This document shows, one piece after another, positions 1 to 64,000 of a stretch of 64,000 nucleotides of DNA (positions are counted from its first letter, which is position 1; each line of letters begins with the position of its first letter). The position numbers and the translations under genes were made by a program. Under the pieces are notes generated by a model. That model was not told where the DNA came from and did no database searches. It worked only from the letters and a program-made list of their open reading frames with translations. Source of the stretch: Escherichia coli (GTDB lineage Bacteria > Pseudomonadota > Gammaproteobacteria > Enterobacterales > Enterobacteriaceae); the NCBI RefSeq assembly GCF_030013595.1, contig NZ_CP122770.1. One strand, given 5' to 3'.

Positions 1-89
1 CGCCCCTGAATGGCAAATGAAACGGGAAATGTTGAGTCAGTGTTATACAACTAAATGGCGAGATATTCCCCTGGCCAGGCTGGGTTAGT

Positions 90-506
90 TCAGTCATCTC
101 CGAACATATTTTCAGCGTTTCTTCTGGTCTGGTCTTCACCGTCATTTCTCGACAGACTCTGCTCTGTAAGAGGAGTACTGCAATCCACAGACGTATGGAG
201 ACCAGATTGTTTTTCCAGTAATTCAAGCAATTTCTTTTCAACCGAAAAAGCACCTGGTATCACGCTGGAAATCACCTTATTAATATCATCCAGAGTCGTA
301 TTTTCTGTCAGTAACTCCGATATCAGCAAAGGAAGACGTTTATCTATAGCTGCAAACGCCGCACCAGTAACTAACATCGCGCGCATGAAACGTCCCCGCT
401 CCTTCAGTTTTTCATTTGCAATGAGCTCATCTGCTATCTTATCTCCTGTCCGTTCATCCGGGAAAAGTTCAAATGAGCAGCGTCTGGATTTATTTTCATC
501 ACTCAT
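90..506 (-). CDS. parR: ParR/StbB-like centromere-binding adaptor of a type II (ParMR) partition system
   Basis: 138-aa ORF directly downstream of the ParM-like gene with a short start/stop overlap (499-506); N-terminal region follows the ParR(R1)/StbB(R100) pattern (..DKI..ERGR..RA.L..G...ELLT..TT..DI..). Confidence 0.6.
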   Translation of the reverse strand: MSDENKSRRCSFELFPDERTGDKIADELIANEKLKERGRFMRAMLVTGAAFAAIDKRLPLLISELLTENTTLDDINKVISSVIPGAFSVEKKLLELLEKQSGLHTSVDCSTPLTEQSLSRNDGEDQTRRNAENMFGDD

Positions 507-1478
507 TAGTCACACCACCTTTCATTTTTATCATTCCCATGACTAAATCAAACTGCGGGGATGAGCTCAGATAAAAGCGCTCATCAGGAACCTTAGTCAG
601 GTTCTTCACAGCCTCGGCCACAATTTCAGCCCCACCACCAACACACATTACATGTGTATAGTCGGTGAAACGGCTGATGACATCATTAACTCGTTTAATA
701 AGCAACTTCTGCCGTTCATTGATAACATTAATGATAGACTCACGCTGTTCAGCATTATAAATGCGACGGGAAAGGTAGTCAGGTTCATTACGGTGCACAA
801 TGATATTGTCAGCCTGGAATGAGCTCACTCTTGTATTAGCATGTACAGCCATCTGTTCCTTAACCCCGGATGTAATCAGGGACACGCCGATATTTGGATC
901 ACACCAGGTTTTTGTAATCCCTGTCATTTTGCTACGAACATGCGACACATCAAGAGTTGTACCACCGAGATCTACGATCAAAAGGGATTCATCATCCTCA
1001 AGCCCCGCAAGAACACTGAAACCAGCGGGAATACTTTCAGGAAGAACGGAAACACTGCGAATAACAAATGCATCACTCCCCTGCACCCGTACTTCACGCA
1101 TCACATTTTTTTCTTTCTTTCAATGTTTTGCTTATTTTTCTGATTGTTGGCGTCAAGGTATTCAGAGATCGGCAATGTGACGATGACATCAACAGGCTGC
1201 GCTTTCAGGCCGGTCTGCTGTAGCGCATGCTGAATGGCCACAACATTCACATCACTGTACTGATAGCGTGTTTCAGTCGTTACGACAGCATCAGCACTTA
1301 ATGGATCAAATGAAAACTTCTCGCCGTCGATCTCGTAATTAGCCGGGGCAGCATCATCCAGTAAACTAAAAGACCATTCCGGTTTAAAGCTGTTAGGGCT
1401 GATTAACGTTTTCACGTCACCATCCTCCAACCAGGCAAGTTTAATGTTGGTAGAACCATCATCAATAAAGATTTTCAT
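499..1478 (-). pseudogene. parM: ParM/StbA actin-like segregation ATPase, reading frame broken by a -1 shift in an A7 homopolymer
   Basis: N-terminal ORF ([16 protein letters not shown]..., start 1478 after GGAG RBS) ends ..NIERKKKM* at 1101; the C-terminal ORF continues in another frame (REVRVQGSDAF..LPESIPAGF..DLGGTTLD..). Both halves match ParM of R1 in order; adding one A to the run at 1106-1112 restores a roughly 326-aa protein. Confidence 0.75.
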
Positions 1479-1559
1479 AACCAGTCTCCGTTGCTCATAA
1501 ACAAATAGAAAAAACAAACATGCTTCATACATGCAATGTATATTCAATTATAATGAAAA

Positions 1560-1720
1560 AACGGTCTTTCTGAAAGGACAAATGCAACATAAAAACACGA
1601 TAAATTGCATGTACATTGTACACACAACTTTAAGACCAGAGGAAATCATAGATACAAAAACATTATGAAGGTTATATGTGATACATAAATGCAATATAAA
1701 AACATCGTGGACATCATGGT
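1560..1720. promoter_or_regulatory. parC-like centromere/promoter region upstream of parM with direct and inverted AATGCAAYATAAAAACA repeats
   Basis: Repeats AAATGCAACATAAAAACACGA (about 1580) and AAATGCAATATAAAAACATCG (about 1688) plus inverted ATTGCAT copies, in the position where ParMR systems carry parC. Confidence 0.4.
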
Positions 1721-1891
1721 TCAGGTTAGGGGAAAAGGAATGAAATGGTGAAACTGAGAGGAAAGGAAAGCGGTGACGAATCATGTCACCATAAACAGAA
1801 AGATGTCTAATGGGGACTCTTTAGGTACGTGAAGAATCCCCATAACGCATTTAAAAGACACACATCAGATACCCTTAAGGTATCCGATAGT

Positions 1892-2200
1892 TTATTGACC
1901 TATTGCACCATCACGTTCAAGCTTCTCTCTTATAGCCTCAATAATATATGAGCTAAAATCCAGAGATGTTTTACTGGTCGCTTTAAGTTCCGCATGAGCT
2001 TCAAAATACGACAGCGGTATGGCCTTAAGATTCTTAGCCTTCGTCCTGGCAGCCACGGGACGACCTGAAACTTCCTCTGCACCTTCATTTGGCTGAGACG
2101 GGGCTGTTGCTGTTACGGCAGAAGAAGAAGTTTGTAATCTGGCAGAATCCACCAGGTTTTTCAGTTTTTCAGCCTGTGCACTAAATTTCGCTTTGCTCAT
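1892..2200 (-). CDS. ParG-like small ribbon-helix-helix centromere-binding protein (partner of the ParA-type ATPase)
   Basis: 102-aa ORF immediately downstream of the ParA-like gene; C-terminal KAIPLSYFEAHAELKA..IIEAIREKL resembles an RHH fold; layout matches type Ib parFG/parAB operons. Confidence 0.5.
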   Translation of the reverse strand: MSKAKFSAQAEKLKNLVDSARLQTSSSAVTATAPSQPNEGAEEVSGRPVAARTKAKNLKAIPLSYFEAHAELKATSKTSLDFSSYIIEAIREKLERDGAIGQ

Positions 2201-2286
2201 GAGATAACCCAGGATGTTTGTTAGATACTTAAAAGATATCCATTAAAAGCCCAAAGGATACTATATGGATACCCAATAGACACACC

Positions 2287-2931
2287 TTACTGTTTGTTAT
2301 TTTCAATCAGATGATTGATTTCTTCGATCAGGGCAATAACTTCCTTACCTCCTGCCGAATAGCGCCCATGAACAGACTCAGTGATTCCCATCCCAGTCTC
2401 AATGACATCCTCAAATTCTGCACGAGCAGAAATGCGGCTCTTCATCAGCTTCAGATGTTTGAACGATGGCAGGATTGCATCAAGCTTAGGGAATTTCTTC
2501 TTGTTAGGATTAACTTTACAGAGATACAGGTGAGCAGTTATATCGGTCCCCATGATAGAGCTGATTTCGTCCAGTACTCCATCAAAATGCATCAAACCAA
2601 TACGTTCAGTCAGGGAGTCTTTTGAAGGGACAATAACGCAGTCTGCAAAGGCAATCGCAGTACGGGTAAGATCTGAGTCAAATCCCCCACAGTCAATAAG
2701 TAACGTCTTATCGCTGTTCTTGTAGGGAGTCATAATTTCGATTAACTCATCCACTGTTTTGGGTACTTTCACGGAAATTTCTTTTCCTTCAGGTCTCAGC
2801 CCCAGAATGATAGAAAGCCCGGTATGAGTATCCAGATCAACTGTATCAGACTTCATTTCACCAACAATGTTTACGGATGAAGTTGTCTTACCCACACCAC
2901 CTTTGGGATGCGTATTAGCAATAACAGGCAT
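2287..2931 (-). CDS. parA: ParA/ParF-family partition ATPase (small type Ib Walker-type ATPase)
   Basis: Deviant Walker A box KGGVGKTT near the N-terminus (MPVIANTHPKGGVGKTT), about 214 aa, GGAG RBS 9 nt upstream of the ATG at 2931. Confidence 0.85.
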   Translation of the reverse strand: MPVIANTHPKGGVGKTTSSVNIVGEMKSDTVDLDTHTGLSIILGLRPEGKEISVKVPKTVDELIEIMTPYKNSDKTLLIDCGGFDSDLTRTAIAFADCVIVPSKDSLTERIGLMHFDGVLDEISSIMGTDITAHLYLCKVNPNKKKFPKLDAILPSFKHLKLMKSRISARAEFEDVIETGMGITESVHGRYSAGGKEVIALIEEINHLIENNKQ

Positions 2932-2983
2932 AGTGTATCTCCAGAATCCACATGTAATACCCATAAAGCCCCCATAAGACACC

Positions 2984-3100
2984 TTTCGGATATCCAAGAG
3001 GTACTCAATAGATGTTTTTTTACTCTATACCGGTCCTGCATGTCAACAGAATATGAAATACCGATAATATATCCATGAGATATCCGAAAGGGATTTAAAA
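2984..3100. promoter_or_regulatory. GGATAYC-type repeats upstream of the ParA-like operon (candidate type Ib centromere/operator)
   Basis: CGGATATCCAAG (2990), ATATATCCATGAGATATCCGAAAG (3068-3090); related copies at 2232-2275 (AAGATATCC, GGATACTATATGGATACC) and 1879 (GGTATCCGATAG). Confidence 0.35.
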
Positions 3101-3110
3101 AAGTCAGAGC

Positions 3111-3890
3111 TTATGGAATTCTTTTGAGCATAGACACCGCATCGGACTCAGGCATCGAAAACTGCACCCGGTGCCGTGCAGCCACATCCAGTGCAAACAC
3201 CTTCGTGTAGACCTCCGTTGAGCTGATGGACTTATGCCCCATCAGACTCTGCAGGACCTTCAGCGGTATACCGGCATACAGCATATGCATCGCATAGGAA
3301 TGGCGGAACGTATGTGGCGTGACCGGGACAGAGAACGTCACACCATCAGCGGCAGCGGCGGCAACCGCCTCCCCAATCCAGGTCCTGACCGTTCTGTCCG
3401 TCACTTCCCAGATCCGCGCTTTCTCTGTCCTGCCTGTTCGTTTATTACGCCGTTCCATGGGGATTTTCAGTGTGGCCACCATCGTCTGCAGCTGGCTGAC
3501 GTACCAGGCGTCGGAGAGCGGAACCAGCCGGTGAGTCTGCTGACCGGCGGGCATTCTTCCTGCCGTCCTGGCGGCTTTTTCGGTCCGCTGCTTCAGAGTG
3601 GCCAGCTGCACAAACGGATACGGAGGCGTGAGCGAAAAATCCCCCCGCGTCAGCGCCAGTGCTTCATTAATGCGCGCACCGGTGTTCCACAGTGTGGCCA
3701 GCAGCATCTTGCGGCGCAGATCCGGGACGTAATGGAGCAGGGCGCTCACTTCAGGGGCCAGCAGGTATTTTGGCAGTTCATCATGAACCATCGACATCTG
3801 GCGGAGTGCCAGCGCTGCCGGATAATCGATGGCAACAGGAAGCTGAGCGGCATCCCGGGCATGGTGGATCGGTGCCGGCAGGTGCTGCAT
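3111..3890 (-). CDS. resD: Tyrosine site-specific recombinase, ResD-like plasmid multimer resolvase (phage integrase family)
   Basis: C-terminal catalytic region HTFRHSYAMHML...LMGHKSISSTEVYT (R..HxxR..Y signature); likely start MQHLPAPIHH at 3890; the close resemblance to F-plasmid ResD is from memory. Confidence 0.75.
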   Translation of the reverse strand: MQHLPAPIHHARDAAQLPVAIDYPAALALRQMSMVHDELPKYLLAPEVSALLHYVPDLRRKMLLATLWNTGARINEALALTRGDFSLTPPYPFVQLATLKQRTEKAARTAGRMPAGQQTHRLVPLSDAWYVSQLQTMVATLKIPMERRNKRTGRTEKARIWEVTDRTVRTWIGEAVAAAAADGVTFSVPVTPHTFRHSYAMHMLYAGIPLKVLQSLMGHKSISSTEVYTKVFALDVAARHRVQFSMPESDAVSMLKRIP

Positions 3891-3891
3891 A

Positions 3892-4305
3892 TCAGTGTTC
3901 ACTCCACGGGGAAACGTCGGGCAGTTTTTCCACAACCCGGTACTTTCCCGGATAACGGAGCTGGTTACCGCCACGCGTCCAGACGGTGACAACAAAACCC
4001 CCGCCCTGGTTGTTTTCGGGGAGCAGGCGATCGCACTGCTCACTCAGCATGTGGATCACGAACGGCGCATCGCTGCCGTCTTCAAATACCAGTTCCAGCG
4101 CATCGCGGCCATCCAGCGTTCCCTTACTGATGATGACGTACTCAGCCCCCCGCATCTCCCTGAGTAAATGTTTTGCCGCATCCGGGACAAGCAGCCTGGC
4201 TGCGCCGGCATTCCAGCTTAGGTAGACATATCCGGCCTGCGCCTGTACAGACTGCCAGTAATCCGTTCCGGCGACAGCCTGACCTTCATTCTCAATAAAA
4301 AACAT
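3892..4305 (-). CDS. Hypothetical protein, translationally coupled upstream partner of the tyrosine recombinase
   Basis: 137-aa ORF starting MFFIENEGQAVAG with AAGGAG RBS; its stop (3892-3894) lies 1 nt before the recombinase ATG; no family recognised. Confidence 0.5.
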   Translation of the reverse strand: MFFIENEGQAVAGTDYWQSVQAQAGYVYLSWNAGAARLLVPDAAKHLLREMRGAEYVIISKGTLDGRDALELVFEDGSDAPFVIHMLSEQCDRLLPENNQGGGFVVTVWTRGGNQLRYPGKYRVVEKLPDVSPWSEH

Positions 4306-4388
4306 GGGTGACTCCTTTTTTCTTTTCCGGGCAGGGACGGTCATGCGATAACGTCATCCGTCATCACTGCCCTTACCGTCACGCCGTC

Positions 4389-4411
4389 TGATAACATCAT
4401 GCCGTTATCAT
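4389..4411. promoter_or_regulatory. Inverted repeat TGATAAC-N8-GTTATCA, candidate recombination (res/rfs-like) site or operator
   Basis: Perfect 7-bp arms with an 8-bp spacer in the intergenic region upstream of the recombinase operon; a further GATAAC copy follows at about 4421. Confidence 0.25.
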
Positions 4412-4746
4412 CATCACCATGATAACAAGCATCCATATAACCACGCCGTTAAATTACCGGAGAGCCGCTTCCGTCAGATCCGACTTTCCTGAATATCACA
4501 ACTTTCCGGAAGTGTATCACGCTGAGGAAATAATCATATCGCTGTTTTCCGCCCCTGCGCGGCGCATCACAGGTCAGGGAGATGACACAACATATAGTGT
4601 CATCAGCAGCTGAATCAGGCACCACATGTTGTGCTGACGGGAGGTGGCGTTGTGTGGGGGGAGTGGGAGATCCGTCTCCGCCGGAAACCGGATCTGCGCG
4701 GCGGGAAACGGGCAAACGATATGATAATTAAGCAACACACATAAAA

Positions 4747-4795
4747 TCATATCAGATATGATTTTCATCGTTAAAAATTAAACAATATCTGATAT
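4747..4795. promoter_or_regulatory. Pair of palindromic ATATCWGATAT operator-like sites upstream of the 4874 operon
   Basis: ATCATATCAGATATGAT (4747-4763) and AATATCTGATATT (4783-4795), with further TCAGATA half-sites up to 4865. Confidence 0.3.
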
Positions 4796-4873
4796 TATCA
4801 GAAATCAGGAGCACACAAATCATGCAGGATATGATTTTTACCTGTCAGAACATTATCAGATGGAGCGTGCAGG

Positions 4874-5131
4874 ATGGATCAGGAAATGACGTTTTCACTC
4901 AGCTATGAACAACTGACCCGGTTTGCGGAAAAACGCATCCGGGAATGCAATCTGGACAGCCAGGGCGCGATTTATCTCTGCGAGTCAGCCAAAGCCGGAG
5001 CCGTGCTGATCTTCTGGCATGAACTGGCCATAAATGGCTATGCCTCAATGAATGCCATAAAGAGACAGGAGCTCATTGACGCCGACTTTCAGCGCCTCAG
5101 AAACCTCATCTGGCCGGAGGATGACAGGTAA
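4874..5131 (+). CDS. Hypothetical 85-aa protein, first gene of a two-gene module
   Basis: ORF with GGAG RBS; its stop overlaps the start of the next gene (TAATGA at 5128-5133), suggesting translational coupling. Confidence 0.45.
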   Translation: MDQEMTFSLSYEQLTRFAEKRIRECNLDSQGAIYLCESAKAGAVLIFWHELAINGYASMNAIKRQELIDADFQRLRNLIWPEDDR

Positions 5132-5721
5132 TGACCCAGAGCCGCCGACCGTCGCCACTGCAGCGGAGAGTGCTGATTGTGCTGGCTGCCCTTGACGAAA
5201 AACGGCCGGGTCCCGTGCTGACGCGGGACCTGGAACGGGTGCTGGAGCGAAGCGGGGAAGCCCCGGTCTACGGGCCAAACCTGCGCGCCTCCTGCCGTCG
5301 TCTGGAGAATGCCGGCTGGCTGCGTACCCTGCGCGCTCCGAACCTGCAGCTGGCAGTGGAGCTGACGGACGCCGGCCGGGCCGTGGCACAGCCTCTGCTG
5401 CTGGCAGAACAGGACCGCCTCCGGGCAGAACAGCGTGCGGCAGAAGTCGTCGTACTGCCGCTGGTCCCGGCAGCAGGTCTGCCCGCAGACGGCACTTCTG
5501 CCACTGATCTGGCGGTGGAGCTGAACGGCATGACGTATCAGGCCTGCCGTGGGGATTTTGTGGTACGTCTCGACGGCAGCACCTGTCTGCAGTTATGGAA
5601 TAAAGAAGGCAGGGTGGTACGCCTGGAGGGCGATCCGCTGGAAGTGGCGCAGTGGCTGCAGGCCTGTCACGATGCCGGAATGGAGGTTCGTGTACAGGTT
5701 AATGAAAGCGTCACCCCGTAA
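5131..5721 (+). CDS. Hypothetical 196-aa protein with an N-terminal winged-helix-like DNA-binding region; markedly GC-rich
   Basis: N-terminal LQRRVLIVLAALDEKRPGPVLTRDLERVLERSG..RRLENAGWLRT resembles MarR/wHTH domains; GC content visibly higher than neighbouring genes. Confidence 0.5.
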   Translation: MTQSRRPSPLQRRVLIVLAALDEKRPGPVLTRDLERVLERSGEAPVYGPNLRASCRRLENAGWLRTLRAPNLQLAVELTDAGRAVAQPLLLAEQDRLRAEQRAAEVVVLPLVPAAGLPADGTSATDLAVELNGMTYQACRGDFVVRLDGSTCLQLWNKEGRVVRLEGDPLEVAQWLQACHDAGMEVRVQVNESVTP

Positions 5722-5738
5722 AAACATACCAGCACGGT

Positions 5739-5954
5739 TTACACGTTATCCCATGGTGGCAGCAGGTTAACTTTCCTGCGCCACCAGTGGAAAGAGGCCA
5801 TGAGCAGTCCGAACAAAAAACCACCCGTGATACTTATAATAATGGCCTCACCTGCCACCATTCCTGACGGCCCCCAGTAGATAAACCACATTGCACATCC
5901 CCAGGAAATGCCCCATAAGCTCCCCATCAACAGCGTGACCTGCCAGAACGGCAT
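5739..5954 (-). pseudogene. 3' portion of a small inner-membrane protein gene split by the IS66-family insertion
   Basis: 71-aa hydrophobic ORF abutting the IS end; after removing the IS and one copy of the target duplication, the minus-strand frame joins in phase with an upstream segment (..MDSKKMWRSNYA, ATG at 8759) to give a roughly 100-aa two-TM protein. Confidence 0.5.
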
Positions 5955-6048
5955 AAAGGGTAATGGCGGAAGCCGGATACCCAGCCGCCAGAGAATACGC
6001 AGAAGAGGAGGGGCATAAGTAAGCGGCTCGCCAGAACCGTATTGATAT

Positions 6049-7620
6049 TTACTGAGAGGTCAGATCAACTTTCCAGGGCAACAGATCGCGTACCCGGTTT
6101 GCCGGCCAATCCTGGATATGCTCAATGACGTAACGCAGCCATTTTTCTGGTTCCACATTGTTCAGACGGCATGTGCCGATCAGCGAGTACAACACCGCCG
6201 CATGTTCGCCACCGCTGTCGGAACCCGCGAAGAGCCAGTTTTTCCGGCCTACGGCCACTCCCCGTAAGGCGTTCTCTGCGATGTTGTTGTCGATTTCCAC
6301 CCAGCCATTACTGCAGTACACGTTCAGGGCCTCCCACTGTTTCAGCAGGTATGCGAACGCTTTTGCCGTATCCGAGTGACGCGACAGTGTTTTCATCTGT
6401 TCCTGTATCCAGTCATACAGTGACTGCATCAGTGGAGCCGCTCTGGCTTTTCTTGCTGCCAGACGCTGTTCTGCTGAACATCCCCGGACTTCTGCCTCGA
6501 TGACATACAGTTCACCGATACGCTGCAGGGCTTCCGTGGTGATGTCGGTTGGCACTCTTGCATGCACATCGTGGATTTTTCTCCGGGCATGGGCCATACA
6601 CGCGGCTTCCGTTATTCTGCCGGATTCGTATAACGCCCGGTAACCACCGTAAGCATCTGCCTGAAGCACACCGCTGTAACCGGCCAGGTGATTCTGTGGA
6701 TGGATACCTTTCCGGTCCGGGCTGTACGCGAACCAGACCGCCGGGGGCATCTGTGAACCGGCGTTACGGTCATCACGGACATAGACCCACAGCCGGGCAG
6801 TTCTTGTTTTACCACTGCCCGGCTCCTGGACCGGAACGGGGATATCATCCGCATGGACTTTACCGGGCATCAGCACATACTGGCGCAGCACGTCATACAG
6901 CGGCTCCAGCAGTTCAGCAACGGCACCGGTCCAGCGCCCCAGCGTGGCGCGGCTCAGTTCCACGCCCTGACGAAGGTATATTTCTGACTGGCGGTATAAC
7001 GGCAGATGGTCTGCATACTTCCCGGTGACGATATGAGCCAGAAGCCCCGCTCCGGCATAACTGCGTGCAATGGGTTTTGAAGGTACTGGTGCCTGCACGA
7101 TATGGTCGCACCGGCAACAGGCCAGTTTCGGACGTTGTGTTTCGATAACCTTAAAAGCGCTGCTGATAAGCTCCAGTTGCTCTGACACATCACACCCCAG
7201 AGGACTGAGGTCACCACCACAGGCCGGGCAGCATTCCTCTTCCGGCCGGATGACCCGGGTTTCACGGGGAAGTGAGGCCGGTAACGGCTTACGGGCTGAA
7301 GACTGGCGCAGGGCGGATGGCAGTACCGGGTCATATTGCTCATCCAGCGTTTCCGCCATTTCTTCCTGAAGTGCGCTGATTCGCTCCTGGGCTTCCTGTA
7401 TCTGCCGTTCGGTTTTAGCGCGAAGTTTTTCTGAGCTTTTACCGAACTGCATGCGCTGCAGTTTCGCAACCAGCGCCTTCAGCCGGTTGATTTCGGAAGC
7501 ATAAGCCGCCACCCGCTGTGAGAGCAGGCGGTTGTATTTCGCCATCTGGCGGATGGTGTCCTGTTGCGTCTGCAACAGTGCCCGCAGGCGGGCATTCTCA
7601 TGAGCAAGTGAGGTGTCCAT
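6049..7620 (-). CDS. tnpC: IS66-family transposase TnpC
   Basis: 523-aa protein with the zinc-finger-like CCPACGG..CCRCDH segment and conserved central and C-terminal regions typical of IS66 TnpC. Confidence 0.9.
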
Positions 7621-7639
7621 ATCCTCACTTTACAACGGG

Positions 7640-7987
7640 TTATATGCGGATGCCAGCGCGTTCCGTTCGTTTCGGGTGCTTCCAGTCGATGCCTTCGAGA
7701 AGCATGGACAACTGAGCCGGAGTAAGGTGAACCTTTCCATCGCGGGTGACCGGCCAGACGAAGCGGCCCCGCTCCAGGCGTTTGGTGAAGAGGCACAGTC
7801 CGTCACTGTCAGCCCACAGCACTTTTATCTGGTCACCCCGGCGTCCGCGGAAGATGAACAGATGCCCGGAGAACGGGTCATCCTTCAGGACGTTCTGAAC
7901 TTTTGAGGCCAGGCCGTTAAAGCCATTTCGCATATCGGTGATACCGGCAACCAGCCAGATACGCGAACCGGCAGGGAGAGATATCAT
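7640..7987 (-). CDS. tnpB: IS66-family accessory protein TnpB
   Basis: 115-aa ORF (MISLPAGSRIWLVAGITDMRNGFNGLA...) in the conserved middle position of IS66 elements. Confidence 0.85.
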   Translation of the reverse strand: MISLPAGSRIWLVAGITDMRNGFNGLASKVQNVLKDDPFSGHLFIFRGRRGDQIKVLWADSDGLCLFTKRLERGRFVWPVTRDGKVHLTPAQLSMLLEGIDWKHPKRTERAGIRI

Positions 7988-8637
7988 CAGTGGCTGCTCC
8001 CTTTCATTTCGCGGATAAGTGTCTGTAATAACGCCGGTGTCAGTTCACCTTTCAGCCTGAGAGTTCCGGCCGGCAGAACCAGCTCGCAGCACAGACTGTC
8101 TGGCAGTGTATTTATCTGTTCAGGTATCTGCACTGGTGCCGGGATTTTATTATCCGGCTCCGGAGTTAACGTCACGGGAAGTAGCGATGTTTCATGTTCG
8201 CCGGGCGGTTGCAGGCCACCGTTACGCCAGAGATGCCGCCAGTTAAAGAGCAGGTTATCGTTAATTCCATTCTCTCGAGCTATTTGTGCGACACAAGCAC
8301 CGGGTAAAAGAGTTTGCTGAACCAGTCTCCATTTAAACTCCGGTGAAAATCGGTTCCGGCGGGGTTTCTCTGCTTTCACAGGCTGAGTCACGGTCGGGGC
8401 TGAAGGGTATCGCCCCGGGAAAAGAGCCCGGGCCAGTTGCCCGCAGGAATATTCACCGGAAAGAGGCCAGTCAGTGAATACCTGGTGAAATCGCCTCACC
8501 AGAGAAAAAATGGCGGTTTTGCTGACACCGGTCTGCGCAGAAATGCGCGGGTACGACAGTGACTCGTCAAATCTCAGCTGTAGCACACGCAGGATCAATT
8601 CCGGATTGTCTGCCAGTACCGCTTTTCGTGCATTCAT
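7987..8637 (-). CDS. tnpA: IS66-family accessory protein TnpA (orf1)
   Basis: 216-aa ORF first in the IS66 operon; its stop overlaps the tnpB start; HTH-like N-terminus. Confidence 0.7.
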   Translation of the reverse strand: MNARKAVLADNPELILRVLQLRFDESLSYPRISAQTGVSKTAIFSLVRRFHQVFTDWPLSGEYSCGQLARALFPGRYPSAPTVTQPVKAEKPRRNRFSPEFKWRLVQQTLLPGACVAQIARENGINDNLLFNWRHLWRNGGLQPPGEHETSLLPVTLTPEPDNKIPAPVQIPEQINTLPDSLCCELVLPAGTLRLKGELTPALLQTLIREMKGSSH

Positions 8638-8926
8638 CTTAAATGTCCCTTTACTGCGAAAATGGACATTAGTATCGGAAACAGGAAAGGGAGGCGAAAG
8701 ACGGTTTAAATGAGACGGTTACGGGCATAATTGCTCCGCCACATCTTTTTGCTGTCCATCAGGGCAATGGCCCGGGCTTTTTTCTGCTCAAAGGTCACAG
8801 GAGCACCTCCGTTCCATGATGTAAACGTGACACAGCTTATTGTTATTGATTATTATTATCATGCTGTGGTTGTGTTGTCATGCATCAGTACACTGACAAA
8901 AGTGCAAAAGAAAGGAAAACAGGCAG

Positions 8927-9262
8927 ATGAACAGAAAATATTATTTTAATAATATGTGGTGGGGATGGGTGACGGGGGGATATATGCTGTATATGTCATG
9001 GGATTATGATTTTAAATACAGATTACTGTTCTGGTGTATTTCTCTCTGCGGAATGGTTTTGTATCCGGTTGCAAAATGGTATATTGAAGATACAGCTCTG
9101 AAATTTACCCGGCCTGATTTCTGGAACAGCGGTTTTTTTGCTGATACACCTGGGAAAATGGGATTGCTTGCTGTTTATACGGGTACTGTTTTCATATTAT
9201 CTCTTCCGTTAAGTATGATATATATTCTTTCTGTTATTATAAAAAGGCTGTCTGTAAGATAG
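8927..9262 (+). CDS. iia: Colicin Ia-type immunity protein (inner-membrane protein)
   Basis: 111-aa hydrophobic protein (MNRKYYFNNMWWGWVTGGYMLYMSWDY...) convergent with and immediately 3' of the colicin gene; the 111-aa length fits Ia rather than Ib immunity (from memory). Confidence 0.85.
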   Translation: MNRKYYFNNMWWGWVTGGYMLYMSWDYDFKYRLLFWCISLCGMVLYPVAKWYIEDTALKFTRPDFWNSGFFADTPGKMGLLAVYTGTVFILSLPLSMIYILSVIIKRLSVR

Positions 9263-9283
9263 ACAGCCTGTCTTATATTTTAT

Positions 9284-11164
9284 TTAAATACCCCAGAACT
9301 TATTCGCTTTTTCCACAAGCGATTCATCAATCAGCGCACCGGTGACAGCCATCAGTAAACCATACCCGATAATGCCTAAAGCGCTTCCGGTAAGAATACT
9401 GAAGACCAGTGCAACAAGAGCCGTTGCGGCATTGCCTGCTATAATGGCTTCTGTTTTAACAAAAAGAGGACGCCAGTTCTCTGTCCGGACAGCCTTACCA
9501 AACTCAGTGATCCAGTCAGCAAGACTTGTAAATTTTCCTGCATATCCCAGTCCCCGACTGAATCTGTTCAGATTAGACGATATATCAGACAGCTTCACAG
9601 ACTCAAGGGCTGCGGCAATCGCTGCACGATCTTTTGCATTAATTTTTTTGTTAATGTCAGCCCGGTACTTTTCATACGTTTTTAATGCCTCTTCAACATT
9701 ACGTATTTTCTTCCCTTTAGCCTGCCCGGCCATCTCTCTGGCTAACTGCTCAGCTTTTGCACCATATTTTTCTGAAACTGATTTCAGGAACTCTGTTGTG
9801 AAATTAATTGCGTCTTTCGTTGCCTTCAGTTCATCCTGTTTTCTTTTCTCTTCCGCTATCTTCTGATTGATGCCGGCAAGCTGGTTACGGATATTCTCTT
9901 TTTCCTTCAACAGGGCATTAAGAGCGTCATTTGCATGCTTTTGCTCATTTGTTCTGGCACTGAGGTTATTTCTCGCCGAATTTACCGCAGATTCAGCAGA
10001 GGTGATTTTATTTCTGGCATCAAGCAATCGTTGCCGTAACTTATCCCATTCAGCAACTTCAGCATTATAAATTTTCTTGTCACCTTCCACATCCTCTGTC
10101 ACCACCGGATTCCGGTCATTCAGAATATTGCGTTTATAATCCAGACCGGAATGGGTCAGAAGATAATTCAGGTTTGCACGGTTATCGATGACTGCGCTGG
10201 TTGTGATTTTTATCGTACCGGCAAATCTCGGATCACCGCTCACAACAATAGAATGATTTGTTGATGAACGCCCCGGGAATTTTTCAGGGGAAACTATCGT
10301 TTTGCCGTCAGGCGTGTTTTTCTGTTGCGTCAGCTGTTGTTCAGCTCTGGTTAATGCATTACGGGCCGTGTTAAGCGATTCCGTCACTGAACTGAGTTTA
10401 TTCCGGGCCTCTGAAATGGCCCTGTCATTCCGTGTCTGCTGCCCGAGCAGACGGGCCTGTTGTGCATCAAGAACGGCAAGGGCTGCCCCGCCATTTTTTT
10501 CCAGCTCTGACAACCGCGTGTCCAGAATACCTTTTCTGCGCTCGTATTCAGCAAGCATATCAGCGGCCTTCTTGTCTGCGTTCTGCGCATCCTTCTGCCG
10601 TTTTTCAGCCTGTTCGATTAACGACCTGGCCTCCCGGGGAGATATACGAAGAGAATCAGCATCAGCAAACAGCATCCGGCTCTCTGTATGCAGCCGGAGG
10701 GCATCATATCCGGCGATTTCAGTACGGAATCCGTATTCTCTCAGCTCTGCCTGCAGGAGTCTGAACTCCTGTCGTGTAATATCAGCGGCATCTGCGTTTC
10801 CGGCACGGAGTGTTTTCAGTGTGTTTTCATCTTTTTCCCTTGCAGCAATCGCCGCAGAGAGGCGTTTTCCGGCTTCAGTACGCTTATTCTCATTCTCTTT
10901 CTGCTGCGCGCTGAGCGTGTTTTTGTACGCTGTGATTTCCTTGTCCCTTTTTTCGATATCACTTCGGGTTGGGGAATCATCAACCCACTCGTTTCCGCCC
11001 CAGATGGTTTTGTTCCCGAAGGAACTCCATGCAGGCGGGGTACCATGAAAGACATCGACACGTGGAGGGTTTACATAAATATCAACGGCCATAATTTCAT
11101 GGCCATCTGAATCATACCCCAGCGATTCTGCACCGGGATTTGTAATACGTACAGGGTCAGACAT
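9284..11164 (-). CDS. cia: Colicin Ia (or Ib) pore-forming bacteriocin, 626 aa
   Basis: Full-length match by recollection to colicin Ia/Ib: N-terminus MSDPVRITNPGAESLGYDSDGHEIMAVDIYVNPPRVDVFHG, long coiled-coil central region, C-terminal channel domain with hydrophobic hairpin ..AGNAATALVALVFSILTGSALGIIGYGLLMAVTGALIDESLVEKANKFWGI. Confidence 0.95.
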   Translation of the reverse strand: MSDPVRITNPGAESLGYDSDGHEIMAVDIYVNPPRVDVFHGTPPAWSSFGNKTIWGGNEWVDDSPTRSDIEKRDKEITAYKNTLSAQQKENENKRTEAGKRLSAAIAAREKDENTLKTLRAGNADAADITRQEFRLLQAELREYGFRTEIAGYDALRLHTESRMLFADADSLRISPREARSLIEQAEKRQKDAQNADKKAADMLAEYERRKGILDTRLSELEKNGGAALAVLDAQQARLLGQQTRNDRAISEARNKLSSVTESLNTARNALTRAEQQLTQQKNTPDGKTIVSPEKFPGRSSTNHSIVVSGDPRFAGTIKITTSAVIDNRANLNYLLTHSGLDYKRNILNDRNPVVTEDVEGDKKIYNAEVAEWDKLRQRLLDARNKITSAESAVNSARNNLSARTNEQKHANDALNALLKEKENIRNQLAGINQKIAEEKRKQDELKATKDAINFTTEFLKSVSEKYGAKAEQLAREMAGQAKGKKIRNVEEALKTYEKYRADINKKINAKDRAAIAAALESVKLSDISSNLNRFSRGLGYAGKFTSLADWITEFGKAVRTENWRPLFVKTEAIIAGNAATALVALVFSILTGSALGIIGYGLLMAVTGALIDESLVEKANKFWGI

Positions 11165-11205
11165 TCGGTATCTCCTTCATCCTCTGAGGAAAACAAATGA
11201 ATTAA

Positions 11206-11270
11206 CTGCTTACGCATATGGATACATATACAGTATTAATTTATTAAGGAGAAAATGGCATGTCAAGATT
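11206..11270 (-). promoter_or_regulatory. Colicin promoter with overlapping LexA (SOS) operator
   Basis: Minus strand reads TTGACA (-35, 11261-11266) ...TAATAAATTAATA... then TACTGTATATGTATCCATATGCGTAAGCAG (11206-11236), containing the CTGT-N8 LexA half-sites typical of colicin operators, followed by GAAGGAG RBS and the ATG. Confidence 0.6.
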
Positions 11271-11442
11271 TGATGATAGTGATTATCATTAACATGAAGT
11301 GATGTTACACCGTTCAGAAAGCCTGCTGACGCTGTGGCAGCATCACAGTCTGGGTATTCTCTGGTGCAATACAAAAACCGGACTTTCCCGTAACAACAGA
11401 CAATGTTACGGGAAAAGTTACAGAACTGAGCCACAAAATATC

Positions 11443-12789
11443 TCAGTACCTGAGATGCATAAAAACACCGTACATATGTTTCTTAAAAGGGGGATGATCG
11501 TTATCCAGCCATTTCGGTGGATCGGTATGCAGAACACCAATCTGCTTCATGCCGGTATGCTGCCTGGATTTTCTCGCGCAGTAATCACTGTCTTCATATC
11601 CCATCGTTTCGATGACCACTCTGGCCGTCTTTCCGTCAGGAGCCCTTGCTGTGACAATGAAATCCGGCAGTACATATTTCTTTTCACCATTAACATAAAC
11701 TTCTGTATCAAACAGGGGCCTTTCCAGACTTAATTCCGGCGTACCTGGCTTTCTTTTAAGCCAGCTGGCCACATTCAGAAGAGCAGTGAGCGTGTTTCGT
11801 TCCAGTTTGCTGTCCACAGGCACCGGACATGTCAGTTGATAAAGAGCATGAGCATACCCTTCACTGCAGATGATTCTGCCATCGGCACTCCGGCAAAAAG
11901 CAAGAATAACCCAGTAAGGGGGACGTATTCCGCCCTGCGCTTCACCATTAATACTGATCCCCCGCACAGGTCTGATGACCTGAATATTACCGTTCGCCCA
12001 GTGAATTTCCACAGCATCACGACAGATGTGCTGCGCCATAAAAATCTGAAAGAACATATGCTTTCTTCTGGCAGGCCAGTGTCGTTCTGAATTCTCCAGC
12101 GTTTCCATTAACCGCTCCTGAGACCTTTCAGACATTCCTGGCCGGAAATGGATAATTTCAGATAAGGCTCTTCCCCGAATATACTCCTGCTGTAGTGTAA
12201 CCTGCCGTATGGCATCAAGACACTCACGATAATTAGTCCGGATACGGGGATTAGCCAGGGAATCCAGTTTATTCAGCCCTGCATCTTCAATAAGCGACAG
12301 GAGTAAACGGCCAAGGCGCGGACGTTTCTTGCGAACGGAGGAGCGCTCACCATTATGGTAAGCAGAGCGGGCCTGCAGTCTGATAACAGAATTACTGTCA
12401 TCAGGTGGTAAAAAGTTTCTGTAATTTATACGGGTGCTAACGGGATGCCGGCTTGCTCCGAAGGATGTTTCCTCTTCATTTCCGGATAACTGACGATACA
12501 TGGGGCATTCAGGTGCATGCTCATGATTAAAACTGGACAGATAAAGAGTACCCGTATTGTTTTTAAGAGCAGCAAAATTCATGGCCGGCGAATCTCCCGG
12601 AATACAGTCACACTGTAACCATGCATCATACTCACGCATTTCCCGGAGAAGAGCATTGGCCAGGTTATGTTGTGCCATGGTTGCTGGCCTTTTCAGTCCA
12701 CAGACCGTCTTTACTGCAGTCTCTTCCTCACTGCTAAGCTCCCGAATCACTTTGCCCCGGGGATTCTTCTTTACAAGTATCATTGGCAT
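11443..12789 (-). CDS. Hypothetical 448-aa protein with a Cys/His cluster and a possible nuclease-like C-terminal region
   Basis: Long ORF with GGAG RBS before ATG at 12789 (MPMILVKK..); motifs CDCIPGD and HEHAPECP; C-terminal YVLPDFIVTARAPDGKTARVVIETMGYE loosely resembles a restriction-endonuclease-like core; no family assigned. Confidence 0.6.
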   Translation of the reverse strand: MPMILVKKNPRGKVIRELSSEEETAVKTVCGLKRPATMAQHNLANALLREMREYDAWLQCDCIPGDSPAMNFAALKNNTGTLYLSSFNHEHAPECPMYRQLSGNEEETSFGASRHPVSTRINYRNFLPPDDSNSVIRLQARSAYHNGERSSVRKKRPRLGRLLLSLIEDAGLNKLDSLANPRIRTNYRECLDAIRQVTLQQEYIRGRALSEIIHFRPGMSERSQERLMETLENSERHWPARRKHMFFQIFMAQHICRDAVEIHWANGNIQVIRPVRGISINGEAQGGIRPPYWVILAFCRSADGRIICSEGYAHALYQLTCPVPVDSKLERNTLTALLNVASWLKRKPGTPELSLERPLFDTEVYVNGEKKYVLPDFIVTARAPDGKTARVVIETMGYEDSDYCARKSRQHTGMKQIGVLHTDPPKWLDNDHPPFKKHMYGVFMHLRY

Positions 12790-13142
12790 AATGAAAGCAC
12801 TCCTTATGTACATGCTTAAACAGTAAGTAAAATATACAAAGAACCCCCCATGAAACAAAGGCAGAGATGAACTGTGCGCCCCGATATCTTCTTCTGATAT
12901 CCTTTCAAATGAATTGTTTTTATTTATATCATGACAACATTAAAGTGAGAGAATATATCAACCATGTTTCTGTCAGGGTTCAGTAGAATATCAATTCGAC
13001 TGTCACGCCATAACTGTAACTACCTCGAGTATAAATATTCAGAGAATGGACTTATTAGCCATGAAAAATCACCTGATGGGAAATTTACTAATTTATGGAT
13101 TGTGATATTATTAAAGAGTAAAACCAGCCAGCCGAGGTATTT

Positions 13143-13736
13143 ATGGGAAAAAATCAGGAAGAAAGGAAAACTCCCGTCATTGTGGTGAAAAAACGTCGTA
13201 CTTTTTCGCCACCGTCCTTATCCGAAAAAACAGATATTATCGCACCTGTATTTACTGAACAGACGGCAGAATCAGCCCCCGCCGGAATAAATTCATCTGC
13301 CGTCGAAACACATATCCCCGAAGCGCCAGCCAGGAAGAAGAAAAAGAAAAGACACCGTTTTCCACGTCCCTCCCACTGGACCCGTGAGTATACTCACGAG
13401 TGCGTGGAAAAAATAAAGGCCCTGTTTCCTCATCTTCGTGCTGAAGGTGGTGGATTTATTCCCCTGAAAATTGGCATAAGCAATGATATTTCGGCATTTC
13501 TGGCAGAAAGCCCGGATACAGAACTGTCCATGGACGAATGGTTCTGTGCAGTGTCCTGCATCACCTCCCGCCGCGTATATCTGCAGCGGACCTCTGTCGC
13601 CGGCGTCCCTCGTTATGGGCTGGATGGTCATCCCGATGGGCAGGTCTCAGAAACTGAAGCACAGAGTGCTGTTCAAAGACTGGCGATAATAGAACAACGG
13701 TGGCTCAGGATGAAGGAACGGCAGACTGAGCAATAA
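13143..13736 (+). CDS. FinO/ProQ-domain RNA-binding protein (FopA-like)
   Basis: Basic N-terminal half (KKKKKRHRFPRP) followed by a FinO-like domain pattern (..EKIKALFP..GGFIPLKIGISNDI..RRVYLQRTSVAGVPRYGLDGHPDGQVSE..); a hairpin GAGTCTGcttaCAGACTC follows the stop. Confidence 0.65.
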   Translation: MGKNQEERKTPVIVVKKRRTFSPPSLSEKTDIIAPVFTEQTAESAPAGINSSAVETHIPEAPARKKKKKRHRFPRPSHWTREYTHECVEKIKALFPHLRAEGGGFIPLKIGISNDISAFLAESPDTELSMDEWFCAVSCITSRRVYLQRTSVAGVPRYGLDGHPDGQVSETEAQSAVQRLAIIEQRWLRMKERQTEQ

Positions 13737-14017
13737 ACATTTCAGATAACATCATGACATTGTGTATCAGAGTCTGCTTACAGACTCATGGATGCCACCA
13801 AAGGCTCATCAGATGTAAGGCAGAAGCGACGTAACTGCCTTTTGAAAGGAAAAAAGCGACCGCAAGGATGCAATGGATATCTGCCGCATACTGAAATAAA
13901 GTAACAAAAAAATCACCACAATCACGGGGGCTTCCTTCCTGTACTCAGGCCATACCCCCCGCACGTATAAATTTCTCAATCAACAATACAATAAAACTGT
14001 GAATAATATCATCATGA

Positions 14018-14884
14018 TTAACGCATAATTACCCGTGATTCTTTCCTGGTAACGTAAGTACAGTTATCCGGAACCTCCTCCATAATAAAAGACATGGCTC
14101 CAATTTTTACATTACTGCCTATTTTTACGTTAAGCCCGATAATACACGTATGGGCACCGATATCGACATTATCACCAATAACGATATAATTCTCTCTGCT
14201 GTCAGATTCCTTTTCGCCAATGGTCGTATTCTGCCGTATAATCACATTCTCACCGATTTTTACATTTCCGTGAATGACGACGCCTGAATGGTGGGGCAGC
14301 ACGAGGCCTTTACCAATCTGCGCCCCCAGACCAATATCACATCCATACTTTGCCATAAGCGCATTTTTTATCTTGATCGCACATTTTCGTTGTTTTTTAT
14401 TCCCCGATATATACATTTCATTAGCCAGGCGCCACCACAGAAGAAAACCTCTCTGCCTCTGCATACCGTTCCTGATAAGCCGGTGAAAAACAAACTTATC
14501 CCGCATGATAACTTCTGCTTTCCAGTATTCCAGAAGATGACGTTTTTTTCCTGAAAATAAAAACGTGCCAATATGGAAATAAGAAATCGGATTTTTTATC
14601 AACATACGCAAATTTTTAGAAAACAATGAATACAGATGTATTTTATATACACAGATAAAACCGCGCAACAGACATAAATATGACAGTAGCAATGAAAAAG
14701 CAGAGAGTGTGGGTGATACAGAAAAGTAACTGTCAGACATTAAATCTGATGCATCGATAAACAGACGCCCCAGCAGATGCACCTGTAATGCAACGATTTT
14801 GCCGTGTCTGCTACAGAAGTAATACACAAATTTCCGGGGATTCTGCCTTAGCATTTTGATATATTCAGATACGGTAAATCTCAC
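14018..14884 (-). CDS. CysE/WcaB-like hexapeptide-repeat O-acetyltransferase (serine acetyltransferase family)
   Basis: C-terminal left-handed beta-helix repeats GCDIGLGAQIGKGLVLPHHSGVVIHGNVKIGENVIIRQNTTIG...VIGDNVDIGAHTCIIGLNVKIGSNVKIG align with the CysE catalytic domain; the gene is strongly AT-rich; N-terminal start uncertain. Confidence 0.6.
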   Translation of the reverse strand: MRFTVSEYIKMLRQNPRKFVYYFCSRHGKIVALQVHLLGRLFIDASDLMSDSYFSVSPTLSAFSLLLSYLCLLRGFICVYKIHLYSLFSKNLRMLIKNPISYFHIGTFLFSGKKRHLLEYWKAEVIMRDKFVFHRLIRNGMQRQRGFLLWWRLANEMYISGNKKQRKCAIKIKNALMAKYGCDIGLGAQIGKGLVLPHHSGVVIHGNVKIGENVIIRQNTTIGEKESDSRENYIVIGDNVDIGAHTCIIGLNVKIGSNVKIGAMSFIMEEVPDNCTYVTRKESRVIMR

Positions 14885-14904
14885 TTTAGATGGACTAAGG
14901 ACTT

Positions 14905-15246
14905 ATGATATTTACAAAATTTCAATCTCTGACCCACAAGATAGATACAATGATTATTCATGATATTAAACGGGAGATGCCATTGAAATACGGGTTATAC
15001 AGGGTGGCCAAATGGTTTGCCTGGCTCGCCCACACAGGAATTTTTTGTACCTTTATTATATATATAGGGTTTTCCATCATCACTCAGCACGCCGGCCAGG
15101 AACTACCGGAGACGTTTAAACATGGATTCGCCTTGACTTTCTGTTCATTTGCAACAGCAGCTCTGGTCAGCCAGTGGATCGGAGGCGGATTGCATAGCAA
15201 ACTGGAAGAAAGAATTCGGATGAAGTGGCAGAACCACGCTCACTGA
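14905..15246 (+). CDS. Hypothetical small membrane protein, divergent from the acetyltransferase gene
   Basis: 113-aa ORF with two predicted hydrophobic helices; its stop sits inside a hairpin CACTGAC-N11-GTCAGTG (15241-15265). Confidence 0.35.
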   Translation: MIFTKFQSLTHKIDTMIIHDIKREMPLKYGLYRVAKWFAWLAHTGIFCTFIIYIGFSIITQHAGQELPETFKHGFALTFCSFATAALVSQWIGGGLHSKLEERIRMKWQNHAH

Positions 15247-15441
15247 CAGGATCACCCGGTCAGTGCACAGAGGGCGGGTGGCGAAGACTCCGGTGACTGC
15301 TCCCCGCCCGCATTGGGCGAGGATTCTCGGCGGTTCTTCGCTGACTGCACCATACCTCCCAGACAAGACTGTTCGGAATATATCGCTCTTACTGGGGGAG
15401 CAGTAAACTAAAAATGAAAAGTATTATTCCTGACTGGAATT

Positions 15442-15723
15442 TTATGGCCACTTCTGTGCGGTATGCAACACGCGCAGGACATACACTTTTCCCCACTGGC
15501 TGTCGACCTCATAAACCAGAACAAAATGGGGGTGAATAACCAGTTCCCGGGTTCCTTCCACACGACCGTTGCGACCTTTATACGGCTGCCCGGCCAGGCT
15601 GCTGGCTGAATAACCAATCCGTTCGTCCAGTTCAATGGCGGCCATCAGGTTCTGCTCCGCAATGTACTCACGAATGCGCTTCCTGTCCTGGCTGGCCAGC
15701 ATGGTCCAGAATATCTCCATCAT
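15442..15723 (-). CDS. ParE/RelE-family type II toxin
   Basis: 93-aa protein ending ..GTRELVIHPHFVLVYEVDSQWGKVYVLRVLHTAQ, typical of ParE/RelE toxins; 4-bp overlap with the upstream antitoxin gene. Confidence 0.8.
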   Translation of the reverse strand: MMEIFWTMLASQDRKRIREYIAEQNLMAAIELDERIGYSASSLAGQPYKGRNGRVEGTRELVIHPHFVLVYEVDSQWGKVYVLRVLHTAQKWP

Positions 15724-15989
15724 TTATCGGAAACCTTCCTGCTCATTTCATCCCGCCATGCAGCGGCAGAAGATTCGACCATGTCATGGGGAAGCACATC
15801 GCCGCGCTCGAGTTGCTGACGTCCTGCCGCAACCTGGTCACGGAACCAGGTATTATGCTGCCGTTCAACGGTCTGGCGCATAAAATCCCGAATTAACTGA
15901 GAGCCATTACGGTCCATGCTTTTTGCAGCGGCCATAAAAGCATCCTTCAGTTCAGCGTCGATTCTTAAACTCATATTAACCTGTGCCAT
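15720..15989 (-). CDS. RHH-type antitoxin (ParD/RelB-like) of the ParE/RelE pair
   Basis: 89-aa protein with N-terminal MSLRIDAELKDAF RHH-like segment, directly upstream of and overlapping the toxin gene. Confidence 0.75.
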   Translation of the reverse strand: MAQVNMSLRIDAELKDAFMAAAKSMDRNGSQLIRDFMRQTVERQHNTWFRDQVAAGRQQLERGDVLPHDMVESSAAAWRDEMSRKVSDK

Positions 15990-16599
15990 TTATCACCTCG
16001 TCATTACTACGTATATACACAGTATATAACGATTCAGATATCGTCACCAGGATATGCCGCGCCAGCGGCATGGAAGGCGGCACGCTGTGGTTACATGTGA
16101 TACCGGAGTAAAACCGCCGAAGCCCGGCGTCAGCCGGTACTGATTGATAGATTTCACCTTACCCATCCCCAGCCCTGCTAAGCCATACCCGCTTTCAGCC
16201 ATGAGACAGTTTCTGTGCGCGGTCGGAGTGGTCCCGACGAGGGTTTACCCGAAGTCGGGGCGTATCTCCGCGTTAGCGGGCCGTGAGGGCCGCTTACGAG
16301 CGTGTACTGAGGACTTCCAGCCAGAAGACTGGCAGCGATGACAATGTAGTTACAACATTCATAATTAAAAGCGATGTTGTTCCCGCCCTTCGGGCGGGGG
16401 CGGCCTCGCTTTTCAGTTATGAGGGGTGGGCACGGTGCTGCGTTTGTGTGGTGTTTTTTATTCCTGATGTTTTCGCGGTGGTTTCAGAACGGTGAGGTTC
16501 GGGGCCCGCGCGTTAGCGTGGGAGGTGCTTTTAGATTCTGAGCGGCGCGGCCTTGGCCGCTGCAAGCGAAGGCCTCTTTGTGTTTGTTCACGGTGGTTT

Positions 16600-16896
16600 C
16601 AGAGATAAAGACTTTCCCTGCGGCGAAGCAACGCAGGGGATTAAATAATGGGGTTAAGACTATATTGCAGGTTTGCTGTTTCAGGTTTGCAGCTTCTTAA
16701 AGTTTTTTGTTTGCGGATTTATGTGGATAACTGAAACAACGTGGCCACGTTCTGATGACTGATGCGTGGTTTTATGGGCAGATATGCCCCTCTGAGGGGA
16801 TTTAAGGTGATTACTGCGGATTTTGGGCTGAGCGGAACCAGCGCCGAAAGCCCCGGAGGGGCTGGTGATGATTCAGTGCTGAGGGAATGGTGCTGT
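16600..16896 (-). other. IncI1-type replication origin region (CIS/oriV) downstream of repZ, with a DnaA box
   Basis: DnaA box TGTGGATAA at 16721-16729 (complement of TTATCCACA); GC-rich hairpins (AGCCCCTCCGGGGCT, CCCCTCAGAGGGG) directly after the repZ stop; position matches ori location in IncI1/IncB replicons. Confidence 0.5.
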
Positions 16897-17928
16897 CTAG
16901 TGCGGCGGTGGGGCAGCCAGCGTCAGTTCAAGCTGACGCAACTCCCTGATGGCCAGTCGCTTCAGATGGTCATCGGAACAAAAATAGGCTTCATCCGGCG
17001 GCAGACGCTTCCTGAGATATTCTGCCATCTCATGAATCTGCTGGTCGGCAGGCAGTTTCTTCAGGCGTCTGGCGCGCTTACTGGCTGCTGCTTTCGCACG
17101 ACGGTGTTTCAGCGCATCCTGACTGCGCTGCAGATACCAGCGTTTTCTGGCCGCATGTACGGAGATATCTTCATCCTCACGCAGAACACCTTCCCGAATG
17201 AGCTGCTGGCGGATTTCACTTTCACGCAGTCGTTTCTGCTGCTGTTCGTGAAGTTTTACCATGTCGACGCCCAGCATCTGCCAGCCTGCCGGTGTTATCC
17301 AGACGTAACGAGGCAGACGCTGGCGGGTTTCACGGTCCCACAGGGTTTCATCTGAAACACCCAGCACACCAAAACGTACCTGTTCGGCCAGCAAACGGGA
17401 AAGGCGGGAGACCGTCACTTCCAGTTCCGGAATAACCTTCCCCTTGCTGTCTTTCGGGCTGATTTCTCTGGCCAGACGGGAAACACTCATGCCTACGGTA
17501 TGTGTGCCCGCATCACTGAAGCTGACCAGAACCGGCCAGACGGCATCGAGGAGGCGTTGTTTTTCCGGACGGAAAGCATATTTGCGACCGGCATACGTTC
17601 GTTTCTGCACGTAAAAAGGATGCAGAGACATGTGCATGCGCAGGCTCTGCTCGCCGGTCACCGGGTCCTTTTTCACCAGACGGTTGTAGGCGTGCCCGAG
17701 CTGCCCGCTCAGCGCCTTATAGCGCTCAGGACGATACCAGGACGGATTTTCGCATTTGGGTTTGGTGGAGTGCTCACCACGACGACGCTTCGTGCGCTTC
17801 CTTTCCGGTTCAACCAGGAAAGTGGTCGCCCTTCCCGCTTCATAGTCTTCCCAGAAACGGATCTGCTCTTCGGGTGCTAACTGACTCCAGTGTACTGCGT
17901 TATATGGAGTATTCTTCAGACCTGCCAC
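16897..17928 (-). CDS. repZ: RepZ replication initiator (IncI1/IncFII RepA1 family)
   Basis: Characteristic RepZ sequence (..GLKNTPYNAVHWSQLAPEEQIRFWEDYEAGRATTFLVEP...); no in-frame ATG near the 5' end, so the start is placed at the GTG at 17928 next to the repY stop; exact start uncertain. Confidence 0.9.
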   Translation of the reverse strand: MAGLKNTPYNAVHWSQLAPEEQIRFWEDYEAGRATTFLVEPERKRTKRRRGEHSTKPKCENPSWYRPERYKALSGQLGHAYNRLVKKDPVTGEQSLRMHMSLHPFYVQKRTYAGRKYAFRPEKQRLLDAVWPVLVSFSDAGTHTVGMSVSRLAREISPKDSKGKVIPELEVTVSRLSRLLAEQVRFGVLGVSDETLWDRETRQRLPRYVWITPAGWQMLGVDMVKLHEQQQKRLRESEIRQQLIREGVLREDEDISVHAARKRWYLQRSQDALKHRRAKAAASKRARRLKKLPADQQIHEMAEYLRKRLPPDEAYFCSDDHLKRLAIRELRQLELTLAAPPPH

Positions 17929-18005
17929 AAGCTGTCGCTTATGGCGGAGCGATTGTGCCGTGTATTTATACACTGCACAGGGTTGAATCTCTGGTACGGT
18001 TTCAT
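17916..18005 (-). CDS. repY: RepY leader peptide (29 aa), translationally coupled to repZ
   Basis: ATG at 18005, MKPYQRFNPVQCINTRHNRSAISDSLWQV, stop TGA at 17916-17918 overlapping the repZ 5' region, as expected for the IncI1 repY-repZ arrangement. Confidence 0.7.
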   Translation of the reverse strand: MKPYQRFNPVQCINTRHNRSAISDSLWQV

Positions 18006-18019
18006 TATACTTTACCCGT

Positions 18020-18091
18020 ATTCTGTGAGGCCCCCACTATCTTTCGTCGTTCCGCCAAGTTCGTAAGAAAGATAGTGGGGGTTTTCCTTTT
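18020..18091 (+). ncRNA. inc: Inc antisense RNA (replication-control countertranscript) with terminator hairpin
   Basis: Perfect 15-bp stem CCCCCACTATCTTTC / GAAAGATAGTGGGGG (18031-18081) with loop containing CCGCCAA (complement of the rep-mRNA rUUGGCG loop), followed by TTTTCCTTTT, on the strand opposite the rep mRNA leader. Confidence 0.55.
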
Positions 18092-18378
18092 ATGGCTTCC
18101 GGAACATCTTCAGTCTTCTGACTTACTGCCCGTACATGCCATCTCTCCTGAATGCCTTATGGCGCATTCTGCCGTCCGGCTTTCGCCGGTTTGCTCCACA
18201 GAGTGCCACTCTCTGCACAGCTAATAACAGCCGAAATATACCCGCTTTACGTTAATTTGAAAAGCATTACAACGATCTCTTCTCTTCCAGTGCCTCCTCA
18301 CTGATACCTCTAATAAGTTAATCTTGACCTACGTCAAAAAAATAAAATCTATTTTTAAAAGCAGATTTTTCTGCTTTA

Positions 18379-18527
18379 GATCTTTCTTTTGGATTAAAAG
18401 ATCGACTTTTGTCCTACTCACGATCATTTATCTTACAACCGATCTACCTAACAGAATAATATTCTGTTTTAATGCAATTAAACGATCTAAATAACCTTTA
18501 AAAAATCATTTTGTAGATCATTCGATC
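18379..18527. promoter_or_regulatory. Cluster of seven GATC (Dam) sites upstream of the rep promoter
   Basis: GATC at about 18379, 18400, 18422, 18441, 18484, 18517 and 18524 within 150 bp; near-palindrome AACAGAATAATATTCTGTT at 18451-18469. Confidence 0.3.
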
Positions 18528-18624
18528 GTAAATAGAATAATTCTTAGATGATAAAACCATTTGTTACACAACCCGCCAATTGTGTAACAACAGCCTCTAC
18601 AAGAGCATATTTGTTCATATGTTC

Positions 18625-18745
18625 GTCAGAACTGCGGATTGTCTGGACGAGGGTCAGACACCGTTTCGTGCATATGGACCAGCATGTTCGAACGCCACAA
18701 AGCAGAAGCATCATGCCTGGATCGCTTCGGCGCGGAGCGTTAAGT
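18625..18745 (+). repeat. Conserved leader element, copy A (hairpin plus GGCGCGGAGCGTT 3' motif)
   Basis: Roughly 120 nt alignable with the copies at 19690 and 39418; preceded by the palindrome TTGTTACACAA-N8-TTGTGTAACAA (18561-18590). Confidence 0.5.
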
Positions 18746-19081
18746 TTTGACGCTTTTTTGTATGTTTTTTAAGCTGTTAGTTGACTCGGTGCGTTATACT
18801 AAGTACCCTTTACTGGTCACAGGCAAAACTGTGATCGGGCGTAGGAACCCGCGTAGTCATCGTCGGCGCAGAAGTTAATTTCTTCATTTGGCGTCGTTTT
18901 TTGCCATACCATAAAGACAGGAACTTGTATTTCTTGTCGTCATCTATGGTAGCTCAGGCGGGGCAGGCATTAGCCTGGCCGGTTTCCGATGACGCCGGTA
19001 TTCCTACCCCCGTCTGGGCTATCACCAATGAGCGTAGGAACTCGGTGATAGCGTTTTTAGTTGTCATCGGAGACCTTTGCT

Positions 19082-19369
19082 ATGTCACCTCAACTGATAC
19101 AGAAACTCCCGGCCATCACTCTGTTGGAAGGCATGTTTCCCGAGCTATCAACAAACCAGCTTAAAGTCTGCGTTTTTTACGCAATGGGTGTTCCTTACGA
19201 CGCCATTGCTCAGAACTGTCGGCTTTCTCCCGAAACGGTACGAACCTACCTGAAGCGAAGCCTGAAGAATTTAAATCTGGAAGGATATGATGCACTTCGC
19301 TCTGCTGTGCTGATGCGAACTTTCGTTTTCATGATTAGCAATACAGCTAAAGAAAACGAAAAAATGTGA
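19082..19369 (+). CDS. traA: LuxR/GerE-type HTH transcriptional regulator (first of four genes in the traABCD position)
   Basis: 95-aa protein with C-terminal HTH pattern (..NQLKVCVFYAMGVPYDAIAQNCRLSPETVRTYLKRSLKNL..); GGAG RBS 9 nt upstream; name by synteny. Confidence 0.55.
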   Translation: MSPQLIQKLPAITLLEGMFPELSTNQLKVCVFYAMGVPYDAIAQNCRLSPETVRTYLKRSLKNLNLEGYDALRSAVLMRTFVFMISNTAKENEKM

Positions 19370-19689
19370 ACAGGTGTCCCCATTAAAGGGGACACTTTCA
19401 TGGAAATTGCATTTTGCACTTTACAGGCGATCCCAAATTGATAAACATAAACACCAAGCACAAGTTACTTTAATAAAGCAAATCACTTCAGACGGTGTCC
19501 CAGTTATTTGTATCTGGCTCATGCCCGATATATGGCGATCTTACTCTGAACTGACGTGCTGATGTTTTATTTCGCGTATCACAATACTGTGCCACTGTAT
19601 TGCTGATATTAGTGCTTAGCCGTTCTTTATCTGTGAGTTCGCCAAATCACCGATACAGAACGTACTAGAGTCTGCTGGTTATATGCCTG

Positions 19690-19806
19690 TCAGAACTGCA
19701 GTTTATCCAGATACGGGCTGGATACTGCTTCAGACATATGATTTAGCATATTCGCCTGACATCGCAAAATCGTCCATCATGGATCGGTTTTGCGCGGAGC
19801 GTTGAA
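19690..19806 (+). repeat. Conserved leader element, copy B, immediately upstream of the NusG-like gene
   Basis: Alignable with copies A and C; ends ..CATCATGGATCGGTTTTGCGCGGAGCGTTGAA directly before the GTG start at 19811. Confidence 0.5.
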
Positions 19807-19810
19807 CTTC

Positions 19811-20344
19811 GTGAATATAGAACACCTGAATAACCGGAACTGGTATCTTGCGCAATATAATACAGCCGGCAAAAACAGAGAATCTTTATTCTCATGGCTG
19901 AATGAGCAAAACGTCGTACCATGGACTCCATTAATAACAAGAAAGATAAGACGGGCAGACTCCAGGTGCTGTTACCGTGAAAGAATATTCGCTATTTTTC
20001 CAGGGTACTTTTTTATTCTGGCTAATTTTGACATTCAACCAGTATCGGCATTACGTCGCCATAGCGCCTTCATTGATTTCGTGAAGTTTGGCGGTGAAAT
20101 AAAACCCGTCAATAAAGATATTGTTGATGGATTAATGAAGATTTACCCGGACCCTGTGCTAAATCCGGGAGCCAAGGAAGAGCTGAATGCGGCTTCCAGC
20201 ATATGGCTGACAAAAGCACAATATCAGTATCTCCTCAGAATGGAAAATACTCTCCAGCCTGAGTCGAGGATATCCCTGCTCCTGGAACTGGTATCAAATG
20301 CCGAACATCACGGCTTTATGGAGCGCCTTGTAAACATCCCATAG
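19811..20344 (+). CDS. traB: NusG/RfaH-like transcription antitermination paralogue (TraB-like positive regulator)
   Basis: N-terminal NGN-like segment NWYLAQYNTAGKNRESLFSWLNEQNVVPWTPLI...RERIFAIFPGYFFILANFDI; start codon uncertain (GTG at 19811 or the TTG used by the ORF track at 19790). Confidence 0.6.
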   Translation: MNIEHLNNRNWYLAQYNTAGKNRESLFSWLNEQNVVPWTPLITRKIRRADSRCCYRERIFAIFPGYFFILANFDIQPVSALRRHSAFIDFVKFGGEIKPVNKDIVDGLMKIYPDPVLNPGAKEELNAASSIWLTKAQYQYLLRMENTLQPESRISLLLELVSNAEHHGFMERLVNIP

Positions 20345-20353
20345 CCAGTATTT

Positions 20354-20379
20354 CCCGGCCTTCGGGCCGGGCTTTTTTC
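20354..20379 (+). terminator. Rho-independent terminator after the NusG-like gene
   Basis: CCCGGCCttcgGGCCGGG stem-loop followed by CTTTTTT, 10 nt after the stop codon. Confidence 0.75.
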
Positions 20380-20597
20380 AATTCAAGAGAATATTCTGGA
20401 GTGAAGCCTGCACGGAGCCATCCCCACCATGGACTCCCCCTGTCTTTTGATGGAACCGTGTATTTCTTAATGGCGAAAGAAATAAAAGGCTTCACCCCAG
20501 AGTATTGATTCGTTTTATCAAAGGCCGGCCCGTGCCATCACGTGTGGCGGAGAGAACGGATACCGGTCTTCTTTTCATCTCACAGTAGGACATTCGC

Positions 20598-21281
20598 ATG
20601 ACCACGACAGAACATCCCGTGCGCCAGTTGCTCTGGTGTGCACTGAATGCCCTGAAAACGGCACAGGAAAACCACAATATAACCAGTGAAACCGGATTAC
20701 GGCATTACCTGCTTGAATGGCTTTCTGGTGCCAGCAGACATCCTGAGTTCCGTAGTCTCCCTGGCGAAATCATGGCGTTAAAAGCATTGACCGAAAAAGA
20801 TCGCAATATTCCCATCATCGGAACGCTGAATACGCTCTTTCTCAGCTCTGCCACTGTCGGGGAATGTCCGTTGTTTCGTTTTCGGGCTGCACTGGGTAAA
20901 TTACAGAAAGCAGGCTGGCGCACATATGTCTGCCCATGGCCTGAGAGGGTGTTCAATGAATCCATTGAACGGGCCTGTTCCGGGAAACGTCATCTGCTAC
21001 AACTAAGTCGCACCGAAGAGTGTTTTCTACCGACAGGCGATATGAGGGCACCAGTTACGTTGCAGCTGATCACTCCACTACACCGCAAAACTATGCAGCT
21101 TCTGGAAACGGCAGAGTTAATATTCTCCGACGAAGGATTTCAGGTGGTGAGAGGATACGAACATCAATTCGGGATCGAACGCAGAGAAACCCTCTTTCAC
21201 ACCCTATTTATCGGGCTGCCCAGCTTGCCAGAAGATGTCTGGGGTGCAACACAGGAGCAGACGACTATCACATTACACTGA
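20598..21281 (+). CDS. traC: TraC-like transfer regulator (hypothetical, 227 aa)
   Basis: ORF in the third position of the four-gene block between rep and pil; name by synteny only. Confidence 0.45.
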   Translation: MTTTEHPVRQLLWCALNALKTAQENHNITSETGLRHYLLEWLSGASRHPEFRSLPGEIMALKALTEKDRNIPIIGTLNTLFLSSATVGECPLFRFRAALGKLQKAGWRTYVCPWPERVFNESIERACSGKRHLLQLSRTEECFLPTGDMRAPVTLQLITPLHRKTMQLLETAELIFSDEGFQVVRGYEHQFGIERRETLFHTLFIGLPSLPEDVWGATQEQTTITLH

Positions 21282-21452
21282 GGATGTGTAATCCCCGGCA
21301 TACCCCGTTTCCAGTCTTCGCAGCCTGTACCGCCCTTCCTGCCGTTTCCGACATTCTTTCTGTCACTACTCGCTTGTGCCGTTTTTTCGCAACCGGTACG
21401 TGCAGTTATGACGGTACAGCTGCTTCTTTTCCCGTTCCGGAAGGAGTCTTTG

Positions 21453-21827
21453 ATGCCACAGCAACATCCCGGACGACTGCAAATACTGGTCGTCGACGCA
21501 CACTGCAAACGCAGGCTGTTTTCAACGAAAACACCGACAGACCCCGATGAACTTGCCCGACGTTTCTGCACGCCGGATAACTGTCTCGTGGTGGTACTAC
21601 GCGACAACCGCTTTCTGTTCCGACTGGAGCGTGCTCCCGGCAGCCACTGCCGCTGGCACAAGGGCAGCAGCTCCCGCCATCAGTATCTACAGGACTGGCT
21701 ATTTAAAAGTAAAAACAACTGCAAATCATTTGAAACTAACACCAATTTACTGGATAAAAATGGTAAGCCTGTGGAAATAATGGTGTGTGATGATCAGGAA
21801 CTGCATTTTTTTGTTCCAAAGAATTAA
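21453..21827 (+). CDS. TraD-position hypothetical protein (about 124 aa)
   Basis: ORF with internal ATG (MPQQHPGRLQILVVD) in the fourth position of the traABCD block; cysteine-rich C-terminal half. Confidence 0.35.
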   Translation: MPQQHPGRLQILVVDAHCKRRLFSTKTPTDPDELARRFCTPDNCLVVVLRDNRFLFRLERAPGSHCRWHKGSSSRHQYLQDWLFKSKNNCKSFETNTNLLDKNGKPVEIMVCDDQELHFFVPKN

Positions 21828-21876
21828 ACAGTTAATCCTCCTTAGTCTGTTATTTTAGTCGCCTGCCTCAGCCAAC

Positions 21877-22470
21877 ATGAAAAATAATAACGCGCCATTA
21901 TATCTCTGGTTGCTTTGGTGTACGCTTTGTCTGTACATCACTACCCCATGGCAATACTTACGTTATCCATACACTGACAACTTATCATTGCCTTATATGT
22001 TATATTTCTGTGTGGTGGTTGTGATTTGCATTTTCCCACTACTTTTCAGATGTGTACTTCTTATTGTAAGGTCTGCATCTAAATACGACTTCACATTCTT
22101 TGTGAAGAAGAAAAAGGGAAGCAAGAAATCAACTATACATCTTAGCCCCTATGCTGACACACGTTGCCCGAAGTCAATGAGGAAACACTGGGATGTATTG
22201 CTTTCTCTGATATCAAAAGCAATTAATAATGATGAAATCATTGTCATGCATTCACATCTCTTTACTCCAGCAAGAATAAATAAACTTATAAAGAGACTGG
22301 AATCTTATGATTTGAGTTTTTCAGTTATTACATACCCACGGAAAACAAGTCTGTACGAAAAATTATCAATTCCTTTTATATATCTCTTGTTTCAGTGGTC
22401 TTTCCCGCATTTGCATTCGGACGGAATGACAGTCGTCATTCGTCCTCTCCAGACCCACCACACCAATTAA
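21877..22470 (+). CDS. Hypothetical membrane protein encoded upstream of the pil operon (PilI/J/K region)
   Basis: 197-aa AT-rich ORF with two N-terminal hydrophobic helices, immediately upstream of the thin-pilus operon. Confidence 0.45.
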   Translation: MKNNNAPLYLWLLWCTLCLYITTPWQYLRYPYTDNLSLPYMLYFCVVVVICIFPLLFRCVLLIVRSASKYDFTFFVKKKKGSKKSTIHLSPYADTRCPKSMRKHWDVLLSLISKAINNDEIIVMHSHLFTPARINKLIKRLESYDLSFSVITYPRKTSLYEKLSIPFIYLLFQWSFPHLHSDGMTVVIRPLQTHHTN

Positions 22471-22610
22471 AAAATACATTTAGATATAAAAAGAATGCTC
22501 ATAAACAGGATTTTTATTTTCACAAAAAATCCCAAAACACTGGCTTAATTGGCTATCCACAACCTCACCTTTAAAATAACATGCAACATTAAAATTCAAA
22601 AGATAGAATA

Positions 22611-22802
22611 ATGAAAATACTAATCAACAATATTAAAGACCCAAGCAGACTTCTGAATGCGACTAAAACGGGACATTCAGGAGTAATTCTCTCAATACCG
22701 GTATACATTACCAATCCAATTGCACATAAAATAATGAACCCTTACTTAAAGTCCGCATTAACTAACAAACACGTATATACGAACACGGAGTCTCCGTTAT
22801 GA
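22611..22802 (+). CDS. Hypothetical small protein whose stop overlaps the pilL start
   Basis: 63-aa ORF ending at the pilL ATG (22799). Confidence 0.3.
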   Translation: MKILINNIKDPSRLLNATKTGHSGVILSIPVYITNPIAHKIMNPYLKSALTNKHVYTNTESPL

Positions 22803-23866
22803 AAAAAAACTATCTGACACTTATACTGCCGTCATTATTGTCCGGCTGTGCCGGAATTTCCGGCGGCAATAACGTGGCACCATCAGATACGCCTGCTCTG
22901 GTTTTTGTTGACGGACAAATCAGTGAGAGTGCTGGCGTCCTGGCACTTACGCAACAACGACTTTCTCCACCTAAAATAACTCCGCCCCCGAGAGTCAGCG
23001 TGCCAGAGACAGTAAAAACAGCACAGCCAGTAAGCGAATCCCGACCGTTACCTTCACCAACAATAAGTCAGAATTTCTCCCGGTTAATCATTACAGGCAA
23101 GCCTGGTAGCACCTCTGTAACACTATCGCCGACGGCCCGTAACCGGACCGTCAGTCAGTGGATAAAAACATTACTACCGGAAGGATGGAAATTCAGACAA
23201 GAGAATGCAGCCACGCCCAAACTGAATACCAAACTGGTTTCATGGTCTGCCAATGATCAGTGGACCCGTTCTCTGAACCGGTTGCTGGAAGAACAACACC
23301 TCTGGGGCCATCTGGACTGGGATAATAAAACGTTGACCGTCACAACATCGGCTGCTGCACCGGCACAGGACACGGCAACCACTATCTCGCCAGCAGCCAT
23401 GGTAACCACATCCACTTCCCCGGAGTCTTCAACGACAGCAAATAGCCAGAACAAACCACGAAACCCATTCAGGGGAAACAGCGTATCTCCGTCTACGCCC
23501 GCAGCAATCCCGACTCCGACCGGCTCTACAGTCAAGTCTATCCCACTCATGACCGGGACACCTGTCAAACCGGTATCTCAGGGTAAAGAGTGGCGTGCGC
23601 CGGCAGGCACTACATTAAGGGAAAACATTATTAAGTGGGCAGAAGAAACAAAATGCGAAAGCATGGCATCAACGCACTGGATGGTCATATGGCCACTTTC
23701 TGTAACCGATTACCGTCTTGATGCGCCTTTGATGTTCCGGGGATCATTTGAATCAGCCATGGAGCAGGTATTTGAGTTATATCGGACTGCGCAAAAACCT
23801 TTATACGCACAGGCTTCTCGCATGCAGTGCATCATTACAGTTTCTGATACAAGGGATGGTCGCTAA
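22799..23866 (+). CDS. pilL: PilL, thin-pilus lipoprotein
   Basis: 355-aa protein with lipoprotein signal (LLSGCAG); first large gene of a conserved pilL-pilV block. Confidence 0.85.
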   Translation: MKKNYLTLILPSLLSGCAGISGGNNVAPSDTPALVFVDGQISESAGVLALTQQRLSPPKITPPPRVSVPETVKTAQPVSESRPLPSPTISQNFSRLIITGKPGSTSVTLSPTARNRTVSQWIKTLLPEGWKFRQENAATPKLNTKLVSWSANDQWTRSLNRLLEEQHLWGHLDWDNKTLTVTTSAAAPAQDTATTISPAAMVTTSTSPESSTTANSQNKPRNPFRGNSVSPSTPAAIPTPTGSTVKSIPLMTGTPVKPVSQGKEWRAPAGTTLRENIIKWAEETKCESMASTHWMVIWPLSVTDYRLDAPLMFRGSFESAMEQVFELYRTAQKPLYAQASRMQCIITVSDTRDGR

Positions 23867-24303
23867 TGGGATGGCTGGTCATGGCCGTCGGCCTGACCAT
23901 TCTGATTATCACTGGTAGCTACCAGAATCAGAAGATGTCTGAAACCACAAACGCCCAGCAATATGCAAGTGCGTCTGTATGGGCAAGTCAGATACTAATG
24001 ATTGCTAATAGAATCAATGATATCAGATACGTATCAGGCCAGCAGGACGGAGTAATTTCCTCAGATAAACTGGCTCTCCCTGTCACTCCGGACTCCCGAA
24101 TTAAACATCAGTTACAACAGGGGCGTCTGTGGGTATGGATGCCTGAACAACCAGGACTTGTTGAAACTTTGCGTTCAAAAAGTCGTGGTTCTGCACTAAT
24201 AGGGATCTTCCAAAACGGGCAACTCACCTGGCTATCAGGAACTGCAACCGGTCTGACACCCCCGGCAGGCATTACTGCTGGTTCTGTCGTCTACGTTAAC
24301 TAA
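23866..24303 (+). CDS. pilM: PilM, thin-pilus biogenesis protein
   Basis: 145-aa ORF with N-terminal TM segment, coupled to pilL (overlapping start/stop). Confidence 0.8.
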   Translation: MGWLVMAVGLTILIITGSYQNQKMSETTNAQQYASASVWASQILMIANRINDIRYVSGQQDGVISSDKLALPVTPDSRIKHQLQQGRLWVWMPEQPGLVETLRSKSRGSALIGIFQNGQLTWLSGTATGLTPPAGITAGSVVYVN

Positions 24304-24316
24304 TCTGGATATATTC

Positions 24317-25999
24317 ATGAAAAAATCACACCAGCGTTCAATGAAGCTGGCGGTGCTCCCCTGCATGATCGCCGTCGCTCTTTCCATCTCCGGATGTACT
24401 TTCAGCGAAATCAACAAAATGCAGAAAAAAGCACAGGAAGACTCAGCACATGCACGGGAAAAGGTATCAGCCCTTTCGGCCCGTAAATCGCAGGCTCTTA
24501 CCTGGCTCGATAATCAATGGATAAACCCTGTTCCGGTCGCTCAGGTATCAAGAGAGAAAAAACAAACAGCTCCAGCCTGCTACATCACGCAGGCAAGAAA
24601 AGGAGAGATCACTCTGCAGGAACTGGGGCAACGTATTACTGCCGTATGCGGCATCCCTGTGATCATCACGCCTGACGCAGCCAATTCAACTCTTGAAGGA
24701 GGCGCTACCCGCCAGATGACAGGAACACTACCAGCACCAGATGAAAATGGACGTCTACCGTTAAGCAGCCTGGGCAGCACAACAATGACTACCTCCACTC
24801 AGCCATTAACGCTGAATAACCTCATGTGGCAGGGAGATATCAATGGTCTTCTGGATCTGATGGCCAGCCGGAGTGGTCTGTACTGGCGCATGGATAATGG
24901 TCGGATTGTATTCTATCTGACTGAAACCAGAACGTATCCACTTCATATGCTGAACACCAAAACCAGCAGCAGTTCCAGTGTCAGCTCTGGCTCAACAAGC
25001 ACAATGGGGGCAACAGGAGGCCAGGATAACTCAGCATCCGGTGATGCAACGTCCTCTCAGAGCACAACCGTTGGTCAGGAATACGATCTGTATGAAGATA
25101 TCCGGAAAACTATTGAAGCAATGCTGACACCAGAAAAAGGCCGTTACTGGTTATCTGCATCGAGCTCAACGCTGACAGTCACTGATACTCCAGCTGTCCA
25201 GGAAGCCGTCGCACGATATGTAGACGAACAAAACAGTATTATGAACCGCCAGGTAGCCCTGAACGTACAGGTTCTGAGCGTCAGCAATACCAGAAACGAA
25301 CAGTTCGGTCTGGACTGGAACCTTGTTTATAAATCGCTACATTCCGCCGGAGCAACGTTGAACAATGCAAGCGGAGATTTTACAGGCGCTACATCTGCAG
25401 GCGTATCAATTCTGGATACGGCAACAGGGAATGCCGCCAAATTCAGCGGTTCCAGCCTTCTGATTAAAGCACTGAGTGAACAAGGCGATGTCAGCGTTGT
25501 AACTTCACAAGAAAGCACTGTCACAAACCTGACGCCGGTACCTATCCAGATGGCAGATCAGACAGTTTACGTCGCCCAGTCAGCAACAACTACGACTACG
25601 GATGTAGGAGCAACAACAACATTAACACCGGGCATGATCACCACTGGATTCAATATGACCCTGCTGCCTTTAATTCAGAAAACAGGCAATCTCCAGTTGC
25701 AGATGAACTTTAATCTGTCTGATCCCCCAACTATCCGTAGCTTTACGTCAAAAGACGGAAACAGTTACATCGAAATGCCATATACCAAACTGCGTTCACT
25801 GAGCCAGAAGGTCAATCTGAAAGAAGGGCAATCACTTGTCGTTACTGGTTTCGATCAGAACAATACGACGACAAGTAAAGCCGGTACATTTACGCCAGCA
25901 AATCCATTATTTGGTGGTTCACAAACCGGGAAAAATGAACGCAGCACGCTTGTGATCATCATTACCCCGACTTTCCCGTCAGGAGGCAATAATGGCTGA
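24317..25999 (+). CDS. pilN: PilN, outer-membrane secretin lipoprotein of the type IV pilus
   Basis: 560-aa protein with lipoprotein signal (ISGCTF) and a secretin-like C-terminal domain. Confidence 0.85.
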   Translation: MKKSHQRSMKLAVLPCMIAVALSISGCTFSEINKMQKKAQEDSAHAREKVSALSARKSQALTWLDNQWINPVPVAQVSREKKQTAPACYITQARKGEITLQELGQRITAVCGIPVIITPDAANSTLEGGATRQMTGTLPAPDENGRLPLSSLGSTTMTTSTQPLTLNNLMWQGDINGLLDLMASRSGLYWRMDNGRIVFYLTETRTYPLHMLNTKTSSSSSVSSGSTSTMGATGGQDNSASGDATSSQSTTVGQEYDLYEDIRKTIEAMLTPEKGRYWLSASSSTLTVTDTPAVQEAVARYVDEQNSIMNRQVALNVQVLSVSNTRNEQFGLDWNLVYKSLHSAGATLNNASGDFTGATSAGVSILDTATGNAAKFSGSSLLIKALSEQGDVSVVTSQESTVTNLTPVPIQMADQTVYVAQSATTTTTDVGATTTLTPGMITTGFNMTLLPLIQKTGNLQLQMNFNLSDPPTIRSFTSKDGNSYIEMPYTKLRSLSQKVNLKEGQSLVVTGFDQNNTTTSKAGTFTPANPLFGGSQTGKNERSTLVIIITPTFPSGGNNG

Positions 26000-27287
26000 T
26001 GAAGATATCAACCCGGTAGTGCTTCTCGCAGATCCTAAAGTAAATCATCGCGTGTGGGCTGCCTGTCTTAAATGGACTCCTGTCGTAAAAAAACAGCGCG
26101 TCCCCTCACATCATAAACACAAGTCTCATGTAAAACCCAGACGGCTTACCTCCCTGAAAGTGACTGTAGGCAGCAGAAATTCCCGTGGAAAGATCAGCCG
26201 CCTTACCGGCACAGGAATACTGACCAGGCCAGAACGCAATCATTATTTTTCCCTGGCACTGGCTTTCTGCTCATGGGTCAGAAATGGATACGGTGTCTTC
26301 CGGTACAGCGATAAGGAGCTCTTATTCCTTGCTTCCATTAATGGCCAGCCTGCCGTTATGGCTGACTTATCAGGAAATGATGCCGATGTTGCCCAAAAGG
26401 TCAGCCTTTTTCTGGCGATGAACGAAGAGCCCCCCGAAAAATGGCAGGTTGTATCGTCTCTGGAACATCCTGATAACTGGGAAAGTATTATTACCCGGTT
26501 ATCATCAGCAGACCTCCGCCGTTGCAAACTTACTGTCGGCAATCGCAGCAAATTCACACTGCCTGCCGTACTGTTTTTAGTAGCAGCCGGCGCAGGCACA
26601 GTATTCTGGATGACTCAGCCAGAGCCTGATGTCGGACCGACCGCCGAGGAGATAGCTGCACGGGCAAGATTACAGTTTAAAAAGCCCGAACCACCACCGG
26701 AGCTCCCGCATCCATGGGCGTCACAACCTGTAATCAGTGATTTTCTGAAAGCCTGCGCGGACCTTCGAAAACCATCACCGGTCGCGCTAGAAGGCTGGAA
26801 ACTTACCGGTGGAACATGTACTCCCGAGACATTCACACTGATTTACGAACGACAGCCAGGAGGAACTATTGAAGGCTTTCTGGCAAGAAGCAAAGAAATC
26901 TTTAATGTTATTCCTGACTTTAACCTTAAAGATGGTGCACGCCTGGCTTCTGTAACCCGGCTACTGCCTTCCCTGCCCCGCAGGGATGAGGCAGTCCCTG
27001 CCCCCTCAGAACAACTGATGCGGGTGTTCACGTGGTTTCAGAAAAAACAGTTAACGCCGGCCATTAATGAAATAGCCATACCGGAACCATTACCAGGTAA
27101 CGATGGTGAACCAGCCCCTGTTCAGAAATGGAAAGAATATCAGTTCAGTTTATCAACGCCTGTAAATCCTGATGAGTTGTTCCCTTTATTTCAGGATACC
27201 GGCGTTCGTCTGAGCAATATCCATTTTGAATTAAACGGCGGTACTTTCAGTTATTCCTCAGAAGGTCATATTTATGCGTCCAGGTAA
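25992..27287 (+). CDS. pilO: PilO, thin-pilus biogenesis protein
   Basis: 431-aa ORF in conserved position, overlapping the pilN stop. Confidence 0.8.
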   Translation: MADEDINPVVLLADPKVNHRVWAACLKWTPVVKKQRVPSHHKHKSHVKPRRLTSLKVTVGSRNSRGKISRLTGTGILTRPERNHYFSLALAFCSWVRNGYGVFRYSDKELLFLASINGQPAVMADLSGNDADVAQKVSLFLAMNEEPPEKWQVVSSLEHPDNWESIITRLSSADLRRCKLTVGNRSKFTLPAVLFLVAAGAGTVFWMTQPEPDVGPTAEEIAARARLQFKKPEPPPELPHPWASQPVISDFLKACADLRKPSPVALEGWKLTGGTCTPETFTLIYERQPGGTIEGFLARSKEIFNVIPDFNLKDGARLASVTRLLPSLPRRDEAVPAPSEQLMRVFTWFQKKQLTPAINEIAIPEPLPGNDGEPAPVQKWKEYQFSLSTPVNPDELFPLFQDTGVRLSNIHFELNGGTFSYSSEGHIYASR

Positions 27288-27726
27288 ATCACTCATTATT
27301 CCATCCATATTTTTCTTCTCCGGTTTTTCATTTGCAACAACACAACCTCTTGTCACAATAGGAGAACTTGAAGCACAACAAAACCGGAATATTCTTTTAC
27401 AGGCAAAAGTTCAGGGCGCACAGCTACAGAAACAACTCGAAGAATCAGATGTTAATCTGTCATCTGAAACTGTTTCAGGTTTCTCTGGTATGACTGCCTC
27501 TTTGCCATCAGTTTCAGAGCAGCCGACATCTAAAAACAGAAAGGAATTGCCCGTTATTATGGAAATAAACGGCAAAGATAAACGTCTTCATGCCGTTCTT
27601 CGCATGGCTGATGGACGTCAGACAAGCGTCACCACTGGTAGCCAGCTTCCGGGTACATCCGTCACGGTGAAGTCGATCTCATTGTCTGGCGTCACGTTAA
27701 GTGATGGCACCACCCTTACTTTCTGA
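27274..27726 (+). CDS. pilP: PilP, thin-pilus biogenesis protein
   Basis: 150-aa ORF with signal peptide in conserved position. Confidence 0.8.
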   Translation: MRPGKSLIIPSIFFFSGFSFATTQPLVTIGELEAQQNRNILLQAKVQGAQLQKQLEESDVNLSSETVSGFSGMTASLPSVSEQPTSKNRKELPVIMEINGKDKRLHAVLRMADGRQTSVTTGSQLPGTSVTVKSISLSGVTLSDGTTLTF

Positions 27727-27736
27727 GTGATGTGAT

Positions 27737-29290
27737 ATGGACAAATATAATTTGAAGGATGCTCTCCTTTTTATATCCCGGGGAGACACCCATGAAATTC
27801 TCATCGAAACAAATCAGCGAACAAGACCTGACGTACAGAGTAATCTCCAGGAACTGCTAAACTTATACCCTGACATCATCCCAAAAGTAGTCTCGCTGTC
27901 TGAGTTACAGGAAGCCGGTCAGGATGATGAAAATAAAGGTCCGAAAGAACGGATTATTCATCTGAAAGATCTTGCAGATGTCAGTGAAAGTGAGAAGAAA
28001 GTTCTCTCCTATTTTGAAACGGCCAGAAAACTTGGTGCTTCAGATATTCATTTTTTAATTTCAGAGTCTATTTTCAAAGTTCGCATGAGAATATTCGGTG
28101 AACTACAAACTGTAGATGAAGATCAACCTGCGTTGGGTTATTCACTTTGCGCAACAGCCATTCTGTCAATGGCTGATGTGACTGAAACCAGTTTCTTCCC
28201 TCAAAGGGAACAGGATGCGCGCCTGTCCCCACAATTAATGCGAAAAATAGGAATATTTGGTGCACGATACAGTCACAGACCTACGGGAGATGGTCTGATT
28301 GCAGTTATGCGCCTGATACCCGATGACGGAGACAAAGTTCCCACGTTTAAGCAACTGGGCTTTATACCGGAGCAAATCCGGTTGCTGAACGTCATGCTGC
28401 GCCGCCCGGAAGGGAAAATAGTTCTGTCTGGTCCAACAGGTTCAGGTAAATCAACAACGTTACGCAGTGCCTGCCGTGTATATCTTGACGATAATCAGGG
28501 GCGACACCTGCTGACGATCGAAGATCCGCTGGAAGGACAGATTCTGGGGGCAACACAAACCCCGATTATCTGTGACAAATCCGACGAAGAGGCCGTCAAA
28601 CTGGCATGGAGTCGTGCTATTTCATCGGCAATGCGACTTGACCCCGATGCCATCATGGAAGGGGAAATGCGCGATCTTGTCTCGATGATGTCAACAACCT
28701 ACGCGGCTCAGACCGGTCACATCGTTCTGACGACATTACATACAAACTCAGCTCTGGGTATACCGGAGCGGATGATTACGATGGGTATGAATGCCGATCT
28801 TATTTGCGATGCGCAATTACTGATTGGGATGATCAGCCAGCGTCTTGTACCAACTCTGTGTCCCTCCTGCCGTATTCCATGGGAAAAGCGAGTACCTGAA
28901 CTTAGCGAAGACGACCGCGCTTACCTTGAGCGGCACTGCAATAAAGATTCACTCTGCAGTACAGATAATATCTGGTTCCGAAATCCTCACGGATGCTCCG
29001 ACTGTAATCACGACGTAATTATTAACGGCAGAAAGCGCGGTGAAATAGGTAAAGGCCTCACCGGCAGGACCGTAATTGCTGAAGTGATAGAACCTGATAA
29101 TCGCTTATTTCAGATTCTGAAAACACGCGGCAAAGTTGCAGCACGTAAATACTGGCTTGAAAACATGCATGGCATCAGTCGTGTGGAGCATCTGCTTCGC
29201 CGTATCAATGAAGGCCTGGTGGACCCTCTTGAAGCCGACAGAATCATCCCTCTGGACGAAGACGAACGCCTCAGCATCGATGATGCCTAA
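27737..29290 (+). CDS. pilQ: PilQ, type IV pilus assembly ATPase (GspE/PilB family)
   Basis: 517-aa protein with Walker A SGPTGSGKST, Asp/His boxes and a C-terminal tetracysteine motif. Confidence 0.9.
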   Translation: MDKYNLKDALLFISRGDTHEILIETNQRTRPDVQSNLQELLNLYPDIIPKVVSLSELQEAGQDDENKGPKERIIHLKDLADVSESEKKVLSYFETARKLGASDIHFLISESIFKVRMRIFGELQTVDEDQPALGYSLCATAILSMADVTETSFFPQREQDARLSPQLMRKIGIFGARYSHRPTGDGLIAVMRLIPDDGDKVPTFKQLGFIPEQIRLLNVMLRRPEGKIVLSGPTGSGKSTTLRSACRVYLDDNQGRHLLTIEDPLEGQILGATQTPIICDKSDEEAVKLAWSRAISSAMRLDPDAIMEGEMRDLVSMMSTTYAAQTGHIVLTTLHTNSALGIPERMITMGMNADLICDAQLLIGMISQRLVPTLCPSCRIPWEKRVPELSEDDRAYLERHCNKDSLCSTDNIWFRNPHGCSDCNHDVIINGRKRGEIGKGLTGRTVIAEVIEPDNRLFQILKTRGKVAARKYWLENMHGISRVEHLLRRINEGLVDPLEADRIIPLDEDERLSIDDA

Positions 29291-29302
29291 CAGGAGAACA
29301 AC

Positions 29303-30388
29303 ATGCGTGAAATGAATTTCAGTCAACGGCTGAGACGTTTCATTGTCAGAAAAACGTTCAGCGCCCCCTACAGGGTGCAGTTTTACGAAGCTCTGCGTTT
29401 TCTGCTGGAAAATAAACAGCCATTAAAGACCGCACTGGAACAGATGCGGGATGCCTGGACAGACTTTGGACGAAAATGGCATCCCTTTGCTGAACTGGCC
29501 ACAGACTGTATTGAGTCTCTTCGTGAAAACAGTGGCGAAAACTCTCTGGAATATACTCTTGGTTTATGGGTTCCCCAGGAAGAGGCTGCAGTAATCAGTG
29601 CCGGAATAAGAAGTGGTTCCATTGTGGATGCATTACAATTTGCCACCACACTTACAGATGCCAAAAAGCAACTCCATCAGGCCATATGGCAAATGGCTAT
29701 TTACCCGGTGGGGTTGTTAATCATGATGACGGGGACATTATATGTTCTTAATACAGAGCTAATACCTGTACTGAGCAAAATAAGCTCCCCTGATTCATGG
29801 AGTGGTGCTCTTGGTTTTCTCTATGGATTATCTTTGTTTGTCGATAATTACGGCGCTATATGTGCCGTTCTTTTTGCAGTGGTCACAGGTGTAATATCAT
29901 GGTCTCTGAAAAACTGGAAAAGCCGCTCTTTGGCTGACAATATAATGCCATGGAGTATTTATAAGGATATACAGGGGGCAGCATTCCTCCTGAATATGGC
30001 TGCACTTCTGAAAGCCAAAATGACAACGCTCAACTCACTGAACGTTCTTCAGGACTTTGCATCACCATGGTTAAGCACACGCCTTGACAGCATTATTTAC
30101 CGCGTACGCCAGGGGGATCACCTTGGGCTGGCTTTGCGTCAGTGCGGTTATCAGTTCCCATCCAGGGAAGCAGCCAACTTCCTGTCTTTATTACAGGGAG
30201 ATGGCGCAACGGAGCTAATCGGCAATTATGGCCAACGGTGGCTTGTACAAACGCTGGAGCGAGTAAAAAAACGAGCAGCTGTTGTGCGTTTAATTATGCT
30301 GATATTTCTTGTCATGTCACTCCTGTTACTGGTCATGGCCGTTGTAGACATTCAGTCTATTGGCGACAACAGTATGGGTAATCTTTAA
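29303..30388 (+). CDS. pilR: PilR, inner-membrane platform protein (GspF/PilC family)
   Basis: 361-aa polytopic membrane protein following the assembly ATPase. Confidence 0.85.
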   Translation: MREMNFSQRLRRFIVRKTFSAPYRVQFYEALRFLLENKQPLKTALEQMRDAWTDFGRKWHPFAELATDCIESLRENSGENSLEYTLGLWVPQEEAAVISAGIRSGSIVDALQFATTLTDAKKQLHQAIWQMAIYPVGLLIMMTGTLYVLNTELIPVLSKISSPDSWSGALGFLYGLSLFVDNYGAICAVLFAVVTGVISWSLKNWKSRSLADNIMPWSIYKDIQGAAFLLNMAALLKAKMTTLNSLNVLQDFASPWLSTRLDSIIYRVRQGDHLGLALRQCGYQFPSREAANFLSLLQGDGATELIGNYGQRWLVQTLERVKKRAAVVRLIMLIFLVMSLLLLVMAVVDIQSIGDNSMGNL

Positions 30389-30404
30389 ATAAAACGAGGT
30401 ATTT

Positions 30405-31019
30405 ATGTTAATCCAAAATATTGATGTTAACGCTCTGAAGAAAAATGAGAAAGAAACGTCTCATGACAAAGGCTGGGGTATTATGGAACAGGGTGCAATA
30501 GCACTTGTTGTAATTATCGTACTTGCCCTTGTTTTTGGTGGATTGTATATGTTGCGTTCACGAACCGGTGTGGCAAATGAAAGTTCGAACATACAGACAA
30601 TCATCACAAGTACTCAGGGGCTGCTAAAAGGTAGCGATGGATATACGTTTACCAGTGGAGCCAAAATGACGGGTGCTCTCATTCAGATGGGTGGCGTACC
30701 CAAGACCATGACAGTGCGTGGTACTCCATCATCAGGTACAGCAACGCTCTATAACTCATGGGGCGGTGCCGTAACTGTTGCTCCGGCTTCAACATCAGGT
30801 TTCAACAATGGTTTTACCGTCACCTATGAAAAAGTCCCACAGGATGCCTGTATCCAGATTGCCACACAAATCAGTCGTACTGGTTTAACTAACGGTATTA
30901 CCCTGAACAGTACGACTCACAATGATGGAAAAGTCACTACTGAAGAAGCCAGTGCGCAATGCACAGCTGATAATGGCAGCACCGGTACAAACAAACTAAT
31001 CTTCACCATCAATGGCTAA
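30405..31019 (+). CDS. pilS: PilS, type IV prepilin (major thin-pilus subunit)
   Basis: Prepilin-like leader followed by hydrophobic helix (GWGIMEQGAIALVVIIVLALVFGG) and a C-terminal disulfide-type domain. Confidence 0.85.
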   Translation: MLIQNIDVNALKKNEKETSHDKGWGIMEQGAIALVVIIVLALVFGGLYMLRSRTGVANESSNIQTIITSTQGLLKGSDGYTFTSGAKMTGALIQMGGVPKTMTVRGTPSSGTATLYNSWGGAVTVAPASTSGFNNGFTVTYEKVPQDACIQIATQISRTGLTNGITLNSTTHNDGKVTTEEASAQCTADNGSTGTNKLIFTING

Positions 31020-31028
31020 GGAGTTTTA

Positions 31029-31589
31029 ATGTCCGGGGGTAAAGTGCCCCTCAGACTTATTTCATTAATCCTGCTTTGTTCTCTTATTTATCCCGCCCGA
31101 GCTTCATACATCGCCCCCAAACAAATCTGGACTAACAAGTGGGACAATTGCTTTGCCGCCGCCGGCGCACGCTATCAAATTGAACCATTATTGTTGAAGG
31201 CCATTTCTGCCGGGGAATCTTCATTGAAGCCGGGCGCAATTAACATAAATAAGGACAGAAAAACAGGCAAAGCCAGTAGTACGGATTATGGGTTGATGCA
31301 AATAAACTCAACCCATATTCCAAAGCTTATAAAGATGGGCGTAATCAAAAAGTCTGAGGATTTAATTACCAAACCATGTCTTAATATCCATATAGGAAGC
31401 TGGATACTGGCAAGACATTTTCAGATATGTGGCGTCAGCTGGAATTGCCTTGGATCATACAATGCCGGATTCCGTAAGGACAGACATGAAACAAGAGAGC
31501 AATATGCTAATAAAGTATGGAGAATTTATCGTGACATGAAAGGGATATGCCTTCCCGGGCAGGGAGGCAGACAATGCAGACAATCGTAG
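31029..31589 (+). CDS. pilT: PilT, lytic transglycosylase (SLT domain)
   Basis: 186-aa protein with signal peptide and SLT motifs (ES...GLMQINS...Y). Confidence 0.8.
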   Translation: MSGGKVPLRLISLILLCSLIYPARASYIAPKQIWTNKWDNCFAAAGARYQIEPLLLKAISAGESSLKPGAININKDRKTGKASSTDYGLMQINSTHIPKLIKMGVIKKSEDLITKPCLNIHIGSWILARHFQICGVSWNCLGSYNAGFRKDRHETREQYANKVWRIYRDMKGICLPGQGGRQCRQS

Positions 31590-32230
31590 GCATAAGTCTC
31601 TCCCCTGTTTATATCCTCCCATTGATGTTCATATTTTCCATTATTGGACGAACTCTGTTATTCAGAGTTCGTTATTTTTTATCTGATACAGAACATCTCT
31701 GGTATAAGACACACACTGCAGTTCTGTCAGGAATATGGCTATATAGTATAGCTGTGGCATTAATTATTTTATCGCCATCCCAACTTCTCTACCGTATTCA
31801 TGCTGTTCTTATTCTTTCGTTCATGCTGCAAATGGCAGTAACGGATGCACTAACAGGCCTCTTACCGGGTACATTCACCAGGCGTTTTTTAATCGCTGGA
31901 ATATTATCACAAATCACAACTGATATATGGTGGCTCCGTGCAACAGAAATTGTCTCTGCCGCAATTGTCTTATTCTGTCTGCATAAACTGGTTAACCGCC
32001 ATCGTCTTAATATTGGCACAGGAGACCTGTGGCTTATTGCAGGTATTACCGCATGGTCAGGGCTATATAACGCCATATGGAGTGTGTTGCTGGGCGCAGG
32101 AGGATTTGTCTTATGGCATTCAACATGGTGCATAAAAGGACATAAAGAAGGCCCACTGGGTCCATGGCTGTGTCTTGGCCATGTCCTTTTGCTACTGGAT
32201 AATCTTTATCAACCACTATGGGTAATCTGA
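31574..32230 (+). CDS. pilU: PilU, prepilin peptidase
   Basis: Polytopic membrane protein; start at ATG 31574 after GGGAGG RBS gives 218 aa; conserved position before pilV. Confidence 0.8.
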
Positions 32231-33654
32231 TGAAAAAATATGACCGAGGCTGGGCATCGCTGGAAATTGGCGCGGCTTTATTGATTGTTATGATCATAGT
32301 TGCCTGGGGAGCAGGCATATGGCAGGACTATTTAAAAACCAAAGGTTGGCAGGCTGAAGCTCGTCTTGTCAGCAACTGGGCCAGTGCAGCCCGCTCTTAT
32401 ATAGGGAAAAACTACACAACTCTCCAGGCAAGTAGTACCACATCAACCCCTGCCGTTATCACGACAACCATGCTGAAAAATACCGGCTTTTTGTCCAGCG
32501 GCTTTATTGAGACAAACAGCGAGGGGCAGCGGTTACAGGCATATGTAGTTCGAAACGCCCAAAACCCGGAATTACTACAGGCAATGGTTGTATCCAGTGG
32601 TGGCACCCCTTATCCAGTGAAAGCACTTATCCAGATGGCTAAGGATATTACCACTGGTCTTGGTGGATATATCCAGGACGGCAAAACAGCCACAGGTGCA
32701 TTACGTTCCTGGTCAGTAGCTTTAAGTAATTATGGTGCCAAAAGCGGTAACGGGCATATTGCCGTACTGTTATCGACAGATGAACTTAGTGGTGCAGCAG
32801 AGGACACTGATCGTCTTTACAGATTCCAGGTCAATGGTCGCCCTGACTTAAACAAAATGCACACGGCCATTGATATGGGATCAAATAACCTGAATAACAT
32901 TGGGGCAGTAAATGCCCAGACTGGTAATTTCAGCGGCAATGTGAATGGTGTAAATGGCACTTTCAGCGGTCAGGTAAAAGGCAATAGCGGAAACTTTGAC
33001 GTAAATGTCACCGCTGGCGGTGATATCAGAAGTAATAATGGTTGGTTAATTACTCGTAACAGCAAAGGCTGGCTCAATGAAACTCACGGTGGCGGATTTT
33101 ATATGTCCGACGGATCATGGGTTCGAAGTGTAAACAACAAGGGCATCTATACCGGCGGTCAGGTGAAAGGCGGTACTGTTCGGGCTGATGGTCGCCTTTA
33201 TACTGGTGAATACTTACAACTGGAAAGAACTGCCGTTGCTGGCGCATCATGTTCGCCTAACGGCCTTGTAGGCCGCGATAATACAGGGGCAATACTTTCG
33301 TGCCAATCCGGTACGTGGAAGACTTCTGGTTCGCTCAATGGTTCTTACACAAACTTAGGTTCACATAGAGGTTCATTCTCAGGGCGGAATTCAGGGGGCA
33401 GTACATTGTTTATTTATGCATCTGGAGGTAATGGAGGATCTGCCGGAGGTGCATGTGCAAATACATCCCGACTGCAGGGATATGTTGGTGGGACGCTAAT
33501 TAGCGTGAATGCCAGTAATAACCCTGCATATGGAAAAACAGCCTTTATCAGCTTTGCTGTACCTGCAGGTACTTCCTATCAGATAACATCCTATCCAACA
33601 GAAAATACATCATGTGGTGCCGGGGTATTTTCAGTATTTGGATATCAAACTTAA
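32218..33654 (+). CDS. pilV: PilV, shufflon-variable thin-pilus tip adhesin (current C-terminal segment)
   Basis: Prepilin-like N-terminus; constant region ends at the first sfx repeat (33300-33318, encoding CQSGTW), followed by the variable C-terminus. Confidence 0.9.
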
Positions 33655-35236
33655 TTGAGCGTTACACACGACGCAATACAACCTGTCTTATGCTCGTATT
33701 TGTACCATTTGCGTGAACCTGCTGGGCTCTCAACTACCTGGCAGTAGTGGGCATCCTCTGCGTTGCCCACTCTGGCAATGGCACAGAAGTCGAATTGCCC
33801 CAGATAACCTGTGGTGGAAAGCTGAGTAACTTTGAGTTTTCCACCTATTGTCCCCACGTACCGGATTGGCACGTAGGCCAGTGCCAATCCGGTCGGTGGT
33901 CAGGGGGTAATAAAATTAATTACTCAGCATGTAATTGGTACAAATCATCCGTAGCAATGAATCACTTTATCGGCGGTAAGAGTGGTGGTTCGATCTATTA
34001 CAAGCCGATTCAATGTCCGACTGGATACATTATGACTGGAACACGCATGTACGGTATTGGTGATGGTGTTGATGAGGAACATGTCGATGCCTACTGTTGC
34101 CCCTTTAATTAAGCTCCAGCACCAGGAAGATTGAGGCATGTGACTGATATGGTCCCACCAGACTCATAATTTCCCCAAGCATAATTACTCACATACCAAA
34201 CGTTGTTTTGGTCGGAATATACCTGTTGAAAACCACCAAAGGGTGAGCCATTCAGGTAAGTCCATGAGCAATATGCATGGACCCCGAGCCTTAAATTACG
34301 AGTGTTTTTAGCTATGTTGTAGGTCTGCGTTGTGAATTGAATTTTAGGAGCGCCCCAGGTACCGGATTGGCACGTAGGCCAGCAGCGCCAGCAATTTAAT
34401 CTCAGTTCTGACACGCGACGACATAACTACATTTTCCGGTTAAATCAGCTCTAAATGTCCCTTTATGGAAATTGTATTCATCATAAAAACCACATTTAAC
34501 AATTCGATTTGCATCATAAGTTGCAACTGATCCTGCAAAGTAATTCGGCTTCCAACCTTGAGGGTTTTCTGCATTGCTCACACTCCATGAGCACTGACTG
34601 GCAGAAAACCCTGTTGGCAGCGGTATTTGCTGACCATTTGCTATACGACCAGTTATCACCGTACTACCAGAATTGCTTTTACGCCAAGTACCGGATTGGC
34701 ACTGGCCTACGTGCCAATCCGGTACCTGGAGAAAGGTAGGATCTGGTGAGCTTCAAATTGCTACAGCACAGGCCACAGGTTGGCGCTTTCCTGGAGCAAC
34801 AGCTACCTGTCCAACTGGAAAACGTGTTACAGGTGGCGGCGGAATATGCACCTCACGAACTGGTTACATATGGCTTACCAGGTCATTCCCATCAGCCAAT
34901 AACTCATGGTCGGCTGCGTGCGATACAACCGAAGATCAGAATGGTTCAATAACTGTATATGCCATTTGCCAATAAGCTATTTCAAGCAAGTAATCTTCAT
35001 AAAGTAGGACGAATACTGTGTGTAGTTTTTGGCTTGCCAAGTCATCTCGCCGTTAGAGTCAGGCATGTCAATAGGAACGACTTCTGTTTCTGCCATTTCA
35101 CGCCCGTCAATACGATAGGTGTTAATACACAGTTTAAACCTCCCTAAGACCTGTGTGTTTTTGGGATATAACGTAAATGTTTTTATATTCGTCCATATCG
35201 ACGCTGATGATGATTTCCAGGTACCGGATTGGCACG
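33300..35236. other. Shufflon: multiple-inversion region with seven 19-bp sfx repeats carrying alternative pilV 3' segments
   Basis: 19-bp repeats GTGCCAATCCGGTNNNTGG at 33300(+), 33854(-), 33880(+), 34356(-), 34684(-), 34711(+), 35218(-); every ORF in the region begins in-frame at a repeat (CQSG(T/R)W...) and so represents an alternative PilV C-terminus. Confidence 0.9.
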
Positions 35237-35286
35237 CTTGCAGAGAATGATTGTTGGCATTATTTTTTGCCTCTTTTGAGGTTAGC

Positions 35287-36441
35287 ATGCCGTCTCCACG
35301 CATCCGTAAAATGTCCCTGTCACGCGCACTGGATAAGTACCTGAAAACAGTTTCTGTTCACAAGAAAGGGCATCAACAGGAGTTTTACCGGAGCAATGTT
35401 ATCAAGCGATATCCCATTGCCCTTCGGAATATGGACGAAATAACAACCGTTGATATTGCTACATACAGAGACGTTCGTTTAGCAGAAATCAACCCCCGAA
35501 CGGGTAAACCCATTACAGGTAATACTGTACGTCTTGAACTCGCCCTTCTGTCATCTCTGTTCAATATTGCTCGTGTTGAATGGGGAACCTGTCGTACTAA
35601 CCCGGTTGAACTGGTTCGCAAGCCGAAAGTATCCTCCGGACGAGATCGCCGGCTAACGTCTTCAGAAGAACGTCGCCTTTCTCGCTATTTCCGCGAAAAA
35701 AATCTGATGTTGTATGTCATTTTCCATCTTGCCCTTGAGACAGCCATGCGGCAGGGCGAAATACTGGCCTTACGTTGGGAGCACATTGATTTGCGCCACG
35801 GTGTGGCTCATTTACCTGAAACCAAAAACGGTCACTCACGGGATGTTCCTCTGTCCAGACGTGCCCGTAACTTTCTTCAGATGATGCCCGTTAATCTCCA
35901 CGGCAATGTTTTTGATTACACCGCATCCGGCTTTAAAAATGCCTGGAGAATAGCCACACAACGACTTCGCATCGAGGACCTGCATTTTCACGATCTACGG
36001 CATGAAGCAATAAGCCGCTTCTTCGAACTGGGTAGCCTGAATGTAATGGAGATTGCTGCAATATCAGGACATCGTTCCATGAATATGCTGAAACGGTATA
36101 CTCATCTTCGTGCATGGCAACTGGTCAGTAAACTTGATGCCCGCCGGCGGCAGACACAAAAAGTGGCAGCATGGTTTGTGCCGTATCCTGCCCATATCAC
36201 GACCATCAATGAAGAAAATGGGCAGAAAGCGCATCGTATTGAGATCGGTGATTTTGATAACCTTCACGTCACTGCCACAACGAAAGAGGAAGCAGTTCAC
36301 CGCGCCAGTGAGGTTTTGTTGCGTACACTGGCCATTGCAGCACAGAAAGGCGAACGTGTCCCATCTCCCGGAGCGTTACCTGTTAACGACCCTGACTACA
36401 TTATGATTTGCCCTCTGAACCCGGGCAGCACCCCGCTGTAA
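35287..36441 (+). CDS. rci: Rci, shufflon-specific tyrosine recombinase
   Basis: Tyrosine recombinase catalytic residues (R..HDLRHE..H..Y); start MPSPRIRK gives 384 aa; directly adjacent to the shufflon. Confidence 0.9.
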
Positions 36442-36591
36442 ACATCATTCAAAACACATACAGAAAGGCGAGTTGCAACAACTCGCCAAACACATTCGAT
36501 CTGCATGATCGAAATTATTCGTTTCACCAGAAAAAACACCGAAGATACAATAACCACATGAGCTGAAAAGACTTTTTCAGTCGGAGGAACA

Positions 36592-37416
36592 ATGAGACTG
36601 AATACGACCGGTATTGCGGCCCGAATGATGCTCTCGCTGGACAAAAAAGCAATCGGCGAAAAACTCATCAACGGTCGTCAGATAAACCCGACACCTCTGC
36701 AGGTCCGTTACCCCCAAGGGGTAAGAGAAGTTCTGGGGATAATGAGCGAACAATTAGCCATATCCACCGCTGATTTAACCCGAATCCTGCTTGAGGATGC
36801 TCTTCATAATATGTTTATGCCTGCGGATAACACCACAGGGAACATAATAAGCAGAATTGAATACATCATGCTGTCGCATGATATAAATGCGCCATTACTG
36901 GCAACATTGCTGTCGCCATGGAATATCCGCTCCACGGTTATACAGGACCCGGCCAGACTTGCAGACTATCTTTCAGCTGACGCTCTCGAACATCTTGCTG
37001 AATGTTTTAATCTCAATCCGGACTGGCTGAATGGCCATGAAAACTATCCGATAGCGTTGTCCGGTGAATGGCCAGATACTGCTGATAATTTCAGAATGCT
37101 TATTAATGATAGCAGCAACACTGAAGTTATTTTCTGGCATAGTTTCCCCTTCGCAGGAAACACGAAAAGAGAATATTACGGGGTAATATTGAGACAGAAA
37201 AAAGAAATAAATGGTTCTGTAATATATCCGGCACTATCATTATCACCAACAATTCTGAACGATGAAAAAAGAAAATGGTTAACTGAATATACAACCAGGC
37301 AGAATACAACAATGTCTTTGCGACGCGTCACGTTGAGACCTGGCCTTGCCGGGAACCTTATTACAGGGCAAATACTACCTGTTAGCTTATTTAATACGTC
37401 TTTATTACCCTGGTAA
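36592..37416 (+). CDS. traE: TraE, transfer protein of unknown function
   Basis: 274-aa ORF, first gene after rci; name by synteny. Confidence 0.65.
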   Translation: MRLNTTGIAARMMLSLDKKAIGEKLINGRQINPTPLQVRYPQGVREVLGIMSEQLAISTADLTRILLEDALHNMFMPADNTTGNIISRIEYIMLSHDINAPLLATLLSPWNIRSTVIQDPARLADYLSADALEHLAECFNLNPDWLNGHENYPIALSGEWPDTADNFRMLINDSSNTEVIFWHSFPFAGNTKREYYGVILRQKKEINGSVIYPALSLSPTILNDEKRKWLTEYTTRQNTTMSLRRVTLRPGLAGNLITGQILPVSLFNTSLLPW

Positions 37417-37501
37417 ATACCAGATAGTACCAAAGTAAAAAATTACGGCACATCCGTGTCATAGCGTTGTTTTGTCTAAATTCTGATAAACAGGAAATTA
37501 A

Positions 37502-38704
37502 ATGATGAAGAAAAATCATATTACCCGCACCATCATTGCATCTGCTGTATTATTTTCCTTTAACGCTGCAGCAGCGACGTCATATTTTGAAGCACGTAAC
37601 GATGCAATGGGGGGCACCGGGGTAGCATCTTCCCATTATGGTGTGGCACCTCTGGCAAACCCGGCTTTACTGACAAAGCACAACAGCAATGATGATTTCA
37701 GCCTTCTTCTGCCGTCTGTTGGGGCACAAGTTGCTGATCCTGATGATGTATCAAATAAAGCTGATGATGTTAAAGATGACTGGGATTTGTTTGATAGTGC
37801 TGTTGATAACCAGCATGGCGTACAACAGGCAGCAGCAAATCTTAAACATCGTCTGCAGGAATTCCGCAATATCAATGCAGATGCTCAGGTAGGTGTATCA
37901 GCTGTAGCAGCCATGGCAAATGACACTCTGCCGTTTGCCCTTATGGTCAAGTCTTACGGAACTGTCAGCGTAAACGGAAAAGTAAACGATGCAGACCTGG
38001 ATTATCTGGACAAAGTTGCCAATGGAACAATTACCGACGTCGATAAGAATGCCCTGACCTCACGCGCATTCGGGCGTGCAGCTGTAATTACCGACGTCGG
38101 AATTTCATTTGCCAAAGAACTGGAAACGGCCGGACAAAAATGGTCTCTTGGCGTCACACCAAAATATCAGCGTGTGGACCTGTTTAACTACAACGTAACG
38201 GTTCGTGATTACGACAAAGACGATTTTGACGGTGACAAGTACCACAACACGAAAAACGGATTCAACGCCGATATTGGTGCTTATACAGACCTGAATGACA
38301 ACTGGACTGTCGGTCTTGTTGCCCAGAACATCATTCCACGCAGTATTGATACTAAAGTCGTCAATGGCTTTAAAGAAACCTTCAAAGTTCGTCCACAGGC
38401 AACCGCCGGTGTATCCTGGCATAATGACCTGTTTACCACTGCTCTTGACGTTGATCTGACTCCTGCCAGTGGCTTCACTTCTGACAGCAAACGTCAGTTT
38501 GCAAGTGTTGGTGCTGAATTTAACGCATGGAAATGGGCGCAATTGCGTGCCGGTTATCGTCAGAACATGGCATCAAACTCTGGAAGCGCCTTCACCGCTG
38601 GCGTTGGTATCTCTCCATTTGACGTCGTACATATCGATGTTTCCGGCCTGGTAGGAACTGACCACGATTACGGTGCAATGGCACAACTTCAGTTCACTTT
38701 CTGA
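37502..38704 (+). CDS. traF: TraF, putative outer-membrane beta-barrel protein
   Basis: 400-aa protein with signal peptide (..FSFNAAAATS) and C-terminal ..QLQFTF ending in aromatic residue. Confidence 0.7.
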   Translation: MMKKNHITRTIIASAVLFSFNAAAATSYFEARNDAMGGTGVASSHYGVAPLANPALLTKHNSNDDFSLLLPSVGAQVADPDDVSNKADDVKDDWDLFDSAVDNQHGVQQAAANLKHRLQEFRNINADAQVGVSAVAAMANDTLPFALMVKSYGTVSVNGKVNDADLDYLDKVANGTITDVDKNALTSRAFGRAAVITDVGISFAKELETAGQKWSLGVTPKYQRVDLFNYNVTVRDYDKDDFDGDKYHNTKNGFNADIGAYTDLNDNWTVGLVAQNIIPRSIDTKVVNGFKETFKVRPQATAGVSWHNDLFTTALDVDLTPASGFTSDSKRQFASVGAEFNAWKWAQLRAGYRQNMASNSGSAFTAGVGISPFDVVHIDVSGLVGTDHDYGAMAQLQFTF

Positions 38705-38763
38705 TTACTGTCCCCGCCCCCGGCACTAAACCCGGGGGTATTTTTATATTCAGTTTAAATAAC

Positions 38764-39348
38764 ATGATGAAACCACGTTCTTCTTATTCAAAAACAGCAT
38801 TCATTCTTTTATTTTCTGTTTTCCTGGTAGCGGCAGTGACAAAAGCAAAAAGCTCGCTTCCCGATATCACCCTGGAACAGGCAAAAGAAATTAATGCTGA
38901 TAACACCGTTATTTTCCTTTTCCGCCATGGAGAACGTTGCGACCGTTCAGATATGCCATGCTATTCGGATAAAAGCGGAATCACTATTACCGGTACAGAG
39001 AAAGCACAGCAGGAAGGTATTAAGTTCGCAACAATCTTCAGTGAATATGATATTTACTCCAGCAATGCGGTAAGAACCATACAAACTGCAAAATTCTTCT
39101 CCGGTAAAGAACCCGTCGTTATGGACAGTTTATCAGACTGCAATAATGATCTTTATAAGACGCTTGAATCAATCGCAAGAGAATCTCATAAAAGGAACAT
39201 AGTAATAATGACACATAATCATTGTTTATCATTTCTGGCCAGAGATAGGCTCGGCAAGAAATTCAAACCGGCGTACCTTGATGCCCTGATCATGCATTAC
39301 GATGGTACCCGACTCATACTTGACGGAAAATACAACAAAGAGGCATAG
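38764..39348 (+). CDS. traG: TraG, exported protein with a histidine-phosphatase-like RHGE motif
   Basis: Signal peptide then IFLFRHGERCDRSD (RHG catalytic signature of the histidine phosphatase superfamily); name by synteny. Confidence 0.6.
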   Translation: MMKPRSSYSKTAFILLFSVFLVAAVTKAKSSLPDITLEQAKEINADNTVIFLFRHGERCDRSDMPCYSDKSGITITGTEKAQQEGIKFATIFSEYDIYSSNAVRTIQTAKFFSGKEPVVMDSLSDCNNDLYKTLESIARESHKRNIVIMTHNHCLSFLARDRLGKKFKPAYLDALIMHYDGTRLILDGKYNKEA

Positions 39349-39417
39349 AGGATATTTGAATTTACATAAATTCTGATATACTCAGTAAGATACAAGAGTG
39401 TACGGGCACATGTGCCT

Positions 39418-39538
39418 GTCTGAATTGCAGGTTATCCGGACGAGGGCCGGGAACTGTTTCAGGGACAAGCGCCGGTACGTTCGATTCATAAATCGTCGAG
39501 TCATCCATCATGGATCGATTCGGCGCGGAGCGTTAAAG
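39418..39538 (+). repeat. Conserved leader element, copy C, upstream of traH
   Basis: Alignable with copies A and B; preceded by palindrome GGCACATGTGCC (about 39404-39416). Confidence 0.5.
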
Positions 39539-39742
39539 ATTACGCTCATATTCGTTTTATGTCTGACGACACATCAACCAGCCAGTATCAGGAATAATCA
39601 CCTTCAGTAAACTATGAGGCTATTTACCTGGCCACACTGGCATTTATTTCCGGTAACGCAAGTATAGCCGGAAACAAACATCATCCTGTCTGTACCGGAG
39701 CACCGGTATATCCCATTCTGATTTAACTGCTCAGGAATTATT

Positions 39743-40201
39743 ATGAACCGTATTATACCTGCGGGGTGTCTTGCCGCCCTTTTTCTGGCTGGCTGCAACT
39801 CCCCTTCTCAGCATACTCCTGTTCCGCGTAACTACGGTGCTGCCTCTGATGTGGCGGTTACCCGGCACACTCAGTACACATTATGGGACAAAGGTGTGTT
39901 TTCCGGCCAACTTCCGGTTTCAACGGGGTCTCATCTTCTGACAGCTAACAGCGATCGCCTTTCCTTTGACTGGGAAGGTGATGCAATTGAATTACTGAAC
40001 GAACTGGCCAGAGTCAGGGGGATGCAGTTTAACTACAATGGTGTCCGCCTGCCGTTACCAGTCAACCTTCACGTCCGGGATATGACGTTTTCCAATACGT
40101 TGAGACTTATTGAAGCCCAGACAGCCTGGAGAGCAACAATCCATCAATATCCGGGCTTGTTACAGGTCAGCTTCATGCAGCCGGAGAACCGGAAAAAATG
40201 A
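39743..40201 (+). CDS. traH: TraH, lipoprotein (DotD-like)
   Basis: 152-aa protein with lipobox LAGCNSP. Confidence 0.75.
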   Translation: MNRIIPAGCLAALFLAGCNSPSQHTPVPRNYGAASDVAVTRHTQYTLWDKGVFSGQLPVSTGSHLLTANSDRLSFDWEGDAIELLNELARVRGMQFNYNGVRLPLPVNLHVRDMTFSNTLRLIEAQTAWRATIHQYPGLLQVSFMQPENRKK

Positions 40202-41016
40202 AAGCACTCACCTCTCTCATTTTGCCAGTAATACTGCTTACTGGTTGTTCTTCTTCCCCTACCATCTCGCCAGGTGGTGTCAATACGCCACCACCTGACA
40301 TTAATGCATGGCTTAAACCACGAAGTGAAAAGCCGGATAGTCTGTCAGAAACACGCTGGAAAATGCTGACCGACGCAGGTAAAACGCTTGGATTTCGTGG
40401 TGGCAAGGCTCAGCGTTCATGGGAGCTGATTCAGGCACTCAACGCCCGGGAAAGCACACTTAATGCCTTATACGATTTCCGGCCACTGATTAGCCCGGAA
40501 GGCTGGCTACCTCCGGTTATTGATGAAGCACAGGACGTAGCTCATATCACGCCAGATCAAATCCGGACCTCTTCCCGGGTCTGGACCATCATTCGCCCTG
40601 AACGCTTTGTCAGCAATCCACCGGGCTGGCGTGACTGGCTTCTCCGGGGGCTTTCAACAACAGCCACTCCGGGTACAGAAGGCAGCGTCGTTCCAGAAGA
40701 CAGCTTGCAACGAAAAGTGTGGGAAACCGCATTACGGCAGGGATGGCAGGAAGGAAGACAAAACGCCGACCTGACGCTTGAAGCCAACCAGAAAACCCTC
40801 ACCCGTGATTACCGGGGCATGATGCTGTACTCACTTCTCTGGCGTCAGGGCATGATCACCCGTCCGGATGTTTCTGATCAAATGCAAACCGTTACAGGTG
40901 ACGGGAAAAAACTGGTTACTGGAGATCGTGTTCGTCGCCTTAAAAATCATGCGGAATTCAATCTTCAGAAATCTCACTGGCGTCCGCTTACAGGCACTGA
41001 AGGAGGCTCCCGATGA
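40198..41016 (+). CDS. traI: TraI, lipoprotein (DotC-like)
   Basis: 272-aa protein with lipobox LTGCSSS; coupled to traH. Confidence 0.75.
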   Translation: MKALTSLILPVILLTGCSSSPTISPGGVNTPPPDINAWLKPRSEKPDSLSETRWKMLTDAGKTLGFRGGKAQRSWELIQALNARESTLNALYDFRPLISPEGWLPPVIDEAQDVAHITPDQIRTSSRVWTIIRPERFVSNPPGWRDWLLRGLSTTATPGTEGSVVPEDSLQRKVWETALRQGWQEGRQNADLTLEANQKTLTRDYRGMMLYSLLWRQGMITRPDVSDQMQTVTGDGKKLVTGDRVRRLKNHAEFNLQKSHWRPLTGTEGGSR

Positions 41017-42161
41017 ATATTCCTGATGAGTTTGGTCTTTTTCCATTTCAGCGTTTCACAGCAGATGAACTACGGCATTTCTTTGTCTGGTGTGCCGCAC
41101 ATAAAGTCAGTGATGTGGATCTGACCGGTGGGTCACCAGTTTCTGTCAGTCGCTTTGGCCGACGGGTGCGTTGTTCCAGTGCAACGTTACCAACCACACT
41201 CATGTCCTCCCTGATTGATGAACTGTTCGGTCGGGAAGTCATTCCCCGTGTTCTGGCAGGCAATCCGGTTGACAGGACGATACAGATTAACGGGGATGCA
41301 TCCGGTCGCTATGGTCTTAAACGCGGAGAACGCATCCGGTTACGCTCTCACCTCATTCAGGGCACATCTGGTGCGGAGGAGAAAGCAATATCAATAACCA
41401 TGCGTGTCATCCCGACAGAAATACCGGACATCCTCTCCATGAACATTGAACCAAACCTGCTTGAAGCAATGGTCTGCAAAAGCGGTCTGGGATTTGTATG
41501 TGGTGAAACAGGGTCAGGAAAATCAACGCTGTGTGCAGCACTGTACTGTTACATTAAGAAGAATTATCCCAACGCCAAAATCGTGACATATGAAGACCCG
41601 GTGGAATATATCCTGGGAAATGAAAACGATCTGCTCCCACCGCATCAGGCAGAAATCGGGCGTGATGTGGCCAGTTTTGCTGCCGGACTGCGTTCTGCTG
41701 TACGACGTAATCCCGAAATTATCGGTGTCGGTGAAATCAGGGATAACGAAACCGCCGACGCAGCGGTACAGGCAGGCAACACCGGGCATTACTGCCTGAG
41801 CACCATGCATACGAAATCTCCTGGTGAAACGCTGGCACGTCTTCTTGGGCTGTTTCCCCCTGTCATCAGGGATTCGATGGCCTGGGCTGTCCTGTCACTG
41901 TTGCAGTTCATTCTGGTTCAGGTTCTGGTCAGAACAAATGACGGTGGTCGTAAAGCCGTCCGGGAATATATCGTCATTAACGATGAGCTTCGCGACAATC
42001 TTTCCGGAATGCCACATGCAGAGTGGGGGCATCACATTGATGCCATAATCCGGCAGGAGAAGCGCCGTATCCGGGACCAGATTCTGGAAATGTATATCCG
42101 GAATGAAGTTGACCGAAGAGAAGCGATTCTTTTTATCCCGCCAGGGGAGTTACGGTCATGA
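41013..42161 (+). CDS. traJ: TraJ, PilT/DotB-like secretion ATPase
   Basis: 382-aa protein with Walker A GETGSGKST and PilT-family architecture. Confidence 0.85.
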   Translation: MNIPDEFGLFPFQRFTADELRHFFVWCAAHKVSDVDLTGGSPVSVSRFGRRVRCSSATLPTTLMSSLIDELFGREVIPRVLAGNPVDRTIQINGDASGRYGLKRGERIRLRSHLIQGTSGAEEKAISITMRVIPTEIPDILSMNIEPNLLEAMVCKSGLGFVCGETGSGKSTLCAALYCYIKKNYPNAKIVTYEDPVEYILGNENDLLPPHQAEIGRDVASFAAGLRSAVRRNPEIIGVGEIRDNETADAAVQAGNTGHYCLSTMHTKSPGETLARLLGLFPPVIRDSMAWAVLSLLQFILVQVLVRTNDGGRKAVREYIVINDELRDNLSGMPHAEWGHHIDAIIRQEKRRIRDQILEMYIRNEVDRREAILFIPPGELRS

Positions 42162-42448
42162 AAAGAGAAGGTTTCTGGCGATATGCAACACCGCCAGTCA
42201 ACATCCAGGGCGTACCTCTGCCGTTCACCATGATTTATCTGTTTATATGCCCCTTTCCCTCCAAAACAACCTTCTGGATTTGCACCGGCATCATTTTATT
42301 TTTCGTTATTCTCGACCGTTCAGGCTGGACTGTCAGGACGATCTGTACTCGCATTTTCAGCATTCTGAGAGGGGCCATCGCCTCCGGTCGTCCATGGTGG
42401 TATCGCCACCATACGGAATCACCACGAGACTGGACTGGCCTCGATTAA
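42158..42448 (+). CDS. traK: TraK, small inner-membrane protein (IcmT-like)
   Basis: 96-aa hydrophobic protein coupled to traJ. Confidence 0.65.
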   Translation: MKREGFWRYATPPVNIQGVPLPFTMIYLFICPFPSKTTFWICTGIILFFVILDRSGWTVRTICTRIFSILRGAIASGRPWWYRHHTESPRDWTGLD

Positions 42449-42462
42449 ATTCTGGAGTCTTT

Positions 42463-43014
42463 ATGTCAGGTAAAAAAACTATCGTTACTCTGCTCCGGGT
42501 ATCGCTACTGGCATGCCCGTTACTGTTCACGACACCATCGTTTGCAATGATCGACACGCCATCCGTGAAGGTCGGCTTTTCTCCTGAAGGAAGCGCATCC
42601 GCTCTGGTGCTTGACACAATCAACAGTGCGGAAAGCTCCATCAGGATGATGGCATATTCCTTCACCGACCCGGATGTAATGCATGCGCTGGCAAAAGCGA
42701 AAAAACGCGGAGTGGACGTCCGTATTGTTGTTGATGACAAGGGGAATACGAACCGGGCAAGTCAGGAAGCGATGAAATATATCAACCTGCTGGACATTCC
42801 TCTCCGGACTGTAGATGCCTTCCCCATCCATCACGACAAAGTCATCATTGTTGACGGAAACACGGTTGAAACTGGCTCCTATAACTTCTCTCGTGCTGCT
42901 GCACGCAAGAATTCAGAGAATGTCGTTGTGCTCAAGAATATGCCGGATGTAGCCGCACAATATCTTGAACACTGGCAGGATCGCTGGAATAAGGGTACAG
43001 ACTGGAGACCCTGA
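42463..43014 (+). CDS. nuc: Nuc-like periplasmic endonuclease of the phospholipase D (HKD) family
   Basis: Signal peptide then HKD motif HHDKVIIVDGNTVETGSYNFS (HxK-x4-D-x6-GSxN); GGAG RBS 7 nt upstream of ATG 42463. Confidence 0.8.
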   Translation: MSGKKTIVTLLRVSLLACPLLFTTPSFAMIDTPSVKVGFSPEGSASALVLDTINSAESSIRMMAYSFTDPDVMHALAKAKKRGVDVRIVVDDKGNTNRASQEAMKYINLLDIPLRTVDAFPIHHDKVIIVDGNTVETGSYNFSRAAARKNSENVVVLKNMPDVAAQYLEHWQDRWNKGTDWRP

Positions 43015-43103
43015 CAAACATTTCTCCCCCGATTTTCTATCCCCCCAGCCACCCCCGGCTTCCGGCGGTGGTTTTTTTCCGTCTTTTTTCAGGAGAAGCA
43101 CTC

Positions 43104-46100
43104 ATGCCGTCTGTATCCCGCTACCGCACCTGGCTTGCCGTGCCTGCAGATGAAATAGAAGATCTCAAAAAAGCACATCCCCCGATGAACGGGCACACGC
43201 CCGTCATCTGGGACAAGGAGCACAAACTCTGGTTCGCCCGCCCGGGGGCGGACCTGTCCAGGCTGGACCGCTGGCTGCCCCGGCCACAGGACGTCTCCAT
43301 GAACGGCAGTGATCCGGTCACCGAGTTTGCCCAGGTTCTGGAGAATGCCGGACTGGTTCTGAAAGAACTGCCGGTCATGGACGGGAAAATCCACCGTGTC
43401 CCGACCGCCGATGACAAAAAAGGACAAAAAAGTGGCGCATATCGCGGATTCCTGGACGGCAGACCTGCCGGCTGGTACAGGGATTATCGCAGCGCGGATA
43501 ATTCGCCGATCACCTGGACCTTCTCCGGCGGAGAACAGACAGATCCCCGCGCAAGACTCCACCTGAAAGCGCATTCAATGCAACGCAGGGAGGACGCGGA
43601 GCGGGAACTGAAAGCACAGTACAACCGACAGGCCGCGTATGCCCGCCGCTATATCAACAAATGGCCGCAGGCCACAGCACATGAATACCTGACCCGGAAA
43701 GGCATTCAGGCTGCACCGGGGGTGCGGGTAAACAACAAAAATGAACTGGTTATTCCCTTCAGTAACCGTAACGGCGCGATACGCTCTTACCAGCGTATTC
43801 CGGTCACCGGGGGGAAAGATGCCCGCATCCTGATAGATTCGGAGAAAACCGGTAACTGGTTTGCGCTGGGCACACCGCGCAACGGTCAGCCGGTACTGTT
43901 TGCCGAGGGCTATGCCACTGCGGCCTCCCTGCACGAAGCCACGGGCCTTCCGGTACTGATGACGGTGGATGGAGGCAACATGATTGCCGTTGCCGAAAAT
44001 GCCCGGCAAAAGTGGACGCAAAGCCCCTTTATCTTCTGTGCCGACAACGATCATGCAATCCGGGTTAACAAAGGTATCGTCAGTGCAACAAAAGCCGCAG
44101 AACTGACAGGAGGATCGGTCATCTTTCCTGCGTTCACCGATGCCGAAAAAGCGCAGGGGCTGACCGATTTCAATGACCTGGACGCAAGCCGGGGACGGGC
44201 CGCTTTTCAGCATGTCATCAACGCCCAGTTAGAACACATCGGGGTTTCCACCCCCAACAGTAACACCCCGGAAATGCGCGAGGCACTGGTGATAGGCAAC
44301 CTCGTTTTTACACCGGTCCACAGTGAGGAAAAAACCATGACTCCGACAGAATATCCTGAAACATCACCCGATACAGGGCACAGCCATGACCAGGGACCTT
44401 CTCTGCCGTCCGCCACACAGCAGGAACAACCAGCTGCTTCCAGCAGTAACATTGCTGATGAAACACAGTCATTTACCAGTCACGCCACTGAAAATAACGG
44501 CAAAGATGAGCGGCACGCTGATAACGTTCAGGCGCAAACGGAAAGCTCTGTAGTTCAGGACTCCCCTGCAGAATCACCGGCGTCCCCGGAAAGTACAACG
44601 GCGTCTGCCCCTGATGAACCCGCTCATCCGGCGGAACCTCCGGAAAAAGTTGTCTCGGTGGCCACAGATAAAGACTGGCGTGAATTTGAAGCTGAACTGT
44701 CACAACCGGAAAAAAACGAGTCACAACAGGAATCCGGCACTTCACCTGAAATACCGGCCCCTGCTGCCACCACCGCATCCCCTGAAGACAGTCCCTCATC
44801 TGAAACCATGAATGAATCAGCCGAGCCATCACCTTCCCCTGATGCAGTCAAAGAGGAAATGACCGTGATGACGGAACCTGATGACAAACAAAGCACCGGA
44901 ATATCCCCGGATACTCCCCGGGAAGAGGCGGTCAACCATGTAACTGAAGACATTCCCCTTCAGCCAGAGCCGTTCCTTCCTGAGTCAGATGGCCCCGAAG
45001 AATACGAAAACTACAGCGCATATCAGGAGCTGATGAACAATGAAAATCCTGAGCATCTGCAGGAAAACAGTGATATGCCGTCGCAACCGGACACAGGCCA
45101 CGTTCAGGCTGATGAGTCAGAACTTCAGGCCACAACAGATACAGTAGAACCGGCTGTCCGGGATGCCCCCACTCCACAGCAACCTGTTCAGAGCACATCA
45201 TCTTCTGATAATACTTCATCGTTTCTCGACAAAGCGCGTGGCTTTTTTACGCGTAAAAAAACGGATTCACAGGCGCATGAGAACAGTGATCCCACACCCT
45301 CACCGGAAACCACGACGACCACACCGGCACCTGACAGTATTGTCTACGCCCCGGAACGCCCTGATGCACCGATATCGCTCAATCTGGACGAAATCATTAA
45401 ATCGCTGGAAGGTGAAGAACGAGCAGACAGAACCGTCCTGTACAAACTGGATGGCAAACCTGCCTTCATTGACCGGGTAAACCGGCTGGAAATGGTCAAC
45501 GGTGCCAGCAATGACGATCGCAGTGTTCTGGCTGCACTTGCTGTGGCCACTGATTTTTATGGTGGTGTCATTGAGCTGACGGGCAGTGATGCCTTTAAGC
45601 AAAAAGCGATGCAGTTGATCATCGAGCACAACATCAAAGTGCGCATGAAATTCCCGGATCAGCGAGCGGCGCTCGAAAAATTACGCAAGGAAATGGCTGT
45701 CGGTAAAGATACTGTTGTCACCCATAAGCCAACACCGGAACTTAACCGGAATACCCCTGAACAACCAGCAGTCCCAGACCCTGTTCAGGAAAAAGAAGCC
45801 ACACAATCCCCGGCGTCCCCAGTAGCCCCTGAAGCATCAACCGTCAGCACCGTCCCTGCATCATCACCGGCTGAACCTGGCAAAACGGCAGATGCGGCAC
45901 AAGGTGAAGAACCACCAGGAAAACTTCGCCCGGGAGAGAGCGTGACTGCCGTACTGCACAATTTTGGTCGTGCTGAATATGCACCCGGCAAAGGAGAGAG
46001 TTTCTTTGTTGAGCTTAAAAACCGCAGTGGCAGCAAACTCTACTGGGGGGAACAACTGGAAAGTCTGGTCAAAAACCATCAGAAAGGTGACGTGGTGACA

Positions 46101-46871
46101 CTGACACTTCAGAACCGCGAACAATTCATCCTCCCGGGAGAGCAAAAAGCACGTTTCCGGAATAAGTGGTCCATGGAGTCAGTTACCAACGGGATCTCGG
46201 TATCACATGATAATCCGGATAAAGGTCAGCGTATTCAAGCGATTCCGGTCGAAACCTTTATGAAAGTGGCTGCGCAAATCAGCCAGGGGTGGCCCGAAGA
46301 GATGAAAGCGTTACGTATGCCAGAAAACGTCGGCTCACATCTGTTTATCGGTGAAGACCGACATCCGGTCTCCGCGCCACAGAACGCAAATCAGGTAACA
46401 GAAATAACCAGCGCAGCCCCTGACAAGCTGACACCTGTTCTGGGATCAGTGGATAAGGATACGCGTGAACTCAACCTGCTACTTGTCCAGAGTGCCGATG
46501 AACATCTGCAGGGTGTGGTCCGGCTGAACGGCACATTGTATCCGGCACTGGCCACCCCATCAGCCGACAACAGTCAGCTGGTTATCAATGCGCTGACCGA
46601 CAAAGGTTTACGCTTTGCAGGTTATGGTGAAGCGGTAAACCACGATGCTGACAGCACGAATCGCCCCGCACCGGAGCTTATGCAGTTTCATCTGAAAACC
46701 CGGGAAGAACCGCTTTTTGCTGCTGTCTACACGCCGGAAAAACAACCTGATGCGTTGTACCGGAACCTGGGCTTCGAGCAGTCATGGCAGCAGTGGTCCA
46801 ACAGCCAAAAGCCGGAGGACAGGCAGGAAAAAACTCTGCATCAGGATCTCTCCCACAGCCCCGGCCGATGA
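43104..46871 (+). CDS. sogL: Sog DNA primase (SogL; the in-frame short form SogS is not delimited)
   Basis: About 1255-aa protein with N-terminal primase region and a long acidic Pro/Glu/Ser/Thr-rich linker; AGGAG RBS before ATG 43104; conserved position between traK/nuc and traL. Confidence 0.85.
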   Translation: MPSVSRYRTWLAVPADEIEDLKKAHPPMNGHTPVIWDKEHKLWFARPGADLSRLDRWLPRPQDVSMNGSDPVTEFAQVLENAGLVLKELPVMDGKIHRVPTADDKKGQKSGAYRGFLDGRPAGWYRDYRSADNSPITWTFSGGEQTDPRARLHLKAHSMQRREDAERELKAQYNRQAAYARRYINKWPQATAHEYLTRKGIQAAPGVRVNNKNELVIPFSNRNGAIRSYQRIPVTGGKDARILIDSEKTGNWFALGTPRNGQPVLFAEGYATAASLHEATGLPVLMTVDGGNMIAVAENARQKWTQSPFIFCADNDHAIRVNKGIVSATKAAELTGGSVIFPAFTDAEKAQGLTDFNDLDASRGRAAFQHVINAQLEHIGVSTPNSNTPEMREALVIGNLVFTPVHSEEKTMTPTEYPETSPDTGHSHDQGPSLPSATQQEQPAASSSNIADETQSFTSHATENNGKDERHADNVQAQTESSVVQDSPAESPASPESTTASAPDEPAHPAEPPEKVVSVATDKDWREFEAELSQPEKNESQQESGTSPEIPAPAATTASPEDSPSSETMNESAEPSPSPDAVKEEMTVMTEPDDKQSTGISPDTPREEAVNHVTEDIPLQPEPFLPESDGPEEYENYSAYQELMNNENPEHLQENSDMPSQPDTGHVQADESELQATTDTVEPAVRDAPTPQQPVQSTSSSDNTSSFLDKARGFFTRKKTDSQAHENSDPTPSPETTTTTPAPDSIVYAPERPDAPISLNLDEIIKSLEGEERADRTVLYKLDGKPAFIDRVNRLEMVNGASNDDRSVLAALAVATDFYGGVIELTGSDAFKQKAMQLIIEHNIKVRMKFPDQRAALEKLRKEMAVGKDTVVTHKPTPELNRNTPEQPAVPDPVQEKEATQSPASPVAPEASTVSTVPASSPAEPGKTADAAQGEEPPGKLRPGESVTAVLHNFGRAEYAPGKGESFFVELKNRSGSKLYWGEQLESLVKNHQKGDVVTLTLQNREQFILPGEQKARFRNKWSMESVTNGISVSHDNPDKGQRIQAIPVETFMKVAAQISQGWPEEMKALRMPENVGSHLFIGEDRHPVSAPQNANQVTEITSAAPDKLTPVLGSVDKDTRELNLLLVQSADEHLQGVVRLNGTLYPALATPSADNSQLVINALTDKGLRFAGYGEAVNHDADSTNRPAPELMQFHLKTREEPLFAAVYTPEKQPDALYRNLGFEQSWQQWSNSQKPEDRQEKTLHQDLSHSPGR

Positions 46872-46888
46872 GCCGGTAAGGAAGCCAT

Positions 46889-47236
46889 ATGAACATGCAT
46901 AAGTCTCTGGTTGCCGTGCTCGGCCTTATCCTGATTTCATCCACGGCAAGTGCTGCAACCTGTCGTGCGGGTAGCGCGGCACAGGCCGGTAGTAATACAG
47001 GATATGAGCGAGCACGTGCAGCTGCGGATGCATGGTCACAACGTGAAAACGATGTTTCCTCATCCCTGCAGTCCTGTCTGTCACGAATCAAAAAAATCAG
47101 CATAAACCTCCCCCAGTTCCCCAGCCTTGACGACATTCTGTCGCAGCTGGAAAACCAGGTCTGCGACGCGGTCGTGGACAAGGTGAATGAAAAGCTGCCG
47201 GGGAATATTGATCCCTGGAAGGACTACAACCTATGA
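46889..47236 (+). CDS. traL: TraL, exported transfer protein
   Basis: 115-aa protein with signal peptide; name by synteny. Confidence 0.7.
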   Translation: MNMHKSLVAVLGLILISSTASAATCRAGSAAQAGSNTGYERARAAADAWSQRENDVSSSLQSCLSRIKKISINLPQFPSLDDILSQLENQVCDAVVDKVNEKLPGNIDPWKDYNL

Positions 47237-47925
47237 CCGAAAATACCGAGCCATCCTCGCCATCACATCCGGCACCTGACCCGGAAATACTGAAGAGCAC
47301 AATCAGGGCTATGAAGCAGTCAGAACAGCGGGCAAATAATGTCCCTGCGCTGATAAAAGCGCTTTTATGTACGGGCACATGTCTTCTTATCAGTATTACT
47401 GGTAACGCCATTCAGTACTGGCACTCAACGAATGTGGAGCGCGAATATTTCGCTACAGACAATGGTCGTCTGGTCAGGCTGGCACCAACAAGTCAGCCAG
47501 CATGGAGTCAGAATGATGCAATGGCCTTTGGCAGCCAGGCACTGGCGACCGCATTCAACCTGGATTTTGTGCACTATCGTTCACAGATCTCCTCCCTGTC
47601 TCCGCGTTTTTCTGACGAAGGTTTTGTCGGATATGTGAATGCATTACAGGCATCTAACATTCTGGAGACGATCAAGAAAGAGAAGATGAATCTGACCGCC
47701 ACGACAGGTGCTGGCGTTCTGGTACGACAGGGACAAATGTCCGACGGCGTATGGTTCTGGACATTCCAGTATCCTGTCCGTATGCGTCTGGTCGGCCAGA
47801 CAACCAGCAAGCCAGAACAGTCTTTTGTTTTCGAAATCACCATCCAGCGTGTTGACCCCAGACTGAAACCATCCGGTATGGAAATCCGGCAGATGATCTC
47901 CCGTAACGCCGGACCGAACTCCTGA
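47233..47925 (+). CDS. traM: TraM (DotI-like) membrane protein
   Basis: 230 aa with one N-terminal TM segment; coupled to traL. Confidence 0.7.
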   Translation: MTENTEPSSPSHPAPDPEILKSTIRAMKQSEQRANNVPALIKALLCTGTCLLISITGNAIQYWHSTNVEREYFATDNGRLVRLAPTSQPAWSQNDAMAFGSQALATAFNLDFVHYRSQISSLSPRFSDEGFVGYVNALQASNILETIKKEKMNLTATTGAGVLVRQGQMSDGVWFWTFQYPVRMRLVGQTTSKPEQSFVFEITIQRVDPRLKPSGMEIRQMISRNAGPNS

Positions 47926-47935
47926 GATAAGTAAT

Positions 47936-48919
47936 ATGCAATCACGTTATTTACTGAGCACACTGCTCCTGGTGTGCAGCGCCGCCACGTCTGCAGATAA
48001 CGCAGGATGGCAGAACGCACGCACACCACAAACGACAAATTCTGCCAGCGATCACGTTCAGAACGCCTCCCAAAACACCGGAGGTGTTCCGGCAACACTG
48101 GTAAAAGGTGAGCTGCCTGCCCCCGGGCAGGCCAGCCCGCTGGTACAGGATGCGGCAAGGCTTGATTCTGAGCTCTCCGCCGATGAGATTCGCTCACTAC
48201 GCAGTCTCATGGCGGATAACGAGCGGGCCATCAATGCGCCCATCACCAGTGTTGTACCCCGTATCAGCTCTCTGACAGTTAATCTGTCCCCCGGTGCCAG
48301 CCTTCCTCTTGTTCGCACAGCCATGAACAACCTGAGCGTGGTGACATTTACCGATATCAACGGTTCACCATGGCCACAATCCGATCCTCCTTATAACGCG
48401 GCACCAAAACTCTTTGATGTGCAGTACAACGAGAACATGGTGACAATCACACCATTGCGGCCATGGGCATCCGGAAATATTTCTGTCTACCTGAAAGGTC
48501 TGTCGGTACCGGTCATCCTGAACGTAACCAGTGGCGAAACAGATACGCCGTCATCCAGTCAGGAAATGGACAGTCGTCTGGATCTGCGAATACCACGGCA
48601 GGGACCAACCAGCCCAGTTGTCTCCATCCCGACGGATAAGATCGCCCTGCATGATGCAACATTACAGGCATTTCTGGATGGTATTCCTCCCCGGGACCCT
48701 TCAGTTAAGAGGCTGAAATTCACAGGTAATGTCCCGGATACAACGATCTGGCAACACGGCGATGACCTTCTGGTTCGTTCCCGGGCGATGTTGCGCGATG
48801 AATTTGAACAGACCTTGTCCTCTGCCGACGGAACTCATCTCTGGAAACTTCCCGTCACCCCACTACTGACTTTCTCTGTGAATGGCCAGTCCGTTCACGT
48901 GACACCAGAACTGGAGTAA
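47936..48919 (+). CDS. traN: TraN (DotH-like) outer-membrane-associated core protein
   Basis: 327 aa with signal peptide; name by synteny. Confidence 0.7.
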   Translation: MQSRYLLSTLLLVCSAATSADNAGWQNARTPQTTNSASDHVQNASQNTGGVPATLVKGELPAPGQASPLVQDAARLDSELSADEIRSLRSLMADNERAINAPITSVVPRISSLTVNLSPGASLPLVRTAMNNLSVVTFTDINGSPWPQSDPPYNAAPKLFDVQYNENMVTITPLRPWASGNISVYLKGLSVPVILNVTSGETDTPSSSQEMDSRLDLRIPRQGPTSPVVSIPTDKIALHDATLQAFLDGIPPRDPSVKRLKFTGNVPDTTIWQHGDDLLVRSRAMLRDEFEQTLSSADGTHLWKLPVTPLLTFSVNGQSVHVTPELE

Positions 48920-48921
48920 TC

Positions 48922-50211
48922 ATGAGTGCTGAACAGGATGCCGGTAAATCCGGAAAGAAACTGGCTGCCCTGCTTGGACTGGGCAGCATCATCTTATTTG
49001 GCGGCGGCTATATCGCGTTTTCCAAACTATCAGGGAGTAACAGCGATATGCAGTCAGCCGTGAACATTAACAGTGCAGCAAGCGGCGGAACGCGCAGCGT
49101 TACCGAAACGCCTCACTATCGTGAACTGTTAAGAGCGGATAATGAACGAGGGGCCGCAGCTGCAGCCCGCAATAATCAGACGTTCATTGCCAGTCTTCCA
49201 CAGGGGCTTGATATTCCGGACACTCCGGAAAAGCAACAACAGCCTGCAGCAAAACCGGAAAACTATGCTCATCGCCAGGCTTCCGGCACACCACAGGAGG
49301 ATCGAGCAGCCAGTGAAAAACGTATGGAGCGGCTGCAAAAGCTGATTGTAAGAATAAAAGATCAGCATCCTGCCGGTAGTACACCAACCATAGCAACGGC
49401 TATGTGGAATAAATCTCCGGCAGAAACAACAGGGCAGAATGGTACGCAGCAATTCGCATTACAGAATGCCAGCCTGTCCACGCCGGTAGCAGAAAAAGGG
49501 ATACAACTGATACCTGCTCTGACCCGTATACCGGCATATATTGATACTGCAGTGGATTCTGATAACCCATCATCCAAGGTTATCGCAACCATTCCCGCTG
49601 GCCCCTGGGCAGGGGCAACGCTGTTCAGTCCGGGAGTCAAACTGGTGGGTAACGGCGTGGAGATCCATTTCGACCGGATGAGCTGGAACGGCATGGACCT
49701 TAAGGTCAATGCATATGCTCAACGGGAAGACAACCTGATGTCATCCGTGGCCAGCAATGTGAATACACGCTGGTTTAAACATATCATTCTGCCGTCAGTG
49801 TTAGGAGGTGTGGGCAGTATTGGCACACTTTATAAAGATGCCAACACGCAGGTTATTCAGGGTAACTATGGCACGGTTACCGGACGCGTGGGAATGCCCA
49901 GTGGTGAAGCTGTTGCGGGCGTTATTGCCGGTGGTATGGCGGAAAGAGGAAGTCAGATATTAACCCGCCAGGCAGAAAGTGAGCCCTATAAACAGGTAGA
50001 AGTGTATCAGCATGAAGTCGTATCAATTCTGTTTGTTGACCCGGTAATGACAAACGACGCCAGGTCATCTTCCCTTTCCAGTGGCATTTCCCCTTCAGTT
50101 AATCGTACATCACAGGCGGAACAACGCTCGCAGGCACGAATGCAGACAGCCATGGAGCAAAGAAAAGCTGTGATGCAACGTCGGTATGATGAACAACCGG
50201 AGACACCATAA
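48922..50211 (+). CDS. traO: TraO (DotG-like) core complex protein
   Basis: 429 aa with N-terminal TM segment; name by synteny. Confidence 0.7.
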   Translation: MSAEQDAGKSGKKLAALLGLGSIILFGGGYIAFSKLSGSNSDMQSAVNINSAASGGTRSVTETPHYRELLRADNERGAAAAARNNQTFIASLPQGLDIPDTPEKQQQPAAKPENYAHRQASGTPQEDRAASEKRMERLQKLIVRIKDQHPAGSTPTIATAMWNKSPAETTGQNGTQQFALQNASLSTPVAEKGIQLIPALTRIPAYIDTAVDSDNPSSKVIATIPAGPWAGATLFSPGVKLVGNGVEIHFDRMSWNGMDLKVNAYAQREDNLMSSVASNVNTRWFKHIILPSVLGGVGSIGTLYKDANTQVIQGNYGTVTGRVGMPSGEAVAGVIAGGMAERGSQILTRQAESEPYKQVEVYQHEVVSILFVDPVMTNDARSSSLSSGISPSVNRTSQAEQRSQARMQTAMEQRKAVMQRRYDEQPETP

Positions 50212-50915
50212 TGAAACCTGAAACAGAAATAGATGAAACCGGCAGCTTCGGTGAACCCGAAGAGAAACCCGCCCCCTTCTGGAAACGTTCCGTCTGGGGG
50301 ATATCTGTAGCAACATGGGGGCTATGTGCAGTCGTGTTGCTCGCAGCCATATGGTATCTGTTCCTGAGAGCGCCATCGGAAACAGGCATGCCTCCGTTTA
50401 ATGATGCGGATGCTGGCGTACAGACCTGGCAAACCACACAAGAATCATCACCTTCCGTTCAGTCCACTGATACCATGACTGTCCGGACAGGAGAAGATAT
50501 GAGCCAGCTTGCCCGGGATGTAAAAACAGAGCTGGATAACCGCGATGAAAAAATTCAGGCAACACTGAATATGCTTCACGACAGCATTAACAAGCTGGGC
50601 GAAGCTATAAAAAAGGATGAAGAATACGCACAGGAAACGCGCCGTCAGCTGGATGATATCCGGAGCCACCTGAACGGAATGATGACACAGAAAAGCGTCA
50701 CCGAATCCTCTTCCACACCGCATCCAGCAAAGAAAAAAACGTCGTCTGTACTTAACGGAATGAAAATCATGTCGATGGAAACTGGCATGGCCTGGATTCG
50801 CTGGCAGGGTAGTACCTGGGCTGTCAGAGAAGGTCAGACTCTGGGCAATGTGGTGATCCAGCGGATTGATCCGACGACCCGGACCATCATCACCAGTGCA
50901 GGGACGTTACGCTGA
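50211..50915 (+). CDS. traP: TraP (DotF-like)
   Basis: 234 aa with one TM segment and coiled-coil region; coupled start/stop. Confidence 0.7.
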   Translation: MKPETEIDETGSFGEPEEKPAPFWKRSVWGISVATWGLCAVVLLAAIWYLFLRAPSETGMPPFNDADAGVQTWQTTQESSPSVQSTDTMTVRTGEDMSQLARDVKTELDNRDEKIQATLNMLHDSINKLGEAIKKDEEYAQETRRQLDDIRSHLNGMMTQKSVTESSSTPHPAKKKTSSVLNGMKIMSMETGMAWIRWQGSTWAVREGQTLGNVVIQRIDPTTRTIITSAGTLR

Positions 50916-51442
50916 TGAACATGGATGCCCTGACCGCCATTGAGAACTTTGCCAGCAGTATTTTCAGTGCCGGAATGGATTTCCTGTTTACCTGGGGAGA
51001 ATTCATCGGGGTGATCAGCATGATTACCCTGTTTGCCCGCGCCCGTTCAGCCGGTCCGGTAAAAATGTCTCCCGGAAAATTTATTGCGGGGATGTTAACC
51101 AGCTGCATGCTCGTATCACTCCCGGCAATGATTAACGCCGGAGGCGTACAAATGGGATTCAGGGCTGACTCATTTGGCCCGATTGCATATGTACAACCTC
51201 AGACGTTTGGCGCTGCTGCTGGCGCAGCAAATGCAGTTCTGTCGCTGGCCAAGCTGGCCGGTGTTGGATTTGTAATGAACGGGATATCCATCTGGCGCAA
51301 GGCCGGACTCGATGGACATACCGCACTGAGTGCCAGTGAATCCGTCAGTAAGGGAAACGTCAAATTTATTGCCGGCGTCCTGCTGGTCTTTATCGATCGT
51401 GTCCTCAATGCCCTGCTGGCAAGCATTGGAATCGTCTTCTGA
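50915..51442 (+). CDS. traQ: TraQ (DotE-like) polytopic membrane protein
   Basis: 175-aa hydrophobic protein; coupled start/stop. Confidence 0.7.
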   Translation: MNMDALTAIENFASSIFSAGMDFLFTWGEFIGVISMITLFARARSAGPVKMSPGKFIAGMLTSCMLVSLPAMINAGGVQMGFRADSFGPIAYVQPQTFGAAAGAANAVLSLAKLAGVGFVMNGISIWRKAGLDGHTALSASESVSKGNVKFIAGVLLVFIDRVLNALLASIGIVF

Positions 51443-51492
51443 TTTTTTTCACCTTCATATAAACCACTGATATATCCATTTAAGGAGAAACT

Positions 51493-51897
51493 ATGTCACG
51501 TATTCGTGTCGTAGCGGCCCGTCTGTACGCCGCATTTATCCACGCACAACTGTTTGTAATGTCATGCCGGAGCAAACTGACTAAGTTCCTGCTGCTCATT
51601 CCCATGATGTTGCTGCCCAAAGCCGTTCTTGCCGATGGAGATCTTGCCGATATGGTTCGCAATGTCGAACAAGGTGCCAAAACAGCACAGTCATCATCAC
51701 TGACTATTGCGCAGTTCATCGGCGTAATTCTGTTTCTCGGGGGCCTGATTGGCCTGAAAAAAGTTGGGAAACAAGGGGGGATGGGACTGGCTAGTTGCAT
51801 TGTATCTATCGTCATTGGGGCGGTACTTGTCGCCGGACCTGAAATGATGAGTCGCAGCCAGAAACAGTTGGGGATTTCCTCAATTTCCATTGGCTAA
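51493..51897 (+). CDS. traR: TraR (DotP-like) membrane protein
   Basis: 134-aa hydrophobic protein; name by synteny. Confidence 0.65.
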   Translation: MSRIRVVAARLYAAFIHAQLFVMSCRSKLTKFLLLIPMMLLPKAVLADGDLADMVRNVEQGAKTAQSSSLTIAQFIGVILFLGGLIGLKKVGKQGGMGLASCIVSIVIGAVLVAGPEMMSRSQKQLGISSISIG

Positions 51898-51960
51898 TCT
51901 TGTCCAGGGCACTGGCATTTATCCGGTGCCCTTCCTGTTCGGCAATACAAGGAGGCACAT

Positions 51961-52149
51961 ATGTCTGCCTGGAGCCCGGAGCACATAACGTTACGACGAA
52001 CAGAAAACGGCAATGTGATTGCCCACGACAGTCGGGACGATCAGGAATTCATTTTTGCAGAATGCTGTTCCGATGAAATCGCAAACATCATTCTGGAAGC
52101 CGTGAAACGTTACACCAGTACGGAGCCTGCTCATGCAACACAGCATTAA
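51961..52149 (+). CDS. traS: TraS, small transfer protein
   Basis: 62-aa ORF overlapping the traT start; name by synteny. Confidence 0.55.
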   Translation: MSAWSPEHITLRRTENGNVIAHDSRDDQEFIFAECCSDEIANIILEAVKRYTSTEPAHATQH

Positions 52150-52933
52150 AGACTTGTGGTTGTATCCCTTTCCAGAAATTGATGTGGTTCATACACAGGA
52201 GCCACTGTTACCGGAACCGGAATTAACAACGCCCGGTCGATGTATCTGCTGCCGGCAAAACGTCAGGCACCGTTTCAGACTGGATGACTCATGGCCACTC
52301 AGACAGCTTACCGACACAATCAGTGACACACGAGTTCGTCTTAATAAGGCCACAGAACATCTGGATAAGTTAAAAAAGCGTGGTGAACCAGTCGCAACCG
52401 GCGAAAAGGAAAAGTACAACACGGCAGTAAAAGCCGCTGAACGGGCGCTTGAGCAGGCCCGTCTGTCTGCCAGACGTCTTTCACTCCGCCATGTACAGAA
52501 AGCTGAAATCACCAGTACAGAGTCGTTGTCAGAGAAAGAGCAGGAACTGTTTCATGAAGACGGCCCGCCTTACAGCTTATGTGCTTTCTGCCACGCCTGG
52601 CATTCACTGAATGGTTATGCCGCAGCACAGGGCGTTATGGTGTGGCTACCCGACCTTCATCCATCCACGGTCGTGGCCCTTAACCGTCGTTCATTACAGG
52701 AAGTTTTCAGTAATGATAAGTTCCGGGTCCGGCGGGGACGGGAAGCGCTCTCTGCACTGATGCAAAACAGACTGGCGGTTGAGGATAAATTCCGCAGTTT
52801 CCGCCCGGCCGATTTCGCTGACGTTTTTCGTCGCTATCCACCTTCCGGTCGTTCGCCCCTGCGTGAAAAAATGAACGGGATTGCCCTGATTCTGACACCA
52901 GATTCATTCATCAAAAAAGAATACGTTGATTGA
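52133..52933 (+). CDS. traT: TraT (DotN-like) cysteine-rich protein
   Basis: 266 aa with CICC..H and C..CHAWH motifs suggesting zinc binding. Confidence 0.7.
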   Translation: MQHSIKDLWLYPFPEIDVVHTQEPLLPEPELTTPGRCICCRQNVRHRFRLDDSWPLRQLTDTISDTRVRLNKATEHLDKLKKRGEPVATGEKEKYNTAVKAAERALEQARLSARRLSLRHVQKAEITSTESLSEKEQELFHEDGPPYSLCAFCHAWHSLNGYAAAQGVMVWLPDLHPSTVVALNRRSLQEVFSNDKFRVRRGREALSALMQNRLAVEDKFRSFRPADFADVFRRYPPSGRSPLREKMNGIALILTPDSFIKKEYVD

Positions 52934-53022
52934 TTTTTCTTCATGCCACTCCAGCGCGGGGTGGCATTAAAAAAATCAAACTGCACAAACCTCCCTCCTG
53001 TAAGTCCGGAGTTCCCTCACCT

Positions 53023-56000
53023 ATGAACATAAACCGTTTAATCTTCACTATCGAAGACTGTCTGAACACGCTATCCCGTTTCTCTGTCGCAAGCAGTTTT
53101 GTTGAGTATTGCGATTTACGTACTGTAATTGGTCTGGACAGACAGGATCGTGAACGTCGCCCATGGCTGAATTCGCCCTATATTGCAGCCACAAAGCGTG
53201 GAGAATATCTCTCTGTCTTTGAAGTCAGCGGTGCTTTCAGGGAAATGGATGAAGCATCCGACCAGACTGGCCCAGGTTCACTGGAATCGCTGATCACCAG
53301 CATGAGTGACAGCCTGAATACGGCATATAAAAACAGCGGTCATAAAATCAGCTTCGTTTTTGAGCGTGATCCTGACATGGGGAAAGAAGAAATCGAAGAC
53401 ATGGTCGCCCCACAAAAGCGCTCACTGGCTAATACAGGTATCCAGTTACAGGATGTGGTCGATGAGAAAGTCACAACACTGTCCCCATGGCTGGTCCGGG
53501 AGCGTTGCTGGCTGGCGATCTGGAGTGGACCCGACCTTATCAGCAACAGCGATCGCACCGCCCATGATGAGCTTGTCAGAAGACTGGCTGAACGGGTACC
53601 GAAAGCACGCTTTGCCCAGTCCCCCTGGCAGTGGGCCTTATCTGCACTGAAAATCCGCCACGAAGCTTTTCTTGATAATGTGGAACAGGCACTGAGACAT
53701 TCATCTGATGGCCTGATTATCCGGCTACTGGATATACACGAGGTCGGGCGTGAAATACGTCGTCAGACAGAACGGCACAGCACACCGCGTAACTGGCAAC
53801 CCCACCTGCCTGAAGATGCCCAGCCAGCGGGATATCGCTGGACTGACGATGAATCCGTACTACATGCTCCTTCATTGCATTTGCAGTTATTCAACACTCA
53901 GGTGACCACACAGGGCAACCTGGTTCAGGCGGGCGGACTCTGGCACGGAATGGTATCGATTACTTTACCTCCGCAAAATCTGCAGACGTTTAACGAACTG
54001 GTCCGTGCCGTCCCCCGCGCAGTCCCCTGGCGCATCAGAATGGATCTGATGCCCGGCGGGATGAAGGCTCTTAATCTGAAGAAAACGCTTCTGACTTACA
54101 GCAGCTTCATTTCTGCCGTTCGTCCAATGTATGAATCCGTTATGACCCTGGCGGCAACGGATGAAAAAGAACCTGTCTGCATAATGACCATCATGGCCTC
54201 CACGTGGGGAAAAACACGTGAAATATGCACACGAAACCAGGCCATTCTGAAATCGGCCATTGAAGGCTGGGGCGTATGTGGCACCACGACAACATTTGGC
54301 GATCCCCGACGCGCCTGGGTGAATACCATTCTCGCGGCATCCGGAGGCTCCGGCCCGGTTCCCCTGTATCCCCCGTTGTCACATGCCATCTCGCTTTTCC
54401 CGCTTAACAGGGCAGGCTCTGTCTGGCGAGGTAAAGGGAATCTTATGTTACATACAGAAGACGGTTCCGCATTTGAGGTTGGTCTGGCGTCATCCCAACA
54501 AAATAAACATACAGAACTGGCACCAGGCGATCCGGGACTGGGTAAATCAGTTCTGATTAATACGTTGTCGGAAATACAGATATCATCTGCTCAGAAAAAC
54601 CTGCCCTTCATTGCCTATATCGATAAGGGATACAGTGCTCAGGGACTGGTTCAGCTTATTCGCGACAGTCTTCCTCCGGAAAGAAAAGACGAAGCTGTCG
54701 GTATTATTCTGAGCAATGATCCGGAATACACCCGTAACCTTTTTGACGTGATGTACGGCGCTAAAAAGCCTATTACGCCGGAAAAGAATTTCATGTCATC
54801 TGTGCTGTGTGCTCTCTGTGTCGATACCGGTACCGGTCAACCCTGTAACCCCGGAGACACCCGACAAATTATCAACCAGCTTATCGAGCTGGCTTTTAAA
54901 GAGTACGGTGAAAATAATCCGCGACTTTATCGCGCCTCAACGGAAGAACTGGTGGATTCAGCACTGCAGGACTCGGGACTGTATGAAAAACATGATGCAA
55001 CCTGGTGGGCCAGATCAACCTGGTTCGAAGTCCGGGATATGCTCCACAATGCCGGGTATATCATGGCGGCTCAGCGGGCACATTATCAGGCAATGCCCCA
55101 GCTTCCCGAAGTGTCCTCGATGCTGGGCCATACCAGTCTCAGGGATGTTTTCGGTACTGTTCAGCGTGATGGTTCAAACGAACTTCTGCTGGACTACATC
55201 CGCCGCGCTCTCGAGCAGGGACATAACGACTACCCCATGATATCCGGGTATACCCGGTTTATGATCAACCCGGAAACCCGGGTCATCGCTGTCGATCTGA
55301 ATAATGTTGCCGGTGACAAAACGCCTGCAGGCAGGCTTAAAACCGGCATCATGTACCTGCTTGCAGGTCAGATCGCCGGTGGTGACTTCACCCTGCCACA
55401 ATACAGGGATGAAGTGTTAAAGCAGCTTCCACGGGAATACCATGAAATCGCTCTTAAACGTATTAACCAACTTGATCAGGAGGTTAAGACAAAAGTTTAT
55501 GATGAACTGCATAACGCCCGGGGCATTGACTTCATCTGGGAAAATCTGGATACCCAGGAGCGTGAGCAACGCAAGTTTGCTATCCGCACGGTTCTGAGTA
55601 CGCAGTATCTGAGGGACTACCCGGAAAGCGTTCTTAAGTCAGCAAATACTCTCTGGTTACTGCGCTACAAACCCGAAGATATCCCCGTACTGAGGGATAA
55701 CTTCAACGTGCCTGAATTTATGCTGAAACGCTTCCTGAAAATGCCGGAAGGCCCGGCACCAGATGGTAGTGGTGTTCCTGTTCTGGGAGTATTCAGGGTA
55801 AAAAGTGGCACGCTTGCGAGAATACTCAAATTTACCGTCGGTCCACTGGAGCTATGGGCGCTGAACTCATCGCCAAAAGACAGTGCCCTGCGTAAAACAC
55901 TGACAAATAAGTTAGGTTCAGTTCGGGCACGTAAGATTCTGGCCGAAAACTTCCCCAGAGGTTCTGCAACGTCATTAATTGAGCACCGGGCGGGCCAACA

Positions 56001-56067
56001 TAACAGTGACAATGTTATTGAAGAACTGGCCTCGGAGCTCATCCGAAAACAGGGATACAATCTCTGA
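53023..56067 (+). CDS. traU: TraU (DotO/IcmB-like) large secretion NTPase
   Basis: Walker A GDPGLGKSV; starting at ATG 53023 gives 1014 aa; the ORF-track start at 52930 is a TTG. Confidence 0.85.
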   Translation: MNINRLIFTIEDCLNTLSRFSVASSFVEYCDLRTVIGLDRQDRERRPWLNSPYIAATKRGEYLSVFEVSGAFREMDEASDQTGPGSLESLITSMSDSLNTAYKNSGHKISFVFERDPDMGKEEIEDMVAPQKRSLANTGIQLQDVVDEKVTTLSPWLVRERCWLAIWSGPDLISNSDRTAHDELVRRLAERVPKARFAQSPWQWALSALKIRHEAFLDNVEQALRHSSDGLIIRLLDIHEVGREIRRQTERHSTPRNWQPHLPEDAQPAGYRWTDDESVLHAPSLHLQLFNTQVTTQGNLVQAGGLWHGMVSITLPPQNLQTFNELVRAVPRAVPWRIRMDLMPGGMKALNLKKTLLTYSSFISAVRPMYESVMTLAATDEKEPVCIMTIMASTWGKTREICTRNQAILKSAIEGWGVCGTTTTFGDPRRAWVNTILAASGGSGPVPLYPPLSHAISLFPLNRAGSVWRGKGNLMLHTEDGSAFEVGLASSQQNKHTELAPGDPGLGKSVLINTLSEIQISSAQKNLPFIAYIDKGYSAQGLVQLIRDSLPPERKDEAVGIILSNDPEYTRNLFDVMYGAKKPITPEKNFMSSVLCALCVDTGTGQPCNPGDTRQIINQLIELAFKEYGENNPRLYRASTEELVDSALQDSGLYEKHDATWWARSTWFEVRDMLHNAGYIMAAQRAHYQAMPQLPEVSSMLGHTSLRDVFGTVQRDGSNELLLDYIRRALEQGHNDYPMISGYTRFMINPETRVIAVDLNNVAGDKTPAGRLKTGIMYLLAGQIAGGDFTLPQYRDEVLKQLPREYHEIALKRINQLDQEVKTKVYDELHNARGIDFIWENLDTQEREQRKFAIRTVLSTQYLRDYPESVLKSANTLWLLRYKPEDIPVLRDNFNVPEFMLKRFLKMPEGPAPDGSGVPVLGVFRVKSGTLARILKFTVGPLELWALNSSPKDSALRKTLTNKLGSVRARKILAENFPRGSATSLIEHRAGQHNSDNVIEELASELIRKQGYNL

Positions 56068-56681
56068 TGTGTACAATTCATATCACCCCACGCTGCCGGA
56101 GACCTGCCAGAGGGCAGGTATTTCTTAAAAAACTTGAGGTAAAAGGTGACAGTTTCTCATTCACTCTGCCGTCACGTGTCTTCAGGTTACATCCGGCCCC
56201 CAATCCCAGAGTGATATACGCCTCGGATGCCAGAACACAGGGAAAGGTTACAGGCATGCGGCTGTTGTTGCCGTCCAGCACAGATGAGCTGATAACAACG
56301 GCAATATGGCAGGTTTCTGTCCCGGATGAAGCACCATTCGACGTTCAGCATGTCATCCAGTGGATACTCCCTTCACCGCTGGCTTCGCTGATGTCCGATG
56401 ACACCTGGTTATGGCCATCTGTTCCCGGAACGCCGGCACTGAGTGCCGGTGACTGGCCTGTTATGGATACTGACCCTTCCACCTTACGGCGCGTCAGACG
56501 TCGTTCTTTCAGCATCATCGATAACCGGAACAGGAAAGGTTATATCACCAGGCGATATCAGTGTTTCCCACTGGCCCCACTACCTGAAGACAGAAAATAC
56601 GACAGCCTTCCTGACCTTGTGCTCCACCCCGAGCAGGAGACAATAAAATGCAAAGAAAAACATTACTCGCAGCCCTTATAG
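56067..56681 (+). CDS. traV: TraV transfer protein
   Basis: 204-aa ORF coupled to the traU stop; name by synteny. Confidence 0.6.
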   Translation: MCTIHITPRCRRPARGQVFLKKLEVKGDSFSFTLPSRVFRLHPAPNPRVIYASDARTQGKVTGMRLLLPSSTDELITTAIWQVSVPDEAPFDVQHVIQWILPSPLASLMSDDTWLWPSVPGTPALSAGDWPVMDTDPSTLRRVRRRSFSIIDNRNRKGYITRRYQCFPLAPLPEDRKYDSLPDLVLHPEQETIKCKEKHYSQPL

Positions 56682-57850
56682 CTATCCTGAATGGAACGGC
56701 ATACCAGGCTCATGCTTATTCAGTCACCGTCGTCGCCAGCCGTCCCGTTGAACAGCAGGTCGTCCCCAGAATGGAGGCCATCAAAGGTGTGCTGAGTGAC
56801 ATACTGAGTACCCAGACAGCCACGGGTACCGCTATCAATCAGAACTCTGAAAAGCTGGCAAGTGTCATTGCCCAGAACGGACAGGCGACACGTCAGCAGA
56901 TGATTTTCAGTAATGAAACTCAGCGCCTCGAGGAGGCACGGAAAAGCTTCACCGTGCCAGACTCCATCTGCAGTGAATCCGCATCAGGGATTGCAACAGA
57001 AAGCAAAAGTGCCTCAGCATCCGCAGCCTCAAAACTCAGTAAAGGTGGCGGTGTGAGCAACCGTAGCATCCGCGACCGTCTGGCCAGCGCAGCAAACTCT
57101 CCCGTGCGGGAAGCTTATGATGGCGCGGCCATACACGCCAGTTACTGTACAGAAGCAGAATATGCACGTTTTGGAGGAACCGCCGTTTGTCCTTCTGTGG
57201 GCGAAATACCAGGTGGAGACAGTCAGGTACGCTCGATTTACCACGGCGCAGGTACAGCGGACACACCTGCGGCACTGACATGGGATCAGAAGCAAATAGA
57301 TGCAGCGACTGCTTACATGAAAAACACTTCCCGCCCCTCTGCCGGTCGTGCTCTGGGTAAAGGAGAAGTGAATACCCAGAGTGGGCGAACCTACGTCGGA
57401 CTCCAGAACGAATACAACGGCATCATTGATTCTGCGTCGAATCCCCAACTGACGTTGATTGCTGACAGCACGCCTAATGAAAGCACACGTAAAGCACTGG
57501 CTGAAACACTGCAGTCAGACTCAGCGGCCGCTTACTTCGACCAGGTGGCTTCACCAGAAGCAAAAGCACGGGGATATATGAGTACCCGTGAGTTTGAAGC
57601 TTTTGAGGCTGGCCGGCGCTACGCCAACACAGCATACCTGGTGGATTTACAGGAAATGCAGGGGGATAACCTGCTCCGTGAACTGGTAAGAATCACTGCG
57701 CAAATGAACTGGCAGCTGAACGATCTGAAAGAACAGATCCGCCAGGGTAATGTTATCTCTGGCCAGCAACTGGCTCTGACTGCCCGCCAGTATTATGAAA
57801 AACAACTCGGTAGCCTTGAGAAAACAATCAATCAGGCAAACGCACGTTGA
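56648..57850 (+). CDS. traW: TraW exported transfer protein
   Basis: 400 aa with signal peptide; name by synteny. Confidence 0.65.
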   Translation: MQRKTLLAALIAILNGTAYQAHAYSVTVVASRPVEQQVVPRMEAIKGVLSDILSTQTATGTAINQNSEKLASVIAQNGQATRQQMIFSNETQRLEEARKSFTVPDSICSESASGIATESKSASASAASKLSKGGGVSNRSIRDRLASAANSPVREAYDGAAIHASYCTEAEYARFGGTAVCPSVGEIPGGDSQVRSIYHGAGTADTPAALTWDQKQIDAATAYMKNTSRPSAGRALGKGEVNTQSGRTYVGLQNEYNGIIDSASNPQLTLIADSTPNESTRKALAETLQSDSAAAYFDQVASPEAKARGYMSTREFEAFEAGRRYANTAYLVDLQEMQGDNLLRELVRITAQMNWQLNDLKEQIRQGNVISGQQLALTARQYYEKQLGSLEKTINQANAR

Positions 57851-57878
57851 AAGCTGACGTCAGAACAGGACTGAAACA

Positions 57879-58463
57879 ATGAATAAGTTACCGGAAAATT
57901 CAGACCAGACGAAAAACGTCAAAAAATCACTATCCATAACCCGCATAGCCACCCGGAGGATTATTAACATTTTTGTTCCTCTGATGGAGACTCGCCTGAT
58001 AACGAATTCTGTACAGCATATGCTGAAGCAACAAAAAAGCAGGCTGGAAAAATTTCGTCAGGTAAATAATAAAAAGGCGCAACTCTGCCTCTCGTGGGAA
58101 GAAGCTCTGCAGGCCAGCCATATGTCAGTAGACGACCTGGATCGTCGTTTCCGCCGGCGCAGAACAGTATGGCGGTTATGCTGCTGGAGTCTGCTGGCCA
58201 TCGCTTTATTCCTCAGCGGTATGCTCTTTGCCGCCTCCTCATTACCTTTGATGACACAGGTACGCGCCATCAGCACTCTTGTGTTGATTCTGTCAGGCGT
58301 CGCTCTTTGTGCTTCCAGAGCTCTGATAGTTACATACCGCCTCTGGCAGTTGCATGAACGAAAAGTCAGCGAACCCGAGCAGGGGACTTTCCGTGATTTT
58401 CTGAACGACCGCAATGGCTGGCGCAATGCCACATTAATTGCCGTAACCAGTAAACAATACTGA
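57879..58463 (+). CDS. traX: TraX membrane protein
   Basis: 194 aa with two hydrophobic segments; name by synteny. Confidence 0.6.
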   Translation: MNKLPENSDQTKNVKKSLSITRIATRRIINIFVPLMETRLITNSVQHMLKQQKSRLEKFRQVNNKKAQLCLSWEEALQASHMSVDDLDRRFRRRRTVWRLCCWSLLAIALFLSGMLFAASSLPLMTQVRAISTLVLILSGVALCASRALIVTYRLWQLHERKVSEPEQGTFRDFLNDRNGWRNATLIAVTSKQY

Positions 58464-58490
58464 TCACGTCCAGATGCCAGTACCACTGGC

Positions 58491-60728
58491 ATGTCGCCAT
58501 CCCCCTTAATTAAATCCTGTGTGGCCTTTGCCCATACGCAATTCTATTCCGGAGTTACTGTGAAAATTTTACTTCGCGCACTCTGTGCAGGCCTTGCTAT
58601 ATCCTCACTGCCGGCAATGGCTTCAGTGACCTATCAGGATATTGTGTCTGCCGCCACCAATCCTGACGATCTGTCCCGCCAGGCGCTGGTCACGATATTC
58701 GGTGATGTGGTCACCAATCCACTGTCAACCAGCGACCCCACCCTGATCGGAAGCATGTTCTGGGTGTTCAACAATATCATTGCCGTACTTGCTATCGTCT
58801 GGTGTATCTTCATTAGTATCCGCCATGTTGTGCGTTCGGGGCATCAGGGACAGGTATTCAGCGTCGGGCGCGATATTGTCGGCATACTGAGTTTCGTCGC
58901 AGGCTTTCTGATGATCGTTCCTACCGGAAATGGCTGGAGTCTCGCTCAGCTCATTATGTTATGGGGCGCATCGATAATGGGGGTTGGGTCCGCCAATGTG
59001 ATGGTGCAAGTTGCCGCTGATAATATCGCAAATGGTTATTCAATGACTGTACAGCCAGTTCAGGCATCCACACGAACAGCTGCGCGTGGCATTTTTGAAA
59101 TGGAACTATGTAAGTATGCGGTTAACGCAGGACTAAATGATTTTAATCAGACCGCCAAATCCTCGACTTCACTGATGACAGAATCAGCTAAAACCGCCAG
59201 TGGTAATTACACTGTCACGGTATCCAATGGCAGCGGTATCTGTGGTACAGCCAGCCTGTCAGTAGAAGGAAACGGAACAACAGATCAGTCGACGATTGGA
59301 AAATTCTTTAATCCCTTCAGTAAAAACGAGTACAGCGGTGTTATCTCAGCACAACGTGCAGCCATGGATAATATGATTAGCGACATGGACAACGCTGCCA
59401 GTGAGTTTGTGACAACATTTCTGGAAAAAAGAAATTCTGGCAACGGAACACTGCCGGATATCGAGACACGAATTCAGAAAGCAGCCGACGAATACGAACG
59501 TGCTGTGCAAAAATCGCTACCCACTGATAACGGAGAGCAATCCAGAAAAGAGGCTCTTAAATCTTATCTCACAACCTACGGGTGGGTAACGCTTGGCGCA
59601 TGGTATCAGACCTTTGCCACTGCTAACCAGCGTCTGGCAGAGCTGGCTGACAGAGCTCCAGCTGTAACTTCAATGTCATCACTGGGAGAAGTTGGTGATA
59701 CTGACTTATTCAGTGCGGTCATGAGTGCCTATAGGACGCAACTGCAGAATTCCTCCTATACGCCACCGCTGGGCACAGTAGTATCATCCAGTGAACAACG
59801 CATGGCAAATGCACAAGATCCGAAATCTGCCTTGTCTGAAATTATGGGCCCCCTTGTTAGTCTCACTAACAGGATTGCAACGGAAACAAGTGGCACAGGC
59901 ACAACCAGTGCTCAAATTAATCCTCTGATAAAAATGAAAAATATCGGAGATATAACAATGGTAAGTGCAGAAGGAATCTGGACTATATATACAACGGCCA
60001 GAGTTGTCGTTGCCGGTGGCAAAGATTCAATTCTTGTAAAATTCTTTAACTCACTAACAGGTGCCGCTTCGATGCTTACCGCGCTGTTTGAAGCACTTGC
60101 ACCACCTGTTTATTTTCTTTTGTTCCTGATGTTCTGTGCTGGATTTTCCTTATCAATTTACCTGCCATTCATTCCGTTTATTTTCTGGATGACAGGCATC
60201 GGGAACTGGATAGTCAGCGTATTAATAGGATGTACCGCCGGGCCGCTGTGGGCTGCAACACATCTCGGGACATCAGAAGACAGAGGAAGTCGGGCAGCCT
60301 ACGGTTATATATACTTAATTGATAGTATGATAAGGCCGCCCATCATGGTCTTTGGTTTTTTCTTTGCTTCTGTAGCCATCATCGCCGTAGGCACAATACT
60401 GAATGCATTATTTGGCGCTGCCCTGGTTAACGTACAGTTCAATTCGCTGACCGGTATTTTCAGTCTTGCTGGTTTCTTGCTGATATACGCCAGAATTTGT
60501 ACAACCACTGTAGCTGCCATATTTGCCCTTCAGGCCTACCTACCTGATCATGTTATTAACTTCCTAGGGGGACGTGATGGAGCCAACACGCTTGGCAGCA
60601 TGGCAAATTCTGTTAAAGAAATATTTATTGGAGGAAGTCGCAATATCCGACATACTCCTGGAATGAAAACAGATCGTCTTAAAGATAATACAAAAGGAAG
60701 TGACGACAAGGACGGAATAAAAGGATAA
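58491..60728 (+). CDS. traY: TraY (DotA-like) large polytopic inner-membrane protein
   Basis: 745 aa with signal sequence, large periplasmic domain and multiple C-terminal TM helices. Confidence 0.8.
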   Translation: MSPSPLIKSCVAFAHTQFYSGVTVKILLRALCAGLAISSLPAMASVTYQDIVSAATNPDDLSRQALVTIFGDVVTNPLSTSDPTLIGSMFWVFNNIIAVLAIVWCIFISIRHVVRSGHQGQVFSVGRDIVGILSFVAGFLMIVPTGNGWSLAQLIMLWGASIMGVGSANVMVQVAADNIANGYSMTVQPVQASTRTAARGIFEMELCKYAVNAGLNDFNQTAKSSTSLMTESAKTASGNYTVTVSNGSGICGTASLSVEGNGTTDQSTIGKFFNPFSKNEYSGVISAQRAAMDNMISDMDNAASEFVTTFLEKRNSGNGTLPDIETRIQKAADEYERAVQKSLPTDNGEQSRKEALKSYLTTYGWVTLGAWYQTFATANQRLAELADRAPAVTSMSSLGEVGDTDLFSAVMSAYRTQLQNSSYTPPLGTVVSSSEQRMANAQDPKSALSEIMGPLVSLTNRIATETSGTGTTSAQINPLIKMKNIGDITMVSAEGIWTIYTTARVVVAGGKDSILVKFFNSLTGAASMLTALFEALAPPVYFLLFLMFCAGFSLSIYLPFIPFIFWMTGIGNWIVSVLIGCTAGPLWAATHLGTSEDRGSRAAYGYIYLIDSMIRPPIMVFGFFFASVAIIAVGTILNALFGAALVNVQFNSLTGIFSLAGFLLIYARICTTTVAAIFALQAYLPDHVINFLGGRDGANTLGSMANSVKEIFIGGSRNIRHTPGMKTDRLKDNTKGSDDKDGIKG

Positions 60729-60798
60729 TATCAATATAAATATTGCACAACCTCCCCATCGGCATTAAAATAATAGATAGTACGAGGGGAGGCATTAT

Positions 60799-61461
60799 AT
60801 GAAAGCTAAAAAAGAAACAACAGACAGATTTCCAACCTGGTGGCTATTTTATTATGTATTAAGAAAAGCTTATTTCTTTCTTGGAATACCTTTTTTTCTG
60901 TTCTGCGCATTAGGCTTTACCGAAATGCTATGTTCTGATCGTTATTTCGGAAATAAGGTCGAAGATTATGTTGTCACTTTCGGTAGTTGGTTCTTATTAC
61001 TTGCGCCAGGCATATGGATGTACTCACGTGCAAAAACAAGGAGAGAAAAAATAAGAAAAGTTGTACAAACAATAAAAGAGTCAGGCTTCTACTCTCCAGA
61101 GAAGGGGTATGAGGGATTATCTTTAACCCAGGGAGCTTATTTCGGCATTGACCTTAAAAATGGCACAATGTTGTATGTCCGTATCTATCCAGGCAACATT
61201 ATGGATGTTATCGGTTTTGACATTCATAATTTCACTCGTACTGTAACAGACGACAAAAAACTGGAAATTCATACGAAATACATCAATCTGCCAATGGTTC
61301 CTGTTCCATCATGGTGTGCTCATCCAGAAACAGCATCAAACACCATGCACGCAATGGCAAGTCGAGGATATGATTACCCAGTCGACTTTCCTCGCCTGAT
61401 TCAGGAAAAGCGTAAGGAGTGGGAGCAGATTGCAGGCATGCCTGTAGCCGAAGTATTTTAA
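60799..61461 (+). CDS. excA: ExcA entry-exclusion protein
   Basis: 220-aa protein with N-terminal TM helices, located directly after traY. Confidence 0.7.
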
Positions 61462-61532
61462 GATAAGCTCCCTCCATAACAGCCGGTTCAAATGAGCCGG
61501 CTTTTGTTCATTACAACAGATAACTTATGCCG

Positions 61533-61748
61533 TTACCGATAAATTCGACCAAGTGCTTTAATCGCAGCAATTTTTATTTCCATATCATCACTTTGACTCA
61601 ATCTATGTAATTCACGAGTAATGTTCTCCGCCTGACACCGGCCTTCACCTAATGCATAGATCGCAGCAAGTGTAACGTCTTTTGATTTACTCTTCATCAT
61701 TTCAAACAAGAAAGTATTAGCTATCGCAGGAGGCATGCTCATAATCAA
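61533..61748 (-). CDS. Hypothetical small protein convergent with excA
   Basis: 71-aa ORF with two helical-repeat-like segments (AIYALGEG / AAIKALGRI); weak support. Confidence 0.25.
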   Translation of the reverse strand: MIMSMPPAIANTFLFEMMKSKSKDVTLAAIYALGEGRCQAENITRELHRLSQSDDMEIKIAAIKALGRIYR

Positions 61749-61976
61749 TCCTCTTCATGAAATAAACAATGGCACTCACTTACAAACAGGAGTCCACTAT
61801 CGCAAGCGACTCAACTTAGCAATATCTCTCAATTTGAATGAAAAAACCAGATGGCATGTGACAGGGAACCGTCCGCATGATGTCCGTGACCATTTAACCC
61901 CATAAGCTAACCTTGTCACAAACGGGCGCAGAACAGCCTGCCAGACAGACAACAAAACAAAAGTCCAAGATAAAAC

Positions 61977-62105
61977 ATGAATACCGGTATCTCAATGCGA
62001 AGAAATAATCTCCGTAGAAACCCCCATGAGAAAAATATCATATGGGAGAAAATCGCAATTATCACAGCCAGCGCATTCATTATTTTCGCTGTGCTCTGGC
62101 ATTAA
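61977..62105 (+). CDS. Candidate small membrane peptide (42 aa from ATG 61977; 36 aa from ATG 61995)
   Basis: Charged N-terminus (RRNNLRRNPHEKN) followed by one hydrophobic helix (IAIITASAFIIFAVLW); below the ORF-track size cut-off; weak RBS. Confidence 0.25.
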   Translation: MNTGISMRRNNLRRNPHEKNIIWEKIAIITASAFIIFAVLWH

Positions 62106-62133
62106 TTATTTTCAACACAAAAAGGAAAAAACA

Positions 62134-62310
62134 ATGAATCTGGTAGACGCCTTTGTCAAAAAAGTAATATCCGGGCCATATGAAGAATATGGAAAATGGT
62201 GGATAGATGTTGAATACATTTCATGGGGTGTTCCCGGGAAAACAAGACTGATGTTTGAGTCAAAGGAGCAGGCACTGGAAGTTAAAGAAGGGTACAAATT
62301 TTTAACGTGA
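62134..62310 (+). CDS. Hypothetical 58-aa protein
   Basis: ATG 62134 preceded by AAAAGGAAAAAACA RBS; MNLVDAFVKKVISGPYEEYGKWWIDVEY... Confidence 0.4.
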   Translation: MNLVDAFVKKVISGPYEEYGKWWIDVEYISWGVPGKTRLMFESKEQALEVKEGYKFLT

Positions 62311-62371
62311 GATCTCTTTTTTGATTAGCAGGATTTTTGACATAGTGTGGGACAAAGCATAGAATTGATTA

Positions 62372-62459
62372 TGTTAGATACAGACTGTCTTTTCCCGCCC
62401 AGAGCAACCAACTCTGTAGCGGAACAGTAAAAAAGCCGACCTCACCAGTCGGTTTTTTT
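62372..62459 (+). ncRNA. Candidate small RNA unit 1 (promoter to intrinsic terminator, about 88 nt)
   Basis: Sigma70-like promoter TTGACA (62337-62342), 17-nt spacer, TAGAAT (62360-62365); hairpin CAGAG-caaccaa-CTCTG; terminator GCCGAC-ctcacca-GTCGG plus T7 (62435-62459). Confidence 0.35.
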
Positions 62460-62618
62460 ACATCTGTTGTTTCTGCAAATCCGCCCCACCATGCCTGTTA
62501 TACCGGGAAGACTCATGTTCTGGTTACCGTCATCACGACAGAAGTGTCGCCAGACAGTGCTAACCTGCGGATTACAAGGGTGGTTGTTATCAAATGAACA
62601 GAACACTATTATAAGAAC

Positions 62619-62705
62619 GTTAGCTGAAAAGAGATTTCCTCCAGTCAGGGCCACCAACTCTGTAACGGAACAGTAAGAAAACCGACCTCATCAGTCGGTT
62701 TTTTT
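62619..62705 (+). ncRNA. Candidate small RNA unit 2 (paralogue of unit 1)
   Basis: Promoter TTGTTA (62584-62589), 17-nt spacer, TATTAT (62607-62612); conserved 3' block CCACCAACTCTGTAACGGAACAGTAA and terminator (62681-62705). Confidence 0.3.
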
Positions 62706-62771
62706 ACATTTATTACTTCTGAGTAACGACAAGCTGTACGTAGCAAGCTCCCTCTGGCGTGGAGGACGTCA

Positions 62772-62915
62772 GCGGGCTACTATAATGTTGTCTAGGCATT
62801 ACAGTAGAGCCCTTGGTTGATTGATAGAACAATCTCCCGGGGCTTTCACAAACGCTTTCAGCTTACAGCCTCAAGCTCCCCACCGCGATTTTGACGACTT
62901 TCGTATTTTGCAACA
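62772..62915 (+). ncRNA. Toxin-less duplicate of the pnd antisense/leader region (putative orphan Sok/PndB-like antisense RNA)
   Basis: About 85 percent identical over roughly 150 bp to 63735-63900, including the promoter-in-hairpin GGGCTACTATAATG...CATTACAGTAGAGCCC; the minus strand has only a truncated 28-codon mok-like ORF and no hok-like ORF. Confidence 0.4.
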
Positions 62916-62990
62916 ATATCAGGTGGTCAGCCTTTCCCGTAAACTTATGGCATGTTGCATTAATCAGGTAGAACAAATTATCATTTTTAG

Positions 62991-63078
62991 CGTCAGTTAT
63001 AGACAGCTCTTTTCTGGTCAGAGTCATCAACTTTGTAGCGTAACAGTAAAAAAGCCGGCCTCACCAGTCGGTTTTTTT
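62991..63078 (+). ncRNA. Candidate small RNA unit 3 (paralogue of units 1 and 2)
   Basis: Promoter TTGCAT (62955-62960), 18-nt spacer, TATCAT (62979-62984); hairpin CAGAG-tcatcaa-CTTTG; terminator GCCGGCctcaccaGTCGG plus T7 (63053-63078). Confidence 0.35.
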
Positions 63079-63233
63079 ACGTCTTTTGTATCTGCAAAAT
63101 CCGCCCCGCCATGCCCGTCACACCGGGGAAACTCATGCTCTGAACCTGAACCAGCCATCTCAACTTTGCCGTCTTCTGAAAAAACTGGCACATTCAGTTC
63201 GATAACTACCCATAAATACAGAGAGAAAATCCG

Positions 63234-63485
63234 ATGTCAGAAAAGTGGAGTAAAGAATTCGACTCTTGCTTTCAGGTGGGGAGCATAGAAGAAATTGCCG
63301 ATGCTCTCGAGAAACGCAGCGGAAGCGAGGAAAACGCGTTAGCCATGCTGGCAATGACAGCCTTCACACTCATGACCCGACGTGGTATCTGCGAAATGCA
63401 GAACGTGGCCCCCGATGGCAAAGGCATTCGGCTGGAGCTAATCGGCTTCAGGGGAAATGAAACAATACCGGATACGCTTCATTGA
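63234..63485 (+). CDS. Hypothetical 83-aa protein
   Basis: ORF followed by hairpin GCGGCGGCAG-aaaacc-CTGCCGCCG (63523-63548) that could also terminate the convergent pnd transcript; RBS weak. Confidence 0.3.
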   Translation: MSEKWSKEFDSCFQVGSIEEIADALEKRSGSEENALAMLAMTAFTLMTRRGICEMQNVAPDGKGIRLELIGFRGNETIPDTLH

Positions 63486-63556
63486 AGAAGAAAGGGCGCA
63501 ATGAGGTCAGCCTTCGCAACAAAGCGGCGGCAGAAAACCTGCCGCCGTGTTGCCCG

Positions 63557-63709
63557 TTAACGTTTAACTTCGTAGGCTAACGTTGCCACAAGCACTGTGT
63601 TTCCCTGCTGGAGCCGGAGTACGCAAAGCGAATCCCTCACCATCCAGACAAAACACAGAATCGTCACACAGATGACGATTAACATCATTAAAAACGTTCG
63701 CTGTGGCAT
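63557..63709 (-). CDS. pndA: PndA, Hok/Gef-family type I toxin (50 aa)
   Basis: MPQRTFLMMLIVICVTILCFVWMVRDSLCVLRLQQGNTVLVATLAYEVKR, matching the Hok family TM helix, SLC motif and LAYE C-terminus; found by manual translation (below the ORF-track cut-off). Confidence 0.9.
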   Translation of the reverse strand: MPQRTFLMMLIVICVTILCFVWMVRDSLCVLRLQQGNTVLVATLAYEVKR

Positions 63710-63767
63710 CATAGCCCCTCCATTGCCTTACGGCGGTTATCGGGCTACTATAATGTTGTCGAAGCAT
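63564..63767 (-). CDS. pndC: PndC, Mok-like overlapping reading frame needed for pndA translation
   Basis: ORF in another frame overlapping nearly all of pndA and ending 7 nt before its stop; start taken at the internal ATG (63767) within the antisense target region; start uncertain (ORF-track ATG at 63848). Confidence 0.45.
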   Translation of the reverse strand: MLRQHYSSPITAVRQWRGYDATANVFNDVNRHLCDDSVFCLDGEGFALRTPAPAGKHSACGNVSLRS

Positions 63768-63815
63768 TACAGTAGAGCCCTTGGTTGATTGATAAAAAAA
63801 TCTCCAGGGGCTTTC
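63748..63815 (+). ncRNA. pndB: PndB/Sok-like antisense RNA with promoter embedded in a hairpin
   Basis: TATAAT at 63748-63753 on the strand opposite pndCA; predicted transcript overlaps the pndC start region and ends at stem CCCTTGG...CCAGGGG followed by CTTTCT. Confidence 0.45.
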
Positions 63816-64000
63816 TGCTGTATACCGTCCACAAAACGCTTTCGGCATACAGCCTCAAGCGCCCGCAGCTATTCTAACGACTTTCGTATCTGCAACAATC
63901 CTTTTATCACACGGCTAATTCCTCTGGTTAGCTCTTATCGCCTGCAAATAAATTTTTAACCTTTCCGTTTGATTTAAATTCCAGAAATGGAGACTTTGTC

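Follow-up and report, generated by a model that had tools for sequence, protein, structure and literature searches.

The window, i.e., the whole 64,000-nucleotide stretch of Escherichia coli contig NZ_CP122770.1 that was analysed, encodes YagA, a protein that can be assigned with high confidence to a genuine family in which a zinc motif is combined with a nuclease fold. The C-terminal domain of YagA carries a predicted PD-(D/E)XK active site of the Bax1/DUF790 type, and it is rather likely that the protein is a catalytically active nuclease. The family is confined to plasmids and integrative/conjugative elements. Regarding the function, we tentatively favour, with low confidence, a structure-selective DNA endonuclease acting on DNA intermediates of the very element that carries it.

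Location and organization of the yagA gene

The original prediction described a 448-aa reading frame between colicin and FinO-domain genes, and this arrangement was confirmed. According to the ORF list and the translation, the yagA coding sequence is a single unbroken ORF of 448 codons and a TGA stop on the minus strand (11443..12789), with the ATG start at 12789 and the stop codon at 11445-11443. With an in-frame TTG further upstream, at 12858, as the start codon, the product would have 471 aa; since the homologues begin with M(A/P)MKL (MAMKLV..., the equivalent of M1/M3), the 448-aa form is the correct one. A possible ribosome-binding site, AAGGAG (12800..12805, minus strand), is located 10 nt 5' of the ATG, a tentative assignment with a rather long spacer. 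The ORF is a genuine cytoplasmic protein and not a chance reading frame, and 57 columns were invariant in the alignment of full-length homologues with 33–59% identity.

On its downstream side, yagA is flanked by the colicin Ia gene (9284..11164, minus strand) with the colicin Ia immunity gene (8927..9262, plus strand). The other flank is occupied by the divergently transcribed ProQ/FinO-domain gene fopA (13143..13736, plus strand). A terminator-like hairpin with a T-run (11383..11416, minus strand) lies 27 nt past the yagA stop codon, upstream of the colicin Ia promoter, and consists of a 13-pair stem followed by TCCGGTTTTT. This element suggests that yagA forms its own transcription unit, outside the colicin operon. 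No LexA-box-like site was present upstream of yagA, so that sharing of the SOS regulation of colicin is unsupported.

Occurrence on plasmids and dispensability

Hundreds of conjugative plasmids of the IncI1/I-gamma group, from E. coli, Salmonella, and Shigella, share the 2.2-kb yagA region at 99–100% identity, and it was identical or near-identical in more than 1,500 plasmid records. In identical plasmids the product is named "protein YagA" by NCBI PGAP. The chromosomal yagA of E. coli K-12 (CP4-6 prophage) presumably shares this name only and is a different and unrelated gene. A tblastn search revealed a yagA copy in 1,441 PLSDB plasmids, nearly all of them IncI-type conjugative ones (1,282 of the 1,441 carriers were typed as conjugative). 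The gene was full-length in 1,158 carriers and truncated or split in the remainder (~20%), and large clusters of truncated YagA proteins were seen among the homologues. Insertion of a resistance cassette within yagA has been reported (PMC8004404). The gene is widespread and usually intact, but its disruption in about one fifth of the carriers, together with this insertion, indicates that it is dispensable. The dN/dS ratio between two IncI1 yagA alleles was 0.53, a value that rests on 17 differences and is uninformative.

A fragment of YagA has been catalogued for decades as UniProt P04481, "uncharacterized protein in cib 5' region". In the study that named fopA, the gene beside yagA on pCol1B9, YagA was listed as a protein of unknown function (PMC7491321). 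Other mentions in the literature use it solely as a landmark or give its function as unknown, and no experiments were found; yagA goes unmentioned in the transposon-sequencing papers that deal with plasmids of the IncI and I-complex groups. According to the transposon-sequencing literature, maintenance of pMS7163B, a plasmid that may or may not carry yagA, required the replicon and parAB only.

Homologues of YagA

Full-length homologues with 33–59% identity were found in Kosakonia, Enterobacter, Citrobacter, Pantoea, Erwinia, Rahnella, Providencia, Pectobacterium, Cronobacter, Serratia, and Yersinia, and the homologues formed 115 clusters. When 1.84 billion representative proteins were searched with a profile, the family expanded to at least 778 clusters (50% identity) at E≤1e-3, most of them 420–470 aa in length and aligned end to end. 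The genome scan with the close-family alignment gave 13 loci, all in Enterobacterales. A phage origin of yagA was rejected, tblastn having given zero matches in 50,697 phage genomes.

In precomputed Pfam assignments, the representative of the 99%-identical cluster (P0001) and nearly all full-length homologues belong to PF27227 (Endonuc-like_C). Direct scanning of YagA against a copy of Pfam, apparently one without the PF27227 model, gave DUF790 alone, at a weak score (i-E 0.4, residues 369–415), and the only NCBIfam match was a weak one to a restriction-enzyme C-terminus. A PDB sequence search with YagA alone gave nothing useful. YagA was not placed with confidence in any housekeeping family of a non-nuclease kind.

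C-terminal nuclease domain and its active site

Residues 325–448 (11446..11817, minus strand) constitute a predicted PD-(D/E)XK nuclease domain of the Bax1/DUF790 type. An AlphaFold2 model of YagA, built from a 25-sequence alignment, had a mean pLDDT of 81, with low confidence only in residues 102–111 and 133–152. In this model residues 328–423 follow the canonical alpha-beta-beta-beta-alpha-beta order of the PD-(D/E)XK core fold. The family profile based on 40 distant relatives matched Bax1 chains alone in the PDB (E 0.05–0.3), and its alignment put P375-D376-F377 and E394 of YagA on D305 and E318 of Archaeoglobus fulgidus Bax1. The DUF790 HMM recognized 21 of the 40 distant relatives at E≤0.1 and five of them at E≤1e-3. 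The NCBIfam model "endonuclease Bax1" matched one relative (E 0.0023), far below its curated cut-off. The nuclease-like C-terminus noted in the original prediction is thus borne out by the modelled fold, by profile matches to Bax1/DUF790 only and by the superposition of the acidic residues, and the stretch quoted for it, YVLPDFIVTARAPDGKTARVVIETMGYE, is present at residues 372–399.

Three motifs can be distinguished in the domain: PVD-S327-x2-E330-R (motif I), P375-D376-F377 (motif II), and E394-T-M-G397 ... Y403 ... K407 (motif III). In Bax1 the metal site is formed by E275, D305, and E318, and mutation of the equivalent Asp abolishes cleavage by XPB-Bax1 (PMC7293015). From position only, we infer that E330 of YagA is equivalent to Bax1 E275. 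Conservation was counted over 76 family members with 20–59% identity to YagA. S327 and E330 were retained in all 76 relatives, D376, G397, and K407 in 75, and E394 and Y403 in 74. Position 357 is Lys in 74 of the 76, and Arg in the protein from the window. The (D/E)xK motif lacks its canonical lysine, position 396 being Met in 68 of the 76 relatives; the conserved K407 in the following helix may substitute for it, as in Bax1. This near-invariant pattern, with the acidic triad E330, D376, and E394 intact, argues for a functional metal-binding active site, and YagA would be expected both to bind and to cut DNA.

N-terminal and central regions and kinship with DUF1173

The N-terminal part contains a putative zinc-binding module, W57-x2-C60-x-C62 ... 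H91-x3-C95 (residues 57–96; 12502..12621, minus strand). Both motifs in which metal binding had been suspected are present, CDCIPGD at residues 60–66 and HEHAPECP at residues 89–96. Among the same 76 relatives, C60, C62, and H91 were invariant, C95 was found in 73 and W57 in 70; H89, the first His of HEHAPEC, was not conserved. The conserved putative ligand set is hence C60, C62, H91, and C95, without H89, and the suspicion of metal binding is supported. This Cys2-His-Cys module most likely binds zinc, as predicted from its residue pattern.

The module is followed by a probably disordered linker (residues 102–152; 12334..12486, minus strand), in which pLDDT was below 50 at residues 102–111 and 133–152 in both structure models. 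The linker ends in a conserved basic patch rich in Arg and Lys (RKKRPRL), visible in the homologue alignment. Residues 156–324 (11818..12324, minus strand) comprise a helical region (158–233) and a beta-rich domain (245–324) with a possibly OB-like fold; this central domain showed weak similarity to OB-fold single-strand-DNA binders. The helical and beta-rich regions together are probably the DNA-binding part of the protein. No SRA, EVE, or similar reader fold was detected in residues 1–328.

DUF1173 was described in 2011 as a family of ~400-aa proteins with a putative CxC-Xn-H-X3-5-C zinc motif and a predicted PD-(D/E)XK-related C-terminal domain (PMC3045609). The N-terminal motif pattern of YagA matches this description exactly. 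Foldseek aligned the whole YagA model with AFDB proteins labelled "DUF1173 domain-containing" over ~450 columns, with E-values from 1e-24 to 1e-28 and TM-scores of 0.5–0.58. The DUF1173 HMM (PF06666) did not match YagA and matched one of 40 relatives weakly (E 0.019); some YagA homologues are labelled DUF1173 by UniRef. The full-length structural alignment obtained despite the HMM miss indicates that YagA is a divergent branch of a DUF1173-like superfamily.

Genomic context of the family

For the analysis of gene neighbourhoods, 25 family loci were collected, and the ORFs of 23 of them were clustered for neighbour counts. None of the neighbours was universal among the 23 clustered loci, and the setting is nevertheless strikingly uniform: the gene sits in the plasmid core, sometimes in leading or transfer regions, and rarely in defence islands. 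A location within the rep/par/res core was seen for at least 15 distinct backbones. A Rep3-type initiator adjoins the homologue in loci L002, L007, L014, and L035, and ParA in L004, L014, and L034. The commonest neighbour, found within a few kilobases in 10 of the 23 loci, is a ResD-like tyrosine recombinase of ~260 aa; its gene is adjacent and co-directional in L025, overlapping in L028, and convergent within 50 bp in L004. Genes for UmuDC, ParM/StbB, and KfrA are frequently near the family loci.

On IncI1 plasmids the gene order is rep, yacAB, acetyltransferase gene, fopA, yagA, cia/imm, IS66 (in this window), ydeA, resD, parA, and parM, of which the resD, parA, and parM part was read from a related plasmid (L001) and is not annotated in the window. 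fopA adjoins yagA again on an IncFII plasmid. YdeA, a wHTH-like protein (5131..5721 in the window), is encoded near YagA in five of the 23 loci and abuts it in Yersinia ruckeri; it was set aside as an obligate partner, its family being far larger than that of YagA and without annotation.

A Serratia plasmid carries, on one strand, parAB, the homologue, and genes for a methyltransferase, an antirestriction protein, and a ParB-like protein followed by psiB/psiA, which is a leading-region arrangement. More distant relatives occur in conjugative elements among genes for the T4SS coupling protein, relaxase, Dam, DsbA, SSB, DUF3577, antirestriction proteins, and PsiB, and thermonuclease-family genes are found near a YagA relative of Rhizobium. 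In a minority of cases the gene resides in an island reminiscent of defence islands, for example one of the integrase/AlpA/DUF3987 type that also encodes a DNA methylase and carries an AAA_5 gene. One distant homologue is situated between two PADLOC systems, ZacAB (ZacA/ZacB) and PDC-S06. Cargo genes of the RES, HEPN-Toprim, and AAA_13 types are located near several plasmid copies.

Proposed role of YagA and alternative explanations

The closest catalytic relatives of the C-terminal domain (Bax1, VRR-NUC, and Hjc) read DNA structure, and this, together with the possible OB-like domain and the setting among rep/par/res or establishment genes, favours an endonuclease directed at the element's own DNA. 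YagA would then be a divalent-metal-dependent DNA endonuclease recognizing DNA structure, such as junctions of single- and double-stranded DNA, flaps, forks, and four-way junctions, rather than a signature of sequence plus methylation. Its substrates may be intermediates of the plasmid itself, arising as it replicates, as its multimers are resolved by the tyrosine recombinase encoded nearby, or as it becomes established after conjugation. Such an enzyme would help the plasmid under some conditions without being essential for its replication or maintenance. Several points weigh against this reading. Core genes cluster anyway, and adjacency to rep/par/res genes may mean only that yagA belongs to the backbone. 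The lack of a universal neighbour, the few homologues in defence-island-like settings, and the Met in place of the motif lysine also count against it. Any maintenance role must be a dispensable one, given the ~20% of truncated or split copies. Concerning catalysis, DUF1173 was described without an active-site signature, and a non-catalytic role is possible.

A close rival, although itself rather unlikely, is a single-protein weapon against foreign DNA, i.e., phages or competing plasmids that enter the cell, in which the N-terminal and central domains would sense the invader through single-stranded or branched intermediates or modified DNA and the C-terminal domain would cut it. The original prediction likewise considered phage defence or plasmid competition, a role that our data neither support nor refute. 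A stand-alone predicted nuclease on a mobile element, encoded beside a competition module (colicin Ia and its immunity gene), fits this explanation, as do the distant homologue flanked by ZacA/ZacB and PDC-S06, the island with the methylase and AAA_5 gene, and the RES, HEPN-Toprim, and AAA_13 cargo; dispensability and frequent loss are typical of accessory defence genes. However, searches of PADLOC-DB v2 assigned YagA and 10 diverse distant relatives to none of its defence families, and YagA and its relatives were unmatched in PHROGs. No methyltransferase gene is adjacent to yagA at the IncI1 locus, where the neighbours are those for colicin Ia and fopA, and a reader fold is likewise missing from residues 1–328. 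The position in the rep/par/res core, moreover, is stable over many unrelated backbones, unlike that of genes in variable cargo hotspots. Phage-type conversion by plasmids of the ColIb type has been ascribed to ibfA and not to yagA, an observation that is not a direct test of the matter (PMC8004404).

It is improbable, in our estimation, that the nuclease fold is inactive and that YagA binds plasmid DNA or a partner, regulating or organizing replication, partition, or recombination without cutting. Such a role would agree with the report of DUF1173 without a PD-(D/E)XK signature (PMC3045609), with the replacement of the motif lysine by Met, with the Pfam description of the domain as merely "Endonuc-like", and with replication regulators adjoining the gene, e.g., fopA in IncI1 and on the IncFII plasmid. 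However, three acidic residues together with Y403 and K407 are near-invariant at 20% identity, which is hard to explain without catalysis or metal binding and makes a non-catalytic role less likely; Bax1, with the same Lys-less motif, is an active nuclease (PMC7293015). Still less credible is a selfish or mobility-linked nuclease, be it part of a two-gene module with the small tyrosine recombinase or a homing-type enzyme, that promotes its own spread between plasmids. The close pairing with the recombinase in L025, L028, and L004 and the presence of the family on IncI, IncFII, and Rep3 plasmids and in chromosomal islands would suit such a module, but at most loci the recombinase is 1–5 kb off or absent, and in size and position these recombinases appear to resemble ordinary plasmid multimer-resolution genes. 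An endonuclease acting on the element's own intermediates is the reading that we retain, at the low confidence stated above.

A broader interpretation, which we regard as doubtful, is that the YagA/PF27227-DUF1173 superfamily represents an unrecognized class of single-protein, zinc-dependent, structure-sensing nucleases on conjugative plasmids and ICEs. Members of such a class would be used in conflicts between mobile elements or in establishment after transfer; for example, they could cut replication or transfer intermediates of a rival plasmid or phage, or trim the incoming transferred strand. If this interpretation is true, plasmid biology would gain in YagA a new functional module, one that most IncI1 resistance plasmids carry.

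Significance of the findings

The ORF, its name, the Pfam "endonuclease-like" domain, and the fold prediction for the sister family were already known; YagA is thus not a new kind of system and would be no surprise to specialists. What our analysis adds is the link between the architectures of YagA and DUF1173, a Bax1/DUF790-type active site with defined residues, and the confinement of the family to plasmids and ICEs, usually in their core, with assignment to a known defence system unsupported. IncI1/I-gamma plasmids are major carriers of ESBL/AmpC genes in E. coli and Salmonella, and most of them carry YagA. A predicted active nuclease placed consistently beside genes of replication, partition, and multimer resolution is a concrete candidate for an unrecognized step in the maintenance of plasmids, their establishment, or the competition between them. 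The analysis defines residues for mutation: C60, C62, H91, and C95 at the putative zinc site, and E330, D376, E394, and K407 at the predicted nuclease site. Within a superfamily of several hundred sequence clusters, YagA is a reasonable and well-defined target for experiment.

Comparison with known systems

Type II and type IV restriction endonucleases (NgoMIV, BsaWI, EcoRI, AbaSI, and PvuRts1I) resemble YagA at the level of the fold only; in contrast to them, YagA lacks a reader domain and an assignment to a REBASE-type family, and its locus encodes no cognate methyltransferase. VRR-NUC and Hjc-type nucleases, specific for Holliday junctions or other DNA structures, consist of one small domain in which the canonical ExK lysine is retained, whereas YagA possesses ~325 additional unique N-terminal residues. 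With regard to genetic setting, an analogy is provided by ParB of plasmid RP4. The fold of RP4 ParB is of the staphylococcal-nuclease type, not PD-(D/E)XK, and it has no sequence relationship to YagA; like yagA, its gene is a nuclease gene on a conjugative plasmid, where it lies amid genes for partition and multimer resolution (in RP4, the parCBA multimer-resolution operon).

The sole sequence-level relative of YagA with a solved structure is Bax1/DUF790 (PF05626), the archaeal XPB-associated repair nuclease. The two proteins have in common the motif PDF ... (V/I)E-x-x-G-x5-Y-x3-K, in which the catalytic Asp and Glu are aligned. Both of them miss the ExK lysine, Bax1 having EIAG, with Ala at this position, and YagA ETMG; Bax1 still cuts bubbles and junctions. 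The XPB-binding N-terminal and Cas2-like domains of Bax1 are absent from the N-terminal 328 residues of YagA, no XPB-type helicase is encoded beside yagA, and YagA is bacterial and plasmid-borne, as opposed to the archaeal Bax1.

In overall architecture YagA is like DUF1173 (PF06666), an uncharacterized proteobacterial family: proteins of both groups are ~400–450 aa long, with the CxC...Hx3-5C motif and a C-terminal PD-(D/E)XK-related domain. They differ in that the YagA clade constitutes a separate Pfam family, PF27227, and is missed by the PF06666 HMM, and in that the YagA-type family, in contrast to the description of DUF1173 as lacking an active-site signature, keeps the E, D, E, and K residues near-invariant.

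Gene neighbourhood of yagA on IncI1 plasmids

In the window, the gene ydeA (5131–5721, plus strand) encodes a 196-aa winged-helix-like protein, named YdeA in some sources, which has no Pfam family and showed only weak similarity to PaaX and AbiEi_4. An IS66-family element (6049–8637, minus strand), comprising a transposase (6049–7620) and a TnpA accessory protein (7987–8637), separates ydeA from the colicin Ia immunity gene. An otherwise identical related IncI1 plasmid (L001) carries a DUF6404 gene at this place. A serine/sugar O-acetyltransferase-like gene of the hexapeptide-repeat family (14018–14884, minus strand) is flanked by fopA and the yacAB toxin-antitoxin pair. Its GC content is low (0.35–0.41), its product scores under the NCBIfam cut-offs for CysE and EpsC, and the gene resembles a foreign insert close to the replicon.

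Natural disruption and carriage of yagA

On natural IncI plasmids yagA was repeatedly disrupted, and approximately 20% of the carrier plasmids had only a partial gene (PLSDB matches H59–H61, H64, H66, H69, and H72–H74; protein clusters P0003, P0007, P0008, and P0035). The break points were located near residues 94, 174, 219, and 295. A UniProt entry also exists for a “YagA/OmpC fusion”. A 100%-identical copy of yagA (4595–5938) was found on an 8.2-kb contig (L019) binned into a metagenome-assembled genome of “Collinsella sp.” (Actinomycetota); almost certainly, this contig is part of an IncI1 plasmid that was mis-binned, and Collinsella does not truly carry the gene.

Neighbours of YagA homologues in other loci

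The adjacency of fopA and yagA is not restricted to IncI1, since on an IncFII plasmid of Salmonella Gaminara (L033) a ProQ/FinO-family gene (6130–6666) is located directly upstream of a gene for a 58%-identical YagA homologue (7001–8365). The two genes are co-directional in this plasmid, whereas in IncI1 they are divergent.

In 5 of 23 loci, YdeA recurs no more than 8 kb away from a YagA homologue. In Yersinia ruckeri, a gene of its family directly adjoins the YagA gene. Family members in other loci were at 769–1392 (L027), 6753–7049 (L005), 6751–7047 (L023), and 3324–3665 (L026). YdeA is not exclusive to YagA as a partner, because its family (1,156 clusters) is far larger than that of YagA.

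In plasmids of Pantoea and Rahnella, a gene for a conserved 283–291-aa protein without a family assignment (L005, 7078–7953; L023, 7076–7951; L026, 3696–4547) directly precedes the YagA homologue in the same direction. Ahead of this gene come a membrane-like ORF of 106 aa and the gene for the small wHTH protein. Together with the YagA homologue, these genes may therefore form a four-gene cassette. PADLOC, a set of anti-phage defence models, gave no matches for any of the three upstream proteins. In contrast to most other loci, the setting of a distant YagA-like gene (P0129, 28% identity, L018) is a defence island: this gene sits between strong PADLOC matches (segments 2735–5871 and 9596–12253), namely ZacA/ZacB to one side and, to the other, PDC-S06 (E = 4e-191).

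Follow-up and report, generated by a model that had tools for sequence, protein, structure and literature searches.

A FopA allele encoded beside an IncI1 replicon that carries the Inc/repZ target of pCol1B9 unchanged

The best described relative of the protein studied here is FopA (formerly YafB), which is encoded between yafA and yagA on the Salmonella plasmid pCol1B9 (Gerovac et al., RNA 2020; PMC7491321). FopA is detectably expressed from pCol1B9, and the reads recovered with it by RIP-seq were dominated by Inc, with repZ mRNA co-enriched (PMC7491321). Inc, the RNA that controls IncI1 replication, is ~70 nt long, is antisense in cis to the repZ leader and ends in four U (PMC7491321). Purified FopA bound Inc, the repZ 5'UTR and the complex of the two at ~1 uM, made Inc-repZ duplex formation about sevenfold faster and shielded Inc from RNase (PMC7491321). 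Its N-terminal domain was described as specific to FopA and as containing two stretches of positive charge (PMC7491321). The way in which a FinO domain holds RNA was described for the co-crystal of RocC with RocR, in which the terminator hairpin and its 3' tail are read through a Tyr/Arg pocket for the 3' nucleotide, a beta-turn kept stable by a Gly and a helix with a Ser cap that binds the phosphates of the hairpin (PMC9674577). The FinO-domain protein PcnR, reported to be phylogenetically close to FopA, has been characterised on IncI2 plasmids, where its deletion lifts copy number ~10-fold (Yang et al., NAR 2021; PMC8053102).

The window analysed here is a 64,000-nt stretch of Escherichia coli DNA. 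It contains an ORF with an ATG start and an intact frame whose coordinates, together with those of its local signals and of the replication control elements, are collected in Table 1. The 284-nt intergenic region between yagA and this ORF was compared with that of pCol1B9 and 281 of the 284 nt are shared. Consensus scanning for promoters and terminators around the gene gave counts of 3 against 2.5 and 3 against 1.1 in shuffled sequence, which is not above chance, and the sole plus strand terminator-like site in the scanned region lay within the ORF itself. For these reasons we claim no terminator and keep the promoter as a candidate. A pseudogene or a chance ORF was ruled out by the unbroken frame and by conservation of the family across hundreds of plasmids. 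An antisense ORF (13293-13631, minus strand, 112 aa) and the other ORFs that overlap the gene were dismissed as mechanical, because it is the plus strand frame that has family, fold and orthologue support.

Table 1. Positions of fopA, its local signals and the IncI1 replication control elements in the window
Feature	Position	Strand	Details
Candidate sigma-70 promoter of fopA	13084..13111	+	TTTACT-16-TATTAT, extended -10 TG; consensus match only
Shine-Dalgarno GAGG	13134-13137	+	5 nt before the fopA ATG; direct sequence reading
fopA (yafB) CDS	13143..13736	+	197 aa + stop, 22.3 kDa, pI 9.3; ORF listing and sequence
N-terminal extension, aa 1-80	13143..13382	+	Predicted disordered; two conserved basic stretches, variable linker
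FinO/ProQ domain with Gly111, Ser129, Tyr146, Arg157	13392..13700	+	aa 84-186; Pfam, fold, conservation
repZ replication initiator gene, 343 aa	16897..17928	-	Aligned to pCol1B9 repA/repZ CDS 455-1486
repY leader peptide ORF, 29 aa	17916..18005	-	ORF listing; name from the ColIb-P9 literature in PMC7491321
repZ mRNA leader, stem-loop I and pseudoknot (Inc target)	17941..18089	-	Rfam RF01087 PK-repZ, 194.5 bits, cut-off 44
Predicted Inc antisense RNA, ~68 nt, expected main ligand	18018..18085	+	Ends inferred; identity to pCol1B9 and fold

The translated product was compared with protein families, with known structures and with its own relatives. The domain matched Pfam PF04352 (ProQ/FINO) with 48.9 bits (E=7.3e-13), where the gathering score is 27, and the match spans positions 4-102 of the 109-position profile. 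Searching the PDB by sequence returned the N-terminal domain of ProQ (5nb9, E=5.6e-5) and RocC (7rgs, 7rgt and 7rgu) as the best matches. An AlphaFold2 model was built from an alignment of 27 homologues and searched against the PDB with Foldseek. The top 26 matches were all FinO-domain structures, among them RocC, FinO (1dvo), Lpp1663 (6s10) and NMB1681 (3mw6), with probabilities of 0.77-1.00, and target-normalised TM-scores were only 0.32-0.48, which makes this a model of moderate quality. Residues ~80-196 were modelled as a helical domain with a beta-hairpin at 156-167, with block-mean pLDDT mostly in the 60s to 90s and low at 100-112. Residues 1-75 were modelled at low confidence (pLDDT below 50 at aa 1-5, 7-11 and 20-66) and are probably disordered. 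In the family alignment two basic stretches of this extension, PVIVVKKRR (aa 11-19) and RKKKKKRHR (aa 64-72), are kept in the clade and the Pro/Ala/Ser-rich linker between them varies. The product stops about 10 residues past the FinO domain and is without a ProQ-type C-terminal domain.

The residues that make up the RNA-binding site of RocC were located by alignment and from the published description, and Gly111, Ser129, Tyr146 and Arg157 of the window protein correspond to RocC Gly52, Ser70, Tyr87 and Arg97 (PMC9674577). Across 27 clade homologues, down to 50% identity, Gly111 and Arg157 are invariant, Tyr146 is present in 26 of the 27 and Ser or Thr occupies position 129 in 26 of the 27. 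One contact did not carry over. RocC Arg75, a hairpin-contact residue that is ~80% conserved in the FinO/ProQ family (PMC9674577), has no equivalent in the FopA clade; the aligned codon 134 (window position 13542) specifies F, L, S, Y, D, E or N among the 27 homologues. Because the clade is without this residue, the binding geometry seen in RocC may not apply exactly to FopA. Profile score, fold and key residues agree, and the product is a member of the FinO/ProQ domain family. It is not a ProQ proper or a FinO proper: the ProQ equivalog NCBIfam NF003434 scored 28.2 bits against a cut-off of 127 with the N-terminal FinO domain alone aligned, and the FinO model NCBIfam PRK13754 scored 28.3 bits against a cut-off of 136 over aa 7-193. 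When all six-frame segments of the window were searched with phmmer no second FinO-domain gene was found, the best non-self E-value being 1.8.

Within this family the product was compared directly with the reference FopA, taken as the ProQ/FINO protein of the Salmonella SL1344 plasmid pCol1B9 (NC_017718, 5713-6315). The two are 91% identical (176/194 aa) with lengths of 197 and 200 aa, and Tyr146 and Arg157 carry the same numbering in both. At 22.3 kDa and with a predicted extinction coefficient of 20,970, the window product agrees with the published values of 22 kDa and 21,000 (PMC7491321). Sequence comparison thus identifies the ORF as fopA (formerly yafB), an allelic copy of the characterised gene with full-length similarity to the FopA subfamily. 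The yagA side and the few-kb distance to repZ are common to the window and pCol1B9 (ColIb-P9, IncI1). On the yafA side the pCol1B9 hypotheticals are replaced in the window by other genes, with a serine acetyltransferase-like gene next to fopA. This gene (14018-14884, minus strand) encodes a hexapeptide-repeat acetyltransferase and stands where pCol1B9 has its yafA-region genes; its best NCBIfam matches are EpsC/CysE serine O-acetyltransferases, all far below their cut-offs, and its longest ORF of 288 aa (GTG start) exceeds in length the CDS of 588 nt that is annotated for it in plasmid pO55.

The differences between the two alleles were unevenly distributed. Of the 18 substitutions 17 fall within codons 111-194, and the C-terminal end differs and is three residues shorter; codons 1-110 contain a single difference. 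The 17 substitutions sit in the FinO domain and C-terminal helix and include positions 113, 129, 134 and 175, which align with RocC RNA-contact motifs. Over codons 111-194 the alleles differ by 7 synonymous and 20 non-synonymous changes (dS 0.126, dN 0.112, dN/dS near 0.9), counts that are too small for a claim of diversifying selection. DNA homology to pCol1B9 is lost within ~40 nt past the fopA stop, where the cargo differs, and the gene is mosaic relative to pCol1B9 over 13473-13780, at the edge of the variable cargo region, suggesting a recombination junction inside fopA. When sequences were clustered the window allele fell in cluster P0001 (726 member sequences) and the pCol1B9-type allele in P0013 (3123 members).

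The plasmid context was assessed from matches to other plasmids, Rfam and folding. Matching plasmids identified an IncI1 backbone with pilL, traA, NusG-like traB, traC, colicin Ia and yagA. The yagA gene (11443-12858, minus strand) is divergent from fopA, and downstream of fopA come the acetyltransferase-like gene, the toxin-antitoxin pair yacAB and, beyond these, the replicon, with repZ 3.2 kb and the repZ leader and Inc about 4.2-4.3 kb from the end of fopA. The window carries a true IncI1 replicon, and its Inc/repZ leader is 100% identical to that of pCol1B9. The predicted Inc folds into one long hairpin (-32.9 kcal/mol, z = -6.8) with a loop complementary to 5'-UUGGCG-3', a G5:C5 base and GGGGG-UUUU at its 3' end. 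The original prediction, made from the sequence alone, had placed a FinO/ProQ-domain RNA chaperone at this position near the replicon of an IncI-type plasmid, and the Pfam score, the uniformly FinO-domain fold matches, the PK-repZ match, the distance to repZ and the IncI1 backbone all bear this out. The RIP-seq that it proposed as a check is already in print for the 91%-identical pCol1B9 FopA, with Inc dominating (PMC7491321). The feature is real, was correctly recognised and was already known, and its characterised target is present unchanged.

From this comparison a mechanism can be proposed for the window protein. By analogy to RocC-RocR, the FinO domain would most likely grip the Inc hairpin at its base and 3' U-tail, with Tyr146 and Arg157 forming the 3'-nucleotide pocket, a beta-turn at Gly111 and a helix N-cap at Ser129, and annealing activity would presumably be supplied by the basic, disordered N-terminal extension. 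Binding would protect Inc and let it pair faster with stem-loop I of the repZ leader. Pairing would in turn block translation of repY and formation of the pseudoknot needed for translation of repZ, and would therefore keep RepZ synthesis, and with it copy number, low. Orthology, domain, fold, contact residues, an identical Inc/repZ target and the published orthologue data together lead us to conclude that the window FopA very probably binds and protects Inc, promotes its pairing with the repZ leader and lowers RepZ synthesis. RNA binding and annealing by this allele are expected from those of the 91%-identical pCol1B9 protein, which is the one that was tested. Lower IncI1 copy number in vivo would be expected to follow. 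A 2023 review states this outcome for FopA. Neither a fopA deletion nor a plasmid copy-number assay is reported in the 2020 paper (PMC7491321) and none was found in later literature, and a transposon study of the I-complex (PLoS Genetics 2023) and a 2025 copy-number review are silent on fopA, so that the physiological outcome rests on the review's interpretation.

The distribution of fopA was evaluated using a 1-kb region around the gene, which was found in 1,471 plasmid records, many of them 100% identical and with the gene annotated as "ProQ/FINO family protein". The fopA DNA is 100% identical to genes with that annotation, for example the one for WP_000517696.1. Distant homologues (56-65% identity) lie 2-4 kb from a rep gene of the IncFII_repA family, in a backbone of ash, traA, NusG-like and pilI genes, and a PK-repZ-type leader was present at all four of the four such loci examined. 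Compared across these leaders, the Inc hairpin differs in its stem, with compensatory changes, and keeps its TTGGCGG loop, G5:C5 base and U-tail, which fits recognition of shape and 3' end, not of stem sequence. At one locus (L007) an Inc region identical to that of the window is paired with a FopA that is only 65% identical, so FopA divergence does not follow Inc divergence closely. In the 56%-identical branch (loci L004, L005 and L006, 10001-12072) the fopA homologue has the same orientation as rep, unlike the IncI1 arrangement, and overlaps by 4 nt the start of a gene for a 484-aa UvrD-family helicase on the same strand, suggesting that the two are co-transcribed.

One further copy was found in a different context. 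Plasmid pO55 of E. coli O55:H7 CB9615 (NC_013942.1) carries a 100% identical fopA at 15244-15837 together with yagA, colicin Ia and yacAB. This plasmid is typed IncFIB, and next to its fopA are a type II secretion cluster and an IncFII-type 'replication regulatory protein RepA'. A scan of 31 kb of pO55, about half of the plasmid, gave no PK-repZ match. The pO55 gene looks like an orphan with no cognate Inc target nearby and, as it is identical to that of the window, indicates that fopA can persist without one.

Rfam matched several other RNA elements in the window. A phage P1/P7-type C4 antisense RNA (RF01695, 77.5 bits against a cut-off of 45) was matched at 18942-19029 on the plus strand, where it overlaps the ash-family ORF (18901-19164) and the traA ORF (19061-19369) at their 5' ends, at the head of the traABC region that regulates transfer in IncI1. 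This C4-like RNA is also present in other I-complex plasmids (L004 4620-4707, L006 4620-4707 and L007 14624-14711). Two AgrB-like antisense RNAs (RF02891, 59 and 51 bits) were matched on the plus strand at 62374-62461 and 62620-62707, adjoined by two sok antitoxin matches (RF01794, 67.5 and 131.7 bits) on the minus strand at 62739-62880 and 63707-63864. In close relatives a Hok/Gef family protein is annotated here, and the region is apparently a duplicated type I toxin-antitoxin region.

Other modes of action were weighed against the chaperoning of Inc. The most serious is that FopA, in the manner of PcnR, represses replication mainly by binding a stem-loop of the repY/repZ leader mRNA directly and independently of the antisense RNA, which we consider unlikely. 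It is more serious than a role as a chaperone of many plasmid RNAs, since the affinity of FopA for the repZ 5'UTR equals that for Inc (~1 uM); repZ mRNA was also enriched alongside Inc in vivo (PMC7491321). The relatedness of PcnR and its effect on IncI2 copy number also speak for direct leader binding, and the authors of the PcnR study themselves raised this mode for the IncI1 and IncB/O homologues (PMC8053102). However, the FopA RIP-seq was dominated by Inc and not by repZ mRNA, annealing of Inc to repZ was measurably accelerated, and the IncI1 leader has a pseudoknot architecture that the IncI2 leader is without. Direct leader binding and the chaperoning of Inc are not mutually exclusive.

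A wider role was also part of the original prediction, in which FopA could act on the Inc antisense RNA, the pnd antisense RNAs or candidate small RNAs and so link several RNA-based systems of the plasmid. For Inc this agrees with the orthologue data and the identical Inc/repZ leader, an action already demonstrated and not new, given the published RIP-seq, binding and annealing; the link to pnd and the other small RNAs found no support, which leaves it unsupported rather than refuted. That FopA also chaperones the pnd/sok-like antitoxin RNAs (62.7-63.9 kb) and the C4-like RNA, and thereby couples replication, post-segregational killing and transfer control, is in our assessment improbable. Those RNA genes are present in the window by Rfam match, FinO domains read a generic terminator hairpin with a 3' tail (PMC9674577) and FopA does bind a few unrelated structured RNAs (PMC7491321). 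These extra ligands are chromosomal, however: the top RIP-seq ligands given in the main text are Inc, repZ, STnc1590, mgtM and STnc700, and pnd or tra-region RNA goes unmentioned there (PMC7491321), and the computation here does not separate the window's RNAs from other terminator-bearing sRNAs. There is a slightly smaller chance that exchange of the FinO domain has retuned the ligands of FopA to act in trans on other antisense RNAs, for which the pnd/sok-like RNAs, the C4-like RNA ahead of traA or, as with FinO-RepX, the RNA of a co-resident replicon could be candidates; the identical fopA on pO55, with no Inc/repZ nearby, would fit such a role. Least probable, and in our view very improbable, is that FopA is mainly a fertility inhibitor like FinO, repressing conjugative transfer through an antisense RNA/mRNA pair of the tra region. 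The two proteins share the FinO domain and a weak full-length likeness (the PRK13754 match above), and deletion of PcnR raised transfer ~8-fold (PMC8053102). Against this, the FinO family score falls far short of its cut-off, the FinP/traJ system is absent from IncI1, the published FopA ligands are replication-control RNAs (PMC7491321) and the window yielded neither a paralogue nor a FinP-like partner.

Among plasmids that carry resistance genes, including those for ESBL, IncI1 is a major group, and FopA, acting through Inc as proposed above, would be part of the way in which its replication is restrained. As this role is already in the literature, the window adds only another allele. For an IncI1 fopA deletion no phenotype, either in copy number or in fitness cost, was found published, in contrast to the ~10-fold copy-number effect reported for PcnR of IncI2.

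Together these data place the window protein among the described FinO-domain systems. PcnR is likewise a plasmid FinO-domain protein of ~190-200 aa that restrains its own I-type plasmid. By its description it is set apart from FopA in binding stem-loop 1 of the repR leader independently of antisense RNA (PMC8053102), and the IncI2 leader on which it acts has no pseudoknot (PMC8053102), whereas the window has the IncI1 PK-repZ leader together with Inc, and by this replicon context its protein does not fall with PcnR. FinO of F-like plasmids (1dvo) has the same fold (Foldseek probability 1.00, 27% identity over 115 columns) and, like FopA, is plasmid-encoded, has a basic N-terminal extension and is a chaperone for a cis-antisense RNA/mRNA pair, but that pair is FinP/traJ of conjugation and not Inc/repZ of replication, and the N-terminal regions of the two are unrelated. 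RocC of Legionella, solved with the RocR terminator (7rgu), and ProQ of E. coli and Salmonella (5nb9) are the top PDB matches by structure and by sequence and share with FopA the Tyr/Arg 3'-nucleotide pocket, the beta-turn Gly and the N-cap Ser/Thr. Unlike FopA both are chromosomal, have C-terminal extensions and act on trans-acting or global targets.

Follow-up and report, generated by a model that had tools for sequence, protein, structure and literature searches.

A variable cargo slot of an I-complex plasmid of Escherichia coli holds a mobile CysE-fold acetyltransferase gene and a separate small membrane protein gene

What does an AT-rich stretch between two backbone genes of an Escherichia coli plasmid encode, and does the name "serine acetyltransferase", under which its enzyme is filed, describe that enzyme? 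The window considered here is the whole 64,000-nucleotide stretch of contig NZ_CP122770.1 (assembly GCF_030013595.1) that was analysed, and a preliminary description of it had picked out an AT-rich accessory islet of about 1.5 kb at 13740-15250, with a CysE-like O-acetyltransferase and a divergent small membrane protein. Base composition bears out the islet itself, which has 40.9% GC against 48.4% for the whole window. The drop is genuine, and it is neither unique nor extreme: windows of 1.5 kb average 48.5% GC (sd 4.3%), only 2.9% of them are as low, and four other stretches (1101-3012, 21301-23312, 59801-61312 and 60251-62462) are equally AT-rich. The flanking genes have 49.5% GC (FinO/ProQ gene) and 52.7% (yacBA). 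The features discussed below are as follows.

13143..13736, plus strand: FinO/ProQ-family RNA-chaperone gene, left flank, backbone, outside the islet (Pfam ProQ, 7.3e-13)
13772..15442, no strand: variable cargo segment, 1,671 bp, 42.5% GC
13772..14731, no strand: acetyltransferase module, 40.1% GC, which moves alone (copies in IncK2/Z and IncF plasmids)
14018..14605, minus strand: left-handed beta-helix acetyltransferase of 195 aa, PHROG 2154, labelled "serine acetyltransferase" (PGAP coding sequence)
14606..14904, no strand: divergent intergenic region, 299 bp, 37.5% GC, holding on its left the in-frame but non-coding continuation of a 288-aa open reading frame
14657..14731, no strand: 75-bp relic of the region upstream of the acetyltransferase gene (93.5% match at query positions 958-1032)
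14732..15442, no strand: small-membrane-protein module, 45.7% GC, with its own set of relatives on other plasmids
14905..15246, plus strand: membrane protein of 113 aa with two hydrophobic helices, of an unnamed family restricted to plasmids and ICEs (homologues 113 aa)
15442..15989, minus strand: yacB/yacA toxin-antitoxin pair, right flank, backbone (annotation of an identical plasmid)

The limits of the variable segment were set by blastn against the canonical IncI1 plasmid pNF1358, whose match ends at 13771, past the FinO/ProQ gene (annotated as "ProQ/FINO family protein" in the identical plasmid), and restarts at 15443, from where identity is 98.4%. The segment, which lies between the 3′ termini of the FinO-family gene and of yacB, is slightly wider than the span first described; the AT-rich islet is indeed present. 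The backbone had been taken for IncI1, whereas a plasmid 100% identical over 12800-16200 is typed IncI-gamma/K1. In pNF1358 the same slot holds 2.7 kb with four other genes, and the islet is found in about 84 of the 696 plasmids that match the queried span 13700-15300. Since the islet is not universal and the canonical IncI1 slot is filled otherwise, it is not the fixture of all IncI1 backbones that the preliminary description had named as grounds for abandoning its reading. The full segment occurs in 83 of 5,426 complete E. coli genomes, and 426 of 435 places, counting all matches to the 13772-15442 query, are on plasmids; this is accessory DNA of an ordinary kind, and about 84 plasmid records already carry an annotation of the islet.

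Besides the outer breakpoints, 13771/13772 and 15442/15443, there is an inner one at 14731/14732. An IncK2/Z plasmid matches at 95% over 13000-14731 and then continues like canonical IncI1, and an IncF plasmid matches at 88% over 13931-14754, flanked by IS elements; the small-membrane-protein module is missing from both copies. In alignments the 14731/14732 junction is common, as the right recombination junction, to IncK2/Z and IncI1, and about 500 canonical IncI1 plasmids (a 513-record identity band) retain the 75-bp relic. It could be supposed that the enzyme and the divergent membrane protein make up one module, for example an enzyme with a membrane partner or exporter, given that the genes are adjacent, divergent and both AT-rich and occur together in about 84 plasmids. 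We consider this highly improbable: the inner junction lies between the two genes, the acetyltransferase at 80% identity or more is present in about 304 plasmids as against about 86 for the small gene, and distant copies of the small gene are found on 67 other plasmids without the acetyltransferase module. In all five distant-copy contexts examined transfer genes adjoin the small gene and no acetyltransferase is near, and none of the phage or chromosomal contexts examined has a similar membrane gene beside the enzyme.

We lean, on balance, towards a reading in which the slot holds two independently acquired genes, the acetyltransferase being an O-acetyltransferase of envelope sugars and the small protein a separate entity. 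The locus would be a cargo slot between convergent backbone genes (FinO/ProQ-family and yacB) of an I-complex plasmid, with both occupants probably gained by horizontal transfer, each on its own.

The enzyme gene lies within a minus-strand open reading frame at 14018-14884 that could encode 288 aa and contains the hexapeptide domain. A longer protein with a hydrophobic N-terminus was considered and rejected, as homologues are about 190 aa long and cover just about 65% of it; three stops in the upstream frame of the IncF allele also speak against the 288-aa product. The 195-aa protein matches Pfam Hexapep at 38.6 bits (gathering score 27), in agreement with the serine-acetyltransferase-type hexapeptide domain noted earlier, and PHROG 2154 at E 2.1e-63, with residues 20-193 on profile positions 5-179 of 185. 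Its dN/dS is 0.059 relative to the IncK2 allele and 0.104 relative to the IncF allele, and the gene is under purifying selection. These values, together with a reading frame intact at full family length and the conserved N-terminus of the small protein (pN/pS 0.07), make it most improbable that the islet is decaying hitch-hiker DNA, currently functionless. That explanation would account for the loss of the gene from canonical IncI1 plasmids, which keep the 75-bp relic, and for the want of a convincing promoter.

A scan for promoters and terminators found five promoter-like sites where 4.5 were expected from shuffling, and no terminators; neither gene has a sigma-70-like promoter or terminator above chance. 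A weak promoter candidate upstream of 14605, picked by eye, was given no weight, and a hairpin at 13770-13787 was discarded as a terminator (no T-run; fold z-score -1.4). Rfam models, run over 12500-18500 at E up to 1, left the islet empty, and a search of the window for further copies of the islet returned only the self-match. The Rfam matches within 12500-18500 were solely the repZ pseudoknot and Inc RNA, at 17941-18089.

The predicted structure of the acetyltransferase (AF2, pLDDT 95.1) has a five-helix N-domain followed, from residue 89, by short strands about every six residues, that is, a beta-helix. In Foldseek the top matches are all CysE structures (TM about 0.7, 22-30% identity, E down to 5e-11). 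CysE (EC 2.3.1.30; PDB 1T3D, 6WYE/7RA4) has in common with it the order of a helical N-domain and a left-handed beta-helix, and the catalytic His/Asp dyad. The CysE structures named are from E. coli (1T3D) and N. gonorrhoeae (6WYE/7RA4). CysE has about 273 aa, whereas the protein here has 195, with an N-domain that is shorter and only partly superposable on that of CysE; CysE also belongs to the core genome, in contrast to the present gene, which travels on mobile elements. The roles of the catalytic and substrate-binding residues of CysE, and the docking of its C-terminal tail, ending in Ile, into CysK, have been described (PMC9547175). The catalytic His158 and Asp143 (E. coli numbering) correspond to His105 and Asp90; of 71 family members, 70 retain His105 and all have Asp or Glu at position 90. 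We propose that His105 would act as general base with Asp90 as its partner acid, in what is probably an intact, selected, cytoplasmic O-acetyltransferase of CysE-type fold; use of acetyl-CoA is likely, judging by family membership.

The residues that hold L-serine are a different matter. Asp157, Arg192 and His193 of CysE become Pro104, Asn139 and Tyr140, all three at columns that vary over the 71 members, and Asp36, a possible equivalent of CysE Asp92, is Asp in only 24 of the 71. The acceptor loop (131-140), which corresponds to the serine pocket, varies across the family in both length and sequence. The C-terminus reads KESRVIMR, without a terminal Ile, and family C-termini are unconserved. 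At E up to 1 there is no Pfam match to SATase_N, which we take to be PF06426. The best NCBIfam matches are EpsC, cysE and WcaB, all below threshold: the top-scoring model, EpsC NF041874, gives 86.8 against a cut-off of 150 bits, the cysE equivalogs TIGR01172 and PRK11132 give 75.6 against 210.65 and 59.3 against 397, and the WcaB models TIGR04016 and PRK10191 give 56.1 and 56.3 against about 195. The earlier term CysE-like thus stands for fold and catalytic dyad, and fails on the model cut-offs, SATase_N, the serine-binding residues and the C-terminal Ile. Lacking the residues that hold L-serine, the protein is very probably not a cysteine-pathway enzyme.

The opposite case would be that the protein does acetylate serine, as a compact paralogue of CysE that responds neither to feedback nor to CysK and that would raise the supply of O-acetylserine or cysteine, or CysB-regulon signalling, for the benefit of plasmid or phage. 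The CysE-only fold matches, the retained dyad and the description of the top NCBIfam matches as serine O-acetyltransferases, the name that databases use, all point that way, but with every equivalog score far under its cut-off and the serine-binding positions replaced and variable we consider it very unlikely. The label "serine acetyltransferase" is probably wrong for the PHROG 2154 family. Hundreds of records of plasmids and prophages now bear it (447 of plasmids, besides a PHROG family and P1- and P2-like elements), where it would mislead inference of cysteine metabolism or of auxiliary metabolic genes.

A domain search had been proposed earlier as a means of separating CysE from WcaB-type and xenobiotic acetyltransferases. 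Since all the CysE, EpsC and WcaB models fail, it cannot tell CysE-type from WcaB-type; among the best 25 of 36 NCBIfam matches there is no xenobiotic acetyltransferase model, Vat and CatB included. The exopolysaccharide-cluster enzymes WcaB and EpsC have the CysE-like catalytic core in common with our protein, and some records label close alleles "colanic acid biosynthesis acetyltransferase". Those enzymes are, however, found in colanic-acid or EPS clusters, whereas the gene here is solitary, on plasmids and phages; it sits on a plasmid between the FinO-family gene and yacB, outside any wca cluster.

PHROG 2154 is a phage protein family of unknown function. It is carried by I-complex and IncF plasmids (447 plasmid records in all), by P1-like phage-plasmids and by P2-like prophages, and is mainly phage and phage-plasmid cargo. 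One member, sacF of the P1-like phage-plasmid JL22, is 53% identical and of equal size, and is likewise an AT-rich gene that stands alone; according to the JL22 paper, neither its function nor why it is present is known. The family gene lies between gpU and a tail-fibre assembly gene in P2-like prophages, between the two tail-fibre gene sets in JL22, and next to tail-fibre or tail genes in Gilliamella and Buttiauxella prophages. In IMG/VR, a phage-biased collection whose loci are highly redundant and mostly E. coli P2-like prophages, a tail-fibre assembly gene lies no more than 500 bp away in 69 of 80 loci and is convergent in 68 of those 69. In an unbiased scan with one genome per species, tail-fibre assembly proteins are only 4 of 142 immediate neighbours, and the 142 neighbours fall into 142 different Pfam families, so that there is no fixed partner gene. 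The family gene was AT-rich compared with its flanks in all ten contexts tested. The phage members differ from the present gene, which is on a conjugative I-complex plasmid and has no tail-fibre genes near it; a search of the window for remnants of tail-fibre or assembly genes gave no match better than E 0.27. We picture family units as travelling among temperate myophages, P1-like phage-plasmids, conjugative plasmids and chromosomal islets, with phage copies seated tail-to-tail with tail-fibre assembly genes.

Most likely the enzyme works on the cytoplasmic side and O-acetylates a sugar that is part of an envelope glycan or of a glycan precursor. The enzyme's acceptor would be common to E. 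coli, Shigella and Salmonella, for example LPS core, ECA or colanic acid, and its acetylation would alter a surface receptor for phages and possibly for IncI thin-pilus adhesins. A precedent for such a receptor change may be NeuO, the polysialic-acid O-acetyltransferase of prophage CUS-3, which acetylates a surface glycan (capsule) and alters phage susceptibility or resistance (PMC3046976; PMC13001214). We propose it as a working analogue: NeuO, too, is a soluble O-acetyltransferase with a left-handed beta-helix, and its prophage carries it as a single cargo gene. The present gene shows no phase-variable repeats. No sequence relationship to NeuO was detected, NeuO being absent both from the PDB sequence matches (E 1e-3 or below) and from the top 50 fold matches; within the hexapeptide superfamily it is placed on another branch. 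Should envelope-glycan acetylation prove true, resistance and colicin plasmids would carry a common determinant, so far unnoticed, of serology, of phage host range and possibly of the mating specificity of IncI plasmids in E. coli, Shigella and Salmonella.

Several points bear on this reading from the other side. The tail-fibre neighbourhood is a general hot spot for phage-cargo insertion, so that location alone does not imply receptor modification. Homologues about 32% identical are found in Streptococcus thermophilus phages, which are virulent, and as lysogenic conversion does not apply to virulent phages these count against a glycan or receptor role. We know of no O-acetylated common envelope glycan that such an enzyme produces in E. 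coli K-12-type strains. The literature searched yielded no substrate assignment by experiment or paper, and no tested function for a phage or plasmid "serine acetyltransferase". For a soluble enzyme on a broad-host conjugative plasmid, the acceptor would have to be present in every host.

A cytoplasmic enzyme of this kind could instead acetylate a small molecule and inactivate a toxic sugar analogue, an antibiotic, a bacteriocin or another xenobiotic, in the manner of LacA, Maa or Vat/CatB. A single-gene detoxifier would be usable in any host of a conjugative plasmid, the gene stands alone, its close relatives lack glycan partner genes (in the contexts examined they are never within a polysaccharide gene cluster), and the protein sequence weakly matches structures of galactoside and maltose O-acetyltransferases. 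Those LacA/Maa matches are, however, much weaker than those to the CysE/EpsC/WcaB group, and Vat and CatB, besides their absence from the best 25 NCBIfam matches, have no chain among PDB sequence matches with an E-value of at most 1e-3. Moreover, the hypervariable acceptor loop suits diverse glycans better than one small molecule, and some relatives at about 40% identity adjoin NeuB, GT2 or GT4 (glycosyltransferase) genes. We therefore regard small-molecule acetylation as unlikely. A role in anti-phage defence or counter-defence, by acetylation of a protein, nucleotide or other intracellular target, seems to us more doubtful and, in all, quite improbable. An AT-rich, mobile, single gene in a cargo slot beside the tail-fibre genes of P2-like and P1-like elements would fit it; against it, neither islet protein matches a PADLOC-DB 2.0 family at E up to 1, a fold and dyad of this type belong to O-acetyltransferases that act on small hydroxyl acceptors, and no such function was found in the literature searched.

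The second occupant of the slot had been described as an adjacent, divergently transcribed membrane protein of 113 aa, and this is correct. The PGAP start at 14950 is downstream of the start at 14905 adopted here, but 113-aa homologues at 52% identity align from Met1, and the first 29 codons have a pN/pS of 0.07 with a pS of 0.55, and are therefore translated; pN/pS in the remainder is 0.7. Kyte-Doolittle analysis places the helices at about 34-60 and 75-96, and AF2 predicts a helical hairpin (pLDDT 86), so that we envisage a separate hairpin membrane protein, probably N-in/C-in. It has no Pfam, PHROG or PADLOC match (Pfam, NCBIfam and PHROG yield sub-threshold noise only), Foldseek against the PDB returned nothing at E 0.001 or below, and its representatives number only 46 among 1.84 billion proteins. 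Relatives close the distal end of transfer operons on small MOBC/MPF_T plasmids, and further ones are found on integrative elements and other plasmids. No homology to known exclusion proteins was found by Pfam, NCBIfam or fold; a paper on exclusion by pKPC_UVA01 concerns a different protein, TrbK. The N-terminal motif SLTHKID...P-KY persists down to 13-27% identity, and the function of the protein probably resides in this conserved peptide. A conjugation-accessory or exclusion-type role, suggested by where relatives sit at the ends of transfer operons, is our guess.

A bolder proposal, which we put forward tentatively and consider possible though doubtful, is that PHROG 2154 is a widespread, unrecognised receptor-masking class that acetylates a conserved envelope glycan, for example LPS core, and that the small protein, independently of this, represents a new exclusion or transfer-accessory family. 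Each allele, through its variable acceptor loop, would block phages that use the adjoining tail-fibre type; on I-complex plasmids, altered recognition by the LPS-binding thin-pilus adhesin or by phages may bring a surface-exclusion-like benefit, and the small protein could act through its SLTHKID peptide in exclusion or transfer. For plasmid typing, the FinO-yacB slot and the 75-bp relic kept in it offer a useful marker of the history of I-complex plasmids.

The minus-strand gene in the variable slot (13772-15442) encodes a protein that is very probably an acetyltransferase other than CysE, and its family is, judged by where its members lie, phage and plasmid cargo. In this neighbourhood the genes run colicin Ia with its immunity gene, then yagA, a FinO/ProQ-family gene, the acetyltransferase, a small ORF, yacB/yacA and repZ. 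The repZ pseudoknot and Inc RNA, about 2.5 kb from the islet, confirm an I-complex replicon, and the Salmonella plasmid pSA20101045.1 (typed as IncI-gamma/K1, MOBP, MPF_I) is 100% identical to the window across 12800-16200.

Features in and around the slot
13143-13736, plus strand, FinO/ProQ-family gene, left of the slot
14018-14605, minus strand, acetyltransferase gene (PGAP, 195 amino acids)
14905 (start), plus strand, small membrane-protein gene (113 amino acids)
15442-15989, minus strand, yacB/yacA, right of the slot
17941-18089, repZ regulatory pseudoknot (Rfam RF01087, 194.5 bits) and antisense CopA-like/Inc RNA

We take the protein to be 195 amino acids long because that is the PGAP call (14018-14605), homologues at 13-57% lower identity have 180-200 amino acids (about 65% of a longer, 288-amino-acid ORF), the IncF allele has three in-frame stops upstream, and the 195-residue form matches the PHROG 2154 profile end to end. 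The 288-residue ORF was rejected as an artefact of the open frame upstream (14606-14884, minus strand), an in-frame extension that is unconserved. Metagenome gene callers give versions of this extended ORF of 269-278 amino acids (P0001 and P0002). Between plasmid alleles dN/dS is 0.059 (against IncK2/Z) and 0.104 (against IncF), which indicates a gene kept by selection and argues against the rival view that the islet is decaying DNA.

Pfam finds a hexapeptide repeat in the protein and nothing else, in agreement with the hexapeptide acetyltransferase of the preliminary description. A domain search had been proposed there for sorting CysE, WcaB and xenobiotic types, and the nearest NCBIfam models all fall below their cut-offs: EpsC (86.8 bits, cut-off 150), cysE TIGR01172 (75.6, cut-off 210.65), PRK11132 (59.3, cut-off 397) and WcaB (56, cut-off about 195). 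The cut-offs for both CysE and WcaB were thus missed, while no Vat/CatB-type model occurs among the best 25 NCBIfam matches, a result that counts against the rival possibility of a small-molecule detoxifier. For an AlphaFold model based on an alignment of 71 members (pLDDT 95.1), the best solved-structure matches are all CysE (TM about 0.65-0.76, 22-30% identity), and they take in part of the helical N-domain.

Residue equivalences from HMMER alignments to CysE chains (E. coli CysE numbering; CysE roles from the review PMC9547175)
CysE Asp143, stabilises the general base: Asp90
CysE His158, the general base: His105
CysE Asp157, active-site residue touching bound ligand: Pro104
CysE Arg192, active-site residue touching bound ligand: Asn139
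CysE His193, active-site residue touching bound ligand: Tyr140

The fold and the His/Asp dyad are therefore common to both proteins, whereas the ligand-contact residues and the C-terminal Ile, by which CysE is anchored in CysK (PMC9547175), are CysE's alone; the earlier label "CysE-like" stands for the fold and dyad only. In the family alignment His105 is conserved in 70 of 71 members and position 90 is Asp or Glu in all 71; with the dyad kept, acetyl transfer to a hydroxyl is a well-supported prediction for the chemistry of the enzyme. A true serine acetyltransferase would share this fold and dyad, but the substrate-binding positions Pro104, Asn139 and Tyr140 are unconserved among the 71 members, loop 131-140 varies in both length and sequence, and the C-termini are unrelated (the window protein ends in Arg), all of which make serine a very unlikely substrate. 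The variable pocket also points to acceptors that may differ between alleles. The sequence is already public, probably under a misleading name.

Close relatives, at 49-69% identity, occur singly and in mobile surroundings.

Contexts of relatives
E. coli P2-like prophages: between gpU and the tail-fibre assembly gene
E. coli chromosomes, near copA: adjoining hok and a tail-fibre remnant
Salmonella plasmid: adjoining an integrase
P1-like phage-plasmid JL22 (sacF): close to the cin invertase gene, with a tail-fibre gene set on each side
Gilliamella sp. wkB112 prophage (locus L015, 7001-9207): end of the myophage tail module
Buttiauxella: prophage tail end
Halopseudomonas (about 40% identity): adjoining NeuB
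Lentisphaeraceae MAG (about 40%): adjoining GT2
Thermodesulfobacteriota MAG (about 40%): adjoining GT4

In the Gilliamella prophage two different hexapeptide acetyltransferase genes are interleaved with two tail-fibre assembly genes, and a chromosomal islet of Cronobacter malonaticus (locus L016, 7001-8299) has two hexapeptide genes tail to tail with phage genes absent nearby. A tail-fibre assembly gene lies within 500 bp at 69 of 80 IMG/VR loci, a redundant and phage-biased set, and is convergent in 68 of the 69. A scan with one genome per species recovered 177 relatives. Among the genes directly on either side of 71 loci, 142 different Pfam families are represented; most frequent are TonB receptors, tail-fibre assembly proteins and MFS transporters (4 each), followed by NeuB, GT2 and integrases (3 each), and no partner gene is conserved. 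A small number of relatives, about 40% identical, adjoin glycan enzymes. The family is found in 447 plasmid records, about 304 of which show at least 80% identity. Homologues of about 32% identity also sit mid-genome in Streptococcus thermophilus phages (9871-9874 and the SW series), at about 17.2 kb in phage 9871 (NC_031069). We take these phages to be virulent, and if so, lysogenic conversion could not by itself explain the wider family.

We tentatively propose, while regarding it as somewhat less than an even prospect, that the enzyme acts in the cytoplasm on a sugar of an envelope glycan, or on its lipid- or nucleotide-linked precursor, and that this acetylation would alter a surface receptor. 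This reading draws on 1) the retained dyad, lost serine pocket and hypervariable acceptor loop; 2) kinship with enzymes of EPS clusters, seen in EpsC and WcaB as nearest models and in the glycan neighbours of distant members; and, 3) the habit of riding beside receptor-binding genes of temperate phages. A less likely rival is an intracellular defence factor. The best precedent for the proposed mechanism is NeuO, encoded by prophage CUS-3: this beta-helix enzyme O-acetylates polysialic acid, and its activity raises phage resistance (PMC3046976, PMC13001214). The acceptor, the phenotype and any tie to recognition of LPS by the IncI thin pilus are inference on our part.

The match to the canonical IncI1 plasmid pNF1358 stops at 13771 and restarts at 15443, the exact yacB 3' end. 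There the slot holds 2.7 kb with four other genes (three hypothetical proteins and a 3'-5' exonuclease), so the islet is not universal in the backbone. With that and with its hexapeptide acetyltransferase, the first interpretation is partly right. The sole common piece is 75 bp (14657-14731, 93.5% identity), found in about 500 plasmid records of canonical IncI1 type that lack the acetyltransferase gene. An IncK2/Z plasmid is 95% identical across 13000-14731, beyond which it has the sequence that comes after the relic in IncI1. This shared continuation suggests that the acetyltransferase module (13772-14731) is a long-standing occupant of the slot, that the gene was lost from canonical IncI1, where a remnant of the sequence upstream of it persists, the relic being by this comparison the mark of an old deletion or replacement, and that the differing right-hand module (14732-15442), with the small membrane gene, appears to have been joined at 14731/14732 in the present lineage. 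The junction directly after 14731 is common to the IncK2/Z and IncI1 plasmids. On an IncF plasmid the acetyltransferase is found by itself (13931-14754, 88%), flanked by IS3- and IS256-family transposases. Full copies of the 1,671-bp segment are present in 84 plasmid records and, among 5,426 complete E. coli genomes, in 83; 426 of 435 matching places are on plasmids. A perfect 7-bp hairpin, GAGTCTG-CTTA-CAGACTC (13770-13787), spans the left junction 13771/13772; it has no T-run and its fold z-score is just -1.4. Downstream of the small gene, a GC-rich stretch of 55 bp (15300-15354) is 87% identical to psiA 3'-end sequence of many other I-complex plasmids, with no second copy within the window.

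The rival idea that the acetyltransferase and the membrane protein form a two-gene module has their adjacency in its favour, but no acetyltransferase lies beside relatives of the small gene in the contexts examined, and by their distributions the two are unrelated modules. Those relatives lie at the distal end of the transfer operon of 20-36 kb MOBC/MPF_T plasmids (coupling protein, MobC, thermonuclease, small gene), on a Proteus plasmid (VirB10, SSB, DUF1496, small gene), and on other plasmids and integrative elements; from this position alone we would guess at a conjugation-accessory or exclusion-like role. The length of 113 amino acids first reported is upheld. Homologues of 52% identity have 113 amino acids and align from Met1, and in the first 29 codons (14905-14991) differences are mostly synonymous (pN/pS 0.07, pS 0.55), compared with pN/pS 0.7 at equal synonymous divergence in the remainder; on these comparisons the start at 14905 is correct and PGAP's 98-amino-acid start at 14950 is wrong. 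The public start, at Met16, halves an N-terminal peptide, MIFxKFQSLTHKIDTM.I.DIKREMPLKY, that is near-invariant in homologues of 52% overall identity and whose motif SLTHKID...P-KY is kept down to 13-27%. Hydropathy and an AF2 model predict an N-in/C-in helical hairpin (helices at about 34-60 and 75-96). The family has 46 representatives among 1.84 billion proteins and matches no Pfam, PHROG or PADLOC model, with no significant fold match.

The AT-richness first noted is also genuine, since GC is 40.9% in 13740-15250 against 48.4% window-wide and equally low values occur in just 2.9% of 1.5-kb windows, but with four other stretches equally AT-rich it is unexceptional. Stretches 1101-3012, 21301-23312 and 59801-62462 are as AT-rich as the islet or more so. 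In 10 of 10 contexts checked the acetyltransferase-family gene has a far lower GC content (28-40%) than the DNA on either side (33-58%), so AT-richness belongs to the gene family and not to the plasmid, which explains the dip.

Follow-up and report, generated by a model that had tools for sequence, protein, structure and literature searches.

In plasmid R1, two Tus-binding sites, terRL and terRR, lie between oriR and the site at which the leading strand starts (PMC10331603). Of the two forks, the counter-clockwise one is stopped at once by terRL, and the clockwise one copies the plasmid until it halts at terRR (PMC10331603). When Tus is absent, multimers and rolling-circle intermediates of R1 accumulate (PMC10331603), and inheritance of the plasmid becomes unstable. 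The repA4 region of the NR1/R100-type replicon likewise has ter sites, and the region was described in work on an IncF plasmid as important for plasmid stability (PMC4398462). Both the layout of R1 and the phenotype of tus loss are taken here from the literature.

For R1, Masai and Arai reportedly found in 1989 a G site, about 400 bp downstream of oriR, at which primase alone primes the leading strand. Tanaka et al. are said to have described an ssi signal near the origin of ColIb-P9 in 1991 and to have compared G sites in 1994.

The DNA analysed here, which we call the window, is a stretch of 64,000 nucleotides from an Escherichia coli contig (NZ_CP122770.1), presented as one strand (+). A preliminary description had singled out positions 16140-16560 as a GC-rich, hairpin-dense non-coding block distal to the origin. 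It had suggested either a single-strand initiation or primosome assembly site for lagging-strand synthesis, or the remnant of a small mobile element. We find that the block combines a conserved module with the distal edge of the origin and is not one element. In our judgement it is likely that the block is a start-and-stop replication module, located beyond the origin of RepA/RepZ-type plasmids (IncFII and the I-complex), together with the distal edge of that origin. The module is real and functional-looking, and it is already known biology: the ter and G-site module of RepA-type plasmids. Its features are collected in Table 1.

Table 1. Sequence features in and around the block, in window coordinates.
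Feature	Position	Strand	Basis or remark
Terminator-like hairpin CGCCG-GGCTT-CGGCG, then GTTTTAC	16115-16129	-	Consensus scan; near the left end of the module
Candidate primase-dependent priming signal (G site), leading strand	16211-16310	+	Homology, fold, conservation, R1 layout
Candidate primer start 5′-CTG-3′, context TACTG	16307-16309	+	Conserved block ends at its C
Alternative primer start, second 5′-CTG-3′ between hairpin B and Ter	16329-16331	+	13/13 close copies
Predicted Tus-binding Ter site	16343-16365, core 16347-16360	-	23-mer 5′-ATTATGAATGTTGTAACTACATT-3′ (16365 to 16343)
Hairpin C, 47 nt: outer stem AAAAGCGA / TCGCTTTT, G-T-rich middle stem, tip CCCGCCC-TTC-GGGCGGG	16367-16413	+	
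I-complex-specific stretch between shared module and origin core	16432-16560	.	IncFII similarity lost at 16431/16432
Direct-repeat copy 2, TTCRCGGTGGTTTCAGA	16587-16603	+	Inside the origin, outside the block
DnaA box TTATCCACA	16722-16730	-	Perfect; read from the sequence; repZ-proximal end of the origin, outside the block

A conserved, structured module beyond the origin

The replicon is an I-complex plasmid with an initiator ORF of 358 codons at 16897-17973 (-). Rfam identified the repZ pseudoknot (RF01087, 194 bits) and a CopA-like antisense RNA region upstream of this ORF. The Rfam matches lie at 17941-19029, upstream of the repZ 5′ end and overlapping it, and the scan with Rfam 15 gave no match at E <= 1 within 16000-16900. 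The block falls within a 907-bp non-coding gap that runs from the yacA start at 15989 (-) to the repZ/repA stop at 16897 (-). Best among the matches listed is a Salmonella IncI-gamma/K1 plasmid with 99.9% identity, which annotates repA, yacA and yacB at the same places. The DnaA box of the window aligns with that of R100 oriR (L006 39845-39853) and lies between the block and repZ. The block is therefore beyond the origin as seen from repZ, where the preliminary description had placed it.

Our analysis confirmed that the block is non-coding, GC-rich and hairpin-dense. Its G+C content is 0.52-0.60 over 16100-16599, compared to 0.45-0.47 in 200-bp windows on either side. When 16140-16560 was folded as single-stranded DNA, the + strand reached -81.9 kcal/mol against -66.0 +/- 4.6 for shuffled sequences (z -3.44, with 0 of 100 shuffles as good), and the - strand gave z -2.54. 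The density of hairpins therefore exceeds chance, with the + strand favoured. This signal is uneven along the + strand: 16205-16315 and 16360-16420 stand out (z -3.76 and -5.2), and 16490-16620, which includes the palindrome GCGGCC-TT-GGCCGC (16547-16560), folds at chance level (z -0.39). The inverted repeats noted at the outset thus divide into two kinds. CCCGCCC-TTC-GGGCGGG, at 16382-16398, is the tip of hairpin C, but the "GGCCGCGCCGC-type" palindromes do no better than shuffled sequence.

The conserved module spans 16055-16431, the left three-quarters of the block. By direct alignment, window 16000-16431 is 92% identical to R100 (L006 40141-40571), in a segment that starts 472 bp and ends 902 bp downstream of the repA1 stop. 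Similarity to R100 and IncFII stops sharply at 16431/16432. The window shares with the repA4 region of R1/R100 the order of origin, Ter and priming block, the polarity of the distal Ter site, and a covarying hairpin between the Ter positions. It differs in having no terRL (the position reads TTCGCGGTGGTTTCAGA), in a repA4 frame that is not open, and in its RepZ-type initiator and origin core. In the comparison with IncI1 origin-flanking sequence that the preliminary description had proposed, the stretch proved almost identical in the prototypes ColIb-P9 and R64, with only scattered differences across the whole repZ-yacA gap. Any ssi mapped in ColIb-P9 is therefore present here as well.

The Ter site and the candidate priming block

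The description of a single block holds in that the stretch is structured and non-coding, but it contains at least three conserved parts in addition to the origin edge, and the predicted Ter site had been missed. The Ter core consensus GNRNGTTGTAAYKA (positions 6-19, G6 included) has a single exact match in the 64-kb window, where 0.06 are expected. Alignment identifies this site as the homologue of the distal R100 Ter (L006 40212-40225). R100 has two exact Ter cores, inverted, at L006 40076-40089 (-) and 40212-40225 (+); their G6 ends are turned toward one another, in the arrangement of a fork trap. No close copy departs from the core of the window site, and a Serratia homologue (L023) carries a single mismatch.

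We calibrated polarity on TerB of MG1655, which lies just upstream of tus and reads 5′-AATAAGTATGTTGTAACTAAAGT-3′ on the + strand. At the non-permissive face of Ter, C6 is on the leading-strand template (PMC10331603). The Ter site of the window has its G6 end toward the origin and C6 on the + strand, which is the template of the leading strand when a fork heads from the origin to lower coordinates. The non-permissive G6 face thus points to the origin, so forks from the repZ/ori side should be arrested. Judged by its polarity and by its position between the origin and the priming block, the site appears equivalent to terRR of R1/R100. The chromosomal Tus-Ter trap (TerA-J) has the same core consensus with G6 and is likewise polar, but it consists of two opposed groups of sites opposite the origin, whereas the plasmid has a single site beside a unidirectional origin. 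The role of the plasmid site is presumed to be stopping over-replication after one round.

No second Ter site with two or fewer mismatches, and hence no paired fork trap of the kind known from R1/R100 and R6K, was found between 16361 and 18263. In a census of Ter sites, all IncFII-type copies had two, 136-138 bp apart. The distal site alone was present in 8 of the 9 I-complex copies, and the remaining copy, a hybrid, had both. At about 16478-16491, the counterpart by alignment of the IncFII terRL core, the sequence is GCGGTGGTTTCAGA in the window and TGTTGTGGTTTCAGA in ColIb-P9, each without G6 or AAC. This position looks like a decayed Ter site. Most of the I-complex copies sampled lack the second Ter site, so the R1 model is not transferable to them unchanged.

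On the far side of Ter is a hairpin block, 16211-16310, which we read as a primase-dependent G site that would prime the leading strand. On the + strand it folds into a closing stem (16212-16221 with 16301-16310) around hairpin A (16224-16270) and hairpin B (16271-16298). As single-stranded DNA the + strand is also the more stable, at -28.3 kcal/mol (z -3.76) versus -20.9 (z -1.9) for the - strand. The block is about 99% identical to R100. Across 13 plasmids (IncI1, IncI-gamma/K1, IncFII and IncFIC), 16211-16307 is invariant at all but 2 positions, unpaired positions included. The 37 nt after 16307 vary freely in the same plasmids, and 2-nt indels precede Ter.

More distant homologues came from a pattern scan that covered one genome per species. 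The block was found in plasmid contigs of Serratia marcescens, Erwinia sp., Klebsiella michiganensis (two contigs) and K. pneumoniae. In the distant homologues from Serratia and Klebsiella, the pairing of hairpin A is kept through 3 compensatory pairs; the pairs of hairpin B and of the closing stem are almost all invariant and so carry no information on covariation. Several unrelated assemblies in the scan also carried the block, in copies that closely resemble E. coli plasmid sequences.

Two CTG trinucleotides on the + strand are candidates for the primer start. The CTG at the edge of the conserved block is kept in 9 of the 13 close copies and altered in 4, and the one nearer to Ter is kept in all 13. 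Three distant homologues (Erwinia, K. michiganensis) lack a + strand CTG in the interval from hairpin B to Ter. A primer begun at a CTG on the + strand extends to lower coordinates, away from the origin, as the Ter polarity and the description of R1 both demand. In R100 the block lies 230-330 bp past the end of oriR, and 419 bp separate the CTG from the DnaA box of oriR. The reported distance of "about 400 bp downstream" fits the R100 block only if it is counted from the oriR start.

A priming site on the - strand was also considered. CAGC at 16333-16336 is a CTG on that strand and is kept in all homologues. We rejected it as the main reading because synthesis would head toward the origin and because hairpins A, B and C are weaker on the - strand. 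A small hairpin at 16320-16333 is plausible-looking but broken in 10 of the 13 copies, and was set aside.

The single-strand initiation site put forward in the preliminary description is thus largely right for 16211-16310, given the R1/R100 homology and the hairpins on the template strand, but the strand to be primed would be the leading and not the lagging one. The suggestion of a primosome assembly site fares less well, since priming in the R1 model is of the primase-only G4 type and does not use the PriA primosome. For PriA-dependent assembly sites (the phiX174-type ssi), we know of no usable sequence consensus.

The G4-type origins of phages G4, alpha3 and phiK resemble the candidate in having stable hairpins on the template strand followed by a CTG on the 3′ side. 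The sequence TACTG is shared with G4, where the primer starts at the CTG in CTACTG, 3′ of stem-loop I. G4 differs in having three independent stem-loops, whereas in the plasmid block a stem closes off two hairpins. The spacing from hairpin B to the CTG is 11-14 nt in the plasmid block, compared to 4-5 nt in G4 and alpha3, and the CTG is not conserved in the distant plasmid homologues. Local alignment to the phage G4-type origins gave scores of 25-26, within the null of 27 +/- 4 and without significant similarity, and BLAST of 16040-16620 against 50,697 phage records returned chance matches only. Identification by way of phage G sites therefore fails at the level of sequence. To our knowledge, phage and plasmid G sites have been reported to bear little mutual resemblance, so similarity to G4 is a weak criterion. 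A search of the literature by sequence strings found primer coincidences only.

Hairpin C, the origin edge and competing explanations

Hairpin C abuts the G6 face of Ter and falls in the interval that separates the two Ter positions in IncFII plasmids. Its fold is strong as single-stranded DNA (z -5.2) and stronger as RNA, where the + strand reaches -40.3 kcal/mol (z -6.7) versus -24.6 for the - strand; the G-T pairs of the middle stem form on the + strand only. RNAalifold on 9 diverse copies gave 25 pairs, and compensatory changes affect 7 of these. The tip occurs as CCCGCCC/GGGCGGG, CCGGCCC/GGGCCGG, CCGGGCC/GGCCCGG and CCCGGCC/GGCCGGG, and among close copies a single allele accounts for the covariation. 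In a consensus scan, 16376-16404 of the + strand is terminator-like, with an A-run before it and a T-run after it, and the T-run itself pairs with the upstream A-run. Hairpin C is probably an intrinsic terminator or insulator, with a role as single-stranded DNA equally possible.

The second terminator-like hairpin, at 16115-16129, is conserved in the IncI and IncFII copies and folds weakly better than shuffles (z -1.8). Transcripts that run in the repA direction would be halted by it ahead of the yacAB promoter region. Together the two hairpins raise the question of whether the block is only a transcriptional insulator, with both acting as intrinsic terminators that shield the origin and the toxin-antitoxin promoter from transcription, and the remaining conservation hitch-hiking. 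The terminator-like matches at 16376-16404 (+) and 16129-16115 (-) speak for this explanation, as do the A-tract and T-tract that flank hairpin C, its strong covariation and its high stability as RNA. But insulation leaves unexplained the exact Ter consensus, the near-total invariance of 16211-16307 including its unpaired positions, and the strand bias of hairpins A and B, neither of which has a T-run. We regard insulation as improbable as the whole account. It is compatible with a start-and-stop module, as a sub-function of hairpin C.

The right quarter of the block, beyond the limit of IncFII similarity, has a different make-up. It holds a T-rich run, the decayed position of the second Ter site, the first copy of a direct repeat, a small hairpin at 16505-16522 and the palindrome that folded at chance level. 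The repeat, TTCRCGGTGGTTTCAGA, occurs as TTCGCGGTGGTTTCAGA at 16472-16488 and as TTCACGGTGGTTTCAGA within the origin, with 16 of 17 positions identical. By our own estimate about 1e-3 such pairs would be expected by chance in 911 nt. The direct repeats of the preliminary description are therefore real, although the positions given there (16485 and 16582) were about 10 bp off and the second copy falls outside the block. The shorter motif GTTTCAG has 4 occurrences in 16481-16737, and the motif or the direct repeat is a candidate for a role such as RepZ binding.

These features might suggest that the whole block belongs to the origin proper, as an initiator-binding or unwinding element, and that there is no separate module. 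The part to the right of 16432 lies no more than about 300 bp from the DnaA box and includes the repeated GTTTCAG, and the + strand is strongly G- and T-skewed over 16300-16900. But the oriR of R100 (188 bp, L006 39845-40032) has its end aligned at about window 16535, on the origin side of the terRL position. Furthermore, 16055-16431 is 92-100% identical across replicons that have diverged far more in their initiators and origin cores. A module shared despite diverged initiators argues against initiator-specific binding, and we consider this explanation very unlikely for the block as a whole.

It is harder still to credit that the conserved sequence encodes a small protein, either the IncFII "RepA4" or the hypothetical protein of 46-52 aa found in RefSeq. 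In R100, a 128-codon ORF (L006 40032-40418) does cross the ter sites and the G-site block, and some records annotate a hypothetical CDS of 141 nt that corresponds to window 16044-16202 (-). In the window, the repA4 frame is closed and no - strand ORF of at least 30 aa covers 16203-16457. Local ORFs are at most 70 aa, their reading frames are not conserved, and neither they nor the repA4 frame match Pfam; the earlier finding of no convincing ORF is upheld. The substitutions also do not look codon-like: invariant blocks stand beside variable ones, with the 2-nt indels before Ter.

The module is widespread. Against a database of 72,556 plasmids, megablast found it at 92% identity or higher in at least 5000 plasmid records among the matches listed, and many IncFII plasmids among these matches align only over window 16000-16432. 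The distance between module and repA is constant in IncI1, IncI-gamma/K1, IncFII and IncFIC replicons, and the genes downstream of the module vary (yacAB, other RelE/ParE pairs, pemIK or IS26). Similarity between plasmid lineages breaks at about 16054, 16334, 16426-16432 and 16522-16530. Breakpoints this sharp indicate that the module has been swapped among replicons by recombination. The same breaks would speak for a recombination scar or for the remnant of a small mobile element, but the latter proposal, from the preliminary description, was not borne out, and this explanation has next to no probability: the module keeps its place relative to repA in all replicons examined, it shows no transposase ORF, terminal inverted repeat, target duplication or Pfam match, and its internal elements have recognisable replication functions.

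A proposed replication cycle and a possible half fork trap

If the module acts as its homologues in R1 are described to act, replication of this plasmid could proceed as follows. RepZ and DnaA would open the origin at the DnaA box, and DnaB would unwind the DNA toward lower coordinates. The exposed + strand at 16211-16310 would then fold into two hairpins and a closing stem, which DnaG primase could use directly as a G4-type G site. The primer would begin at or near the CTG at 16307-16309, and the leading strand would extend from it away from the origin and around the plasmid. On its return through repZ and the origin, the fork would meet Tus at Ter, whose blocking face is originward, and be arrested a few tens of bases short of the 5′ end of the strand that it began. 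Such an arrest would prevent strand displacement, rolling-circle over-replication and the formation of multimers. Hairpin C would most likely shield the Ter and origin region from transcription, which is the least certain of these steps. Between the origin and the priming site stands a Ter in blocking orientation, and this model does not account for the passage of the first helicase.

The census of Ter sites raises a further possibility. Most I-complex plasmids may run half a fork trap, in which the stop for over-replication has been kept and the site for unidirectionality has decayed. If this is true, the two Ter sites have separable and unequal selective value. Hairpin C, for its part, may be an undescribed functional element of RepA-type replicons, kept from Escherichia to Serratia and Erwinia plasmids. 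Beyond any terminator activity, it might be a single-stranded DNA structure that cooperates with Tus-Ter or with priming. We offer these two readings jointly as a tentative proposal, and a rather doubtful one.

Understanding of the mechanism is unchanged by these results. The module would set the start of the leading strand and the stop of the fork in IncF and IncI plasmids, which carry much of the antibiotic resistance of the Enterobacteriaceae. In two transposon-sequencing studies of I-complex plasmids, analysis is at the level of genes and the intergenic stretch falls outside it. Thousands of records leave the stretch unannotated or label it "hypothetical protein" or "repA4", and a Ter site with a priming site would be the proper annotation.

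Priming block and proposed primer-start trinucleotides

The proposed primer starts of the priming block, a candidate G site, are CTG trinucleotides on the + strand. A + strand CAGC at 16333-16336, which reads CTG on the - strand, is kept in all homologues, including the distant ones that lack a + strand CTG between hairpin B and Ter. A - strand start at this position would direct synthesis toward the origin.

Part of the priming block recurs in the F plasmid (NC_002483), at 690-728 of the sequence compared, or record positions 40689-40727 (33/39 identical, E 2e-7). This partial copy includes TCCCGAC and GGCCGTCAGGGCCGCTTACGAGC, has neither a Ter site nor a counterpart of hairpin C adjoining it, and has no CTG at the equivalent position. 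It could be a relic or one of the single-strand initiation (ssi) sites of F. Within the non-coding block itself, the exact 10-mer CGCGTTAGCG occurs twice, at 16269-16278 and 16509-16518. In the primase origins of phages alpha3 and phiK, the sequence GCGTTAGC likewise forms the loop region of stem-loop I.

Ter and its surroundings

The origin-proximal Ter, known as terRL in IncFII plasmids, is present in all IncFII-type copies and absent from eight of the nine I-complex replicons sampled. In the window, the counterpart of R100 (IncFII) 40076-40089 is 16472-16494, a decayed sequence that also serves as copy 1 of the direct repeat. A Ter-like sequence, GATCGTTGTAATGC, at 18264-18277 (-) shares the orientation of the true Ter and lies upstream of the repZ control region. 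It has two mismatches and is probably a chance match.

The true Ter is overlapped by a sigma-70-like promoter match at 16338-16365 (+), consisting of ATGACA, a 16-nt spacer and CATAAT (10/12 positions) and directed into hairpin C. The overlap recalls E. coli TerB, which overlaps the tus promoter, and the match in the window probably arises as a side effect of the Ter sequence.

Sharp breaks in similarity between plasmid lineages occur at about 16054, 16334, 16426-16432 and 16522-16530. One of them sits immediately outside Ter on its permissive side, and another falls just beyond hairpin C. Recombination stimulated by arrested forks could account for the breakpoints, as could simple module exchange.

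Origin motif and strand composition

A 257-bp stretch of the origin (16481-16737) holds four copies of GTTTCAG, three on the + strand and one on the - strand beside the DnaA box. The motif is commoner than expected across the whole window as well, with 30 matches against 9.9 expected. GTTTCAG could be an initiator-binding motif or another kind of origin motif.

The two strands also differ strongly in composition across the origin, with a GC skew of +0.2 to +0.33 over 16300-16900 and an AT skew that falls as low as -0.54 at 16400-16599. The skew over 16300-16900 is compatible with a strand-specific single-stranded phase.

A match to C4-type antisense RNA upstream of repZ

The window contains a cluster of Rfam matches, all on one strand, some 0.8-1 kb upstream of the repZ control region. 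A C4-type immunity RNA adjoining an I-complex replicon is unexpected. A short regulatory region has been reported upstream of repZ in pESBL (PMC4288162), and the matches listed here may be related to it.

Rfam matches upstream of the repZ control region
Feature	Window position	Strand	Rfam match
Phage P1/P7-type C4 antisense RNA	within 18803-19029	+	RF01695, 77.5 bits, above gathering score
C4 a1/b1 target	just upstream of the C4 match, within 18803-19029	+	RF03163, 32.9 bits, below gathering score
isrK	overlapping, within 18803-19029	+	weak match
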